Source of the DNA: Octopus sinensis | Lineage: Eukaryota | Reading direction: 5' to 3' | DNA: 64,000 nt | Assembly: GCF_006345805.1 (NCBI RefSeq) | Contig: NC_043015.1 | Coordinates: 12,462,001-12,526,000, forward strand | In this document: positions 1-64,000 of the stretch, one piece after another | Numbering within the stretch: position 1 is the first letter of the stretch | Layout of the letters: every line of letters begins with the position of its first letter | Translations under genes and position numbers: made by a program | The notes under the pieces: generated by a model | What the model was told of the DNA's origin: nothing | Database searches by the model: none | The model's input: only the letters and a program-made list of their open reading frames with translations

Positions 1-444
1 TTGTTCAAAATATATTTGAATTTTTATGTAACAAAGGTTTGTTTAATTTTAAAACATATTGCATAAAGTGGAATTTTTTTCTACTTATAAACTAGTATTA
101 GTACTAGAATGATTAGGGAGGGGGGATAAATCTGTATGTTATAACAGGATGTCAGCTTTTCTCTATAAAAACATTCCCAGAAATCTGATACCTTTTGTTG
201 AAGGTAGCAAACTGAAGCAACATAGAGTAATTATTTTTCTGAAAGAAATATACGATTGATTTGAAATCAAGAATCATGAGCTCATGGTCAAATACCTTCA
301 CTATTTGACCACCTTGACAGAAAATAAAATAATCAATTGCTATTCATATCGGGAAAATATGAATGTAAAGGCAATAAAATGTAGGAGTTTTGTTTCCATT
401 CCATATAGAAATGCAATTTTTTCTTAAATTGTTTTTGTCTTTTC

Positions 445-1710
445 TTCTGGATCATACCATAAATAATGCAGTTTTTTTTATACTTCTTTTATTTTTCAAA
501 ATTAAGATAAACAAAGTTCTTTTTTAATCTAAAATATACTCTCCTTCATTTTCTACAATGTTCTTCCATCTATCTGGTAGACTTGCAAGACTTCTCTTCC
601 AAAATTCACTTGTCCATGATGGAAAATACTCCTCCAATACTGTTCTGACCTCGTCTACAGAATTCATATTTTTTCCATCCAAATGATTTTGAAGACTGCA
701 GAATAAATGATTATCAGATGAGGCAATGTCTGGCGAATATGGTGGGTGAGGCATCACTTCCTATTCAAACTACTCCAGCGTTTGGAATCTCATCCTTGCT
801 GTATGTGGCCGAGCATTATCCTAATGGAAGAACACCTTTCGTCTTGAAATCAAAGATGGTCATTCTTCTAGCGCTGACTTAAGTTGCTGGCAGTAGATCT
901 CCTTTGTTATCATTTGGTTCGGGTTTAAAGTTCAAAGTGGACTAAACCTTTCATATCTCACCAAACAGATAACAACACTTTACATGGGTGAAGACCTTTA
1001 GTCTGGGATGCCAGTATTTCTCCTTTCTCTACTTTCTGTCTTTGGCACTTGACATTTTTATAGAGAACCCATTTCTCGTCACTAGTCACTGTTCGGTCCC
1101 AAAAATATTAATTCGTGAGATGTGACAGCAGAAAAGAGCACACAGTCACTTTGCACATGAATAGAATAGAAGGTTTGTGACCCTATTTATTGATTTTTTT
1201 CCAGTAACATGCAGGTGTCGATGAATGCTTGAATGACCACATCCAAGCCTCTCTGCTAGTTCCTCAACAGTTACGATGGGATTTTGTTCCATGAGGGTTT
1301 GCAGGACATCCTCTTTGAGCTCTACAGATCTTCCAAGACAAGGCTTGTCTTCAAGGCTGTAGATTATGGCTCAGAATTTCTGGAACCACCATTGACACTG
1401 GCTTATGCTTATTGTTCAATCCACATATTCTGCATTAATATTCCTTGCACCTTTCGTTGCATTGTTGCCTTTAGTGAACTCATAAAACAAAATATGCCAT
1501 ATATGCTCCTTTGTCACTTTCATTATAGTTTTGAAAGAATAATTGTTAAAATCGAACTGCACCCTTCAAAACTTGCACTAAGAATAAGGATAAGGTAAAA
1601 TTACTACCTGCTTTTATAGCAAGTTGATGCAAGTAGTTTATCCCCCCTCACCTCTGACTTTAGTTCACGCAGTTGAAAAAAACCACATTATTTATGGGAT
1701 GGCTCAATGC
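445..1710 (-). mobile_element. Degenerate mariner (Tc1/mariner D,D34D) DNA transposon
   Basis: ORF 524-757(-) reads PHPPYSPDIASSDNHLFCSLQNHL...LPDRWKNIVENEGEYI, the mariner YSPDL/C-terminal signature. Imperfect TIRs at ~446-477 (..ccataaataatgcagttttt) and ~1676-1708 (aaaaaccacattatttatggg..). The rest of the ORF is broken. Confidence 0.9.
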
Positions 1711-1793
1711 TTTCTTTTTATTAGTAACTTTAATACATAACTTATGACTTACTATTCACCTCATTTATTCATTATTTAGTTTTTGATATTGAT

Positions 1794-2020
1794 TTAACTC
1801 TTTCGTTACCCACTCGGCTGAAACCAGCTCTGGCTCTGAGTACAAATGTCTTGTTTCATAAATTTTGAATTAAAATCTTCCACCAAACCTTAGTCACAAT
1901 TTATGTTCCTAACTCTAGCTTAATGATAACTATGTTATTTTACTAATTTCTTTGTTATATTTAAAGAAATTGAAAGAAACACAAAGCATCTCAAAATAAA
2001 TACAGTAACAAAAGGGTTAG
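1794..2020. mobile_element. TTAA-flanked MITE (piggyBac-type ends)
   Basis: Ends read ttaa-ctctttcgttac ... gtaacaaaaggg-ttag, i.e. terminal inverted repeats with a TTAA-like target. No coding capacity. Confidence 0.65.
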
Positions 2021-2258
2021 AATTGAATTTCAGAAGACATTCATTGACACTAATAAATATTTGTGTTTACTGTGGTGAAATTTTTACTGGGAAATGTCTA
2101 AGTGTCCAAGTTTGTGTGTGTGTAAAAAGGGAACTGAAATTTCTAATATTAAATATAAGTTCTTCTCAATATAGAAACATTTGAATTGTGGTTATGCAAA
2201 AGCTCAGTGTACTTCATTGATCTTTTGATTTAATAATACACTTCTCATTCTCCTTCAG

Positions 2259-2412
2259 GGTATTTTAAAAGTCTGCGTATTTTGCTGAATATTAAAGTAC
2301 CGTCCCGCATAGAAAGGTGTCACCATCCACCCATACCTATTGCTGAATCCATATTTGATCTTATTATGAAACCTGTGAATATTGCTGTGGCATCTGGAGA
2401 CAAGGGTTTTTG
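2259..2412 (+). CDS. UBE3C: UBE3C exon (first in window)
   Basis: Junctions ttccttcag|gg and tg|gtatgt; encodes [40 protein letters not shown]. Confidence 0.9.
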
Positions 2413-5400
2413 GTATGTTCTTTCATAATTTTTTTTTTATTGTCTTTGTATTCATTCCTTAGTACCTAATGAAAAACAACTACTTATATCCAAGTGGCAA
2501 CTAAAATTATATAGATTTTCTTTCATTTCAACTTAATCTCTCTTTTGGAGTACATATTTAATAGCTAACATCAGTATGGAGAAGGACAGCTGCGTAAAGA
2601 AGTGCCAATCTCTAACTGTGGTGGGAACTTGTGGAAGAGGTAGACCGAGGAAAACATGGAACAAGGTGGTGAAGCATGATCTTGGATTGCTGATTGGGAC
2701 CTTTGGGGATATGCTGTGCTTGAGAAGACAAGTGAAATCATAATCATGGTCAGTGCTGGTGACCCATCAAAGGCACCTTTGCCAGTGACCTGTAAAAGGC
2801 ACTTGTGCCAGTGCTATGTAGAAGGCACCTGTACCGGTAACACATAAAAGGCACCCACTACACTCTGTGTGGTGGTTGGCATTAGGAATGGCATCCAGCC
2901 ATAGAAACCAAACCAAATAAGACTGGAGCCTGGTACAGTTCTCCAGCTTCCTAGTTCCAGTCAAACTATCTAACCCATCTTAGCATAGAAAACAGATGCT
3001 AAATGATGATGATGATGACTCTTCCTCTTCCTCCTCTGTATTTTTCATTTGCATTTTTTGCTTGTTTTTGAATCATATCTGCTAGAATTGGTGAGATAGT
3101 TTTTCTTCTTTTTTTTATGTGAAGCAGTTTTTATTTTCACTGCTGGATGTTTTAAATACTAACTACTCAACTTGAAGTAAACATGGTGTCTGTTTTGTTA
3201 GTCTGGAAAAATGAAGCAAGCAGAGGTACAACACATAATGCTTTTAATAATAGTTGAACTTATGATCATGTAGTCACTTGTCCACCATTAACCTCATATT
3301 ATAGTGCATCATTTTGTAAAGACCAAAAGACTAAAACTTTAGTTTGAACACAAGTGTCTTCAAGTCATCATTCTAAGAAAACTAGACAAGCTCAGCCTAA
3401 TTGTACCATTTTCCTGTCAGTTGGGTATACATTTTTTTTTTATTTCCATTAATGTATTCAAGAACAAAGAGCATAACCAATGGGGTTATTTTCAATTAGA
3501 AGGAATGAGGAACTAAATAAGAATGGCATTTGAAGAGCTTTTAGTAATATAGGAACACTTATCATTGATGCAGGTTCTATAGGAAAGTAGTTTTGGAAGT
3601 GGTCTTTGGATTGCATGTAATATTTGTCAATTATAGGCATTAGAAAAAGCAAAGCAATGCAGTAGAAAGTGAAGAGGGAGGAGAACCTGATTCAGATGGG
3701 AATTAGATTCAACTAACAAAACTTCTATAATGTTTATTATAGTATAAATAAAAATAACAGGGAAGAGGACACAGAATGATAATGTAATAAAGGCAGATTT
3801 ATGAATCAGATATTTTTATTTTGGAAGATGTCCATATTTGATGGCAGTGTGCTATTCAAGAAAGCTGATCACTATAATGGAGCATATCAAGGCTTATCAA
3901 GAAAGTTAATAGTTGTATTTCTTTGCTCCAAAGTGATTCAAAATGTAAGCAGAAGGTAGTGATAATGTGCAAAAATCTGTCACCTTAGAACTGTCTTGTA
4001 ATGGTGATTAGATAACATAGAGAAAATCTAGTCTCAAAACTTGTTTTCCAATTTGTTTTGATGTGTACTGCTTTTTGCTAATGTCATATTATATTCTAAT
4101 ACTGTGAACATTTTCGCATAATACAAAATATCATTTAATAAAGGGACTGTTTCTGAGCCCTTAAAATGTAAGAGTTGTATCTTGCCATGAGAATTGTGTG
4201 ATATCCTTGGATATAGATCTCTATTCATATTAGACACTTATTTTGTTCTCAATTATAGATAAGCTAAGATTCTGCATCTGAACAATTTTGGCTCTCTGTC
4301 TCGAATTTGGCAAGAGGAAAGCCAAGATATAATACATTTATAGTAAATTTGAATGATTTGACACTTTGAAAACACAATTTTCAAATATATTTATTAGTTC
4401 TTTGCTGAAGATTTACACTATCCTTATTTAAAATTACCATATTAAGTGAATATTTTTTAAAAGATCATCCTTTATATATAAATATATATTTACAGCACCA
4501 GTGTACTGACTGAAGTGTGTCGTGAACTATTCTGTCCACCTCATTCTCAGCAAGTTGAACTGTTTCTTTTACCTGCTATGGCATATGGTAAATATCCATT
4601 TCCTTTTGTGGAACTGATCCAAGCTCTAATCAACAAGATTGGTGAGAAAAATGAAACCCAGTTATTTTCTGCGAAGAAGAGTACTAATGAAGATAGTTCA
4701 AAGAAATTTTCAGATGCTAACCATTGGTTATTGTATGCAGTGTTGGTTCTTGGGGAAAAATATGTAGGTAAGTGGAAAAATAACATTTTGTTGTTCACAA
4801 CTATTTCATGCATATTGATATTTTGGATTAAATGTTTAATATTTGGATTTTTGTTGTAAATATTTAACCAATTTCCCTTATTTCAGAGACATTGACTCCA
4901 CAGCAAACATTTCAATATTTAATGCTAATGCAAAACCTTGTCCCTACTCTACCTCTGCCTCGACTGCAAAATTTTGATGATGATGACGACGAAGAAAATG
5001 ATTCTGATATTGAAGAGATGATGGTTGATGACTTGGTGAGTCCCTCTTTCTTTACTTATCCATCTTGTTCTCTATTCTGTTTCTTCCTTGTATATTTATT
5101 TAAACTTACCTCATTTTAAACATATTTGTCAAGTTTTTTTATATTTTAACTTATAAAGAGGAGATAGCCTGTGACTGTTGTATTAGTAGTGATCTGCATG
5201 ACATCTGTGCAATATATGATAATGTTCATTATCATTGATGCTTAATGTATATCAGTTTAAGAAAGGAAAGAGTTTCTTTTAATATTGAGTTCTGACGTAG
5301 TCAAGATCTCAAAATTGGGGGATGGCTTTTGTTAATTAGTACTCTACAGGTACTTATTTTAATTATCTTGAAAAGATGAAAGATAAAGTCAAACTCAGTG

Positions 5401-8400
5401 GAATTTGAATTCAGAATGTAAATAGAGAAAACAGTACTGTAAGATATTTATAACTGTGTTCAATCATTTCTGTCATTCACTGCTGTCAATAAAAAAGTTA
5501 ATATTAAGTTTCAGGCAGTTGCCAAAAAAAAAAGATTGCTTTTTCTTCTGGGTAAATAACATAAAAATTCTTAACTATTTGAAGTAGATTTCGTACATAG
5601 CACAAATTATGAGAGATGACATGGTGTGATGTTAATGCTTTGTTTAAAAAAGCACTAGAAAAGGGAAATATTTTAAAGGGAAATCAAAACCAATGCTTGA
5701 TTATTATTTAGAACAATATTTCCCAAGCTAGGGGCTCGTGGCAAAGTTCAGTGAGGCCACAGGAAAATTAGGGTATTAGGGCTAGCCACAGTGTCAATGT
5801 AGAGGGCCTCACAACTATTACTCTGTTTCTTCCTAAAACTTTCTATTACTGTCTGAAAAACACACATCCAAATACATGCAATCCATTTTCTATATCTTAA
5901 GAGAAGTGAAAAATGTTACTCAGAAATAAAAACTAATGTTTAATTGTTATTTAGAATATTAATTTCAGTTATATATTACATAATTCTAACAGATTAGCAG
6001 GTAGTAATCAGATCAGAATGATAAATTTGCATATTTTTCTCACACTCTTATAGAGCCTATATGTTTTAAAGATTAAACTGAAAATTGTAAACCATTAAAC
6101 AGCTTATTATAGCAAGTAGACAACTCACTAAGTCTTCCAACTCTTGGAAATTATGTACCGAGGCAAGTGGAATAATTATTTTTTAAAAAAAGATACAAAC
6201 TCATAAGCCAATATGTCAACATTTCATCTGTTGGATTTTCATTGTTCAAATAGAGAAACACTTTTTTGTTTTGTTGAACTCTTGCATACAGCATTCAGTT
6301 TCATATAATTAATGAATTAATACCCAACATAATTCATTATTCTTGTATTATTTAAGAAAGATACCATATCAGTATTTTTTTTTTTAAATTTCAACTCTTT
6401 TTTCTTTTCTCAGGAGACAGACTTTGCTTATCAGGAAAAGTTGCGGGAATCCTGCCTGCACTATTTAGATTCAATAGCTCTTGCTCGCCGTATAATTGTC
6501 TGCACCACAGAATTTCCCACTCCAGATATACTTGTAGCGATATGTAATATTTGTCATAGTCTTATGTGTGAGCAACGGATCCCTGTTCATAAATTAAGGT
6601 AACTTTCTAATATAATAATTTCACTTTTATTTATAACTTGACAATTTTAGGTTTATATTTTGCACTTTCTTGACAATTGTAAGAAACTATATTGGTGGAT
6701 ATTTTTTCTAATATTATCAATGTTGATGAAAATTTGGGATTTTTTAAATGTACATTTTTGTTTGTGAAGGTGCTTGGACTCCTCGTGGTCAGGTTGTTGC
6801 TCTCACAATCATTAGACCATGAGTTCAATTCCCAGATCAGGCAGTAAAACACTTCATTTCATTTGCTTCATGTTGCTTCAGTCCCCTTTTGATCAGTTGG
6901 GGTGGATGTTGGCCTGCTCACCTAGTCAGCAGGGTGGCATCATTTGAAGGCTAAAAATGATGCAAAGTGCATTGTGACCAGCAATGTATAACATCTGATA
7001 GTCTGGTCAGTTACATGGTTTTTTTTCTTAGTTAAAAACTGTAGTGCCACATCAGTTACCAATTATTCCTTTTAAACTGCACAGGCAAGCGGTTGTTTTT
7101 TTTTTATGTCAGTGGGTTTAGATTGCATAAATGAGAAATATTTACTTCACATATTAAAGGATGAGGAAACATTTGTTTCTTCATTTTTGATACATAGCCA
7201 CAATGACTTTTAATTGTTTTTGGAAGGAAATTTTAGCTATATTTTATATTTTATTACACAATGTCTGCTTCACTCACTCATTTTCCACTCTCTTGGTCTT
7301 ACTAAATGCCTGGAAAGTATCTAGTTTATATCTGATTGATGGATGCAGCATAGCTGAAAGGTGAAAAGTTTGTCTTACAATCACAAGGTCCTAGGTTCAA
7401 ACTCTCTGCCTGGCATCTTGGACTAGTGTCATATACCATAGTTTTGGGTTGACCTAAGCTTTTGGAGTGAAAATGAGTTTACAGAAACTGTGTGAAAGCT
7501 CAACTGATAGATTGTATCTGTAATTTGCAGTCAACTTTGTCACTCATAATGTCATTGATTCTACTTGAGGATTAGATTAAGAGTATACATGTCTGTGGAA
7601 TACTCAACCACTTACATGTTAATTCAATGCATGGGTAGTTCAGTTGATCAAACAACTGGTTATTTATCATTGTAATCAAAAGAAGCCCATTTATTGGTTT
7701 ATATTTAATGAATTCATTTAAAAAAAATTACCTTCTACTGTCTACACTTTGTATTTATCCCATTTCTTTCCACTGTTTTTATCTCTTTCAATTTTCTCAT
7801 CAATATGACATGGTTGTGTTGTTAAGAGGTTCACTCCTGAACCACTTGGTTAGAAGGATGGTCCCACTGCATGAATGAGCTAACGTTTGACCTGTGAGTG
7901 ATATTGGTTGACAGAAACTGAAACTGAAGAGGGTTGTCATATATACTCTTTTACTTGTTTCAGTCATTTTGACTGCGGCCATGCTGGAGCACCGCCTTTA
8001 GTCAAGCAAATCGACCCCAGGACTTATTCTTTGTAAGCCCAGTACTTATTCTATCGGTCTCTTTTGCCGAACTGCTAAGTGACGGGGACGTAAACACACC
8101 AGCATCGGTTGTCAAGCAATGCTAGGGGGACAAACGCAGACACACAAACACACACATACATATATATATATATACATATACATATATACGACAGGCTTAT
8201 GTATGTGTAAAAATGAGTTTGGAGGGATATATTATCCGGGCAGTTACCATATTAGCCCTCGGTTAAGTTTCAGTTAATGACTGACCATAACAATCAGTAT
8301 CTAACCTCTGTGACTACATTTAGTTGTTAGTCACTCCATGAATTCTGATGGGTAATTCCATGTTCTCCTCACAGGATAGTAAAAATCGTCAAGAGTCTAT

Positions 8401-11270
8401 ATTAATATAAATAATTATCAAAAATAACACACACAACCATTAAACTGAACAAAGAGCCTTACAAAAACAACAATCTTGATTGTAACCTATTTTAAGACTA
8501 AGCCTTAACTTCGGACAGTAACTGGTGTGAAGTTGAGGTCAACAATACATAGCTATGCCCGTGTGTGTGTGTGTGTATAAGCGTGTATGTTTGTGTGATT
8601 TCTCCTTGTCTTTATGTGTTCACTGGCTATAAGCAAAACAACAGCCATGCTAATAAATACAGCTAATGTTATATGCTTAAAGTCAACTACAAAAGCACAT
8701 CCAGCCTGCTTCATTATTCAGTAAACTAGGGAATTATTACTTTGCTTAGAAACAGATGAGAGTTGGTAGCATCCATCCACAGAAAATCTGTCTCAATGAA
8801 TTCTCTCTGACCCATGCAAGCTTGGAAAAGTGAATGACAATGGTAATGTAGCAGTGGCTGGCACTATTAACTTATACATTATTTATAATGAGCAATGCTT
8901 TTGCATACATATGCAGAACTATAGCTAAGTGAGTCGCCTGTCATGGACCCTATAGGACCTGAACATTTGACTATATCCATAGAATGTTTTGAACTTAGTA
9001 CTACAAGCTAATAAAAAAAAAATAAATCTTGTCCGTTTTACTGTCTTATTAGCTATACCATCTTGAGGCTACTTTATAACTAAGTAGATTGGGCCATTGG
9101 AAAGATAGTACCAATTGTTGTTTATGAACTGTAAGCTTTTGTTGAGTCATAATATTCATTCAGGAGCGGGCATCAACTTTTGATAGATCTTTTGCCTATG
9201 TTTTAATGCAGAAAAAATTTTTCTCAATAGTGTAAACTACATAATAGCTGCCAGTATATTATACTGTAGTTTCATTGTTTTTAGACAGTAATTTGCAAAG
9301 TACACTATACATTTCATTGTTTTTAGTCAGTAAATTGCAAATTTGTAAAGTGACTCTGAATGCTCCACTAAACATTTTTTAGTCCCTTATCCAAACTTTC
9401 TCTGGAATTGTACACTTTCTATTGTGTAGTTTTACAAAACCAATACATATATTTACATTTTTGGATTGGTCTTGATTGATTGAAATTTAAATTAATTTTT
9501 ACTGTTAGATGTTCCTGTACTGCTAAAACATCTCTATGACATTTACTACAATTTTTTGTAATAAAATTTATTTTGATAATCTCAATACCTTATTACATTG
9601 TACTTGTTCTGTTTCAGATTGTTGTACACTTTAGCTTTCAACATTGATTTCATGGAAAGATTATGGATAGAATGTGCCTGCCGATATTCTATATCAGTCA
9701 GTGGGTAAGTATATTTTGTTTTATCTCTTATTCTTTGTTTTATTTACATTTTAACTACTTTTAGATTGTGATAATATTTTTTTTAATTTAAGCATGTTTA
9801 TATGTTTAAATTTTTTAAAATATCATTTCCTGATTATTGTCTTAAGTCCAAAAGTTTCATGCTTGAAACATGAGATTTTGTACTGTCTTTATAATAGGTG
9901 CTTTTTAGTAAAAGAAAGGGGAATTATCTAGTAGAGATGAAATTGATAAGGAAAACAATTAGTTGAGATTTGTTGTAAAATGACACTAATATCCTTGAGT
10001 GTAAAATGTACTTAACCGAAGTAATATTCTAAAAGTTGCCTGTTTTCCCTTCTTAAAAGGAGTTGAAGATTACAACCTTTTGCTGATACCAAACTATTAC
10101 TTCATCATCATCACATCTGTTTTCCATGCTGGCGTTGGTTGAACGGTTTGACTGAAAACTGTTAAGCTAGGAAGCTGCACCAGGTTTCAATCTGATTTGG
10201 CATGGTTTCTACAGCTGGATGCCTTTCCTAATGCCAACCACTCCAAGAGTGTTGTGAGTTTTTTTATGTACCAGTTAAGAAACACTGGCATCAGCCGTGA
10301 CTAGGATTCAGAACCATTGTGCTGAAGCTCATGAAGCAGATGATCAAAGCCTACACAAATGCCAATGTTCTGTGCTAAAGAAATACTTATCCAACCCTTG
10401 CAAGCATGGAAAAGCAGACATGATGATAATGACAATGATGGGGGGAGAATTGTTAGTGTTGGAAAAAATTTTCATGCAGTATTTGTTCTATCTCTTTACA
10501 TTTTGAGTTCAATCCCTGCCAAAGTCATCTTCGTCTTTTATCCTTTTGGGATTGATAGAATGAATACCTATTTCTTTATTACCCACAAGGGGCTAAACAC
10601 AGAGGGGACAAACAAGGACAGACATAGGTATTAAGTCGATTACATTGACCCCAGTGCGTAACTGGTACTTAATTTATCGACCCCGAAAGGATGAAAGGCA
10701 AAGTCGACCTCGGCGGAATTTGAACTCACAACGTAACGCAGATGAAATACCGCTAAGCATTTCGCCCGGCGTGCTAACATTTCTGCCAGCTCGCTGTCTT
10801 ATAGAATGAATACCATTTAAGTACTGGTATTGGTGATGTCAGTTATTTCCCCCTCTCCTCAGAATTGCTAGCCTTGTTATTATTATTATTATTATTATTA
10901 TTAAGGCAATAAACTGACAGGATCATTATCATGCTGAACAAAATGCTTAGTGGTATTTACATTCTAAATTCAAATTCCACCACGGTTGACTTTGCCTGTC
11001 ATCCTTTCGGACTTGGTAAAATAAGTACCAGTTTGACACTAGGGTTGATGTAGTTGACTATCCCCTCCTCCAACCATTTCAAGTTTTGTGCTTCCTGTAG
11101 AAAGAATAACCCTTATTATTATTATTATTATTATTAATTATCATTATTATTCAGTAGTTTTATTTTTATAGCGTGCTTTCACTTCACTACCGAGCGCAGC
11201 TCTGTGTGCCTTGGGTATGTGCTGTGATTTGTTGTGATGCTCTGATGGTTGTATGATTATTATTATCATT

Positions 11271-11301
<31 letters not shown>

Positions 11302-13822
11302 TTATTATTAATTAGGTGGCAAGTTGGCAGAATCATAAGCACACTGGGTGAAATGCATAAGCAATATTTCGCCTGTTGCTACGATCTGAGTTCAAATTCT
11401 GCCTAGGTTGACTTTGCTTTTCATCCTTTCGGGGTCAATAAATTATGTACCATTGAAACACTGGGGTTGATATAATTGACTAGTCCCCTCCCCCCAAAAT
11501 TTCAGGCTTTGCACCTTTAGTTGAAAGGATTATTATTATTGATATTAATAAGGCAGCGAGCTGACAGAATCATTAGCACACTGGGCTAAATGTTTAGCAG
11601 TATTATTTTACCTGTCGCTACATTCTGAGTTCAAATTCCGCTGAGGTCAATTTTGCCTTTCATCCTTTTGGGGTAGATAAATTTAGTACCATCGAAACAC
11701 TGGGGTTGATATAATCGACTAGTCCCCTCCCCAAAAATTTCAGGCCTTGTGCCTTTAGTAGAAAGGATTATTATTGAGTGAGAGAGCAGTGCAGGCCATC
11801 AAAGTGACACCGGGGTAAAATATACGAAACCCAGTATACCCATCATGATAAGAGTACACCAGGCACATACATTACAACCATATGTATGCAACATGGTGAT
11901 CTCATATCAAGATAAACAGTGCATGACTTTGCTGGTGGGGGCCCAGTTAGAATTTTCTTCATGTTAAGTAGCCCATCTCACTCAAAAGGTCCCTGAATAA
12001 GGGTTGTTTAAGGATGTTGAACAAAACACCCATGTTTCCAAAGGTGAATTATTCAAACCCCAAAGAATTCCTCTCAACGTATAGCTATGGTGCTCCCCCA
12101 CTACTTCTGCTCATGATCAGAGATACATGTATCGTCAGTCACTAAGGGACATGCTCAACTGGTGATGGTCAAGCAACTGACAAGCGAATTTGTGGTATTG
12201 AGCAGAATATTTGTTGTAGCCCATCTTTTATACCAAGACAAAACAATGTACATGAATAACTCTTCCAATCAATGAAGATCAAAAGCCATGAGAGCCACTG
12301 CCTGGTACTGTATTAGGGCATTATTTTATTTTTATTTAAACTAAAATTTAAATGAAACTTTAAATTAAACATTTGCAAAAAGAAATTTTTGTATTCAACA
12401 CTGAAAATGGTTTTTCAAGGTTTCATTTCATAGAAAGTTTTTCACTATAGTTTCTTCTACAAGCTAAAAGCATTTTGTTTTGCTTAAAGGTTAGAATCTA
12501 ATTATTACTGCAATAACCTAAAATAATGGCTCAGCTGATATGGTACCAGATTTCATAGTAATTGGTGTCAGCTTATGTTCTACTGAAGACATTGTATTGC
12601 ACTCCCAGACCGTGTACTTGATTCTATCTGCTTAAGTTTTCATACTTATTTTCAGAACAAAAACATCTCTCATCCAAATACTAGCCCGTGGTCAATCGTT
12701 GGCTGAAAGTGATATTCAAGTTATTGTTCCTTTGCTATCTGTGTTTTGTGCTGCATTCAGCCATTCTCTCCACACACTACATGATGCAGAGTTTTATGGA
12801 GACAGTGAAGGTAATATTTCAGATGTTTGCTTTTAATGTTTTTAAGTTTAAAATGTTATGCAAATAATTTTTTTTAAATTTTGTTTTTTTGTATAATATT
12901 TTTTAAATTTTGTATATTATATTCTTCATATAATATAATGATATTAAACTATTGAGATTTTTTCAATTCTCAATTTGTACATATGTGTGTGTGTGTGTAT
13001 ATACACACACACATACTGGCATGGGTTGGACAGTTTGATCAGAGCTAGCAACTGGGAAGCTGCACCAGGATCCAGTCTGATTTGGCTTAGTTTCTGTAGC
13101 TGGATGCCCTTCCTAATGCCAACCACTTTACAGAGTGTGAGTGTGTGCTGGGTGTTTTTACATGCCACCCATATATATATATATACACGTGGGTGTGGCT
13201 GAAATATTCTTGGCTTTGGGTAAAAGAAAATACAGGAAGACCAGTTAATTATGATTTTATTCAATATGTTCCCTTTTCAGATTGACACACTTATTGCAGT
13301 GATTCTTCAGTTTTTCTAAGACCTGTAAAATCATAGTCATGGTTGACCCATGCCAGTGGAATGTAAATAGCACCATTCGAACATTGGGCCTCATGGAGGC
13401 AGAGACAGATGACCAAGACCTTGCTTTTGGGGTTGTTAAATTAAGTACCGGTTGTGTACTGGGGTCAGTCTACTCAACTGCCCTCCCCCCCAAAATATCA
13501 GGGCTTGTGCCTAGAGTAGAAAAGATATACCGTGCTTGTGTAGACCTGTCAAGCTAAGTGAGACTGTTGTCATCGCCGATGCCATTATCAAGTTAATGGC
13601 ACCTGTGCCAGTGGCATGTAAAAACCACCCACCGAGTGGTTGGAGTTATTAAGGGCATCGAGCTGCGTAAACCTTGCCAAATCAGACCAGAACCTGGTGT
13701 TCCCCACTCCCCTGGCTTACCATCCAACCCATGCCAATAATGATGGTGTAAAAGAACTTAGAAGGTTGGGCCTCCAACCAGGCCTTTGACAATACCCTTA
13801 AAGTCAGGAACTTTTCAGCATC

Positions 13823-13878
<56 letters not shown>

Positions 13879-14023
13879 TAAATTAGAGATAAAACCACTA
13901 TTAGGCAAATCATACAGTGAAAAGCATAAACCAAAACATAGAAATATAATTAATTGATATAATATACAAAATATATAAAATTCAAAATTTAAATTATTTA
14001 AAATTATTAATTTATATTTATAA

Positions 14024-14067
<44 letters not shown>

Positions 14068-14311
14068 ATGTGTCTGTATGTAAGTAAGTATAAAAGAAAT
14101 GTTAATATGAAAGATGGGTTGAACAGGCTTTATTACAAATCACCACATTTGTTTCAATGCATCATTATCCACTGTTAATTGCAGGACATTTTATATATTA
14201 TACACAATATTGCATTAACATGATTCAAGAATAACTGCTCACTATAATATTATTATTATCCGTATGTATGTATGTATGTATGAATGTACGTATGTACGTA
14301 CATGCATATCG

Positions 14312-14345
<34 letters not shown>

Positions 14346-16681
14346 TCATTTAGTATCAGTTTTCCATACTAGCATGGGTTAGACAGTTTCACTGGAACTG
14401 ATAAGGTAGAGAGCTGTACCAGGCTCCAATCTCAGTTGGCTTGGTTTCTGTGGCTGGACGCCCTTTCTAATGCCAGCTACTCCAAGAGTGAAGTGGGGGT
14501 CTTGTACATGTCACTATCATGGGTGCCTTTATACTTGTCATGCATGTGTGTACTTACTTATTTGTTTGATGCAATGTTATCTTTATTAAGTATTTAAAAA
14601 TTTATTTTATTATTGTTTGTCTTTCATTTCATATCAGATAATTCTTTTCACCATAAGAGAATTTGATTTAATAGTTTTGAAGAGTTTTATTGTTGTATCA
14701 GTTTTCTCCATAACTTAGCAATATTTGTGAATATTCTTATTATCAGTCTATTGTTATACAAATTAGAAGATATTTTGTTAACTAAAATCTTTTTTAGTCC
14801 TTTTTGTTTTTAGCAAAACATATTTTTCTATTTCAGGGGAATTCAAGGATGGACATGTAAAAAAATCTACCAGTATGCCTTTTTCTCTCAATGAACTTGT
14901 GCCAATGAGTTTAACTTTGCGTGATATATGTTTAGGAATTATTGAACTTGCAAGCCCAGAATCAAAAGTGTTTTTAAATAAAGATTATCAACAAGCATTT
15001 AGTAAAACCGGTATTCAGGTTGCTAAAGAAGAGAATTTACTTCGAACTCAACTCTGGCGGCATTTATTTAAAGTAAGATTTCAGTACTTTTTTTTCATCC
15101 CTAAGAGATTAATTTCTTATTATGCATGGTCAGCTATTACTTTGAACACAAATACCTTGAGTCAACAAGGTAGTGGAGTAAAACAAAAACTCTTTGCTTT
15201 TAAAATAGGTTTATCATCATCATCAACATCATTTAACATCTGTTGTCCATGCTGGCATGAGTTGAACAGTTTGACCAGAGCTGGCAGCTGGGGAGCTGCA
15301 CCAGACCCCAGTCTGATTTGACATGGTTATTACGGCTCAATGCCCTTCCTAACACCAGCCACCTCTGAGAGTGTAATGGGTGCTTTTACATGCCATCAAC
15401 ATCGGTACCAGTTGCATGACACCAGTATCTGCCATCACCATGATTTCACTTGGCTTGATGGGTCTTCTTTTCAAGCACAGCATATTGCCAAAGGTCTCAG
15501 TCATTTGTCATTGCCTCCATGAGGCCTAACACTCAAAAGGTGCTTTTTACATGCCACTGACATGAATGCTAGTTATATGCCACCAGCACAGGTACTAGTT
15601 ACATGGTTTATCATTTAAAGATTTCATATGTTGCTTACTTTTCCAAAAAAATAAATAGCCAATATTTATAGCACACTTAATATATACCCAGTCATTAGGG
15701 CAGTTATTGCAGTATTTGATGTGGGATAGCAAAGTGAAGGTGCATGGCTCAGTGGTTAGAGCATCGAGCTTATGATCAAGAGGTTGTGAGTTCAAATCCC
15801 AGACTGGGCTGTGTGTTGTGTTCTTGAGTAAGACATTTTATTTGATGTTGCTCCAGTTCACTCATCTGTAGAAATGAGTTGCAATGTCACTGATGCCAAG
15901 CTGTATCGGCCTTTTCCTTTCCTTTGGATAACATCAGTGGCCTGGAGACGGGAGGCTGGTATGCATGGGCAACTGCTGTTCTTCCATAAACAACCTTGCC
16001 TGGGAGGGGGACTTTCTAGGTGCAATCTCATGGTCATTCATGACTGAAAGGGATCTTTACTGATCTGGGATTGTATCTCTTATGGACTCATGGACTTGCA
16101 AGTCCATAAAAAGTACTATCTCAGGATAAATACTGCTGTAATTGGTCTCTAACAGTGTCTATACATTTAGTATACTATATATATGGCTAGTTTAACTAAA
16201 TGCTTCCTCAATTGTACATACCAAATTTTTGATAAGCTGGGTGGCTTTTTGCAACATCAGTGAATGTTTTAATCACTTCTCGTTAAAGCATGTAGCTGGC
16301 TTACAAGTACACACCATTGAAAAGACATAAAAAATGCCAAAATGCATCTGGTGCTCTTGCTGGCCACTACTAGGATGAATTTTCTCTCCTCTCTCCCTTC
16401 TCTCATATTTATTGGGTTTTAGCAAGTTCATAAGTGATACTATCTCAAATCAAATACTGCAGTAACTGGCCTTCAACAATGTATATACATTAAGTATATT
16501 ATAGTGTTTGCTGTAATACACAGGAGTGGCTGTGTGGTAAGTAGCTTGCTAACCAACCACATGGTTCTGAGTTCAGTCCCACTGCGTGGCATCTTGGGCA
16601 AGTGTCTTCTGCTATAGCCCCGGGCCGATCAATGCCTTGTGAGTGGATTTGGTAGACAGAAACTGAAAGAAGCCCGTCGTA

Positions 16682-16726
<45 letters not shown>

Positions 16727-19700
16727 GTGTGTGTGTATGGCTTATGGACTCATGTATGTGTTTGTGTGTCTGTGTTTGTCCCCCTAGCATTGCTTGACAA
16801 CCGATGGTGGTGCGTTTACGTCCCCGTCACTTACAGGGCTTACAAAGAATAAGTCCCGGGGTTGATTTGCTCGACTAAAGGCGGGGCTCCAGCATGGCCA
16901 CAGTCAAATGACTGAAACGAGTAAAAGAGAGAGTATATAAATAGTTATGTTTTAGTTTAACCCATTGAGACACTCAGTATTTTGGTATATGTAGTCAAAA
17001 AGACTAAAAATTTTTTCTATTGAGATCTACTGAAAGAGGATCTCTGATTAGCCATTACACTTCAAAACCAACCATTCACAACATTCGTTCCATTGAGCCA
17101 ATGGACCAGCCTCTTAAGTCCTTTCAGCTTGTATCACTTGGGCCAATCAATCAGCCTGAGTGTCCCAAGAGGGTTAATATTGTCTCAATTGCATATACTA
17201 GAAAAAAAGAAGTTTTTTTTGGTCATCAGTACCTTTAATGCTAATTTTGGTCATGTTTTTCTTCTTTCATGTTGAACTTATATGACAGCTATTTGTTATT
17301 TCTTTTCTTTCTTTTCAGTCAATCTCTACACTAGTAAAGCAGTTACATTCAAGGGATACCCGACGTCAATTCTGCCCTACAAATCATTGGTTGGCTGACC
17401 ATATACATATACGTACTGATAAGGTAAACTTTTTTTCTGCTAATTTAATATTATAGCTTTTGCTAAAGTGGTGAGCTGGCAGATTTATTGGCACACCAGG
17501 CAAAATGCTTAGTGGCGTTTCTTCCGTCTTTACGTTCTGAGTTCAAATTCCACTGAGGTCAACTTTGCCTTTTATTTTTTGGGGACTGATAACGTAAGTA
17601 CCTATTTCTTTATTACCCACAAGGGGCTAAACACAGAGGGGACAAACAAGGACAGACAAACGGATTAAGTCGATTATATCAACCCCAGTGCGTAACTGGT
17701 ACTTAATTTATCGACCCTGGAAGGATGAAAGGCAAAGTCGACCTCGGCAGAATTTGAACTCACAACATTACGACAGACAACATACCACGAAGCATTTTGC
17801 CTGGCGCGCTAACGTTTCTGCCAGCTGAGCATTGGGGTCAATGTAGTCAACTTACCTCCTCCCCTGAAATTGCTGGCCTTGTGCCAAAATTTGAAACCTA
17901 TATCATAGTGTTTGCTGTAATACATTATTTATATTTTTTAAATATATTTTGATGAGGTTTTCTTTTTTCTATGCTAACATTGTTTAAGCCACATGAATTC
18001 AGATAAGTATTTTATCTTGAGATAGGCGTAGGAGTGGCTGTGTAGTAAGTAGCTTGCTCACCAACCACATGTTCCCGGTTCAGTCCGACTGCGTGGCACC
18101 TCAGGCAAGTGTCTTCTACTATAGCCTCGGGCCGACCAAAGAATAAGTCCTGGGGTCGATTTGCTTGACTAAAGGCAGTGCTCCAGCATGGCTGCAGTCA
18201 GATGACTGAAACGAGTAAAAGAATAAAAACAGAATAATTTTCTTAAACATAATTCTATTAAATAGAGAGTGATTATTATCCACTGTATTTCATTACTGTA
18301 AGTAGAATAATGTTTCTTACCTGGTAGTACAAAGACATTAGCAGTCCTTTTCCAGCAAAAATAGGAAAGCTACTTTTCCCTTCAGTTTTCAAAACAGCAT
18401 ACAATGATTCATTGGTTTGAATTATACAGCAACAGGTGAATTTCTTGCAAACCAAATCTGCAAGGTAGATTCATTTCATTGTTGAAGTCAATGTACTTCA
18501 GTCATGTTGAGGTTTTTAAAAATAACATGAACATCTTCCAGTCTTACTTATTTCCTTCCCATATTAATTTGTAGCCATGTACCCAAAGAAGATATCAACA
18601 TTGAATAAATAGTTCCCTTTTATAAAAATCTACAGCTTTGTACAAGTACTGGAAATCTGAAATACTATTACAATCTGCTGTTACTATTCAAATGTGAAAC
18701 TAGTTGGCTAACTTGACCCTGATTGTTTTTCTTTTTCTTTGTTTTTTATAGAGGCTTAGTTGTTATTAGTCAGAAGAGAAAGGGCTGGGCCACCTAGATT
18801 ATTTGGAGGAAGTGGAGAAGTTCTCCAACCATTATTGTCTGATTATTTGCAACTACACATTCTCTGCTAACAGTCTTCACCTAAGAACAGATATAGTCCT
18901 GCAGGCTTCTTTACAATTTCACTCACAAAGATTTGGTTGACCCAAGTATACGGTAAACGGTGCCATGCAGTAGGATTGAACCCAGAACTGAATGACTGAA
19001 ATTTCTTAACTGTAGCTCTAAAGCATGTAATGAGCAGTTCAACAATGAATCAACCCAGTACTTACTGTCTTTTTTTTTTTAAGCCTAGTACTTATTCTAT
19101 CGACCCCTTTTCCCAAACTGCTAAGTTACAAGGGTGTAAACAAACCAACACTGGTTGTCAAGCAATGGTGGGAGACAAACACAAACGCAAGCCCCCCCCC
19201 CGTACACACACACACAAGGCTTTGGATGGCCCAGGGCTGTACTAGATGACACTTGCCTAAGATGTTACACAATAGGATTGAACCCAGGACCATGTGATTG
19301 GAAATCAAACTTCTTACCATGCAGTCACACCTTTGCCTTTTTTTATTTTTTTATTTTTGTGAGAATTTTTTGTAACTGATTTTATTTCACATTCCTTCAG
19401 TGTATATTTTTTTTTCTTCTTTCATTATTACAGCTGTATAATTTACAAGCTGCCAACCTTTATAGTCAACAGCCATTGATGCCATATGTACCAACTGACA
19501 GTGGTAAGTTATTAAACATTTTAACTGAACTTTGAGTCTCATAAATATATTTGCGAAGAAGTTACACATCTTTTAAAATTAGCATTTACAATTAACTGAA
19601 TTACAGTTTATGTATACTCTATGAGTGGAGGCGCAATGGCCCAGTAGTTAGGGCAGCAGACTCGCGGTCATAGGATTGCAGTTTCGATTTCCAGACCGGG

Positions 19701-22700
19701 CGTTGTGAGTGTTTATTGAGCGAAAACACCTAAAAGCTCCACGTGCTCCGGCAGGGGATAGTGGTGATCCCTGCTGTACTCTTTCACCACAACTTTCTCT
19801 CACTCTTACTTCTTGTTTCTGTTGTACTTGTATTTCAAGGGACCGGCCTTGTCACTCTCTGTGTCATGCTGAATATCCCCGAGAACTATGTTACGGGTGC
19901 ACGTGTCAGTGGAGTGCTCAGCCACTTACATGTTAATTTCACGAGCAGGCTGTTCCGTTGATTTGGATCAACCGGAATCCTCATCGTCGTAACCGACGGA
20001 GTGCTTCCACATACTCTATGTACAGTTATGTGTTCACTTGTAATAAATATTATTGTTACCTATCTTTATTAAGGCTGAAAGATGACAGAATCATTATCAC
20101 ACCAGAACATAATGTTAAGCAACATTTTTTCTGTCTCTTTATGTTCTGAGTTCACATACCATTGAGGTTGGTTTTGTGTTTCATCCTTACAAGGTTGATA
20201 AAATAAGTATTGGTTGAGCTCAGGGGTTGATGTAATCAACTAGCCCCCTCACCCCCAAATTTTGGGTTTTGTGTCAATAGTAGAAAGAACTATCTATATT
20301 AACTAGCTATTGTACAGTTAATAGTTTCCTAATTATAGTAATAATCCTTCTTCTTCTTTTTCTTTTTCTTTTTTCTTCTTCTTTTTCTTTTCTTCTTCTT
20401 TTTCTTTTTCTTCTTCTTCTTTTTCTTCTTCTTCTTCTTCTCCTCCTGCTAGAATGGGCAAAATACTTAGTGGCATTTTGTCAATCTTTACATTCTGGGT
20501 TCAGATTTTGTCAAGATCTACCTTTCATCCTTTCAGAGTTGATGAATTAAGTTCCAGTTGAGTTGGGGTCAATGTAATCAACTAATCCCTTCCCTGCAAA
20601 ATTTCAGGCTTTGTGCCTATAATAGAAAGGATTATTATTACTATCAATTATTTGTTTTTGTGCAGGTCCAGATTCAGGACCACCACTATCAGGAAGGGAC
20701 ATCTGGAACCTTATCATCCTTACTGAACTGCCATTTGTAGTGCGTTTTACAGAAAGAATTAAGGTATGTTAATTTACAAGTTTAATATCTTATTTAAATT
20801 TTAAAATTTATTCTTAATGCACAGCTGTGTGTTAAGAAGCTTGCTTCCCAACCACATGGTTCTGGGCTCAGTCTCACTGTGTGGGACCTTGGTCAAGTGT
20901 CTTCTACTATAGCCTCAGGCTGACCAAAGTCTTGTGAGTGAATTTGATAACTGGAAACTGACAGAAGCCTGTCTTATGTATGTGTGTGTGTGTCTTTGTA
21001 TCTGTTTTTGTCTCCTCGCCACCACCACCACCACGTGACAACCAGTGTAGGTATGTTACATCCCTATGACTTAGCAGTTTGGCAAAAGAGAACCAATAGA
21101 ATAAGTACCAGGCTTTAAAAATTAAGTATTGGAATCGATTCATTTGACTAGAAATTCTTCAAGGTGGTACTCCAGCATGGCCACAGTCTAATGCCTGAAG
21201 CAAGTCAAAAGATAAAAGCTAAAGATACAATGGCAAAGAATAATTTTACTAGGAATACACATGATTAAATGATACTGTAGCATCTCCCATTATTCTGGCA
21301 AAACTTTTGATATGCTTGGTGAAGTTATGGTTATGAAAGATTAATGGGAAACGAAAAGAACCTGAATCCCAAAGTTCTTTCATGATTTGCTAAGATCAGT
21401 AGATAAGCTCTGTTACTTAAATTAATTAATTAATTTGGGATTAAGTGACTCAGATTTAGAATGTTTGTGATTTGAGAGCGAACTGATGTTGATTCATACA
21501 CAAAGATATTTTGCTAGTGGTACATGTGTTACAATTACACATGCTTTGTTAGACTACAGCCCATAACTTCATTTCATCTGGCCCATTGACTTTATTGAAT
21601 ATGTGATATTGCATACAGAAATTCTATATTTTCCTTATCTATCTTTGGTTAGTGAACAATAAAATTGAGTATTGGAAAATATATCAAATGTTTCATTTTT
21701 GTAATGACTTCAAATGAATCAACATTTTATAGAAATAGAGAAAAGGAGAAAAAAAAATGTAAGTATTTTTCGGTAGTGATATTTTAAGCTATAAATGTTT
21801 TCACCTACTTTAATGATGGAGCCACAGACACTAATAGCATCTCATGTGAACTGTTGCAATATAGTTTATATGAGACATTGAGTCTGAGAAAGGAAAAAGT
21901 GACAAAAAAATGTTTAATTGTCCATTGAGTAAAGCAAGAAAACGAGCAGGTACTACATTTACTCTGAATCCACAATCACTACCATTTGGCCTAACTAAAA
22001 TCCTTTTAATTCTTCACTGCATGCCATGTTATACATGGCACATAGGATTTTTATATCATTAAGTGTGTAGTGATTCCTTCATTATCACGGGATATTAATT
22101 AAAAAAAAGATGCTTGTATAATCTTGTATGACCATGGTTTCTTTCTTTCTTTATTTATTTATTTATTTATTTTTTGCTTTGAGAAAAAGAAATATCCATG
22201 ACCTTTGTTGTCCCTCCCAAGCTGGTGAGATCAATGTGGTAAATGTTCAGATTGATTTTCTGTGGGTTGACAGATGTAGAGAAAACATGGACAAGGAAAA
22301 TATTTCAAAAATCTTCTGGCTAGGAGGATTGCTTGAGAAATGCTTTATGCAGAGTGTGTTGTGTATGACAGAGAAGGGATGGGAAGAGTAGAAGAAACAG
22401 CTGCATTCAGTGGATGTGATATAAGTGGGAAATGTGTTTTGAGGGTGCACAATCGCTGACAAAATTTCTTACCCTAATGTTTAAATCCTTACTCTTTCCT
22501 TCCTTTTTAACAAACATTAATGTTTCCTTTCCATTTTGTTTTCATTCAACTCTTGATTCCTTTTCAGCTTTTAGTAATTTTCAATCAACTCTCGTCTTTG
22601 TCAATTAATTAAGCCAAACAAAAAAAGAACACCTGTTCACTCATTCTCCTCATCCAATTTGATACTGAACTTTTGAAGAATTCTTTCCTAGAAGTTAAAA

Positions 22701-25700
22701 GCTACATTTTGTGTACCATTATCTTTTATTAGATCCTCCATCAACATGTTAACCAAGATCGAGAAGAACATCAGTCTGAAATGACCAACTTTCAATTAGG
22801 ATTATCAATTAATATCAAGATTAGAAGAAACTATATTTATGAAGATGCTTTTGAAAAATTATCCGAAGAGAATGGTAGTTATTGATACTTTATATATGTA
22901 CATATATATTACTTGTTCTGTGTTTTAAGAGTCAGTAGAGTTCAGACTAACTGGTCAAAAGGCCAACAGTTTGTATTTTGTCATTAATACTGCATTGTGT
23001 TCCTCATAAAAGCAGTAACTCTTGTTGACTTGGTAGACCTAGCTATAAAGTAGGTGCTTTTGGAAGGCCACAGCTCACTGATGTACATAGCAAGATCACT
23101 GTAAAGCAAAAATGAATTGTTGGTGGTTTGTTGTTGACATTTCAGTCCTCTTGTTAATTGACGGACAGGCTTCCTCAAATTTGTTTCAATAAGAAAGCAC
23201 CTCAAAATATGGAATAAACTAATGCACAAAGAACATTTTAGTGTTATGAATGTCTTTCTTCTTCTTAACCGCTCAGTTGAAGTCGACTCGCGGTCACTCG
23301 TTGGATCAGTGTCCTCCAGTCAGTTCTATCCTGGGCCGCTTCTTTCAGATTGGCTATGTCCATTCCTGTATCACTCTTGATGGTGTCAAGCCAGCGGGTT
23401 CTTGGTCGACTTTTTCCTCTCTTGCCACTGACCATTCCGAGCATGATGTCCTTCTCCAGGGATTTTCTCCGCATAATATGACCAAAATATGTCAATCTAT
23501 GCTTGGTGATCCTAGCTTCTAGCAACATTTTCGGCTTTATCTGCTTAAGAATTTCTCCATTGGTGAGCCTCGCTGTCCATGGAATCCGTAAAAGTCTTCT
23601 CCAACACCAAAGCTCGAATGCATTAATTCTCTTCTGGTCAGCTTTGAATGTTATGAATGTAGATTAAAAAAAAAAAGAGAAGTTTTATAACAGACTTTGT
23701 GTTGTAAAGTATTGTATAATAGCCATTAACCTCAAGGTTGTATTGATTTCTTCATTGAATATCTTTGATGAAAGTTTTTCATATTTTTACAACTTATGTA
23801 GTATAATTGCTGTATACTGGAATTTCTTAATAAATCAGAACCAAACTTGAAACTGCGGTTACGAGTAAGATTGGTGAACTCTGCTGGAATTGATGAAGCA
23901 GGAATTGATGGTGGAGGTTTGTCCCGGGAGTTTTTGTCAGAATTACTGAAAACAGGCTTTGATCCTAATCGTGGATTCTTCAAATACACCAATGACAAAC
24001 TACTCTACCCAAATCCACAAGCGCCGGCCCTTTTTGAAAATTATACAGACCATTATTATTTCCTCGGGAGAATGTTAGGAAAGGTAAGGTACTTTTCATG
24101 TTTCACTGGTTTATCAAATAGTAATTTAGTGTCTGAGATGTATTTTGTTGTTAAAATAATGTAATTTTTAAGACTATTAAAACCTATATATAATTGCTTT
24201 TTTTTTTATTTCCATTGTTTCAGTTAGTTCCCCCTCTAATCATTATCAAGTATCTTATTCCTCCTGAGTGTATATAGTACTAGGCCAAATTTGAGCTAAG
24301 AGTTTTTATTTCCAAACTAAAAGTAATGTTCTTATCCACTCAAATTATATCCAGCACATATTCTAGCATAAAATCTCTCTTGACTCAAGAGATCAAATTG
24401 ATAGCCATCAACATGACAGACTTCTCTACCTAAATTACCTGTTCTTTTAAAAATTATTCAGACCTTTATTATTTCCTTGCAGGAATGTTATGGGAAATAA
24501 GTATAGTTTTTGTTTATTTTATCTATCAAAAATCAGACTAAAGCATTGGCTTAAAGGGGAATTGTGAACATAACGGTTTTTTTTTCTTTTTTTTTCATTC
24601 AAAATCACATTAATGTAAAGATATTAAACCAAGTACATAATGACAGTAAAAGCTTTTTGATTCAATGCGAAACAATGTTTAACAATTACAGATAAATTGG
24701 TGCCTGTTGAGATAATCATTATGTAATTCTTGGCACTTTTCATATTTTGGCTAAAAGAAATCCTGATTTAAGAGAAATTTTTGAAGTGAATTTAAAGAGC
24801 ATTATTACCATGAATAAGGCATAAGGAATCCAAAGTTTCTGCCTTCAGTGATGTAGTTGTATAATAATTTCTTTTTTTATGAAAGAAATGTAAACTAAAA
24901 GCAAACAAAATGCTTGATAATATTGTTGTGAAAGTAAAACTTAAATTTTAAAATGATGTGAAATGAACTAGGTTTTGTCGGAAAGAACAATTACAGAGTC
25001 AAGATACATAGCTGTCTACAGTGTTTAATGAAATAACCTGGAGTTGAAGGAACTGTATTTGGTCTACAGACCAAACAAAAGTTAGTGTCTTTATTGTAAA
25101 TGATAATGTTTCATCAACCTCTCACAAAAATCAAATCTCTTTTCATTATTAATGGCATTGACACATTTTGTTCACTCTTCTAGGCTCTCTATGAAAACCT
25201 CTTGGTGGAGTTACCTTTTGCTCAGTTTTTCCTCTCGAAAATTCTGAATCGCCATGGAATTGATCTTGATATTCATCACTTGGCTTCACTTGACCCAGAA
25301 ATGTACAGGTAAGTCTGTTGATCATGTTAGCAAGGCACATCTATGGCTGTGTGTTTAAGAAGGTTGCTTCCCAACCACATAGCTTCAGGTTCAGTACCAT
25401 TGTGTAGCATCTTGGCTTAGTGTCTTCTCCCTATAGCCCCAGGCCAACCAAAGCCTTGTGAGTGAATGTGATAGATGGAAACTGAGAGAAGCCCATCATA
25501 TGTGTATGTATATGTGTTTATTTGTCTCCATGTATTTACAATGTGTGGTTATTGTATCTTTTCTTAATACCGGTTCCCATATTCTACTCATATCTGCACC
25601 AGATCTGCTTAGGAGGTTATTGTGTTCTAGCATATGTGCTGCCTCTTAACTATAGGTGCAGGAGTGGCTGTGCGGTAAGAAATTTACATCCCAACCACAT

Positions 25701-25837
25701 GGTTCTAGGTTCAGTCCCACTGCATGGCACCTTGGGCAGCTGTCTTCTACTATAGCCTTGGGCTGACCAAAGCCTTATGAGTGGATTTGGTAGATGGAAA
25801 CTGAAAAAAGCCTGTCGTATATGTATATGTGTGTGTG

Positions 25838-25913
<76 letters not shown>

Positions 25914-27571
25914 TTGTGTTTACATCTCTGTAACTTAGCGATTCAGCAAAAGAGACCGATAGAATAAGTACTAGGCTTACAAAGAATAAGTCCTGGGATT
26001 GATTTGTTCAACTGAAGGTGGTGCTCCAGCATGGCTGCAGTCAAATGACTGAAACAAATAAAGGAATAAAATGCTTAATACATTAATTCATTAGTATTGA
26101 ATTCTGTTGAAACTGCAAGATCAGTATGTAATTGCATATTCCTTATTATGCAATATTTTATCCTAATTACTTTACATTATACACAATTAATGTACACAAA
26201 ACAATATAGAGAATGCATGCAATGTTTTTTCACATCATTAGTTTTAATTCCATTGCAAATTAAAAAAAGTAACATCCAAACTGTAGTTACAATAATATAT
26301 TATGTTTAAAACTTCCTTCTGTTACACACTTTATATTTCTTTCTCTCTACCTCTTACTTCAACAGACTTTTCAACCATGCCATTCCCCTCTTCACGTTGT
26401 TAACATTTTTCTCTTTCTCCTTCTCTTCACCTCTCACTTCCACTAACAGCATGAGAATGTGGTTAGTGGAAGTGACCGGCTGTTATCTCTCTCTCTTATT
26501 CTGTCACTCACTCCACCTCTTCCTCTCTTTAACAAACTAAAGCGTAAAGTGTGAAGTAACAAATGACCAAGCAGAATTATAGTAAAACACTAGGAAAAAA
26601 AAAATTTAACCACACGAACAAAGGGAGATTACTAGTTCTTACAATTATACTTCAGAAAAAATCTAACGAATTATGAACTACATCACATTAAAAAAAAATT
26701 TTTTTTTTCACATAAAAATATAAATTCCTGTCACAAGTAAGTGCACTATAACCTTTTATATACCTAATACTTTTTCTTTGAACAATGGAAAGCATATCTT
26801 AGTCCATTGAAATGCTAAATAATAACAGTTATAACTTTTCTCCAAATTACGTTCTAAAATAATATCAGGGTATAAAATATAAAATAACTTTTCCCTTTTT
26901 CTCTTTTATTTCTTAATCTTTTTTGTATCTTATACCCCATATAAAAAGTCTGTGTTTCTTCTCCCACTTTTCTCCCATTTTGTCACTTTTCATATTTTTT
27001 TCCCCCTCAAAAAAATCTATTTTTCTCTCTATACCTTTTTTTTTCCGCATGAATATTTAAATTCATCCCTGAAGTATGTAAACAATAACATTTCTCTGAA
27101 CAATGGAATGCCCGTATTATAATTAAATGACTACTTTATGTCCCTTAACACTTATATGCCTATTTTTCAAATAGATTATAGTATTTTAGCATAATTTCAT
27201 TAGGAAATAAATACCTCCCCACATGAACTCGGCATCCTAATAAATTATTGTTTATGTTTGAATATTTGAAAACACAGTCCTCATCCTAGTTATTTCGTTT
27301 TTCACCACCAGAAAGTAAACATCACTCTATGATATTATCTGGACATAATGTGGGGTTATTTTACATCTAACATCACTTAAATACTGATGATCGAAACCTA
27401 ATGGCCGGATTGAAACACATGTAGGATTCTTTTATGTTTATTCCTTTTGTTGATTTGCTTCCTTTTCATCCTAAATCTTCATGATACAAATAAAATTAGC
27501 CAAGTATCCACTATATTTCTTCTCCTTTCCTTTTATATATATATATATGTGTGTGTGTGTGTATATATATA

Positions 27572-27619
<48 letters not shown>

Positions 27620-28568
27620 TGAATATATATATAAATTTATAAATAAGGGTATCTGAGAGACACCACCATGCCGAAATAGCAATCCCTGACTGCTATTTCG
27701 GCATAGTGGTGTCTCTCAAATACCCTTATTTATAGTTATATATATATATATATACATATATATACGCACACACATATTGGCTCCCGTGTCGGTGGCACAT
27801 AAAAAGCACCATTTGAAAGTGATCGTGCCAACATTGCCTTACCGGCACATGTGTCAGTGGCATGTGAAAAACAACATTCGAGCGTGGTCATTGTCAGTGC
27901 TGCCGGACTGGCTCCCCTGCAGGTAGCATGTAAAAAACACCTTTTGAGTGTGGCCAATGCCAGAACCACCTGACTGGCCCTCGTGCCAGTGGCACATAAA
28001 AGCACCCACTACACTCTTGGAGTGATTGGCGTTAGGAAGGGCATCCAGCTGCAGAAACTTTGCCAGATCAGATTGAGCCTGGTGCAGCCTTCTGACTCAC
28101 CAGTCCTCAGTCAAACTGTCCAACCCATGCCAGCATGGAAAGCAGACTTTAAACGATGATGTTGATGATATATATATATATCTCTATATATAAAATATAT
28201 ATATATATATAATTGCAGCGTGGAAGGTGTTTATAAGCCATTTAAGAAACACACAAAAACCGTTCGATTCACTTCAACATTTAAGTTTAATTTGTCAAAA
28301 TATTTTCGTCGCTAAAATCCACGACCTGTTCACTGACAAAAATCCATGCTGCATCTCAGCACGTGATGCAGCACGGATTTTTGTCAGTGAACAGGTCGCG
28401 GATTTTAGCGACGAAAATATTTTGACAAATTAAACTTAAATGTTGGAGTGAATCGAACGGCTTTTGTGTGTTTCTTAAATGGCTTATAAACACCTTCCAC
28501 GCTCAATTGTTTTCGTTTCAGCACACGATCTCAGATCAAATTACTTGCTATGCGAGTACATCTCCGTA

Positions 28569-28601
<33 letters not shown>

Positions 28602-28869
28602 TACTTTCTTTCATACATAAAATTTCAAATAAATATAACCAGCTATAATGAAGTCTATATTTTCAATTTTCTCTCACAGGAATCTACTCTTTTTGAAGAC
28701 TTACAAGGAAGATGTAGTTGATCTGGGTTTGGATTTCACTGTCGTTACAAATGAACTAGGAGTTACAAAGGTATTGTTGTGTTCATTACTTTTAATGCAT
28801 AAAATGCTTCATCATACTACTGAGAATGTTTGTATTCTCTGAGATATATTTATATATATATATGTGTGT

Positions 28870-28904
<35 letters not shown>

Positions 28905-31900
28905 ATAGCATAAATAATATATATATATATAATAGCATAAATAATATATATATATATATAATAGCATAAATAATATATATATATATATATAAGAGCATAA
29001 ATAATATATAAATATTTACATATATACATATATGTACAAACCTACATATATACATGCATATATACACTTGTTTGTTTTCTACACCATCTGTCTTCGTCTT
29101 TTTGTTTTTTTCGGGAATTCTCCCTATATACATGCATATATGGGTACAGGACATCAAAAAAACGTTGAACACAATGAGAAATAAAAACAAAAAAAAACAA
29201 ACGAACATTTTTTCAAACAACAAAAAAAAAAGAGAGAAACGAGACATACAACAAAAAGAATATTCCCCTTCTTCAGTTGTCCCTGTTTCATCTACTCTGC
29301 ATTTCGAAGGTAAGGACAAGACGTGACTTCATTGAAATAGTCCTTCCCGCAAAGCAAATTAAATAAAATTTGGGATTTTTTGCAGAGGGGGAAAGTGGTA
29401 ACAAGAACAGTACTGTGAGAACAAAACAGTAAAAACAATAAAACAGTAAAAGTCAGAACAGTGAGAAAAAAACAGTAAGAACAAACAATGAGGGCTGTTA
29501 AGCCAAGACGATAGAAAAATTCTTCTGAATGCTTAAGGAGAAAGCTTATGAAGAGACAGGATAAGCTGGTCTGGTCTTTGTGAAGATAGTAGTCAGAAAG
29601 ATGGATTCCCTCTCATCACATGTCAACGACAAGAGAGTCGAGGAGGAGGAGTGAGAGCGGGAATGGTGAAGGGGAGAGGAGAAGAATAGGGAAGGGTGAG
29701 AGAGAAAACCAGAAAGTATGAAGAACGAGAGAGGGGGAGAGATATACAGAGAAGAGATAGTAAAGGAGAAGAGTGCGCATCATAATTATTAAGATAAAAC
29801 TTACTTCGAAAAGGATGTGTAGCATTCGATCATCTCTTATAAAAGGCAGATTTTATCTGCCTCCCTTTGGGAGTTATAGAAATCTACAATATAGGATTTC
29901 TTCAATTACAATTTACCTAGCATTTTTAAGAGTACAATGCATCGCGTCATGCCAGGTCCAGTTTTTAAAATTTAAACTCCAATTAAGCAAAATTTACAGA
30001 AAACTCACATTCTGGTGTGTGTGTCAAATGCTTTTCTTAGTCTGGTTTACACCACACGCAAACGCACACACACAGTGGGCAACGAATAAAATGAAAGTAA
30101 TTCACTTACTGTAGTGAGTGATTCTTTCACTCTGCCTCCCACTTCCTCTTTCCACACATAGACACGCAAATATATAAATAAAATTGTAAGCTAACGTGCG
30201 TGTGTGTGAGTGTGTGTGTGTGTGTGTGTGTGAGGGTGCGTGTGTATGTGTGTGCGTGAGTGTGTGACAGGAAAGTTTTTTACGACGAATATAAGACCTA
30301 TATCCAAGTAGCAGAAAGATAAGACAGTAAGGTGTGATTTGAGGGAGATTTGGCTGCTATTTCTACCATGTCTAGCTGCCATGTAGGGGTCTCCCTCATA
30401 GGCTCATACATACATATATACATAGATAAGACAGTAAGGTGTGATTTGGGGGAAATTTGGCTGCTATTTCTACCAGGTCTAGCTACCATGTAGAGGTCCC
30501 CCTCATTGGCTCATATATATATACATACATAAGACAGTAAGGTGTGATTTGAGGGAGATTTGGTTGCTGTTTCTACCAGGTCTGTTAGGCCTTCTCATGT
30601 AAACTCAAGCTTTCTCATGCCTTGAACATAAGACCAAAGCAGAGAATGTATTCTTTTATTCTTCTGCTTTTTCCAGCCATTGGTCTGTGGCTATGCTGGG
30701 GAAATGCCTTGAAGAATTGTAGTTTAATGAATCAACTCCAGTTTTATTTTTGTAAGCATTGTACTTATTCTATCTGTTTCCTTTGTCAAACCACTAGGTG
30801 ACAGGGATGTAAACAAACCAACATTCGTTGTCAAGCAGTGGTGGAGGACAATCACAAGCACAGACACGCACACACACACACATACATGCATACACATATA
30901 CACACATACATACATACATACATATATATATATGTGTGTATATATATATTGCAGCGTGGAAGGTGTTTGTAAGCCATTTAAGAAACACACAAAAACCGTT
31001 ACATTCACTTCAACATTTAAATTTAATTTGCCAAAATATTTTCGTCGCTTTGAGACCGCGACCTGTTCACTGACAAAAATATCGTGCTAACAGGTCGCGG
31101 TCTCAAAGCGACGAAAATATTTTGACAAATTAAATTTAAATGTTGAAGTGAATCTAACGGTTTTTGTGTGTTTCTTAAATGGCTTATAAACACCTTCAAC
31201 GCTGCAACTGTTTTCGTTCCAGCACACGATCTCAGATCAAGTCACTTGCTATGCAAGTACATCTCTGTAACTATATATATATTTATATATATATATATAT
31301 ATGTATATTGGTAAAAACAGTAAGATAACAAAAGAAAGAAAGAGACCTCAATATTATGTAAATAGAGGAAATCTTTATATATAAAAGTGAGGTTGTGTGT
31401 CTGTCTCCTACGATTTAGATTCCTACTCCCACATTTTGCGGTGCAGTTTAACCAAAACCGGGTATCTTATAGTCGTGATTCATATCGAGACCGTCTGGGT
31501 ATTAGCGCGCGTCTACGATGAGTCTACGATTTAAAAAAAAATTTACCATCAATTTTTCCCATTTTTAATCCATTTTTGACATATATAAGGGAAGTAACTC
31601 TCTAAAATTTATTATTAAATCTCAGAACGTAAAAAGCTACAGTAACACCCCTCCCCCTTTGTGGTTAGCCATATTGAGATGGCTATTATACTTTACATCT
31701 CTAAAAATGCTTATATAATTATTTCCCTTACAAACCCGAGCAACGCCGGGCGATACTGCTAGTATAATAATATAAGTAATATATAAATATATGCATGTAT
31801 ATATACATACATATATATGTATATATACATGTATATATGGGTACAGGACATCGAAAAAACGTTGAACACAATGAGAAACGAAAACAGTACTTTAAAAAAT

Positions 31901-34900
31901 AATTACTAGGGTTGATTTGTTCAACTAAAATTCTTCATGGCATTGCCCCAGCATGGCTGCAGTCTAATGATTAAAACAACTGTAAAGGTAAAAAGAAAAA
32001 GATAAAAAGATCCTACTTGTTTATAAAAACTACAATTTAAAGTCAAAATCAATTTATTATAAACTAGCAGTATCGCCCGGCATTGCTCAGGTTTGTAAGG
32101 GAAATAACTATACTTTTACTTGTTTCAGTCATTTGACTGCGGCCATGCTGGAGCACCGCCTTTAGTCGAGCAAATCGACCCCAGGACTTATTCTTTGTAA
32201 GCCCAGTACTTATTCTATCAGTCTCCTTTTGCCGAACTGCTAAGTGACGGGGACGTAAACACACCAGCATCGGTTGTCAAGCAATGCTAGAGGGACAAAC
32301 ACAGACACACAAACACACACACACAAACACACACACATACACATATATATATATATACATACATACGACAGGCTTCTTTCAGTTTCCGTCTACCAAATCC
32401 ACTCACAAGGCTTTGGTCGACCCGAGGCTATAGTAGAAGACATTTGCCCAAGATGCCACGCAGTGGGACTGAACCCGGAACCATATAAGCATTTTTAGAG
32501 AGTTATAGCCAAAAAATAGCAAAAAAATGCATTAAAAATGGAAACAAATGGGTAAATTTTTTTTTAAATCGTTGACTCATTGTAGACATTTTTAGAGTTA
32601 CTTCCCTTATATAATAGCGAAAAAATGCATTAAAATGGGAAAAAATGATGGTAAATTTTTTTTTTAATTGTAGACTCATCGTAGACGCGCGCTAATACCC
32701 AGAAGGGCTCGATATGAATCACCGCAAAATGTGGGAGTAGTTAGGAATCTAAATCGTAGGAGACAGACACACAACTTGACTTTTATATATAAAGATTTTA
32801 TGCCGACTTTGGTTTCTTTGTTTTGTTTTTATATTTTGTGATTCTCTTTTTTATACTTGTTTAGATTGAGGAGCTAAAACCAGGTGGCAAAGACATTCAA
32901 GTAACTAATTATAATCGGATTGAGTATATCCATTTAATGGCAGATTATAAATTAAATAAGCAGGTCTGTAGATTTTGTTTCATTATCAATTTTATTTTTT
33001 ATTTTTCAAATTATTAAAAGACTCAAATTTTTTGTGTCTATAACAATTTTCACTTCAATTTCAAAATGTCATGAACTTTTTTTTTTTTAGATTCGACCTC
33101 ATTGCCATGCTTTCCGATTAGGTCTTGCTAATGTAATCAATCTGGAATGGCTGCGTATGTTTGATGAACATGAACTGCAAGAACTGATATCTGGAGCCAA
33201 CACACCTGTGAATCTCGAAGACTTAAAACAACACACTAATTATTCAGGTTAGTTTCTTAATTATGTTCTTTCACTCTTTGATACTGCTTTCATTGTTGAA
33301 AGTGCACATACATTAACTACTGCTGTCTTGATTTATCTTGGTTAATAAGAAGAATCTCCATCAATTTCAAATTTTGGCACAAGGCCAGCAGTTTTTTGTG
33401 GGAGAGGATAAGTCAATTACATTGCCCCAGTACTCAACTGGTACTTATTTTATCAACCCCAAATGGTTGAGAGGCAAAGTCAGCCTCACAGAATTTGACC
33501 ACAAAATACAGACAGATGAAATGTCAGTAAACATTTCACCTGGCATGCTAACAATTCTGCCAGCTAGCCACTTAAAAAAAATATCTATATTAAAGTGTAT
33601 TATCCCAGTGCACATGTCTAGTGTAGGATTTTATATATGTATATATATACATATATCAAGATTAATCAGCCGAAATTGCGAGGATGATCCAGTTCTTGAC
33701 TGAAGATTAGAGGCTTCGAATGACCCGTCCGTTTTTTTGTGTTGTCTATTTGAATGTTTTGCGTTCTTGTCCCATTTTGTATTTTTTTATATATATATAT
33801 ATATATATTGATGTGTAAAGGTAAGATCCAAGGATCAAGGTGTAGGAACTTATTGAACTTCTAGCAATCCATAGAAGATATAAAAAACAACTTTCAGGAA
33901 AAATAGTGCTTTATTGGTACAGAAGGTTGTGAATTTTTCCCCATATTGACATTTGATAAGTTGAAAAAAGTTAATTTTATAGTTCACACATCAACCCCAG
34001 TTCCACAACCATAGGATGAATTTGATCACATAAAATCCTTAAATAGTCTTGACTGTTAATTCTGCCATGAAGGGAAACCACTGGGCCAGCAGATTTCCAA
34101 GATATAGCCCCTCAGATCATCACAGTTCCTCCTCCATGTCTAACAGTTGGAAGAAGGCAGTCTGGGTCAAATACTTTTAGCCGTCTCCACACATATACTT
34201 GGCCGGTGGTTGGAAATAAGGTAAAGGATGGCTCGTCCAAGAAAATAACATTCTTCCACTGCTCTAGGGACCAATTCTGTTGGTTTTTACTCCACTCTAA
34301 ATGCTTTGCAACGTTTGTTTTTGAATGTAGTGGTTTTCTGATTGCAGCCTTCCCGTGAAATCTGACTTTGTACAGCTCCTGGCAAAAACTTTTTGTGGAA
34401 ACTGGGTTCTCAAGGTGGTCATTAAGCTCTGCAGTAATTTTGGGAGCTGTACTTTTGTGATCCTTCCTTACAATTCACATAAGAGTTCGACAGTCCTTAT
34501 CTGAAAGCTTAGGTTTTCTTCTGGAGTTTTGTTTCAATGAGGAGGTTTTTCCCTCTTTCTCAAAGGCTGTCATTACTTTCAAGACACTACTTCTTGATAC
34601 ACCAAACATTTCAGCTTTTTTACATTATGCTAGCGCCTGCCATACAAGCACCAACAATTTGACCTCTTTGAAAGTCCAATAGATCTGTCATTTTAATGAA
34701 TTTTGATTATCTTTTTATTATGATATCAGAAAAGAAACAGTAATTTTAGCAAAACATATTAAGCATCACTAATAATAAATCAAACAACATAAAAGTATAC
34801 AAGCTTTTGACAGTTTTATAGATATTTCAAAATTATGAAGCTATGATGCTAGGTGTTTCCATTATTTTGTCCAACCCCTGTGTACACCCGTCTAACACCC

Positions 34901-37900
34901 GTGGACATATTTACAAAGTCAGAAAACAGCACAGCTCCCATGACTTTAGGTAACATTTTTTTCACGCTGAGAGTTGCTGAAGCATGGAACAAACTGCCGG
35001 CATCAGTTGTTAGTTGTCGGAGCACTGCATCCTTCAAAACTTCCATGCTTTCTGAGATTCGCCAACACTACACCTGATTTTCTCCCCTCCATACACACAC
35101 CAGCATGTATCTGACTCATACATTATTCGCTTTCCAGACATTTGTACATTACTGCATATACTTTATACGCACTGTCTGACAAGTTGTGGTGCACCTGAGC
35201 ACTGTATACAATAATTTCATTATTATTATTATTGTATATATATATACACACACACACACAGTTAGGCACATAAGTGCAAACAATGTGGAAAAAATTGTAC
35301 TCAAATACCAAAGGTAGTGTAATATATTTTATTATAAAAGTCACAAAAATTCACAGAACTGTTACGCGGAGTTTCACATTCTCATTCATGAGGTAGTTGT
35401 GATGAATACTGTCTAACAAACGGGAACATGAAACTCGGAGTAACAGTTCTGTGACTATTTTGCAGCTTTTATAATAAAGTGTATATATATATTTAAAATA
35501 TTGGTTTCTTTCAGTTTCCATCTACCAAATCCATTCACAAGGCTTTGGTCAGCCTGAGGCTGTAGTAAAAATCCCCTTGAAGGCACCATGCAGTGGGATT
35601 GAACTTGGAACCATGTGGTTGGGAAGCAAGCTTCTTATCACACAGCTATGCCTGTGCCTATTCACCAAATATTTTCATATATTTTATATTTGCGACCCAA
35701 GGCCAACTATTTTGAGGGAAGGAGTTTTGTATCAACTTCAGTACTTGACTGGTACTTTATCTTAATGACCCTGTAGGGATAAAAAGCTAAGTTGACCTCT
35801 GTGGGATATTCTAAATATTAGTTTTATTTGTTGATATTTTCTAATTTTGCTGAAGTAATTGTTTACAATTATGTTACATATTTTTTGTTTATTCTAATAT
35901 AATATTTTTCTGTTGCAGGGGGCTTTACTGCTGAACATCCTGTGATAGAAATTTTTTGGAAAGTTGTCTATGAATTGACCGACCAACAACTAAGGCAGTT
36001 GTTAAAATTTGTAACTAGCTGTTCTCGGCCACCTCTGCTGGGTTTTAAGGTTAGTATTATTCTGAATTATTAATCTTGTAAAATAATTTTGTTATCACCT
36101 TTTACTCTTTTAACCTTTTAGCATTTAAACCAGCCATATCCAGCCTAAATATTCAACCAGCTATCTGTTCAAATGAACCAGATCTGGCCTCTCACACCTA
36201 TCCTACAATGTCATTCTAAAAATCTAGCAATCACATCAATCTAGCATTATCTCACATCTCAAAGCTGTGAGATAATGCATGATTAAATCAAAATAATATG
36301 AATAAATCAGAATTACATTTGACAGTAATCTGAATGCTAATGGATTAAATCAGTTATCCAATTCTGCATGTATTGAATGGATTTAACAACATTGGACATT
36401 TATATATTAGTGGAGCAACTGGATTCATTTGCTCAACTAAGAGGTAGGTATGAAACATATTAGCCAAATAGACTGTGGTATGCAGCTATCTTGTCTGGGA
36501 ACTTAATATGATGGCTCAGAGAGCTCTTTGCCTCTGCTGGCAACAAAGGTCCTCTCCCTCAGGGTAAAAGACAGAGTGTATGATGCCTGTGTGTTAACAG
36601 CTAAGCTACATGGCAATGAAACATGGCCTGTGATAGCCAATGACATAATTAGGCTTGAAAGAAATGAAGCCAGTATGCTTTGCTGGATGTGCAATGTCAG
36701 TGTGCATGTTCAACAGAGTGTAAGCATCTTCAGAGAAAACTTAGGTATAAGAGGCATCAGATGTAGTGTGCAAGAGAGATGAATGCACTGGCATGGTCAT
36801 GTGATGCATATGGACAAGGACAGCTGTGTATGTAAAGAAGTGCTGATCTCTAACTGTGGAGGGAACCTGTGGTAGAGGTAGACCCAGGAAGACATGGGAT
36901 GAGGTGAAGCATAATCTTCAAACTTTGGGCTCCATAGAGGCAATGACTAGTGACCGAGACCTTTGTCGATATGTTGTGCTTGAGAAGACCCGTCAAGCCA
37001 AGTGAAATCATACTCATGGCTGATGCTGGTGTCACATAACTAACACCTGCACTAGTGGCACATACAAAGCACCCATTACACTCTTGGGGTGGTTGGTGCT
37101 AGGAAGGGCATCCAGCAGTAGAAACCATGCCAAATCAGACGGGAGTCTGGTACAGCCTACCACCTTGCCAGCCCTGGTCAAACCGTCTAATCCATGCCAG
37201 CATGTACAACAGATGTTAAATGATGATGATGATGATGACCCACCAAAGTAAATTTGTTCATGTAGATCACACATCAAAGTAATACCTTTCTTTTTCTTAA
37301 GAAATTATGTGAATTTAATGCTGGTTTCTTGTAAAAATGCAATTGTCTTCTAGTTTCTTGTAAGAATTCAACTGCCTTCGTCTCATCGCTGATCACATTG
37401 TAAAAATCTTTAGCCAACAACTTACGGGTTTTTAGAAATTGTAAAATAAACTAAAAGGTAACCTAAAGTAATCTCCTTTGTAGATCACATTCCAAAGTAG
37501 CACCAAAGTTTGCTTCCCAACCACATGGTTCTGGGTTCAGTGTCTTCTACCATAGCCCCAGACTGACAAAAACCTTGTGAGAGAATTTGGAAGATAGAAA
37601 CTAAAAGAAGCACATTGTATGTGTGTATATATATATATGTATGTGTGTGTGTTTGTGCGCACGCACACACACACACACATATATAAGTTCAGCAAAATTT
37701 AGATACAGATGAATATGGTACTTAAGTTAAAGGCACCAGAATTGTGTATGGTATTATCCATATAAATCAAATGGGGTTATTATAATTAAAATAAGCAACA
37801 AGGATATCCAAGGTAGAGTAGTACAATTATTTCATGCTACTTCATTTTATTAAACACTGTAAGTATTACATCAGTTTTAAAATGTCGAGCAATCTTCAGC

Positions 37901-38852
37901 CACATATAGAATTTTCCAATTAAACGGACAATGCACATTCTTATCCCTATTTCATTTGCCAACAAAAGAGGGTAGATATATAAACAGAGAGGTTAATTTC
38001 ATTCTTAAGAACATAATAGTAGTATGTTCATTCTCTGTCTATATATATACCGGAGTAAATACATAAATGTGAAACAAGGTGGAAGAAAGAGTACTCAAAT
38101 ACCAGGGGTAGAGTAATATGCTTTATTTAAAAGCAGCAGAAAATTCAACAAAACCTGTAACTCTGAGTTTCACGTTCCCGTTCGTCGGACAGTTTTTGCT
38201 AAAATAGAACCGATATGCCAATTCTAGCGTTTATACTAGTCTTGATAGAATTGGCATATCAGTTCTATTTTAGCAAAAACTGTCCGACGAACGGGAAAGT
38301 GAAACTCAGAGTTACAGGTTTTGTTAAATTTTCTGCTGCTTTAAATAAAGTATATATATATATACATACACACACACATATGTGTGTGTTTTTGTGTCAC
38401 CTTGTCTTTACATCAGGTGATAGTAGTCAATGAGTGTCATTGTCACACAAGCAGTGTCATTCATTTTCAGTAATCCATGGAAATACCCCTACCCATGGGA
38501 GAAATATCCTGTTTGGAAACAGGTGGAGGGTCGTGTCAGGAAAGACATCAAGCCATAGAAATTCTGCCTCAATATACTGTTTCTGACCCATGGAAGCATG
38601 GAAAAGAGAATGTTAAAGTAGTGATGATGATGATGATAATGATATTTGTATAAAGATGTGCCATTATTTTTCTTTTTCTAGGATTTATATCCAGTCTTTT
38701 GTATCCATAATGCTGGTACTGAATTGGAGCGCCTACCCACTGCTAGTACATGTATGAACTTACTGAAGCTTCCCGAGTTCTACAATGAAGAGACAATGAG
38801 AAGTAAATTACTATATGCAATTGAATCAGCTACAGGATTTGAACTCAGTTAA
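2259..38852 (+). CDS. UBE3C: HECT-type E3 ubiquitin-protein ligase UBE3C (E3C) ortholog; 18 coding exons in window, 5' end outside window
   Basis: Manually spliced exons (2672 nt) keep one open frame with GT-AG junctions. The peptide follows UBE3C as recalled: [98 protein letters not shown], catalytic [14 protein letters not shown] and terminal GFELS*. Confidence 0.95.
2570..3017 (+). mobile_element. RTE-clade LINE 3' fragment
   Basis: Encodes ..[10 protein letters not shown].. followed by the family 3' UTR (ggcatccagc...catagaaaacagatgctaaatgatgatgat) with a (GAT)n tail. The same family recurs many times in the window. Confidence 0.75.
4496..4767 (+). CDS. UBE3C: UBE3C exon
   Basis: Junctions tttacag| and |gtaagt; encodes [20 protein letters not shown]...[15 protein letters not shown]. 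Confidence 0.9.
4887..5035 (+). CDS. UBE3C: UBE3C exon
   Basis: Junctions tttcag| and |gtgagt; acidic stretch [14 protein letters not shown] lies where UBE3C has its acidic linker. Confidence 0.9.
6414..6598 (+). CDS. UBE3C: UBE3C exon
   Basis: Junctions ttctcag| and |gtaact; encodes [11 protein letters not shown]...[20 protein letters not shown]. Confidence 0.9.
9618..9704 (+). CDS. UBE3C: UBE3C exon
   Basis: Junctions gtttcag| and |gtaagt; encodes [16 protein letters not shown]. Confidence 0.9.
10569..10800 (-). mobile_element. Young Deu/Nin-domain-type SINE with 14-bp TSD
   Basis: Carries the family core gtcgactttgcctttcatcctttcggggtcgataaattaagtacc on the - strand. Flanked by direct repeat ATAGAATGAATACC (10555-10568, 10801-10814). 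Confidence 0.8.
11315..11770 (+). mobile_element. Two tandem copies of the same SINE family
   Basis: The unit ggcagcgagctgacagaatc..gagttcaaattc..tttcatccttt..ccctccccaaaatttcaggc..gaaaggattattatt occurs twice. Confidence 0.75.
12656..12810 (+). CDS. UBE3C: UBE3C exon
   Basis: Junctions ttttcag| and |gtaata; encodes [11 protein letters not shown]...[18 protein letters not shown]. Confidence 0.92.
14837..15072 (+). CDS. UBE3C: UBE3C exon
   Basis: Junctions tttcag| and |gtaaga; encodes [31 protein letters not shown]...WRHLFK. Confidence 0.93.
16521..16930 (+). mobile_element. tRNA-derived SINE with internal (TA)n/(TG)n
   Basis: Head caggagtggctgtgtggtaag...gagttcagtccc (Pol III A/B boxes), cttgggcaagtg core, tail ..gactgaaacgagtaaaagag. 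Related copies at ~18024-18230, 20820-21220, 25654-26070 and 60618-61005 (+), and at 7945-8160, 19050-19335 and 32113-32482 (-). Confidence 0.8.
17319..17423 (+). CDS. UBE3C: UBE3C exon
   Basis: Junctions ttttcag| and |gtaaac; encodes [21 protein letters not shown]. Confidence 0.93.
19434..19503 (+). CDS. UBE3C: UBE3C exon (divergent linker)
   Basis: Long polypyrimidine tract, ttacag| and |gtaagt. The 70-nt length supplies the phase-0 to phase-1 bridge required between the flanking exons. Confidence 0.82.
19624..20010 (+). mobile_element. Young tRNA-derived SINE with 10-bp TSD
   Basis: tRNA-like head ggcgcaatggcccagtagttagggcagc...gtttcgattt with CpGs retained. Direct repeat ATACTCTATG at 19614-19623 and 20011-20020. 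Confidence 0.8.
20666..20763 (+). CDS. UBE3C: UBE3C exon
   Basis: Junctions tgtgcag| and |gtatgt; encodes [28 protein letters not shown]. Confidence 0.92.
22733..22874 (+). CDS. UBE3C: UBE3C exon (start of HECT region)
   Basis: Junctions tattag| and |gtagtt; encodes [22 protein letters not shown]. Confidence 0.93.
23254..23648 (-). mobile_element. 5'-truncated RTE/BovB-like LINE insertion with 12-bp TSD
   Basis: ORF reads [41 protein letters not shown] (RTE C-terminus), with an (AAG)n tail. TGTTATGAATGT is duplicated at 23242-23253 and 23649-23660. Confidence 0.85.
23839..24083 (+). CDS. UBE3C: UBE3C exon (HECT)
   Basis: Junctions aatcag| and |gtaagg; encodes [29 protein letters not shown]...[10 protein letters not shown]. 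Confidence 0.95.
25184..25308 (+). CDS. UBE3C: UBE3C exon (HECT)
   Basis: Junctions ttctag| and |gtaagt; encodes [21 protein letters not shown]...[11 protein letters not shown]. Confidence 0.95.
27640..27735. repeat. ~95-bp near-perfect palindrome embedded in (TA)n
   Basis: Left arm ataaataagggtatctgagagacaccaccatgccgaaatagca, a 9-nt loop, right arm tgctatttcggcatagtggtgtctctcaaatacccttatttat. Confidence 0.85.
28291..28340 (-). ncRNA. Minimal type I hammerhead ribozyme motif, G3-C8 variant (opposite strand)
   Basis: Reverse complement reads TTTGTCA GTGAACA G GTCGT-ggatttta-GCGAC GAAA ATAT TT TGACAAA; stem II is retained through a G-U pair. Confidence 0.72.
28380..28429 (+). ncRNA. Minimal type I hammerhead ribozyme motif, G3-C8 variant
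   Basis: TTTGTCA [GTGAACA] G GTCGC-ggatttta-GCGAC [GAAA] ATAT [TT] TGACAAA gives a 7-bp stem I, 5-bp stem II and palindromic tetraloop stem III. Confidence 0.75.
28680..28770 (+). CDS. UBE3C: UBE3C exon (HECT)
   Basis: Junctions ctcacag| and |gtattg; encodes [27 protein letters not shown]. Confidence 0.95.
30310..30585 (+). repeat. Three tandem ~105-110-bp repeats
   Basis: The unit ataagacagtaaggtgtgatttgagggagatttggctgctatttctacc.. occurs three times, separated by (TA/CA)n. Confidence 0.8.
30948..31270 (+). mobile_element. Palindromic hammerhead element family A, copy 2 (centre partly deleted)
   Basis: Same arms and tail as 28211-28569. The - strand ribozyme motif is intact at 31027-31077; the + strand copy lacks its stem I 5' strand and the start of the core. 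Confidence 0.8.
31372..31762 (+). mobile_element. Non-autonomous Helitron-like element
   Basis: Starts TC (a|tctttatatataaaag) and ends CTAG|t. GC-rich subterminal hairpin cccgagcaacgccggg. Inserted at A|T with no TSD. Confidence 0.8.
32064..32795 (-). mobile_element. Second copy of the Helitron-like element, inverted, interrupted by a SINE (32113-32482)
   Basis: Begins a|ctagcagtatcgcccgg and ends ttttatatataaaga|t, the reverse complement of 31372-31762. Confidence 0.8.
32865..32963 (+). CDS. UBE3C: UBE3C exon (HECT)
   Basis: Junctions gtttag| and |gtctgt; encodes [31 protein letters not shown]. Confidence 0.95.
33091..33247 (+). CDS. UBE3C: UBE3C exon (HECT)
   Basis: Junctions tttttag| and |gttagt; encodes [35 protein letters not shown]. 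Confidence 0.95.
34130..34883 (-). mobile_element. Degenerate Tc1-like transposon (5' TIR and transposase N-terminal part)
   Basis: TIR caggggttggacaaaataatggaaacacc at ~34852-34880(-). ATG at 34691 gives [15 protein letters not shown] (Tc1 HTH), and later [24 protein letters not shown] (first catalytic D region). Confidence 0.8.
34884..35233 (+). mobile_element. CR1-like LINE 3' fragment
   Basis: Encodes [18 protein letters not shown], with a 3' UTR and (TAT)n tail matching the 47115-50193 element. Confidence 0.85.
35260..35485 (-). mobile_element. Palindromic hammerhead element family B, decayed copy
   Basis: Inverted arms around 35330-35480 and a tail matching 38050-38115. The core has decayed to CTAACAA...GAAA ctcggag TA. 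Confidence 0.7.
35919..36049 (+). CDS. UBE3C: UBE3C exon (HECT C-lobe)
   Basis: Junctions gttgcag| and |gttagt; encodes [11 protein letters not shown]...[17 protein letters not shown]. Confidence 0.95.
36110..36348. mobile_element. TTAA-flanked MITE
   Basis: Ends read ttaa-ccttttagcatt ... aatgctaatgga-ttaa. A sibling lies at 40571-40798. Confidence 0.7.
36500..37240 (+). mobile_element. RTE-clade LINE 3' fragment
   Basis: Encodes [14 protein letters not shown]...GNETW...[16 protein letters not shown]...GRPRKTW, with a (GAT)n tail. Confidence 0.85.
37818..37903 (-). ncRNA. Degenerate hammerhead motif with long stem II loop
   Basis: On the - strand: GTGG CTGAAGA ttgct ..~50 nt.. agcat GAAA taattg TA CTAC. 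Confidence 0.55.
38050..38355 (-). mobile_element. Palindromic hammerhead element family B
   Basis: ~110-bp inverted arms (38118-38227 / 38245-38352), a one-sided tail (38050-38115) and (TA)n flanks. Hammerhead motifs at 38155-38192(-) and 38280-38317(+). Confidence 0.8.
38155..38192 (-). ncRNA. Minimal hammerhead ribozyme motif (U4C variant)
   Basis: On the - strand: CTGT [CCGACGA] ACG-GGAA-CGT [GAAA] CTCAGAG [TT] ACAG. Confidence 0.7.
38682..38852 (+). CDS. UBE3C: UBE3C terminal coding exon (catalytic Cys)
   Basis: Acceptor ttctag|; encodes [34 protein letters not shown]...GFELS, with TAA at 38850-38852. Confidence 0.96.
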
Positions 38853-40570
38853 ACCATGCTCTTGTAATTCTTAACAACTTGTCTTCAACATTGACTACTC
38901 CAGACTTCCTTTTATTTACTTTTCTCAATTTTTTTTTAAAGTAATCTAGGACCAAAAATCCAGAGTATGTGCTAAAATTGAAGTAACCTGAAACAATTTG
39001 TTAGAGAAACATCCAATATTCTTAATACACATCTTGACTCTCCATATGGAAATAATATATTTCTTCCTAAGGATCAATCTAATAACAGCTATTAGGAAAA
39101 TATTTAGATTATTGCAACTATCTTCATTTTGAACACACTCACACACTCACACACACACACACACACATACATCAGTTATAATGGTTCTTGTTCATATACT
39201 TTTGTTCTATATTTATTGTATGTCACTTTTCTTTGAATTTTCCCTTTCTTTCAGTTATTTTTTTATATATGTAACTTTGAACCCTGATAAGTCTTTTGAG
39301 CATATTTTTTTCACACTTATTAGAAATGCTAAGAAGTCTATAAATTTATTAATTTAAGGTTTTACATGATTAAGTCTCTAATTTAAATAAATAAATAAAT
39401 AACCAAACAGCAACTAACTAAATTAAGACATACAACTTACCTAGTAAGTCATTGATCTAGTCTTTTTATTGATGACACCTGTTAATAATAGTCATCTTGA
39501 GAGTTATTCCTTTGTAAATACACCTAAGAAGGTTGACAATAATACATATTGTCCATATCTGAAATTGGTTATTTTTGACACTATTTGTGAAATAATATTG
39601 CATATAAAATTAGAGGTTAAAAAGGAAAAAGACATTTCTCCCCCAACACACACTTTTCAGCTTTTTGATTTCTTAGATATTTCACGATCAATAATTACTC
39701 TTTGAAATCAATACAAACACCAAAAACTAAAAAGTTTGTTCAGTGTAGCACAACTGATTGTAATTTTTACAGTTTTGTTTTCTAATTGAATGGTATTGTA
39801 GTTGGATTCTAAATGAAAATCATATAAAATGTTACTGGACTCTGCAAAAATCATAAGCCTGCTTTGTTTCTTGTCTGTCCTGTTGTTGTGAATTTACTTG
39901 AAATAGAAACTAGTGTTTTATAAACATATGCTTCACAGAACTAAGCATACATTTATTTTTCATGATCATACTCAAAATAAATGTTTTAATTAATCACTAT
40001 TGACTTCATCATTACTGTTCAAATTTATTATTATTTTTCAAATTCTGAACCTATGTTCTGTACATGTTTATTTAACAATGGTTATAGAAAAAGAGTATAT
40101 TTTAATGCTGACTGTTTATTTATCTCTAATGAAAAGGTTTAGAAATATCAAATTTTCTCATGGAGAAGTTGACATTTTCACAAAATTTTGCATAACAAAA
40201 TCTATTAATTTTTTTAATGACAGTTCATAAATGATTTTAATAATCATTGAAGAAAGATGCTAATCTCAGACAAAATATTAAATGTTAGGCAGTAACTGTC
40301 AGCTCTTTGGTTTTGTTTTTATTTTTCAATTTTTTTTTCTAGCAAAAGTTAATTGATATTTTCTGTGTGCCTTTCAGTTTTAAGGAATATAACAATCGTG
40401 TATATTAACAGAGTTCATATGGCCAAACCATATAGTTGTTGATGTATAAAAGAAAAAAATAGCACTCCATCAGTTATGGTGACACAGGTTCCAATTGATC
40501 CAATCAACAGAACAGCCTACTAGTGAAATTAATGTGCAAGTGGCCGAGCATTTGACAGACACATGTACCC

Positions 40571-40798
40571 TTAACCCTTTAGCATTTAAACCGGCCATAT
40601 CCGGCCCAAATATACTTCCTGTTTTATGTTCTAACCATCCAGGATCAAGCCTATCATACCTACCCTTCAATGCCATTATAAAATGTACAGTCACATCATC
40701 AAAATTTCAAAGCTGCAAAATAATGCAGGATTAATTAAAAACAATTTGAATGAAAAAGTGTTACATTTGACAGAATAATCTGAATGCTAAAGGTTTAA
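40571..40798. mobile_element. TTAA MITE nested in a - strand SINE (~40470-41000)
   Basis: Ends read ttaa-ccctttagcatt ... aatgctaaaggt-ttaa. The flanks rejoin into SINE sequence related to 19624-20010. Confidence 0.75.
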
Positions 40799-43089
40799 TG
40801 TAGTTCTCAGGGAGATTCAGCATAACACAGAATGTGACAAAGCTGGCCCTTTCAAATACAGGTACAACTCACTTTTGACAGCTGAGTGGACTGGAGCAAT
40901 GTGAAATGGAGTGTCTTGTTCAAGGACACAGTATGCTGCCAGGAATCAAGCTCACTATTTACGGTTGTGAGCTGAATACTCTAACCGCTAAGCTACATGC
41001 CTTCCTGTTGATAATTAAGCTGATAACAAAAATGCATAGGATAAGGAGTTAAAGGTTCATTACTAGGTATGTGCTTCCTTGAGGAAGATACTGGGCATAA
41101 TTAAACCCATCTGAAAATAGGTACCAGTTAATTAAGAAAGTACTTGAAGGTTAGTGAGAGATTTGATAATTATTTTTACATGAACGAAATATTTTATATA
41201 AACAACTTTTATATATCACTGCGTTCTAAGAAAGGGTTAAATGCATTGATGAACGATGAAAATGTTCAACATTTTAGAAGCTGAGAAAGCAAAAGATGAG
41301 CCTTGATTGAGCAGACCTTCAATCAAAAGGATTCCAGTAATGACTACTTCACTTTTTCAAGTCCATATTCAATGTGTTCTTTCTTTTTTAAGGTGGTACA
41401 GTGTGACTTGAAGGTGATTTGGCTTCTCTTTCTAACAAACTGGATCAACACATGAAAGCTTTTGACTTGTCTAACTGTAATTTAGTTACTCTGGAAAATT
41501 ACTTTAGGTTATTTAGGATTTCAATTTATCCACATATACTGTTATTAAGCAAGCAAAAGATATAGAAATATGATTACCTATCACTGAGTGGTAGGTAAAA
41601 CAACTTTGTATAGTCTATCACCAGATATGGACAAAGAAATCAGCTTGATCATTTATCACACAAGTTGATTTTTAAACTTTTGTCTGAGAATTTCTGAAAC
41701 ACCTATTTCAGCATTAAGTAGTGTCTCTGATAATAGTATTTTCATTCATGATTAAGTTTACTGATTATATACCAATCACTATCCCAAAAGAACAACAAAT
41801 TACCACCCTCACATAAGGTAGATTAATAGATATTTAGTTGAGTAGAAAATGTTCAAAAGGAAAAGAATCTAATCTAAAAGTGAAAATGCCAATTGACAGT
41901 TTCACTGATGGCAAAGTTTGAAATGATAATTTCAGCCAATAATTGTCCTTAACTTTTGGATTAGATATTTTTCCCATAATATTTCATATCTTTCACTTGA
42001 ATATTGATCTTATTAATTCTGTTGTATTTGACAAATTGGCATTTTTGCTGTTGCTGATTATATAAAATTTCTCTTTTTTTCAAATGTAAAGTTGGTTTCA
42101 AATTTTGGTACAAGTCTAGCAAGTTCATGGTAGGGAATAAGTCAATTACATTGACCCTAGAGCTCGACTGATACTTATTTTATCAACCTTGAAAGAATGA
42201 AAGGCAAAGTGGATCTCAGTAGAATTTCAACTCAGAATGTAAAAATGGGCAAAATGCTTAGCAGCATTTTGCCCAGTGCAGTAAAGATTCTGCCAGCTCT
42301 CTGTCTTTTTTTCAAATGTAATATTACCATATTTTCTGGCTTACAAGTCAACACAGTATTAAGTGTGTGTATAAATGTAGTGTAAGCATACCAACATCAC
42401 TATCTTTCCAAATTCCATTTCATTTCACTTGGAATTTTTGATCCTCCAATGTTGTCATGGTGTATAAGTTGCTTTTTGGCTGTAAATTTTGGTCTGAATG
42501 ATTCGATTTGTATGCTGGAAGACCTGGTATATTTCAAGCTTTCTATCAAAATGACAGACCCATAGTTCCCATTATTTTGTTTAACTTTCAACCACAAAGA
42601 ACCCCAATATTTTCTTACAAGAACTGGCCTTGTGATATATTCAAACAAGATCAGCAATAATGCTCACTGATATAATAACTGTATTCCCCTTCATCTGAAA
42701 CTCCATTCAAAACTGGATCGTGAAGCAGAATTGTAACATCTGAAAATGTAGCTAAACAGAGTTCAATAAAAAGTCAGTTCTTTAGTCTCTTTACTACACT
42801 GGTTACTAGTTAAGGTTCTCACCTTGAACCAATATTTTGTTATTTTATGATTCTACTAATTGACCCAACTCAATGCTTCCTCAAGTGAGATACTTCATAG
42901 TGTATGGTACTGGACCAGTAATTGCTCAGAGATGTAGTGAGGCTTTTTGGAGATGAATCATTAATTAGACAAAATGAGTGAGAGGGGAGACCATTGGTGT
43001 AACGATCTGGGAGTTGTTGATTCATGGATATTTGATATAGTTATAGAGCTGTAAAGACGTGTTTTTGGAATTCATTATTTGGTACCAAT

Positions 43090-43640
43090 CATCATCATCC
43101 TCATCATTTAGCATCCGCTTTCCATGCTAGCATGGGTTGGACGGTTCAACTGGGGTCTGGGAAGCCAGGAGGCTGCATCAGGCCCAGTCTGAGCTGGCAG
43201 TGTTTCTACGGCTGGATGCCCTTCCTAATGCCAACCACTCTGTGAGTGTAGTGGGTGCTTTTTACATGCCACTGGCACAGGTGCCAGATGAGGCTGGCAA
43301 CGGCCACGATTGGATGGTGCTTTTTACGTGCCACCGGCACGGAGGTCAGTCGGGCTGGTGCTGGCAACGGCCACATTTGGATGGTTCTCTTATGTGCCAC
43401 CGGCACTGGTATCACAACTACAATTTCCATTGATTTTGATCGATTTCGATTTCACTTGCCTCAACAGGTCTTCGCAAGTGGAGTTTTGTGTCCCAAGAAG
43501 GAAAGGTATGCATAAGTGGACTGGCTACATCCCAGGTAGAGGTCACGGGTTATGGTCTCACTTGTCCTGCCGGGTATTCTCACGCACAGCATACTTCCAA
43601 AGATCTCAAACATTAGGTCTCACCGAGGCAATGACTAGTG
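43090..43640 (-). mobile_element. RTE LINE 3' end fragment
   Basis: (CAT)n followed by the gctggatgcccttcctaatgccaaccac 3' UTR family, then LINE tail coding remnants. Confidence 0.75.
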
Positions 43641-45133
43641 GTTAGTACCAATAATTTGTGAAAATATTGTCCCCGATAATGTGGTTTGATCAGATCACTG
43701 GACATCATACATCAATAATGGAGGAGAAGATGGACTTTAGCATTGCATTAAAGAACAGTAAATCCAAAGAAGAACTGTCTTTGTGATGATCTATCCAACT
43801 TTTGCAAGCAGGAAAAGCAGCTATAAAATAATGATACAATATACATGGATGAAAGGAGGTGTGATAGATTCACTCTTTCCTCTTGGGCTGGAGACCACAT
43901 AGAAAAGTATCCCAATGGAAAATTTTTTTATTAGAAATTAGTGTTTATTTTGTTTTGTGTCAAATTTCAGACAAATCAGTCCTTCTGTTCTGCAGTTATA
44001 CCATGAATGTTTTAGGTTGCCTCAAAGTTATATGAGAGGAGACCAATATTCCTTGCAAACAGCTAAGGCAGCGTGCATCCTCTTTTATTTATATTTTTGT
44101 GACAGTTTTATTATAAGAGGAAAAAGTTTGACAAGATCCATTTACTGACACTAAGATATGAAAATAGATTCAAGGGAGGGAAGAAAGACTAGAGAATCAA
44201 AAATAAGAGCAAAGAAGATGAAACAGAGTAAACTTTTTAAAAAATGGTTAAGATTCATGTAAATTAGAAATTAATTACACTTTAAGTTATGTGGACAATG
44301 AGCATCTCTATAGAAGCCTTCCAAAAGTGACCAAGAAGCTCTGAGAATGACTTCTCCACATGTCCGGTCATTGCATGCAGCATTAAGAGGTATTAAAATT
44401 TGTTCTTTGGGGACCTATAACATGATCCCAGCCCCTGCGAGAGATATCATCTGATGTTTATGATCAATTGGAAAAAAGACAGGATTTGATTCTTATCCAC
44501 TTACTGAAGGTGGTGATGATGGATCAAGATGCTTGACAAAATGGCTTTGTCTTCAAGGAGCAGGTGAGAACTGGCCAAAGTAAGTAATGTGGAAGAGTAA
44601 TTGAATATGCAGTACCAGAAAAAATATTCAGCAATATGCCATGCAGTAGGATTGAACCCAGAATCAAGTGGTTGGGAAGCAAGCCTCTTACTGCACCAGT
44701 GTCCATAAAGGATATAGCTCTTTCCCAAGTCCTATGGACTCATAAGGCTTGTTTCTCAGTTCCTGTAGTGTATATATTCCCCCATGGATATGACAGTCTG
44801 TGGCAAGGTTACTCATTTTTGCCAGCTGAGTGAATTGGAGCAATGTGAAATAAAGTATTTTACTCAAAAACACAACACGTTGTCCAATCCAGGAGTCAAA
44901 ACTACAATCCAACACCCTAACCCACAGAATCATGTGCCTCCATATTTTAAGAATTTCATGTGTATTAATAGACATCAAACAGACTCTGTTTTAAAAAAAG
45001 GTACGATGCCAGAAACACCATAAGAGAGACCTGTCAGTCGTGTCCGTTATAACATCTACCTTTCTGGTCTCTGTTGCTGAAGGGGAGATAACCACTCCGA
45101 AGTGCATGTATGTCAGCAGTGAGAAAATTAAGG

Positions 45134-45480
45134 TTATCTCTGCAGATGTTCAATAGAAATTATAGCCACCACTGATTTTTTAATGAAGTTTCTTATCAGA
45201 AGATGTCTAATGTAAACAACGATGCAATCGATGATGGTAAAATAGGTAATGGGTGTATATGCATATTTCAGGAGTTCTTGCTCCTTCTCCAACACCACTT
45301 CCAATCCATTAACCATCCATGAACACATTTGCATATGAAATCCTGAAATTTGCATATGCACCCATTACCCATTTTGCCATCTTCGATTGCATTGTTGTTT
45401 ACATTAGACATCTTCAGATATGAAACATCATAACAAATCAGTGCTGGCTTATAATTTCTATAGAGAATCTGTAGAGATGA
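45134..45480. repeat. Diverged ~140-bp-arm inverted repeat (foldback/MITE-like)
   Basis: 45134-45272 is the approximate reverse complement of 45341-45480 (e.g. agatgtctaatgtaaacaac / gttgtttacattagacatct). Confidence 0.75.
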
Positions 45481-45559
45481 CCTTAACATGTGATTTAATA
45501 GCACTGCTAACTCAGTAGGACACAGTATTGACTTATAAAGCATTCAATATACTTTATGT

Positions 45560-46005
45560 TAATGAAATTATTGTATACAGTGCTCAGGCGCACCACAACT
45601 TGTCAAAAGTGTGTATAAAGCATATGCAGTAATGTACAAATGTCTGGGAAGTGAACAGTGTATGCGTCAGCTACATGCTTGGATGTGTATGGAGGGGAGA
45701 AAATCAGGTGTAGTGTTGGCGAAACTCAGGAAGCATGGAAGTTTTGAAGGACAACTAATAACTGATGCCGGCAGTTTGTTCCATACTTCAGCAACGCTTA
45801 GCATGAAAAAATGTTTCCAAAAGTCATGGGAGCTGTGCTGTTTTCTGACTTTGTAAACATGTCCATGGGTGTTAGACAGGTGGTGTTTGAAAAGGTGCTC
45901 AGAGTTATTGTTTGTAAGATGGTTAATAATTTTATGGGTGTCTGCCATGTCAGCTGCCAGACGTTGGAGTTTCAATGTATCCATGCCCAGGGAAGTAAGG
46001 CGTTC
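45560..46005 (-). mobile_element. CR1-like LINE 3' fragment
   Basis: Encodes MDTLKLQRLAADM...[30 protein letters not shown], the same family as 47115-50193. Confidence 0.85.
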
Positions 46006-47149
46006 AGCCTTTTTTTACCGAAAAGGCTTCTCCCCAAAACAAAACAATAATATGCCTAAATCGGTCTAGAGTGGGATATGAGGGTGCGTGTGGAGTGTGG
46101 GTCGTATTGTAAAAATTTGCAAAATATTTTTTCATAAAAGGATGCCCCAGATTGTCAGAGGCTGTGATATAAATTCAGAAAAAAATCCTCGACACCAGTG
46201 CGTAATTGGTACTTAATTTATCGACCCCGAAACGATGAAACATTGACCCCACCCCATTTCTGGTTTATTTACCTTTTGTGTAAATTTGTTCCGGCAAGGG
46301 GCAAAACACAGAGGGGACAAAGCATGAGATACAAAAGTATTAAGTCGATTCTATCGACACCAGTGCGAACTCACGAACGTGTATGTATGCTTGTGTGTGT
46401 TTGTATATCTCCGTTTGTATGTGTGTGTACGCTTATATATTAATTACTATGTGCTTGTGCAAATGTATATGCATGTGTTTGAGAGTGTGACAGAGTGTGT
46501 GTGTATGTATCTGAATATATGTGTGTGTGTGTGTGTATGCAGCGTGCGTCTCCTCGTTTGTTTATCAATATCGATAACGCAGCAAATGATTTGAGCTCAA
46601 ATGCTGGCAATTCATTGGTTAAAATTCGAAGAATTAAACTACGTTAAACTTACAAATTACAATTTTCTCAAAAAAGCCAAGTGAAAATAATGTTTTCTTT
46701 TGACACATTCTACCAGTATACGGAGTTTCAAATTGTTTAGTTAACTAGAAATTGTGTTGAATTCCATCCATCAAAAGGAAAAGATCCAACGTATTAGCGA
46801 TGCTTCTGCAATCGATAGATTCATATCTATTGTGACGCAGGGGATATGAAACTTGTGATTTGTTCGAAAAATAAAGGAATGTATTTCGGACTTTCGCCTT
46901 AACAAAATTCTTTTCTAGTCTAGGCACAAGACCCGATTTTTGGGGAGGGGGCCCAGTCGATTAGATCAACTCCAGTTAATTGCTAGTTGCGTACAGGGTC
47001 GATCTAATCGACTGGCCCCCTCCCCCAAAATTTCGGGCCTTATACCTAGAGTAGAAAAATTATTTCGAACAGCCTAATGACGGAAGCCAGTTAAAATATA
47101 AATACGTATATATAATAATAATAAACATTGTGTACAGTGCTCAGGTGCA

Positions 47150-49933
47150 CTACAACTCATCTAAAGTGCATATATAATCAGGTGTAGTTTCGACGGATTT
47201 CGGAAAGCATGAGGGCCTTAAAGGATGCAGTGTCATGGCAGTCAACAACTGATGCAGGCAGTTTATTCCATGCTTCAGCGTGAAGAAATGTTTCCGAAAG
47301 TCATGGGAGCTGTGTTGTTTTCTGACTTTGTAGGCATGTCCACGTGTGTTAGACACATGGAGATCAAAAAGGTGTTCAGTGTTGTTATTGGTGAGGTGGT
47401 TGACAACTTTGTGGGCGTTTACCAAGTCCGTCGCCAGACGCCGGAGCTTCAGTGAATCCATGCCCAGGGAAACAAGGCGCTCAGAATATGGTAGGTGTCT
47501 GATGGAGGGTATGCGTTTGGTTGCACGTCTCTGAACCGATTCCAGGAGGTCAATGTTCTGAGCAAGATAGGGTTTCCAAACTGATGATGCGAATTCCAAG
47601 TGTGGTCGTACCATAGCTGTATACAGTTTTAAATAGATGGCTGGAGAGTGGCTAACAAAAGTCTTGCTGAGTGATGCCAAGACACCCTCGGCCTTCTTGA
47701 CAATTTTAGAGATATGCTTTGTCCAACGCAAATCACTGCTGACAGTGATACCTAGGTCACGCTCGCATAAGGATTTCTTGATATCAGTGTTGTGGAGGGA
47801 GTATGTGGACGCAGGGTTTTTTCTCCCAAAATGCATGGTGGTACACTTGTCCACAGCCAGTTTCAGTTGCCAGTCTGTGATCCATTGCTGCATTGTGTCC
47901 AGGTCTGATTGCAGGAAAGAGCTGTAGACAACAGGATCTGTCCTCTTGATTTCAAGGTACAGCTTGATGTCGTCTGCATATTTTAATACTGTGGCATTCT
48001 TTAAATTTGCATCTATGTCATTAATGTATGCCACAAACAAGAGGGGACCAAGGACAGATCCCTGTGGTACATCCGATGACATCTCATATGGTGTAGAATG
48101 CTGTCCTAGAACTGTGACTACCTCCTTTCGGTTGAGAATGAAGGATTTCAACCAGTTAAAAAGGTCATCCCTCACACCCATTGCAGAGAGTTTCACCATA
48201 AGCCTTTTGTGTGGCACAGAGTTGAAAGCCTTAGCAAAGTCAAGGTAGACAACATCCACCCATGAGCCACTGTCAGAGATCTGAGTAATGTCCTCAAGGA
48301 ACTCGACAAGCTGATCACTGCAGCTGGAGTTAGGGACAAATCCATATTGTGAGGGTCGGATGAGACTGTGTGAGCTCCAGAAGTTCCAAAGTGTTTCTCT
48401 GACACACGATTCCATCAGTTTTGCAATACAGCTAGTGAGACTGACTGGGCGATAGTTGACAGGTGATGTGCGGTCGCCCTTTTTGAACAGAGGAATGACA
48501 CTGGCAGTTTTCCACTGTTCCAGAGTAGCACCATTGTTGAGACAGTACTGGAAGAAAATAGAGAGCTGGTGTAAAAGGAAGTACCTGCCACGTTTGAGAA
48601 GCAGGTATGTAACTCCATCAAGACCAGGGGAGGCATAGTTGCGCTTATTTTGAAGGTGACATCGCAGCATTGCAGGTGTAAATTCCATAGTTGTTATGGA
48701 ATTTGCTGTTAGAGATGGTGAAGATGGTACATTTTGATTTTCAACAGTGAATATGTTTTCATAGCACTCGGCAATGAGTTCTGCGCATTCCTTGGGGTCG
48801 TCAGTGATCTGGTTTGTGTGAGGATTGCGAAGAGGACCCACTGGAGAGTGAGGTCTCTGCTTTGAATGCACATATTTCCAGAAAACCTTGTTGTCAGGAT
48901 TGGCTGCTATGCACTGTTCAAATTCAAGCACTGCTTTTTTTGTCACTTGCTTGAGATGGTTGGAAGATTTATTCCGCTTCTTCCTGTTGGTGTCTGATTT
49001 ATGCAACTTGTATTCCCGTTCAGCAGTCCGACGTTCCTTCCTGGCAAGTCTGACCGCTGAAGTTTCCCAAATTGCCCTTTTGGGGCGGTTCTTCTTTTTC
49101 TGTTTACGTGGCACTGATGCTGCACATGCTGCCCATATTGAGTCCAGGATACTCTGGAGTATAGTATTCACATCTCCAGAGTTGTAGAAATCATGCCAGT
49201 TTGGGTGCTGTAGTTCAGTGTGGTACAGGTTCCCATCTGCTCTCTTCCAATCGAAGGAAGCAGATTGGAGATGGTTCAGGTTTTTGTTGCCCGCAAGAGC
49301 CAGATTGGCGATGATCATAGCATGGTCAGAGTCACCTAGAGGTTCCTCCGTAGTGCAATTGATAACCGCTTCAGGAGTTGTGGTGAAGAGCAGGTCCAAG
49401 GTGCTGTCGCCTCTTGTTGGAGAGGTGACTACTTGTGACCAGTTTGAGTCCAGCACAAGCTCAACAAAATCGTTTGCACTCTGTGGCCAATGGAAGGTTT
49501 CCCAATTGATCTCAGGATGATTGAAATCGCCTGCAACAAAAACATAAGTGGCTGTTTTCCTGGCAGCAGCTCGGAGGATATTGCAAAGCTGTGTGTCCTG
49601 ATGGTAATTTGGGGGACGATAAACAACGCCAAGCAGGAGTGTTGACATGGTCATACGTACGTCACAGAAAAAAACTTCTTCTTGTGATTCGTTCAAATCG
49701 GCACAAGGAATTACCAAAAAATTTGAACGAACGCAGACCATCACACCACCACCACGGCGGTTAATGCGGTCCTTACGGAAGAGGTTGTACCCCGTAATGC
49801 TGAAAACCCCGTCACAGAGTAAGGAATGCGCCCATGTTTCCGTGACAGTGATGAAGTCAGGGTCAATACTTCTGACGTAGGCGTTGAACAAATGAATTTT
49901 GTTGCACAAACTGCGAGCATTTAAGGACAACAA
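47150..49933 (-). CDS. LINE ORF2: APE endonuclease + reverse transcriptase (C-terminal frameshift)
   Basis: EN motifs LNARSL, VTETW, YRPP, GDFNHP, DSDH. RT motifs YRPVSLTS, QYGF, DFAKAF, VPQGSVLGPLLF, YADD. A 10-nt deletion near 47275 relative to the 34970 copy shifts the last ~40 aa. Confidence 0.93.
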   Translation of the reverse strand: MLSLNARSLCNKIHLFNAYVRSIDPDFITVTETWAHSLLCDGVFSITGYNLFRKDRINRRGGGVMVCVRSNFLVIPCADLNESQEEVFFCDVRMTMSTLLLGVVYRPPNYHQDTQLCNILRAAARKTATYVFVAGDFNHPEINWETFHWPQSANDFVELVLDSNWSQVVTSPTRGDSTLDLLFTTTPEAVINCTTEEPLGDSDHAMIIANLALAGNKNLNHLQSASFDWKRADGNLYHTELQHPNWHDFYNSGDVNTILQSILDSIWAACAASVPRKQKKKNRPKRAIWETSAVRLARKERRTAEREYKLHKSDTNRKKRNKSSNHLKQVTKKAVLEFEQCIAANPDNKVFWKYVHSKQRPHSPVGPLRNPHTNQITDDPKECAELIAECYENIFTVENQNVPSSPSLTANSITTMEFTPAMLRCHLQNKRNYASPGLDGVTYLLLKRGRYFLLHQLSIFFQYCLNNGATLEQWKTASVIPLFKKGDRTSPVNYRPVSLTSCIAKLMESCVRETLWNFWSSHSLIRPSQYGFVPNSSCSDQLVEFLEDITQISDSGSWVDVVYLDFAKAFNSVPHKRLMVKLSAMGVRDDLFNWLKSFILNRKEVVTVLGQHSTPYEMSSDVPQGSVLGPLLFVAYINDIDANLKNATVLKYADDIKLYLEIKRTDPVVYSSFLQSDLDTMQQWITDWQLKLAVDKCTTMHFGRKNPASTYSLHNTDIKKSLCERDLGITVSSDLRWTKHISKIVKKAEGVLASLSKTFVSHSPAIYLKLYTAMVRPHLEFASSVWKPYLAQNIDLLESVQRRATKRIPSIRHLPYSERLVSLGMDSLKLRRLATDLVNAHKVVNHLTNNNTEHLFDLHVSNTRGHAYKVRKQHSSHDFRKHFFTLKHGINCLHQLLTAMTLHPLRPSCFPKSVETTPDYICTLDEL

Positions 49934-49989
49934 TTTGTACCCTGCTTGCAGTTTATGATGGTGTGTAGAGGATGGCAGGTTTTTCAGGT

Positions 49990-50193
49990 TTAGTTTCCCT
50001 GAGTTGCTGTAGTTTTTTTAGTTTTTTTTTCAGTGACAGTCATTGTGGGTAGTGAGCACTCAGACCAGCTGTTATCTCTCTTCCACGTTTCACCCGTCTT
50101 AACAAATCTCCAGATTTGTCCATCTTCACGAAGACTGAAGCTTTCATGTAGAGCTGAGTTCCGGTTCAGGGAAGCCGCTACACATAGCTTCGG
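49990..50193 (-). CDS. LINE ORF1 C-terminal remnant
   Basis: An open frame of 67 sense codons, PKLCVAASLN...KTTATQGN*, overlaps the ORF2 frame and is cut off at the element's 5' truncation point. Confidence 0.65.
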   Translation of the reverse strand, partial: PKLCVAASLNRNSALHESFSLREDGQIWRFVKTGETWKRDNSWSECSLPTMTVTEKKTKKTTATQGN

Positions 50194-50249
50194 ACGTATA
50201 TATATATATAAGTAGTTGAATGAATTATCTTAGTATGGATAATTCGGTT

Positions 50250-50676
50250 AACCGATACCTGGGTAGCAAATTTACGTCAGAAAAACACGGTTGAAACTAC
50301 ATGCCAAGGGCAGAGATCACGTGCTTTCGTGTGGAAATTTGTGTGTTTTTTTAATACAAATAAATAAATATATATATATATATATATGCTACGTATACAG
50401 TATAATGTTATAGAATAAAAAGTAAATATTTAACATATACAAGTATAAATTAATACATTTCTAAAGCAGTGTATGTTTAATGCTCATCAATTCGCTTAAG
50501 AAGAAAAGAACATCGCCTGTTTACTCAATCCTGAGTATTCTTCTATTCCCGAAAGCCAAAGTCAGCTGTTGAGCATCGTATTGTTGTTCTTTCTGCGAGG
50601 GTTATCTCCCCTGTCAGCGTATCGTCCGTCAGTCGCCGTTGGTTCCTCGTAATTTGAAAAACTGTTCTTTGCAAAC
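50250..50676. promoter_or_regulatory. Putative promoter / 5' UTR region
   Basis: CpG-retaining unique sequence upstream of ATG 50677. Contains CRE-like TTACGTCA (50272-50279), an ACTACA..CC motif reminiscent of ZNF143/THAP11 sites (50296-50313) and E-box CACGTG (50318-50323). Confidence 0.45.
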
Positions 50677-50772
50677 ATGGATAATAGTATTATTATCCTA
50701 GATTCTAGTGACTCAGAAGCAAGTATTTTGGAAATTACTCCCGTGATAAGAGTTCCACATTTGACTTGTCGG
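50677..50772 (+). CDS. Putative first coding exon of an unidentified SIM-containing protein
   Basis: Good Kozak context aaacATGG; encodes MDNSIIILDSSDSEASILEITPVIRVPHLTCR; phase-0 donor cgg|gtatgt. Confidence 0.65.
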
Positions 50773-51079
50773 GTATGTATCTGAAAAAATAAATGTCTTC
50801 TTTCTTTTTCGCTGAATAAATTTTGTATTTATATGAAATAGTGTCTTCTTCGTTCGACCACATCTTTTAAGAAATTTATTCTACACCGCTTTTCAACCCT
50901 TTTATTTGAATGAGTTTTTTTCCACGTACCCCCTTTTAATGTGCTTATACATAGGTATGAATTTTTGAATTTAGTTTGTAGCGAACACTAGTGTTTGCTA
51001 CGAGTTCAAGGACCTCTACTACCATCTTTGCCGACCCCAGGTTGGGAACCCCTGTTCTACGAAAACAAATTACAGAATA

Positions 51080-51326
51080 CAATTGCAGCGTGGAAGGTGT
51101 TCGTAAGCCATTTAAGAAACACGCAAAAACCGTTCGATTCACTTCAACATTTAAGTTTAATTCGTCGACGAAAATATTTTGACAAATTAAGCTTAAATGT
51201 TGAAGTGAATCGAACGGCTTTTGTGTGTTTCTTAAATTGCTTATAAACACCTTCCACGCTGCAATTGTTTTCGTTCCAGCACACACGATCTCAGATCAAA
51301 TTACTTGCTATGCGAGTACATCTCCG
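51080..51326 (+). mobile_element. Palindromic element family A, copy 3 (centre collapsed) with 13-bp TSD
   Basis: Arms and tail match 28211-28569. AAATTACAGAATA is duplicated at 51067-51079 and 51327-51339. Confidence 0.85.
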
Positions 51327-51548
51327 AAATTACAGAATAAGAAACGAGGTATTATTGTACAGCGTTGATGTCATAGAAAGCTACAAAAACAATTATATTT
51401 ACAATATTGTAAAGGCATGACAGTGCCATATTGTATGTTCTACACCACTGTGATAATATTTTTGAACATTATTTCCGGGTTCCATTCAAAGAAACGCATA
51501 CAACTTGTTTCTAGCACATGAGTTGATGCGGGAATTGTGTTTGTTTAT

Positions 51549-51692
51549 ATAAGGTTGTCCCAAAAGTTCGTAGAAAGTCTTGGAAAATAAAGGTCTTTAT
51601 TTTGAGGAATAATTGTTGTTGTTTTTGTTAGTATTTGGCGAGTAAAAATTCAATTTTCGCAAGTGTTTACGAACTTTTGGGACAACCTAATA
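51549..51692. mobile_element. Small Tc1/mariner-type MITE
   Basis: 21-bp TIRs aggttgtcccaaaagttcgta / tacgaacttttgggacaacct in a TA context. Confidence 0.7.
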
Positions 51693-51822
51693 CTATTTTT
51701 AATTTTTCTTTTTCAGGCGAAGTTTTTGCAAAAAAAAAACCCCAAAACACCCACATAACTTTTCTACAATTTTTCTTTTTTTCTTTTAGTCGAAAATTTG
51801 GTGGAGCTATGCTGTAAGCAAG

Positions 51823-52628
51823 GGTGCACATGGCAGAGACATAAGTGGACCCCTCCATCCCTTAAATTTTGTTTTCCCGGATCCCACGTTTTCGGGTATG
51901 GAGATTCCTATTCTGAAAAACTTTTTCCGGAAAATTTTTTTTTTTTTTTGGCGAAATACGTAGAAAAATACGGAGATTATGATTCTGGAAAACCCCCAAA
52001 AAACGAACACTTTAATTTCACAGTATTTCTTTGCTATTTTTACTTTTGTTTTTCAAAAGAGTTTGCTGTTATTTCTGCACGCGTGTTTTTTGTAACTATA
52101 AAAAAAAAATGAACACTTGAATTTCACTTTGTCATATTACTGCGGAAAATGACTCTGAAAGAAATCTTGGCACTGTCATGCTTTTAGCTGTCGCATGACA
52201 GTGCCGAAATCTTTGCGGAAAGGTGAGTAGATTGATTACATATTTCTTTCATTATGTTATCGCAGTGTTGTGTGATTTGGCTGTTATTTCTAGCATGTGG
52301 ATAGCATGCTTGAAGGCCAAGGCCCTAGAATCGGGAGGGCTTGGAGTAATTTTTTTTTATTATTTTGAAAAATTGAAATTTTACAATTATTTTTCAGTCA
52401 TAATCTCTGTATTTTTCTACGTATTTCGCAAAATAAATAATAAAAAGTTTCTGGAAAAAGTGAAAAATGAGGAAATGGAGTTGATGGGGCGGATTGAAAT
52501 TTTGAAGTTGCGATTTTTGAAATTTTTTTTTTTTTCAGAATCGGAATCTCCTATATATCCGGAAATGTGGGATTCCGTAAAAAAAAATTCAAGGGGTGGA
52601 GGGGTCCGTTTACTTCGTCATGTGCACC
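51823..52628. mobile_element. Foldback/MITE-like element with long terminal inverted repeats
   Basis: gtgcacatg..ggacccctccatccctt..ggagattcctattctgaaaaa mirrors ttttcagaatcggaatctcc..aaggggtggaggggtcc..catgtgcac. An internal IR pairs ~51951-51982 with ~52399-52430. Confidence 0.7.
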
Positions 52629-53401
52629 TTCTAATGAGAATTTTGCAAACGATATTTTCGGGCTCCTTGTATCATTGATAATACCTGGCTGGTAAAAGTA
52701 AATTACCTCCCCTTGTTTCGTCCGACACGTTTGTTTATATTTGCGAGTGCCCGTTTTCCGTTTACTCTTTTACTTGTTTCAGTCATTTGACTGTGGCCAT
52801 GCTGGAGCACCGACTTTCTTTAGTCGAGTATGTATATATTTCTTTGCTACCCACAAGGGGCTAAACACAGAGGAGACAAACAAGGACAGACAAACGGATT
52901 AAGTCGATTACATCGACCCCAGTGCGTAACTGGTACTTAATTTATCGACCCCGATATATGTATATATATGTGCTTGACAACCGGTGCTGGTTTATTTACG
53001 TTCCTGTAACACGCAAAACTGATAGAATAAGTACTAGGATGGATTTATTCAACTCAATCCTTTAAAGCAGTGGTCCAGTATGGCCGTAGTACAATGGCAA
53101 GAGATAAAAGAAGGATGCATATTTGAAAAACTATATCACCAAAGTTACTTAGTGATGTCAGTTGCATAAAAGAAAAACATCAAATACTTAAATGGAAGTA
53201 CTAGGGCAGTGAAGTTTTAATCAACATTACTTCAATGACTTGGTTCAATTTATCAAACTTTTTCAGTCAGGTTATATTGCAACAGCTTAAGTGATGAAGA
53301 AAGCACTAAATGTACAATATTGTATGAAAATGTTTAAAAAATAAATATCATTATTTGTATAACTCCTTGAATAATGGAAAATGAAAGCGTGTGTGTGTGT
53401 G

Positions 53402-53437
<36 letters not shown>

Positions 53438-53479
53438 TCATCATCGTTTAATGTCCGTTTTCCGTGCTAGCACGGGTTA

Positions 53480-54145
53480 TGACTGCGCTGGTATGGTCAT
53501 GTGGCAAGAATGGATGAGGATAGCTGCGTGAAAAAGTGCCACACCCTAGCGGTTGAGGGAACCTGTGGAAGAGGTGGACCTGGGATGAAGTGGTGAAGCA
53601 CGACCGTTGAACATTAGGCCTCACCAAGGAAATGACTAGCGACCGAGACCTTTGGAAATATGCTGTGAAGATCTCTTGAAGCAAGTGAAATCAAAATCAA
53701 TTTGTGCTAGCGGGTTGCAAAGAGCACCATACAAGTGTGATTGTTGACAGAGAGGCTATTCGTGTATGAACGTTATCAGCTTCGCCTTACTGGCACTTAT
53801 GCCTGTGCTAGTAGGGTGCCAAGAGCACCATCCGAGCGTGATCGTTGCCAGAGCAGCCAACTGGCTTCCGTACATGTGGCACGTAAAAGGGCACCATTCG
53901 AGCGTGATCGTTACCAACGTTGCTTCAGTGGCACGTGTGAAAAGATTCGAGCAAGGTCGTTGCCAGTGCCACCTGACTGGCACCGTGCCGGTGGCATGTA
54001 AAAAGCACCCACTACACTCTCGGAGTGGTTGGCTTTTGGAAGGGCATCCAGCTGTAGAAACTCTGCCAGATCAAGATTGGAGCCTGGTGCAGCCATCTAG
54101 GTTGCTAGCATGGAAAGTGGACGTTAAACGATGATGATGATGATA
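53480..54145 (+). mobile_element. RTE LINE 3' fragment
   Basis: Encodes [31 protein letters not shown], with the family 3' UTR and a (GAT)n tail. Confidence 0.85.
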
Positions 54146-54294
54146 TATATATATATATGAATTAAATTAGAGGTTATAAAGACCGTCTAAGGGATACTTG
54201 TATCCAATTAATTAACTGGTGTCTTACCTCTATGCTCATAAATGATAGATAAGGAAAAGAATAAACCGAAATTTATCTATATTTAAAGAAAATG

Positions 54295-54735
54295 GGATAA
54301 ATTGATAACCAATTATTTATTGATTATAAAAAAAATGACATTAACTGTTTCAGTTCATGCTATTTAGGGCAATAATCAGGTTTAATTATTGCAATAACAA
54401 GAATTATTATTGTAAATAATTAATTATACCAACGTGAATAGTGGAACTTCATCAGAGCAGAAAAGTAAAGAAAAAGAGAAAGTAAGGATATACCAGTTGA
54501 TGTTACATGCTATCCCTCTGAAAACCTTTTGACCAACTTTTTCTTTACTTTTCCGCTCTGATGAAGTTCCACTATCTAGGTTGATTTAATTAATTATTTA
54601 CAGTGATAATTGTTATTATTTTTGTAATAATTAAGCCTGATTATTGCCCTAAATAGCGCGAACAGAAACAGCTGTCAGATGAGATAATGTCTTTTTTATA
54701 ATCAATAAATAATAATTGATATTTATCAATTACCT
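54295..54735. mobile_element. Palindromic hammerhead element family C (long stem II), aged
   Basis: Inverted arms ~54295-54478 / 54538-54735. The + strand reads CTGATGA agttc..~90 nt..gaaca GAAA cagctg TC (54558-54676), with a mirror copy on the - strand. Confidence 0.65.
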
Positions 54736-54991
54736 TGCTTGAAAACGAGTGAAAGTTGGCAACAAGAAGGGCAACCAGCCATAGAAAAATCTCTCAAATT
54801 CTGTGCATGGAAAAGAGGATATTAAGTAATGATATTTCAGCTGATGCAGTGATGCATGCTTCATCAAGATCCAGGGTTGTCTCCCATATTAGTTGGAATT
54901 ATTAAAATAATATTGTATCAATGTCTTTTTCTCCCTGTATTCCTATTTCTACTTAGGTATTATGATGATTATGACAATTTCTATTTTTCAG

Positions 54992-55078
54992 AAGAAAAAG
55001 AATTCTATTATTGTTGTATCAGACTCAAGTGATTGTGAGATAATTTCTCCATTACCAGGAATGAAGCGCCATGTCGTC
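54992..55078 (+). CDS. Putative second coding exon of the SIM-containing protein
   Basis: Acceptor tatttttcag| and donor |gtaagt; encodes KKKNSIIVVSDSSDCEIISPLPGMKRHVV. Phase 0-0, and it repeats the NSII(I/V)xxDSSD motif of exon 1. Confidence 0.65.
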
Positions 55079-55564
55079 GTAAGTCTCACATATATTAATT
55101 TCTTACTGTCACAAATTTATAGATTTATGATGTTCAGTTCATTATCATCATTATTTAGCATCCATTTTCCATGCCGGCATGGAAAATGGATGTTTGACAG
55201 GAGCTGGCAAGCCAGAGAGCTGCACCAGGCTCCAATTATCTATTTTGGCATAGTTTCTACAGCTGAATACACTTCCTAATGCCAATTACTTTATAGAGTG
55301 TAATGAATGCTTTTAATGTGAAAGCAGCACTGGAGCTTTTTACATAGCACCAAGATGGGTGTCTTCTAGGTGGAACCAGCAGGAGTGCTTTTTAGTTGGT
55401 ACTAGAAAGGTGCTTTTTATGTGGCACCAGCATGGGTATTTTAAATGTGACACTGGCACAGGTGCTTTTTATGTGGAACCAGCACCTGTGGAGTCACAGA
55501 GTTGCATGCAAGACAAGGATGTTTCAGCTGAGAGAGGGAGTAGAACTGAGAGAAGTGGCCATGT

Positions 55565-55970
55565 GCAAGCTGGCAGAAACGTTACCATGCCGGGTGAAAT
55601 GCTTAGCGGTATTTCGTCTGCTGCTACGTTCTGAGTTTAAATTCCGCCGAGGTCGACTTTGCCTTTCATCCTTTCGGGGTCGATAAATTAAGTACCAGTT
55701 ACGCACTGGGGTCGATGTAATCGACTTAATACCTATGTCTGTCCTTGTTTGTCCCCTCTATGTTTAGCCCCTTGTGGGTAATAAAGAAATAGGTATTTCA
55801 TCTGCTGCTACATTCTGAGTTTAAATTCTGCCGAGGTCGACTTTGCCTTTCATCCTTTCGGGGTCGATTAAATAAGTACCAGTTACACACTGGGGTCAAT
55901 ATAATCGACTTAATCCGTTTGTCTGTCCTTGTTTATCCTCTCTGTGTTTAGCCCCTTGTGGATAGTAAAA
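55565..55970 (+). mobile_element. Tandem young Deu/Nin-type SINEs
   Basis: Two consecutive gaggtcgactttgcctttcatcctttcggggtcg units joined at gaaataggtatttc. Confidence 0.8.
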
Positions 55971-56414
55971 AAAAATAGAAGTGGCCATGTGCCAGGTAAG
56001 AGTTTGGAGTATGATAGAGGGACAGGGTAGCTGTCTTACTACAGATGAGATACATAGCTACCTCAGTAGGACAAGGAAGGAGAGGGAGACTGTGATAGAG
56101 AGAACCTACTCACAGTGAACAGTAAGGGGCTGGGCTATATAAGTAGTACAGAGAGAATATAGAGGATGTTTCATAAGAGTGTAAGGGGAGATACTTAGAG
56201 ATAGCAAGTGGTTGGCAGGCAGGTATGGTAGATATGTAAAGGCATGGAGAATGTGTGGGTAGACACATGAGGGAGAGTGGAGGGGCCTGCAGTGGGTAGT
56301 TGGGATATTAGGAAGATGGGTTGTGGGAGTGTTTTGCCAGAGGAAAGAATTATATATGGGGGGAAGAGGGTTACGGCTGTAAATGACATGCCTGTAAGTA
56401 TGGATGGCCATGAT

Positions 56415-58560
56415 TTTACTTAGCTTGATGTCATCTCAAGAACAGCAAATCTCCTGAAGTTTTGGCCCCTTGTTATTTCCTCAATGAGGCTCAATATCTG
56501 AAGATCATTTCTCATTTCATTCCGTGTCTTCCTGAGTATATCCCTTCCACAAGCTCCTTTTACAATTAGAGATTGGCACTTCTTTGTGCAGCTTCCTTCA
56601 TCCATATGCATCACATGATCATACCAGCACAGTCTTCTCTCTTGCACACTACATCTGATGCCTCTTATACCCAGTCATATAAGCATGCTGATATTGCCCA
56701 TCCAGCAGAACATACTAGCTTCATTTCTTTCAAACCTTCACATGTCCTCTGTCATCACAACTCATGTTTTACTGCCATGTAGTATAACTGTAACTACACA
56801 GGCATCATACAATCTTCTTTTCATTCTGAGGGAGAGGTTCTTTGTTTGCAACAAAGATAGTAGCTCTCTGAACTTTGCCCAGCCCATTCTTATTCTCGCA
56901 ATTGCACTTTCAAATCTTCCTCCTCTACTGCTGACTTGGTCAGCTAGTCTGCAAACTATCTACTACTTCTAAGGATCCCACTGGACATTTGAGGGAGTCT
57001 GTTTTCTGTACATTCTTAGTGTTTATTGTACGTGCACATCTGCCACACACAAAAACTACTTTTTCTGTTAACCTTTCTTTGATAACACTGCATTTCTTAT
57101 TGTCCATAGTTTGCAATATGTTCACCATATGGAGTTTCCACCAACATATCAAGCAGGGCTATCTCCATGAAGAGATAAGTGATTTGTCTGTTTTCCTACT
57201 TACTAGGTCTTTGCTAAATTAACTCTAAGGCTCTTTGATTCCTGTCTTTACTTCTGCACCTGAGGTTTCTTTTGTTCTGGTAGTGATTCAGAATAGGAAC
57301 AAAGTCATCAATGTAGATGGGTTCCCAAAGGCAACCAGTCTTGAATTCCTCTAATATAGCCTAGAGGAATATGATAAACAAAAGGGTATTGAGGACTGAT
57401 CCTTGGTGAACGCCTTCCTGTACCCTAAATTCATTACTCATTGTCAACTTTCACCTTACTGAAAGCATCTTAGTACATAGCTTTTACGGCTCTCACCAAC
57501 CACTTGTCTATCCTTCACCTTCATATTGAGCACCACACAAGGGAACAGAGGATGCCATCAAAGGCTTTCTCCATGTCAAGTACAGCGGTTTATTTTTGGC
57601 TAAATACTTCTGCAGATGCCTTACCAGGCTTATTGCATCAGTAGTACTTCCTTGTTTAAAATCAAACTGCACTTTATCTCAGCTAACTCTCTTCCCAATT
57701 AGTTGAGCTCTTTGCAGAATCACTAACTGCGAGTGAACCATCATCCATGCAAATACACTTCCTCAACATCATGATTTTCTCTGATACACTGTCATGCAAT
57801 CCAATATACCTCGAGCCTCTGGTCCTCACACCACAGAACATTGGTAAACTTTCTTTCTTTCTACTTCTCTCCTAGCTAAATATACCTGTCTCCTAACTTC
57901 CCTTCTTGCTACCTGATATAGTTCTCTGCTACCACCACTTTTCCAACCCCATTTCTTCACACTAATGGCTATTTTTATATCCCTCTCCCACCAGGGCCCT
58001 CATTAAATTGTCCCGAAGGAACCTCCAGTTGTCTGCTGTGTTTTATGTTACTATCTCCTTCTCCTCATAAAATGCTTCTATTTTTCCTGTTTTCTGGTGA
58101 TAATGTAGTCAGTTTGGCTTGTGTTGCCACCAGATTGATAAATGAACTGGTGACTGGCTGGTTTCCTAAAGTTAGTATAGCAGATCTTTAAGTCATTTGC
58201 ATCACAAACTCCAACAGCCTAGTTCCCTCCTCATTGTGGGAACTAACTCCATAGCCTCCATGCACCCCATAGAAACCACCCGGATGCTGCTCAACATGTT
58301 CATTGAAGTCACCAGCCACAAACAGAAGGTCATTGTTGTTTGTGTACAGAGTAGTCTGGAAAAGGGTGTAATAAAATTGATCTTTCTGTTCACCTGGCAG
58401 CCCCAGTTGAGGTTCATAAGCAGAAATAATAGTTCACAGAATAACAAATATGAAGTGAATTGTCTTCTGAAACTATAGGCATATAATGATTCCTTAATTG
58501 GTCATAGTTGGTTAGATCCCCTTCAGTTTATTAAGGATTCTTTATTGAGCTCTGTGAACA
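56415..58560 (-). mobile_element. Long degenerate RTE-clade LINE (EN to C-terminus, with deletions and stops)
   Basis: On the - strand: DLLFVAGDFNEHV..GVHGGYG..NEEGTRLLEF (EN, ~58200-58330), GVHQGSVLNTLLFIIFL*..PIYIDD (RT, ~57300-57415) and RRLCWYDHVMHMDE (C-terminus). Confidence 0.85.
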
Positions 58561-59934
58561 TTCTCCTTCTCCTGAGTTTTTCCATACTTGTAGGCACATG
58601 CATGGCCCTGTGGTAAGAAGTTTCCCAGCCATATGATGCCAGGTTCAATCCCACTGTGTTATACCTTGGGCTAATGTTTTCTACAATGTTCTGGACCAAC
58701 CAAAGCCTTGTGAGTGAATTTGGTTGACAGAAACTGAAAGAGACGTGTGTGTGTGTGTGTGTGTGTGTGTATGCCTCTGTCTCCTTGCATTGATATCATG
58801 TGATAGTTGTAAATGACTCTCACTGTCATGCCAGTGGTGTCCTCCATTCCCAATTTTCTGTGAAAACATGTCTAATTATAAGGAAAATTTACCTTGTTTG
58901 GAAACAGATAAGGGTCAGTTTTAATATTGTGCTTCTCCACCCATTTGTGATCCTTCATGATTTACTCTGTAAAGCCCAGGATCCTAAGTTCAGCCCTTAC
59001 CACTTCTGTCCATGTCTTTTTAATTCTGCTTCTCCAGACTCTTTCTACTTGCATTGTTTGATCCTTCTTCACACAGCTATCCTTCCTCATGTATATCACA
59101 CACCCATACTTTTGGATTCCTCTTTCTTGTACACTGTTATCTCAGATGCTCACATTTTTGCTTTATACTCTGCTATTAGTGTATGTTGATGTTGCACATC
59201 TAGTGAGCAGGCTCATCTCATTCTTTCCAGCCTTCACCTATACTCTACAGTCAGTGCCCACAACCCACTTCCACGAACTCCGTGCTGGTGGCACGTAAAA
59301 AGCACCATCCGAGAGAGGTCGTTCGCCAGCCTCGTCTGGCACCTGTGTTGGTGGCACATAAAAAGCACCCACTACACTCACGGAGTGGTTGGCATTAGGA
59401 AGGGCATCCTGCTGTAGAAACACTGCCAGATCTGACTAGGCCTGTTGCAGCCTTCGGGCTTCCCAGACCCCAGTTAAACCGTCCAACCCATGCTAGCATA
59501 GAAAGCGAACGTTAAACGATGATGATGATGATCTCAAGCATCATACAGTCTCTTCATTCAAAGAGAGATTTCAGATGCAAACCTTGAAAAGCTGATATTT
59601 CTTTACAAACTCAAATTCACCTTACATTAGTATACTGTTCACATATTTAGGATGTTGCATCCCTCAGTCTCTGTCTCTCACATACTGTCATACTTAATTA
59701 ATCCAGACACTAGCCTACTTTCATGTTGTGTCCTCTTTGTTCTATTTTATTGACTGCTGTTTTAACTCTGTGTCTCCTCATATTAAGTTACTCGTCATAC
59801 TTCTATCATCTCACCTCATCGCCCTGACTATATCAGATGTTTTTTCTAAGAACAACCTTCCACTGGAACTCTCTTCCAGTTTCTTCTCCATCAGAATTCC
59901 CTGATCTCCTAACATATTCTGTTAAATATTTTAG

Positions 59935-60015
59935 GATATGCAGATATTTGAAAATACCTCACAGAATGACAACTTTGCCCTGCATAGTTACAGGCTGCTC
60001 TTTAACAAGGTATAG
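59935..60015 (+). CDS. Possible third (terminal?) exon of the SIM-containing gene
   Basis: Acceptor tattttag| is phase-0 compatible; encodes DMQIFENTSQNDNFALHSYRLLFNKV*. Alternative donor aag|gtatag at 60009/60010; AATAAA at ~60456. Confidence 0.3.
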   Translation, partial: DMQIFENTSQNDNFALHSYRLLFNKV

Positions 60016-61384
60016 CACCTCTTCAGCCACCCTGCCATAGATACAACAAAGTCATGGGACTTATTGCGAAGAGGTAGCAGACGAGCTCACCTGAGCCAAC
60101 GATGCTTCTTACGTTGATGCTGAACAGAGAATTGCTAGATCAATGGTCAGGATCTCCAAGCTCTAACAAGAGAGTAATGACAACACATCCATAAGGGTAC
60201 CATCCGTGGTTGTGTAATCAGCTAATGAAAGATTTGCTATAACTTAAGCTCCCAATTCAAATTCATAATAATGGAATTGGATGGTGTCAGAGAGTCATGG
60301 AAAGCAGTGTAAAAAAATTTTTAGGACATAATCAAACAGTGTAACTTGTTTTTTCTCTAACAAACATATTTTTTGTTTGTTTTTTTATTTTCTGAAGAAA
60401 GTAAATGCCAATGTCATTTTTCTCAGTTGTGATTAGAAGCTGCATCCATGATGCAATAAATAAGACTTAAGGATAAAGGTAGCTGGTTGAGTCAGCTAGT
60501 GCTGGTTGATTTGTTAAAGTGCAGATAGTCCTTAATCCCAGTACTGAGTGTTGCTATGTAACTCGAGTAAAAAAAAAATTTAATAATATTTTATTCTTGA
60601 TAACAGTTATTCATCATAGGCACAGGAGTGGCTGTGTGGTAAGTAGCTTGCTTACCAACCACATGGTTCCAGGTTCAGTCCCACTGTGTGGCACCTTGGG
60701 CAAGTATCTTCTACTATAGCCTCGGGCCGACCAAAGTCTTGTTAGTGGATTTGGTAGACAGAAACTGAAAGAAGCCCGTCGTATATATGTATATATATGT
60801 ATGTGTGCGTGTGTGTTTGTCCCCCTAGCATTGTTTGACGATGCTGGTGTGTTTGTGTTCCCGTCACTTAGCGGTTCGGCAAAAGAGACCGATAGAATAA
60901 GTACTGGGCTTACAAAGAATAAGTCCCGGGGTCGAGTTGCTCGACTAAAGGCAGTGCTCCAGTATGGCCGCAGTCAAATGACTGAAACAAGAAAAAAAAA
61001 AGAGTTATAAATTTGTACTATGATGAGGTAAATGTCTCTGTTGGTAGCAATTTGCAGAGTAAACTGAACCAAAACTCCTGATTCATTTCTTAAAGATATT
61101 TCACTTTCTTTGCCTTGCTTTTGAAAAGATAAATAAATCTTATAGTTTTTCTTAAGCCTTCTCTTCCCCAAATCACTCATTGATGAATACTTTTGATATG
61201 AAGGGTTAAGCAATTATCTCTCCTTCATCATATTAGTGATTAGGATAAATAAATAAATAACACTTTGTAACTGGAATTGCAGTTGGTATAAAAAAATAAA
61301 ACAACTTTTCTGTTTTCTCTTTTAAGTGATTTTATTCATCTGTATTAGATTAACTGAGTCAGCACTCAATTGAATTCATGACAT

Positions 61385-61551
61385 TCAAATGTCATCTGGA
61401 GGAGCAGCAGCAGCTTCAATTTTTTCTGTACAATGTGCTGTAGGTTCTTCCAAGTTATCTTCTGAGAATTTGCATTTGCACTGGAGGTCAGATTCAGTAA
61501 TTACTTCTCCAGCTTTTAAAATAACATTTTTAGGTGTGTAACAGTTTTCAC
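61385..61551 (-). CDS. Terminal exon of a VWC-domain (VWC2/VWC2L, brorin-like) protein
   Basis: Strong acceptor ttttttgtgcttttatttcag|. Encodes (G)ENCYTPKNVILKAGEVITESDLQCKCKFSEDNLEEPTAHCTEKIEAAAAPPDDI*, which resembles the VWC2-family C-terminal GPNCF...IPAG....C.C.......A.C pattern as recalled. AATAAA(-) at 61331-61336. Confidence 0.65.
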
Positions 61552-62914
61552 CTGAAATAAAAGCACAAAAAAAATGAGTTTATTTCTATGACACTCATAA
61601 AGATAGATTGGTTTTATGTTTTTTGAACATAACCAGATATGCAAACAACCACTGTTGATTAGGAATGTGGATGTATTTATATTATGTATTACTATTATTC
61701 CTTAAGACCTTCAAAGTTACTACAAATGTTAGTTTTCACAATTTCTGCCTTTTCTTTGTGACCCTACATTACATAACAAAGCTGAATTGTACCCCAGACA
61801 CTAGTTTCTGTTAGCGCTTCTTTTATTTCTTTATTTGTTAAAATCACACAAGCAAGACCCCATAGGCAACTTGTATGCAATGTTAAGAGAAAAGACAGAA
61901 ATAGGATTAATGCCACAATACCTCTTTATAAATGAGCATACTTAAGATAGCAAATAGCAGATGGTAATAAAATAATTGACAAATGATTTAAATGAAATAC
62001 AATGAAATGGTAAATAGAATAAAATAAGAGGGTAATAAAAGAAATAATGGAAATCATCATCATTGTTTAGCGTCTGTTTTCCATGCTGGTGTAGGTTGGA
62101 CAGTTTTACAAGAGCAAGCCATGCAGGAGCCTGCACTAGATTTCTGTGTTTGTTTTGGCATATTGATTTCAAAATTTGGCACTATGCCAGCAATTTCGAG
62201 GAAGGGGTAAATCAATTACATCAACCCCAGTGTTCAACTAGTACTTATTTTGTTGACCTCAAAAGGATGAAAGGCAAAGTCGACCTTGGTGGAATTTGAA
62301 CTCAGAATGTAAAGACAGACAAGATGCTGCTAAGCATTTTGCCTTGCATGCTAACAATTCTACCAGCTCACTGCCTGAAGTAATGGAAATATTAAAATGA
62401 TGGAAACTACTAATATTTGGCAAGATACTTGTTATCTTGAATTTAAAAATGTGAACACAATGGTAAAAAGAGTTTATTTCATAACTCAGCTGTTCTGGGA
62501 AATGAAGTCTTGTGCATAGAACTAGAAATGTGTCTGAGATACCAGGAAGCACAGATGTGATTTGTTAAATATGGCATCCCAGACTGGTACAATTAGAGAT
62601 TGATGCTCATCTGAGCATCTTCCATAGATTTAACAGTAGACAAAGGTCAGACTTTTAGCAACATTCCATTGATGATAGAGTAGTTGGAGTGATAAATACT
62701 AGACTCTATTCACTTCCGCACTGTCAAGAGTGAATAGTATCTGTTCAGAGAAAGTCACTCAAAGGTATGAGCAAGGCTTCATTTTGAGATTGATCTGGTT
62801 CTTGTAGAGACACAATAGAGATTCAGGTGTTAGGAACTGTTTTGAATTGTAGAAAGAGCCTACCACTCTAGTGGCGATAATTGTGATATATATATTTATA
62901 TACCTTTGTTGATA

Positions 62915-63520
62915 ACAAAGGGCTTCTCCTTCAATGAAAGGCAGATTGTATGATGCCTGTGTGCAAACAACCATGCTACATGGCAGTAAAACATGGGCTG
63001 TGGCTGCAGAGGACATGCAAAAGCTTGAAAGAAATGAGATTAGCATACTCTATTGGATGTACAACAGAATGGTGTAAGTATCGTAATAGAAAACCTTAGT
63101 ATAAGAGGCATCAGATGTAGTATGCAAGAGAGAAGCTGGTATGGACAAGGGCAGCTGTGTACAGAAGTACCGATCTCTAACTGTGGAGGGAACTTTTTGA
63201 GGAGGTAGACCCAGGAAGATGTAGGACATGGTGATGAAATATGATCTTTGGTTGTTGAGTCTCATGGAGGCAATGGCAAGTGACCGAGGCTTCTGGCGAT
63301 TTGCTGTGTTTGAGAAGACATGTCAAGCCGAATGAAGTCATGGCCAGTGCCAGTGACACATAAAAGGCACCCATGTTAGTGACAGATACTGGACATCCAG
63401 TACACTATGTAAACTGGTTGTTATTAGGAAGGGCACCTAGCCAGAGAAGACGACTGGAGCCTGGTGCAGCTCTCCAGCTGACCAACTCTAGACAAACCAT
63501 CTAATCTATGCCAACATGGA
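62915..63520 (+). mobile_element. RTE LINE 3' fragment
   Basis: Encodes MKGRLYDACVQTTMLHGSKTWAVAAEDMQKLERNE..GRPRK.., followed by the family 3' UTR. Confidence 0.8.
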
Positions 63521-63816
63521 AAACAGTGGCATTGGCATTGGCCACAACTATGATTTCCATTTATGATTTTGGTCTTAATTGACTCGGTAGGTCTTCTCAA
63601 GTGCAGCATATCACCCGACAGTTCAAGGATACTTTTAAATGGGCTGTTGATTAGTGTGTTAAAATGTTGAGTAGAGCACCGGCACAGTTTAAGCTACCTG
63701 TTGTTATCCACACTTGTGGTACACTCCCGTTGGATCTACTTCAGGAACTCCACAGTGGTAGTTAGGGTAATAGTAATAATTAAAAGTAGATGGATTTCGT
63801 ATTAGACTTTCATTAG

Positions 63817-63861
63817 GTACAACATATGTTTTGACCCATCAGTCTGGGTCTCTTCAGGTAC
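63817..63861 (-). ncRNA. Minimal hammerhead motif, probably inactivated (G12A)
   Basis: On the - strand: GTAC CTGAAGA GACCCA-gactga-TGGGTC AAAA CATATG TT GTAC. Confidence 0.65.
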
Positions 63862-64000
63862 ACTGATAAAGATGTCTCACTAGAGATTTTTAGTGTCAGC
63901 TGGCTTGTTATTATATGCCCATCAAGTTTGGGGATGAATAAATGCAAATATAGGAATGCAAAAAAATTCAAATATGAATGTGGAAATCTTGCATTCCAGT

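What the first reader, a model, noticed from the sequence alone, without database searches (positions are those of the whole stretch)
28211..28569. Palindromic mini-element with a hammerhead ribozyme on both strands and a swapped G3-C8 catalytic core
Seen: a 360-bp insert in (TA)n made of two ~145-bp inverted arms plus a one-sided tail. Each strand reads stem I TTTGTCA/TGACAAA, core GUGAACA plus one extra G, stem II GUCGC/GCGAC, GAAA, palindromic AUAU, then UU. Established: hammerheads have a CUGANGA/GAAA/UH core in which C3 pairs with G8. Minimal hammerheads with a palindromic stem III loop mark Penelope-like element pLTRs and cleave as dimers. Here C3 and G8 are both reversed (G3-C8), the compensatory change expected if structure is under selection, and a plain CUGANGA search would miss it. 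Inter-copy changes fall in the stem II loop or produce G-U pairs. Inference: this is a non-coding, ambisense-ribozyme mobile element, either a Penelope-like end with an inverted pLTR or a retrozyme-like non-autonomous family.
Basis: partly seen in the sequence, partly recalled or inferred. Interest (0 to 1): 0.85.

Follow-up and report, generated by a model that had tools for sequence, protein, structure and literature searches.

The report
Octopus retroelement hammerhead with swapped core
This 360-base palindrome is a short, doubled end piece of a Penelope-type jumping gene that is common in an octopus genome, and its hammerhead RNA motif has two paired core letters swapped (G3-C8) across the family, a likely still self-cutting natural variant whose cutting is untested.

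Summary
Observation confirmed. 28211-28569 is two ~146-bp inverted arms plus a one-sided ~59-bp tail, with a minimal type-I hammerhead (GUGAACA-G, G3-C8) on each strand.

It is not a separate ambisense element. It is the pseudo-LTR plus tail of an autonomous Penelope-like element (RT + C-terminal GIY-YIG; a pLTR-ORF-pLTR copy was found, and its ATG lies in the tail). The palindrome likely forms at insertion:
- 52 of 90 sampled copies have an inverted arm, with 48 different junctions.
- Arms stop at two fixed 3' sites, and many end in an extra G that likely copies the RNA cap.

G3-C8 is family-wide (6187 motif hits; 91 of the first 100, none C3-G8). The sister family and 7 relatives have C3-G8 in the same architecture, so the swap is derived and likely compensatory. 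Published mutagenesis shows this swap rescues cleavage.

Cutting is unshown. Copy ends show no peak at the cut site, and many copies read through it.

I found no natural G3-C8 in print (10 searches; one key paper was unavailable). This scan noted G3-C8 hammerheads before, in protist retroelements and phages. Verdict: new variant of a known kind.

The parts
28211..28357 (-). Inverted arm: tail-less copy of the pLTR, from the upstream 3' stop site (about +147) back to +1, ending in one extra base (C at 28357, read G on the minus strand) that likely copies the RNA cap
   Evidence: outer ends at +147..+149 in 39 of 52 inverted arms; extra G
28291..28340 (-). Minimal type-I hammerhead, G3-C8, one G-U in stem II (C-to-T at a CpG)
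28358..28364 (.). 7-nt junction filler between the arms, resembling nearby element sequence; junctions differ between copies
   Evidence: 48 distinct junction strings in 52 copies
28365..28510 (+). Forward arm: pLTR from +2 of the inferred transcript, sense to the parent ORF
   Evidence: 98% identical to both pLTRs of the full-length copy L138
28380..28429 (+). Minimal type-I hammerhead: stem I, G3-U-G-A-A-C8-A9, extra G, 5-bp stem II, GAAA, palindromic AAUAUU, predicted cut after U 28422
   Evidence: family-wide state; relatives
28511..28569 (+). One-sided tail; holds the parent ORF's start codon (28550-28552) and first six codons; ends at the downstream 3' stop site (about +205)
   Evidence: continues into the ORF (MRVHLRNSE...) in L110/L138; all 90 sampled tail copies stop at +202..+209
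30940..31277 (+). Second copy in the window, other subfamily (9-nt loop II), different central junction; G3-C8 motif complete on the minus arm
51077..51330 (+). Third copy, both arms shorter, flanked by an 11-nt direct repeat (target duplication)
   Evidence: repeat read by eye
28680..28770 (+). Host exon, UBE3C-like HECT ligase; the element lies about 110 bp upstream of it, presumably in the intron
   Evidence: phmmer to 6k2c_A, E=1.1e-6

Best explanation
The insert is the pseudo-LTR plus tail of an autonomous Penelope-like retroelement, with a second, inverted pLTR copy likely made during insertion, and it carries the element's minimal hammerhead in a family-wide G3-C8 form that is predicted to cut weakly as a dimer or with the element's protein. 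[quoted passage not shown] Inferred mechanism: transcription starts at the A of AGATG (+1), 22 nt before the hammerhead core. The RT-endonuclease nicks both strands of (TA)n DNA and primes one cDNA on each, starting inside the RNA at about +205 (tailed arm) and +147 (tail-less arm). When it starts on the 5' copy of these sites it copies only 150-205 nt back to the cap, often adding a G for the cap. The two cDNA ends are then joined by microhomology or filler, which gives the palindrome; if only one cDNA is kept the insert has one arm. The ribozyme's job would be on the parent's RNA (two same-strand pLTR motifs pairing through AAUAUU). In this palindromic intronic copy both motifs are passengers.
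For: Parent: L138 has the unit at 2544-2747 running into an ORF from 2728 to about 5868 (one frameshift) and a second unit at 6905-7050; open frames of 793 and 1042 aa in other copies; GIY-YIG Pfam E=3.3e-5, above cut-off, on a 427-aa piece; profile of relatives hits a solved RT, E=1.6e-5. Long copies show the same layout with kb-long arms and the tail on one side. 90 copies taken in genome order from 1285 tail-pattern hits: 52 with an inverted arm, 48 distinct junctions, 43 of 90 forward and 30 of 52 inverted arms end at -5..+9, arms of one copy share subfamily variants at 39/39, 44/45 and 19/20 sites-pairs (0.82, 0.52, 0.65 expected if independent), 62 of 86 lie in (TA)n and 20 of the other 24 have a flanking direct repeat of 6-16 nt. 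Extra G: 23 of 31 arms stopping at +1 and 36 of 50 in a genome-wide list (by eye), where the template has C or T; attributed to cap copying for L1/SVA (PMC3287187, passages). G3 in 97/97 and C8 in 96/98 arms; 91 of first 100 of 6187 hits G3-C8, 0 C3-G8 (by eye); kept in an older subfamily with another loop II. Sister family (52-55% aa): same layout, C3-G8, stem II pair A-U for G-C, stem I CCA/UGG. 7 more relatives with C3-G8 behind the ORF, 5 with U at 17. Tree of 9 proteins puts the G3-C8 family next to the C3-G8 sister. C3G/G8C partly rescues a PLE hammerhead, and PLE RT starts at two internal sites that define the tail (PMC11167929); the G:C swap is the only rescuing double mutant in this region (PMC9901934).
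Against: No cleavage shown. Copy ends do not peak at the predicted cut (+59): side by side, +55 to +63 each hold 1-7 junctions and +59 has 2 clean plus 4 explained by stem-I microhomology (first 100 of 580, by eye). About half of the arms run through the site to +1, so their templates were uncut. The sister family has C at position 9 (2176 hits with C fixed in the pattern; A seen in L191), and four related, probably duplicated, older copies read G3-G8, so core constraint may be relaxed in this lineage. One junction recurs 4 times and one twice among 52, which could be a small remobilised palindromic subfamily. Many extra Gs could also come from the other arm or the flank (1-nt microhomology). 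Full-length ORFs of this family gave no Pfam hit. Arm concordance would also fit copying of palindromic masters. The window copy's own arms differ at one subfamily site.
Confidence: 0.82

Rival explanations
1. Same origin, but the hammerhead is a dead or nearly dead relic: G3-C8 was fixed by drift or for RNA folding or protein binding, and the element transposes without cleavage.
For: No peak of ends at +59; many cDNAs run through the site; the sister family also departs from the core (C9); G3-G8 in some older copies; in the Anolis element, ribozyme mutants did not affect insertion in vitro and no reads ended at the cut (PMC11167929).
Against: Of the core positions only 3 and 8 differ from relatives and they stay complementary; two random core changes would do this about 1 time in 150 (my estimate: 1/55 x 1/3). 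Core, G10.1-C11.1 and the palindrome are kept across subfamilies whose loop II differs. The swap is the known rescuing one.
Confidence: 0.3
2. The 360-bp palindrome is itself a non-autonomous mobile family (retrozyme-like, ambisense), copied as a unit by the parent's enzyme, with both strands' ribozymes in use.
For: Thousands of short copies against few full-length ones; arms share variants within copies; one junction seen 4 times; pLTRs act in cis for trans-mobilisation (PMC3846280, passages); animal retrozymes derive from pLTRs (bioRxiv 10.64898/2026.07.22.740005, abstract and part 1).
Against: 48 distinct junctions in 52; 38 of 90 copies have no inverted arm; only 23 of 90 have both motifs; no head-to-tail monomer arrays among the 90; kb-long ORF-bearing copies have the same layout; a palindromic RNA would be a stable hairpin.
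Confidence: 0.08
3. A DNA-transposon MITE whose long inverted repeats hold the motif by chance.
For: Long inverted arms, TA-rich sites.
Against: One-sided tail containing an ORF start, variable arm lengths, 6-16-nt target repeats, identity to the termini of an RT + GIY-YIG ORF, homologous hammerheads in relatives.
Confidence: 0.01

Closest known systems
Minimal type-I hammerheads in pLTRs of Penelope-like elements (Cervera and de la Pena 2014, PMC4209133; parts 1-2 of 4 read, supplement searched)
   Same: Type I, extra base between 9 and 10.1, G10.1-C11.1, palindromic 15.2-16.2, no loop I; pairs on opposite strands 100-700 bp apart and single motifs from truncated PLEs are already described there.
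   Different: G3-C8. The text read reports only U3-A8 (Schistosoma Cercyon) as a core covariation.
Poseidon of Anolis carolinensis, PAc (Frangieh et al. 2024, PMC11167929; parts 1-2 of 4 read)
   Same: RT + C-terminal GIY-YIG, AT-rich targets, both strands cut and extended, two internal RT start sites defining the tail; engineered C3G/G8C partly active.
   Different: Here the swap is natural; the tail is about 58 nt, not 30-40; the ATG lies about 130 nt after the cut site rather than inside the ribozyme; a Cys linker precedes the endonuclease.
Neptune / Nematis clades of C-terminal EN+ PLEs (Craig et al. 2021, PMC8557442; passages, Hydra section, supplement parts 2 and 54)
   Same: CX3CX2C linker before GIY-YIG, CCHH residues, (TA)n preference, inverted 5'-truncated copy, one-sided tail.
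   Different: DKS in place of DKG; clade not fixed by a tree with reference sequences; the short linker spacer looks more like the Nematis rows, by eye only.
Natural core variants of hammerheads (Perreault et al. 2011, PMC3088659; passages)
   Same: Natural covariation at 3-8 exists.
   Different: Reported as U3-A8 in the passage read; G3-C8 not mentioned there.
Non-LTR retrozymes (bioRxiv 10.64898/2026.07.22.740005; part 1 of 5)
   Same: Short non-coding pLTR-derived units with type-I hammerheads.
   Different: Retrozymes are head-to-tail tandem monomers; these are single or head-to-head with a live-looking parent.

Membership tests
Penelope-like element, C-terminal EN+ | Single ORF with RT domain | tested here: met
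   About 1045-codon ORF with TDKSG, SMDVVSLYPSI, GGAIG, YSRYVDDI (motifs read by eye). Pfam RVT_1 only weak, on the sister family (E=0.002, below cut-off); profile hit to a solved RT E=1.6e-5.
Penelope-like element, C-terminal EN+ | C-terminal GIY-YIG endonuclease | tested here: met
   PF01541 E=3.3e-5, 24.5 bits against cut-off 22.6, on L102; no hit for the 793-aa and 1042-aa forms.
Penelope-like element, C-terminal EN+ | Pseudo-LTRs in tandem, inverted 5'-truncated copy, one-sided tail | tested here: met
   L138 tandem; inverted arms and tail.
Penelope-like element, C-terminal EN+ | Hammerhead in the pLTR, sense to the ORF | tested here: met
Penelope-like element, C-terminal EN+ | Spliceosomal intron (some PLEs) | tested here: inconclusive
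   Branch-point-like and acceptor-like text ends at +2, but no fixed spliced exon precedes it.
Neptune or Nematis clade | CX2-5CxxC linker and CCHH motif | tested here: met
   Read by eye; the six Cys are invariant in 26 relatives.
Neptune or Nematis clade | Placement in RT phylogeny with reference elements | not tested
   No reference sequences at hand; one search holds only unnamed relatives.
Hydra clade | Under 3 kb, DKT, no CCHH, CxCX5C linker | tested here: not met
   4.36-kb unit, DKS, CCHH present.
Naiad / Chlamys | N-terminal endonuclease | tested here: not met
   GIY-YIG is C-terminal.
Minimal type-I hammerhead | U4 G5 A6, A9, G12 A13 A14, A15.1-U16.1, H17, stems I and II | tested here: met
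Minimal type-I hammerhead | C3 and G8 (CUGANGA) | tested here: not met
   G3 and C8; the Watson-Crick pair is kept. Filed as a variant, not as a canonical member; no Rfam hammerhead hit.
Minimal type-I hammerhead | Extra base after 9, G10.1-C11.1, palindromic stem III for dimers | tested here: met
   G 28394; G 28395 / C 28412; AAUAUU.
Minimal type-I hammerhead | Site-specific self-cleavage | not testable with these tools
   Indirect genomic test negative.
Non-LTR retrozyme | Head-to-tail tandem monomers, each with a hammerhead | tested here: not met
   Single or head-to-head in the 90 copies; one adjacent direct pair, L002.
MITE | Fixed length, terminal inverted repeats at both ends, transposase parent | tested here: not met

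The most novel reading that the evidence does not exclude
An octopus Penelope-like family has carried a working G3-C8 hammerhead through several waves of transposition, the first such natural ribozyme in an animal and invisible to CUGANGA searches; and its thousands of short inserts are a fossil record of PLE integration by two cDNAs, primed on opposite target strands from two internal RNA sites and copied to the cap, which explains head-to-head pLTR palindromes without the antisense template proposed earlier.
Probability: 0.45. Interest if true: 0.72.

Novelty: new variant of a known kind. Interest (0 to 1): 0.55.

Why it matters
If it cuts, the natural hammerhead core has a third allowed 3-8 pair at thousands of loci in an animal, so descriptor searches should allow any Watson-Crick 3-8 pair; PLE families reported to lack hammerheads deserve a second look. 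G3-C8 needs two transversions through weak intermediates, so its fixation bears on what PLE hammerheads are for, an open question. The insert set also tests how PLE inverted repeats arise: cap-like Gs at the inner ends of either arm and two fixed outer ends favour two sense-templated cDNAs, matching the in vitro Anolis result over antisense self-priming (PMC3846280). The palindromic architecture itself is ordinary PLE biology.

Tried and rejected
1. Fossil evidence of in vivo cleavage. One search gave about 35 clean junctions exactly at +59 among 64 hits (15 more explained by stem-I microhomology, about 14 mutants or unclear), against 3 of 64 at a control site, +68; by eye. This looked positive, but the two patterns differed in anchor and filter. 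The side-by-side pattern (100 of 580 rows seen, about 45 of them set aside as length-shifted copies of an older subfamily) showed no peak at +59. Its filter also drops (TA)n-flanked junctions at +59, so a small peak is not excluded. Rejected as evidence.
2. Intron before the hammerhead: the base before the extra G varies, so there is no fixed exon 1; the cap reading is preferred.
3. Rfam: only hairpin-driven miRNA hits below gathering score.
4. Expression: no RNA holder listed; the four runs laid were contigs, RNA only by guess. Not used either way.
5. Stem I covariation in the older subfamily: the 3' strand has a 2-nt insertion without a 5' partner, so it is not compensatory.
6. Cofolding two monomers by minimum energy did not give the hammerhead dimer; uninformative, as stem III is only 6 A-U pairs.
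7. Of 73 metagenome loci only 9 gave a hammerhead hit; one lies inside the ORF (L202) and one on the minus strand (L274), both left out of the 7; many loci end too near the ORF.
8. Literature: searches showed no natural G3-C8 report. Lunse et al. 2017 (PMC5785218), the paper most likely to list one, is not held. One supplement file of PMC4209133 was not searched and figures are not held.
9. Look-ups of earlier scan notes by place and by sequence were empty.

Full report
Observation. The insert is as described: inverted arms of 139 nt at 97%, by alignment 28211-28357 against 28365-28510, a 7-nt filler and a one-sided tail to 28569, in (TA)n. Each strand has a minimal type-I hammerhead layout with G3-U4-G5-A6-A7-C8-A9, an extra G, a 5-bp stem II, GAAA, the palindrome AAUAUU and U17; the plus-strand cut would follow 28422. 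No comparable motif arose in 100 shuffled windows. Rfam does not see it.

It is a high-copy family. G000 is a 2.7-Gb genome; a sister element's protein is 98% identical to a protein named Octopus vulgaris, so the host is an octopus. A 34-nt tail pattern has 1285 exact hits and the core pattern 6187. Two more copies lie in this window. The element sits about 110 bp before a UBE3C-like exon.

The parent. Three of the first 30 tail copies ran further upstream. That upstream motif has 283 hits, many as inverted pairs 2-4 kb apart. [quoted passage not shown] In L138 the unit is followed directly by the ORF, whose ATG is the ATG in the tail, and recurs without tail 4361 bp later. This is the pLTR-ORF-pLTR layout of a Penelope-like element, with the hammerhead sense to the ORF. 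By motifs it is Neptune- or Nematis-like, not Hydra or Naiad; the clade was not tested by tree.

How the palindrome likely forms. I took 90 of the 1285 tail hits in genome order: 30 and 60 of the other 70 listed; most of the 10 skipped were already held in other loci. Numbering is from the A of AGATG. All 90 stop at +202..+209. 52 have an inverted arm, 39 of them starting at +147..+149; 43 forward and 30 inverted arms end at -5..+9; 4 forward arms go further upstream. Junctions are 48 distinct strings in 52; one recurs four times and one twice. Arms of one copy share subfamily variants (39/39, 44/45, 19/20). 62 of 86 short copies lie in (TA)n; 20 of the other 24 have a flanking direct repeat. 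Arms that stop at +1 are preceded by G in 23 of 31 cases and 36 of 50 in a genome-wide list (by eye), with a random base before it, whereas the template has C or T. Many of these Gs double as 1-nt microhomology. An untemplated 5' G is attributed to cap copying in L1 and SVA (PMC3287187, passages). In the Anolis PLE the protein cuts and extends both strands and starts at two internal RNA sites that bound the tail (PMC11167929). Together these suggest two cDNAs, one per target strand, started on the 5' pLTR of the mRNA, run to the cap and joined head to head. This step is inferred. An earlier proposal was self-priming on an antisense template (PMC3846280, passages). Inverted pLTRs and opposite-strand hammerhead pairs are already known PLE features.

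Is the swap real and selected? G3 is in 97 of 97 and C8 in 96 of 98 arms; 91 of the first 100 genome hits are G3-C8, 9 are single mismatches, none is C3-G8 (by eye). It persists in subfamilies with other loop II sequences. The sister family has a homologous pLTR with two 3' ends and the same layout but C3-G8, an A-U for G-C pair in stem II and a different stem I; C3 in 97 of its first 100 hits (by eye). Among 73 metagenome loci of relatives, a scanner open to any 3-8 bases found 9 hits, all C3-G8, 7 of them behind the ORF on the sense strand, and none in 5 shuffles. A 9-protein FastTree, midpoint-rooted, places the G3-C8 family beside the C3-G8 sister, so the swap is derived. The engineered swap partly restores a PLE hammerhead and was the only rescuing double mutant in this region in a pairwise scan (PMC9901934, passages).

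Against activity. The search for copy ends at the cut site first looked positive and failed the better-matched test. About half of the arms run through the site. The sister family has C9, and some older copies are G3-G8. In Anolis too, uncut RNA is the insertion template and cleavage needs the protein, so this neither shows nor excludes activity. I put cleavage under some condition at about 0.65. In this palindromic copy neither motif is likely to act: they are on opposite strands and a read-through RNA folds into one long hairpin.

Novelty. Natural U3-A8 is published (PMC4209133; PMC3088659). G3-C8 appeared only as an engineered variant in what I read, and ten searches showed no natural report. 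Lunse et al. 2017 was not held (title only), and figures and one supplement file were not visible, so this claim is provisional. Also consulted in passages only: PMC6765202, PMC6155905, PMC2377424, PMC10085705. Six earlier scan notes describe G3-C8 hammerheads in protist retroelements and phages; I did not check them and they are not evidence, but the swap is evidently not unique to this genome. What this case adds is an animal family with thousands of copies, an identified parent and a C3-G8 sister for comparison.

Verdict. Ordinary PLE architecture, a real and probably selected core variant, activity untested. New variant of a known kind; interest 0.55.

Noticed in passing
window 27639-27733: A second small palindrome in (TA)n. 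Its 28-nt end motif has 82 exact hits in G000, several as inward-facing pairs with variable spacing; probably the inverted end of another element family.
   Followed up: partly
L182:5371-5410 (G000:C29): Sister PLE family has a hammerhead with C3-G8 but C at position 9 (2176 hits) and a non-palindromic GAAC in stem III; a second core variant worth testing.
   Followed up: partly
L140, L141, L144, L151: Older, probably duplicated copies of this family read G3-G8; either decay or an intermediate on the way to G3-C8.
   Followed up: no
window 28211-28510: Lies just upstream of a UBE3C-like exon on the plus strand, so host pre-mRNA would carry a ~145-bp hairpin, a possible A-to-I editing substrate (my inference).
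   Followed up: no
window 27778-28140: Four 65-66-nt spaced repeats followed by a conserved-looking block; resembles a common octopus interspersed repeat (recalled, no call).
   Followed up: no
L182:1710-2500: Asparagine-rich stretch in frame before the sister family's RT, like the N-rich inserts described in rotifer Penelope ORFs (PMC3846280); may instead be the inverted arm's other strand.
   Followed up: no
junctions at about +53 to +65: Copy ends seem more frequent across the hammerhead's 3' half than at +68, possibly RT pausing at stem I; patterns were not matched, so unproven.
   Followed up: partly

What the first reader, a model, noticed from the sequence alone, without database searches (positions are those of the whole stretch)
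38050..38355. Second palindromic ambisense-ribozyme family (U4C core, GGAA tetraloop) in the last UBE3C intron
Seen: the same architecture as family A (inverted arms, one-sided tail, (TA)n flanks) but unrelated sequence. The motif is CTGT-CCGACGA-ACG(GGAA)CGT-GAAA-CTCAGAG-TT-ACAG on the - strand, with a mirror on the + strand carrying one stem II mismatch. The older copy near 35400 shows mainly CpG-type decay (CCGACGA to CTAACAA). Inference: the shared architecture in unrelated families points to a common insertion mechanism that generates inverted pLTR pairs.
Basis: partly seen in the sequence, partly recalled or inferred. Interest (0 to 1): 0.7.

Follow-up and report, generated by a model that had tools for sequence, protein, structure and literature searches.

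The report
Fold-back Penelope stub, variant hammerhead
This is the short tail end of a Penelope-like jumping gene, inserted as a mirror-image pair in an animal intron; the layout is known, but the whole family seems to carry an unusual letter in the core of its small self-cutting RNA motif.

Summary
In detail: a 301-bp head-to-head palindrome (38050-38350) between (TA)n runs in the last UBE3C intron, with a type I hammerhead motif in each arm and a one-sided ~70-nt tail. It is not an ambisense replicon. The two motifs are copies of one sequence, and the 100-bp hairpin buries both. It is best read as the 3' stub of a Hydra-type Penelope-like element (PLE). Stem I, stem III, both 3' ends and tail length match Hydra-2_Amil-like elements that sit behind a Hydra endonuclease ORF. 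Family B's own ORF was not found. Centres vary per copy, so the mirror is built at insertion. In two DNA runs no U4 reached 4% of depth, so U4C looks family-wide, whereas all 139 related motifs and all 25 listed Hydra hammerheads have U4. This copy's U17 is private; the family has A17. 5' ends cluster just upstream of the ribozyme, about 30 nt behind a TATA box, which suggests the stubs are copies run to the RNA start. Cleavage is untested. Verdict: known architecture with a new core variant; interest 0.4.

The parts
38040..38049 (.). (TA)5 left flank, target microsatellite; also the end of a different high-copy repeat
   Evidence: loose ends reading (TA)n at 38040 in 115-180 contigs per DNA run
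38050..38120 (-). One-sided 3' tail, about 70 nt (boundary uncertain by about 4 nt because of AT microhomology); long 3' end 105 nt after stem I
   Evidence: relatives end 96-102 nt after stem I
38093..38114 (-). Bulged hairpin in the tail, candidate Hydra-type cis element
   Evidence: top hit of a model built without it, 12.5 bits, E 0.74 in 64 kb; family variants fall in loop (38106) and bulge (38097); tail-only sequence HMM missed it; fold z-score of the tail -0.3
38121..38226 (-). Left arm, element sense on the - strand; short 3' end 34 nt after stem I
   Evidence: fixed short end followed by (TA)n in 15-23 contigs per DNA run, agreement 0.85-0.97
38148..38199 (-). Type I hammerhead motif: stem I 4+6 bp with an A-G mismatch; core C3 C4 G5 A6 C7 G8 A9 (38188-38182); stem II 3 bp with GGAA loop; G12-A14; 9-nt odd palindrome in stem III; U16.1 U17; predicted scissile bond 38159/38158
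38203..38207 (-). Initiator-like YYANWYY with its A at 38205, 30 nt after the TATA motif; candidate RNA start (inferred; consensus recalled)
   Evidence: family depth falls from 22-29% (38190-38204) to 5-7% (38205-38219) in X1 and X4
38227..38245 (-). Unpaired 19-nt centre, containing TATAAA at 38235-38230 on the - strand; probably native upstream sequence of the left arm
   Evidence: depth 0.01-0.04% of the hammerhead level in three DNA runs
38246..38350 (+). Right arm, element sense on the + strand (same sense as UBE3C); hammerhead core C3 at 38284; stem II closing pair broken at 38298
38351..38364 (.). (TA)7 right flank
35261..35481 (.). Older family B copy: tail on the left, turn about 8-12 nt upstream of the core (near 35400-35405), T at position 4 in both arms, A17 in both arms
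38682..38852 (+). Last coding exon of UBE3C (host gene context)

Best explanation
The feature is a short 3'-terminal (pLTR) stub of a Hydra-type, endonuclease-bearing Penelope-like element, inserted in a (TA)n run as a head-to-head pair made during integration. Proposed steps: (1) an RNA starts just upstream of the hammerhead, about 30 nt behind a TATA box (inferred); (2) the element's protein nicks (TA)n DNA and starts reverse transcription inside the RNA at one of two fixed sites, the tail end or about 70 nt inward (two fixed ends shown here; internal double start shown in vitro for another PLE); (3) copying usually runs to the RNA's 5' end, giving stubs that begin just before the ribozyme (clustering shown, cause inferred); (4) the second arm is made from the same template, by cDNA fold-back or a second priming, and ends at the inner site (shared private change shown, route not decided). 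This copy came from a rarer, longer template reaching past the TATA box. The hammerhead is a dimer-type motif with a family-wide U4C core; it is probably weak and may need the element's protein. In the intron it is folded away inside a 100-bp hairpin and should not cut UBE3C pre-mRNA.
For: Hydra-2_aMil has the same stem I (CTGT/ACAG), stem III (ACTC-N-GAGT), A17 and a GNRA loop; 5 of 25 listed Hydra families have ACTC-N-GAGT, and 26 of 27 Hydra families list (TA)n targets (read by eye). A pattern allowing U or C at position 4 found 123 loci with 139 motifs. Five of these loci (L001, L024, L056, L121, L122) carry a similar endonuclease C-terminus 98-605 nt upstream, L121 differing from Hydra-2_Amil at 1 of 81 residues by eye. 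In these relatives 3' ends are bimodal: 49 of 69 evaluable F1 ends at 28-35 nt and 17 of 69 at 96-102 nt after stem I; this copy has 34 and 105. 16 head-to-head pairs (two are the same locus) have gaps of 3-38 nt (one 545); the tail is on one arm in 12 of 16 and on both in 0 of 16. Centres differ within family B (38227-45; about 35403; contig junctions at 38204 and 38198) and among the three family A copies. Both arms share U17, absent from 99.7% of the family. 38 of 41 evaluable F1 copies keep at most 16 nt upstream of C3, and 6 of 7 families with native-looking upstream sequence have TATAWA 37-43 nt before C3 against a 1.4-3.4% background. All G-site changes of 4% or more are accounted for in X1 and X4, none at 38187. 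Shown family variants inside the motif fall at N7, the N of GNRA and the centre of stem III.
Against: No RT or endonuclease ORF was found for family B itself; no genome is held and a motif scan of the window found no PLE protein remnant. The pattern that found the relatives was designed from this motif and Hydra-2_aMil, so the hammerhead match is partly circular. The tail-only HMM did not hit either B tail, the tail model scored B1 at E 0.74 only and missed the old copy, and its training tails were picked with a short motif chosen with B in mind. Pfam has no hit on the endonuclease pieces. The U4C inference rests on bookkeeping of a cut table from contigs, is depth-weighted toward young subfamilies, and is open in X6 (1 unshown G>A place) and X8 (2). 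35 of 76 F1 motifs could not be scored for their 5' end, and the pattern excludes copies cut inside stem I. The depth fall upstream of 38196 could also reflect subfamilies with other upstream sequence (loose-end agreement about 0.5). Reported PLE tails are 30-40 bp, and the studied Drosophila Penelope promoter is TATA-less (abstract).
Confidence: 0.82

Rival explanations
1. Sub-mechanism A (within the best explanation): the second arm is made by fold-back, the 3' end of the first cDNA priming on itself.
For: Both arms of this copy reach 38 nt upstream of C3, where family depth is 0.2-0.4%, and share the private U17. The unpaired centre looks like native upstream sequence of one arm (TATA motif). 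Arkhipova 2013 reads palindromes at inverted junctions as self-priming. Contig joints between 38117-38142 and 38191-38196 on opposite strands would fit a turn through stem I.
Against: Fold-back alone does not explain why the second arm stops at a fixed inner site. Several related junctions hold short reiterated pieces of the hammerhead (L010, L026, L078), more like end joining with templated inserts.
Confidence: 0.45
2. Sub-mechanism B (within the best explanation): both target strands prime separately at the two internal start sites, on one RNA or on two RNAs held together by the stem III palindrome, and the two cDNA ends are joined head to head.
For: The anole PLE protein cuts and extends both strands, starts at two internal sites and is predicted to be a dimer (PMC11167929). 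Two fixed 3' ends are seen. A fixed RNA start would make most junctions near-symmetric without fold-back. The stem III 9-mer can form an 8-bp intermolecular duplex, -7.4 kcal/mol.
Against: Two independent RNAs would rarely both extend past the modal 5' end and both carry U17, as here.
Confidence: 0.38
3. A replicating palindromic unit or viroid-like element with a ribozyme in each polarity, as the word 'ambisense' implies.
For: A hammerhead motif lies on each strand, about 95 nt apart.
Against: The centre is not shared (0.01-0.04% of family depth) and differs between copies; both motifs are the same sequence; both are sequestered in the hairpin; ambisense elements are circular RNAs without a DNA counterpart (PMC10162972 passages); 0 matches in viral contigs.
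Confidence: 0.02
4. A MITE-like DNA transposon with long terminal inverted repeats inserted at TA.
For: Inverted arms, TA flanks, high copy number and no ORF.
Against: One end carries a 70-nt tail outside the repeat, so the termini are not inverted repeats; centres vary; an RNA motif with variation at unpaired positions is kept; the same layout adjoins a PLE endonuclease ORF in L121.
Confidence: 0.03
5. A non-autonomous retrozyme or SINE-like family that has no coding parent of its own and is moved in trans by a PLE protein.
For: No ORF found; a TATA and initiator-like pair right before the hammerhead would allow a ~150-nt transcript; animal retrozymes are proposed to derive from PLE pLTRs (bioRxiv 10.64898/2026.07.22.740005).
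Against: Retrozymes are head-to-tail tandem arrays with a hammerhead per unit; none is seen here. The closest relatives with the same geometry have coding parents. The two readings differ only in whether a parent survives.
Confidence: 0.1
6. A Naiad PLE end whose variant hammerhead was missed by CUGANGA-based searches.
For: Naiads target (TA)n and were reported to lack canonical hammerheads using a CUGANGA descriptor.
Against: The one cephalopod Naiad 3' end I saw (Naiad_Obim) is unlike family B by eye; the motif matches Hydra hammerheads.
Confidence: 0.03

Closest known systems
Hydra clade of C-terminal-endonuclease PLEs, especially Hydra-2_Amil (Craig et al. 2021, PMC8557442; section 11, Files S1, S2, S7)
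   Same: (TA)n targets; hammerhead near the 3' end; stem I CTGT/ACAG; stem III ACTC-N-GAGT; A17; GNRA loop 2; U before GAA (17 of 25 families by my reading of the table); an inverted 5'-truncated copy noted for Penelope-13_HM; two 3' ends about 70 nt apart in related loci.
   Different: C4 instead of U4 (all 25 listed cores begin CUGA, though that table lists canonical motifs by construction); stem II of 3 bp, at the short end of the table; TATA motif about 5 nt further upstream; no ORF shown; sequence outside the motif too diverged for a profile hit.
General PLE insertion architecture (Craig 2021 Fig. 2; Arkhipova et al. 2013, PMC3846280; Frangieh et al. 2024, PMC11167929)
   Same: Inverted 5'-truncated copy at the 5' end, tail on one side only, microsatellite or AT-rich targets, two reverse-transcription start sites defining the tail.
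   Different: Tail about 70 nt rather than 30-40; the insertion is reduced to the pLTR pair; no target-site duplication can be read inside (TA)n.
Minimal dimer-type hammerheads of metazoan PLEs (Cervera and de la Pena 2014, PMC4209133; review PMC6765202)
   Same: Type I topology, palindromic stem III unable to close as a monomer, opposite-strand pairs within 100-700 bp.
   Different: No G10.1-C11.1 pair, no clear bulged base after A9, short stem II, U4C.
U4C hammerhead variant of a viroid (Ambros and Flores 1998, seen only as cited in Perreault et al. 2011, PMC3088659)
   Same: Same core change; reported to lower cleavage considerably in vitro yet permit infectivity.
   Different: There a variant of an RNA replicon; here apparently the norm of a high-copy genomic retroelement family.
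Viroid-like circular RNAs with paired ambisense ribozymes (Forgia et al. 2023, PMC10162972)
   Same: A ribozyme motif on each strand.
   Different: Those are circular RNA replicons without a DNA stage; this is an inverted DNA duplication with a variable centre.

Membership tests
Endonuclease-bearing PLE | ORF with PLE reverse transcriptase and GIY-YIG endonuclease | not testable with these tools
   No host genome held; none in the window; present only behind the related motif in other organisms
Endonuclease-bearing PLE | Inverted 5'-truncated copy head to head, with variable junction | tested here: met
Endonuclease-bearing PLE | One-sided tail from two fixed 3' ends | tested here: met
   loose ends at 38040 and 38130; length about 70 nt, longer than the 30-40 reported
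Hydra clade | (TA)n insertion preference | tested here: met
Hydra clade | Canonical hammerhead core (CUGANGA) | tested here: not met
   core is CCGA(C/U)GA; 139 of 139 related motifs have U4
Hydra clade | Hydra-type stems (9-nt odd palindrome in stem III) and 3' geometry | tested here: met
   my own derived feature, not a published definition
Hydra clade | Sequence or structure homology of the tail | tested here: inconclusive
   HMM negative; covariance model top hit at E 0.74
Hydra clade | Protein signatures (RWK, DKT, CxCX5C, no CCHH) and RT phylogeny | not testable with these tools
   no family B protein available; so I say it works like and is probably related to Hydra, not that membership is shown
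Type I hammerhead ribozyme | Three-way junction with stems I, II, III and an NUH site | tested here: met
   stem III only as a dimer; the hammerhead fold is not the minimum-energy fold of the monomer
Type I hammerhead ribozyme | Invariant core C3 U4 G5 A6 G8 A9 G12 A13 A14 A15 U16 | tested here: not met
   U4C; all other listed positions met (consensus)
Type I hammerhead ribozyme | Self-cleavage | not testable with these tools
   no assay; contigs cannot show RNA ends
Viroid-like ambisense circular RNA | Fixed unit sequence replicated as RNA, no DNA counterpart | tested here: not met
   genomic DNA, variable centres
Non-LTR retrozyme | Head-to-tail tandem units each with a type I hammerhead | tested here: not met
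   both window copies are head-to-head; the rest of the genome was not seen

The most novel reading that the evidence does not exclude
A very high-copy Hydra-type PLE family has fixed a catalytically crippling U4C change while keeping the hammerhead's shape under selection, because the motif works mainly as an RNA dimerisation and protein-loading module. Two RNAs paired through stem III feed a dimeric RT that primes from both target strands, starting at a conserved bulged hairpin in the tail and running to a TATA-driven RNA start just before the motif. The head-to-head product silences its own ribozyme in host pre-mRNA and fills introns with long double-stranded RNA.
Probability: 0.2. Interest if true: 0.68.

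Novelty: new variant of a known kind. Interest (0 to 1): 0.4.

Why it matters
The role of PLE hammerheads is an open question: catalytic mutants did not affect insertion in vitro for one PLE (PMC11167929), and it has been suggested that they may simply parasitise PLEs (PMC8557442). A natural family that amplified widely with U4C is a ready test of whether catalysis or shape is what is kept. It also shows that CUGANGA descriptors miss whole families (family A, with a swapped G3-C8 pair, would be missed too). The clustering of 5' ends behind a TATA box offers a simple reason why genomes fill with ~110-150-nt PLE stubs. The insertion architecture itself is ordinary.

Tried and rejected
Whole-genome copy census: no genome held. 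Exact family B motif in metagenome and viral contigs: 0 and 0; relaxed pattern in viral contigs: 0. Rfam: no hammerhead hit on the feature, only hairpin-like miRNA models below threshold. Expression: no RNA holder listed; X8 is only guessed to be RNA, so nothing is concluded on transcription or A-to-I editing. Cleavage defining the template 5' end: depth across the predicted scissile bond falls 4% in X1 and X4 but 38% in X6 and 27% in X8, so there is no clear step in two runs and an unclear result in two. U4C as stop-codon avoidance: one frame runs open through the motif for 34 codons but U4 would not make a stop in it, and family indels at 38129 and 38140 break it; dropped. A 3' splice-site-like TTTTAG just before stem I, as in Drosophila Penelope: a related contig junction reads TAA there; not pursued. 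Naiad origin: dropped. Tail-only HMM: negative. Pfam on endonuclease pieces: no real hit. Look-ups of earlier findings by sequence, place and one word set: empty. Searches for U4C in print (supplements of PMC4209133, one file not searchable) found only Perreault 2011. Lunse et al. 2017 on PLE hammerhead variants is not held and may already list this core; bioRxiv supplements were closed. A search for TATA or start-site explanations of PLE truncation listed only Craig 2021.
Full report
Observation. The sequence shows (TA)5 at 38040-38049, a tail at 38050-38120, a left arm to 38226, 19 unpaired bases, a right arm 38246-38350 and (TA)7. The arms differ at 4 of 98 positions over 38129-38226. A 28-nt motif search gives 2 hits and none in 100 shuffles, and a hammerhead descriptor scan of both strands finds only these two sites. 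The downstream exon matches the C-terminus of human UBE3C at E 7e-26. The older copy at 35261-35481 is 79% identical over 124 nt and lies one intron earlier; a profile of the four arms finds no third copy in the window. The host looks to me like a cephalopod from recall of its repeats; I did not test this.

The motif. On the - strand: stem I of 4+6 bp around an A-G mismatch, core C3 C4 G5 A6 C7 G8 A9, stem II of 3 bp closed by GGAA, G12-A14, a 9-nt odd palindrome as stem III, then U16.1 U17. The hammerhead fold (-6.1 kcal/mol) is not the monomer's best fold (-9.1), while the stem III 9-mer can pair with a second copy at -7.4. This fits the dimer-type PLE hammerheads (PMC4209133, first two of four parts read; PMC6765202 passages). 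In the whole element either strand folds into one hairpin of -171 or -177 kcal/mol, and every hammerhead stem pair has probability below 1e-11. In a head-to-head pair the antisense arm is always transcribed first, so the motif should be captured as it emerges (inference).

The family. No genome is held, so I laid contigs of 4 of the 24 listed runs on 37800-38245: X1 and X8 (organism A), X4 (B), X6 (C). X1 may be the window's own source. 10,188, 8,131, 6,031 and 372 contigs were laid, including those of a separate repeat in the left flank. Summed depth over the motif is about 1.5 million in X1 against 37-70 for most listed single contigs; the tool warns this is no copy number, but the family is clearly very abundant. 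The variant table was cut (40 rows shown, 13 not), so I matched shown rows to the per-run counts by kind. In X1 and X4 all G>A and G>T places are shown and no G>C exists, so positions C3 and C4 have no other letter at 4% or more. One G>A place in X6 and two in X8 are unshown. Shown variants inside the motif are C7 to U (6-34%), GGAA to GCAA (13-45%) and the central stem III base (25-41%), all positions the fold tolerates; if 4-6 of 38 positions are tolerant, three random sites would fall there with probability 0.0005-0.002, but 7-9 unshown places per run could weaken this. Position 17 is A in 99.7-99.9% of depth in the three DNA runs, so U17 is private to this insertion and shared by both arms. 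A young family descended from C4 sources would also show no U4, so fixation is shown better than selection for C4.

Ends and centres. Loose ends show two fixed 3' ends, at 38040 (115-180 contigs per DNA run) and near 38130 (15-23 contigs, agreement 0.85-0.97), both followed by (TA)n. Upstream of the motif depth falls to 22-29% (38190-38204), 5-7% (38205-38219), 0.2-0.4% (38220-38234) and about 0.01% (38235-38245) in X1 and X4. Junctions occur at other places (38204, 38198, and opposite-strand joints between 38117-38142 and 38191-38196; 21 joints unshown). The old copy turns about 8-12 nt upstream of the core, and the three family A copies have three different junctions.

Which element. Craig et al. 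2021 (PMC8557442; passages, section 11, supplement parts 2, 52, 53 and search hits) list 25 Hydra families with hammerheads. By eye Hydra-2_aMil has the same stem I, stem III and A17, and the old copy's right arm shares 17 of 17 nt with it (35430-35446). Five loci carry a similar endonuclease C-terminus 98-605 nt upstream (L121 and L001 64% identical); Pfam does not recognise it, and the tie to Hydra-2_Amil is by eye (1 difference in 81 residues). In the main family, 49 of 69 scorable 3' ends lie 28-35 nt after stem I and 17 of 69 at 96-102 nt; this copy has 34 and 105. Sixteen head-to-head pairs (15 distinct) have gaps of 3-38 nt, one of 545; the tail is on one arm in 12, on both in 0, and unscored or absent in 4. 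Against: a tail-only HMM from 13 representative tails missed both B tails. A covariance model of a bulged tail hairpin from 9 loci (62 of 62 cells paired, two pairs with double changes, 1 of 500 shuffles as high, related sequences) ranked this copy's tail first in the window but at E 0.74, and missed the old copy. The training tails were chosen with a motif picked with B in mind.

Why stubs begin at the ribozyme. Among relatives, 38 of 41 scorable F1 motifs (of 76) keep at most 16 nt of native sequence upstream of C3, with modes at 9 and 12. Six of seven families with native-looking upstream sequence have TATAWA starting 37-43 nt before C3, against 1.4-3.4% for a random 11-nt band (the families are related, so not independent). 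In this copy TATAAA lies 47 nt before C3, inside the unpaired centre, and an initiator-like A lies 30 nt after it at 38205 (promoter consensus recalled). I infer that the usual 5' end is the RNA start, and that cDNA begun inside the tail simply runs to it, as expected from the internal starts shown for the anole PLE (PMC11167929, first two of four parts). A TATA and initiator-like pair was noted in a rotifer pLTR (PMC3846280 passages); Drosophila Penelope is TATA-less (PMC2377424 abstract). An earlier AI note from another genome reported the same clustering; it is a lead, not support.

Mechanism and rivals. Shown: geometry, two 3' ends, variable centres, a shared private change, 5' clustering. 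Inferred: the RNA start, target-primed synthesis at (TA)n, and how the second arm forms. Fold-back (0.45) fits this copy, whose two arms both pass the modal 5' end; double priming with end joining (0.38) fits the fixed inner end and the reiterated junction pieces in relatives. A replicating ambisense unit is excluded by variable centres and by the definition of such elements (PMC10162972 passages). A MITE is unlikely. A parentless retrozyme-like family remains possible (bioRxiv 10.64898/2026.07.22.740005, first of five parts).

Old copy. By my reading, 7 of the 8 CpG sites of the motif are altered in its two arms, so CpG decay is active. But an ancestral U4 needs fewer changes than C4, and the nearest described relative has U4. 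C4 may be a later change; undecided.

Novelty. The architecture is known. U4C was found in print only as a viroid variant that lowers activity (PMC3088659 passages and section 8; searches). Lunse et al. 2017 could not be read and may cover it. I saw nothing on the ~70-nt Hydra tail, its hairpin or the TATA-linked 5' ends in what I read (search 85), which is a narrow search. Verdict: new variant of a known kind, interest 0.4; it works like a Hydra-type PLE end, and membership awaits the parent ORF.

Noticed in passing
window 28211-28570, 30949-31270, 51075-51330: Three family A copies with three different junctions, a tail of about 62 nt on one side, and a hammerhead with a swapped G3-C8 pair, G10.1-C11.1 and U17; the third copy has no (TA)n flanks.
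   Followed up: partly
window 37800-38040: The left flank is itself a high-copy repeat with opposite-strand joints and an end in (TA)n, so family B landed in another element's TA run.
   Followed up: no
window 45128-45486, 54312-54713, 27623-27749, 46911-47058: Four more local palindromes of 127-400 bp, unrelated to A or B; the one at 54312 has CTGATGA in both arms without a matching GAAA, and the one at 27623 has (TA)n on both sides and no tail.
   Followed up: partly
window 47150-50017 (-): A 955-codon open frame with endonuclease and RVT_1 domains, an apparently intact LINE ORF2.
   Followed up: partly
window 63815-63863 (-): Weak Rfam Hammerhead_1 match, 21.4 bits, E 1.6, below the gathering score.
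   Followed up: no
window 34112-34474 (-): Tc3-like transposase fragment.
   Followed up: no
L121, L122, L123: Hydra-2_Amil-like animal retroelement ends inside a record titled as a bacterial MAG, suggesting host DNA in that assembly.
   Followed up: partly
L010, L026, L078 junctions: Short reiterated pieces of the hammerhead at head-to-head junctions, resembling templated inserts.
   Followed up: no
L002, L009, L015, L027, L033, L048, L059, L092, L096 tails: A bulged hairpin with compensatory changes directly after the short 3' end in Hydra-type tails; similar motifs seen by eye in Hydra-2_Ajap and Hydra-1_Crog.
   Followed up: partly
window 38345-38350 (+): An AATAAA lies at the outer end of the right arm, in the sense of UBE3C, about 330 nt before the last exon; it is paired in the hairpin.
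   Followed up: no
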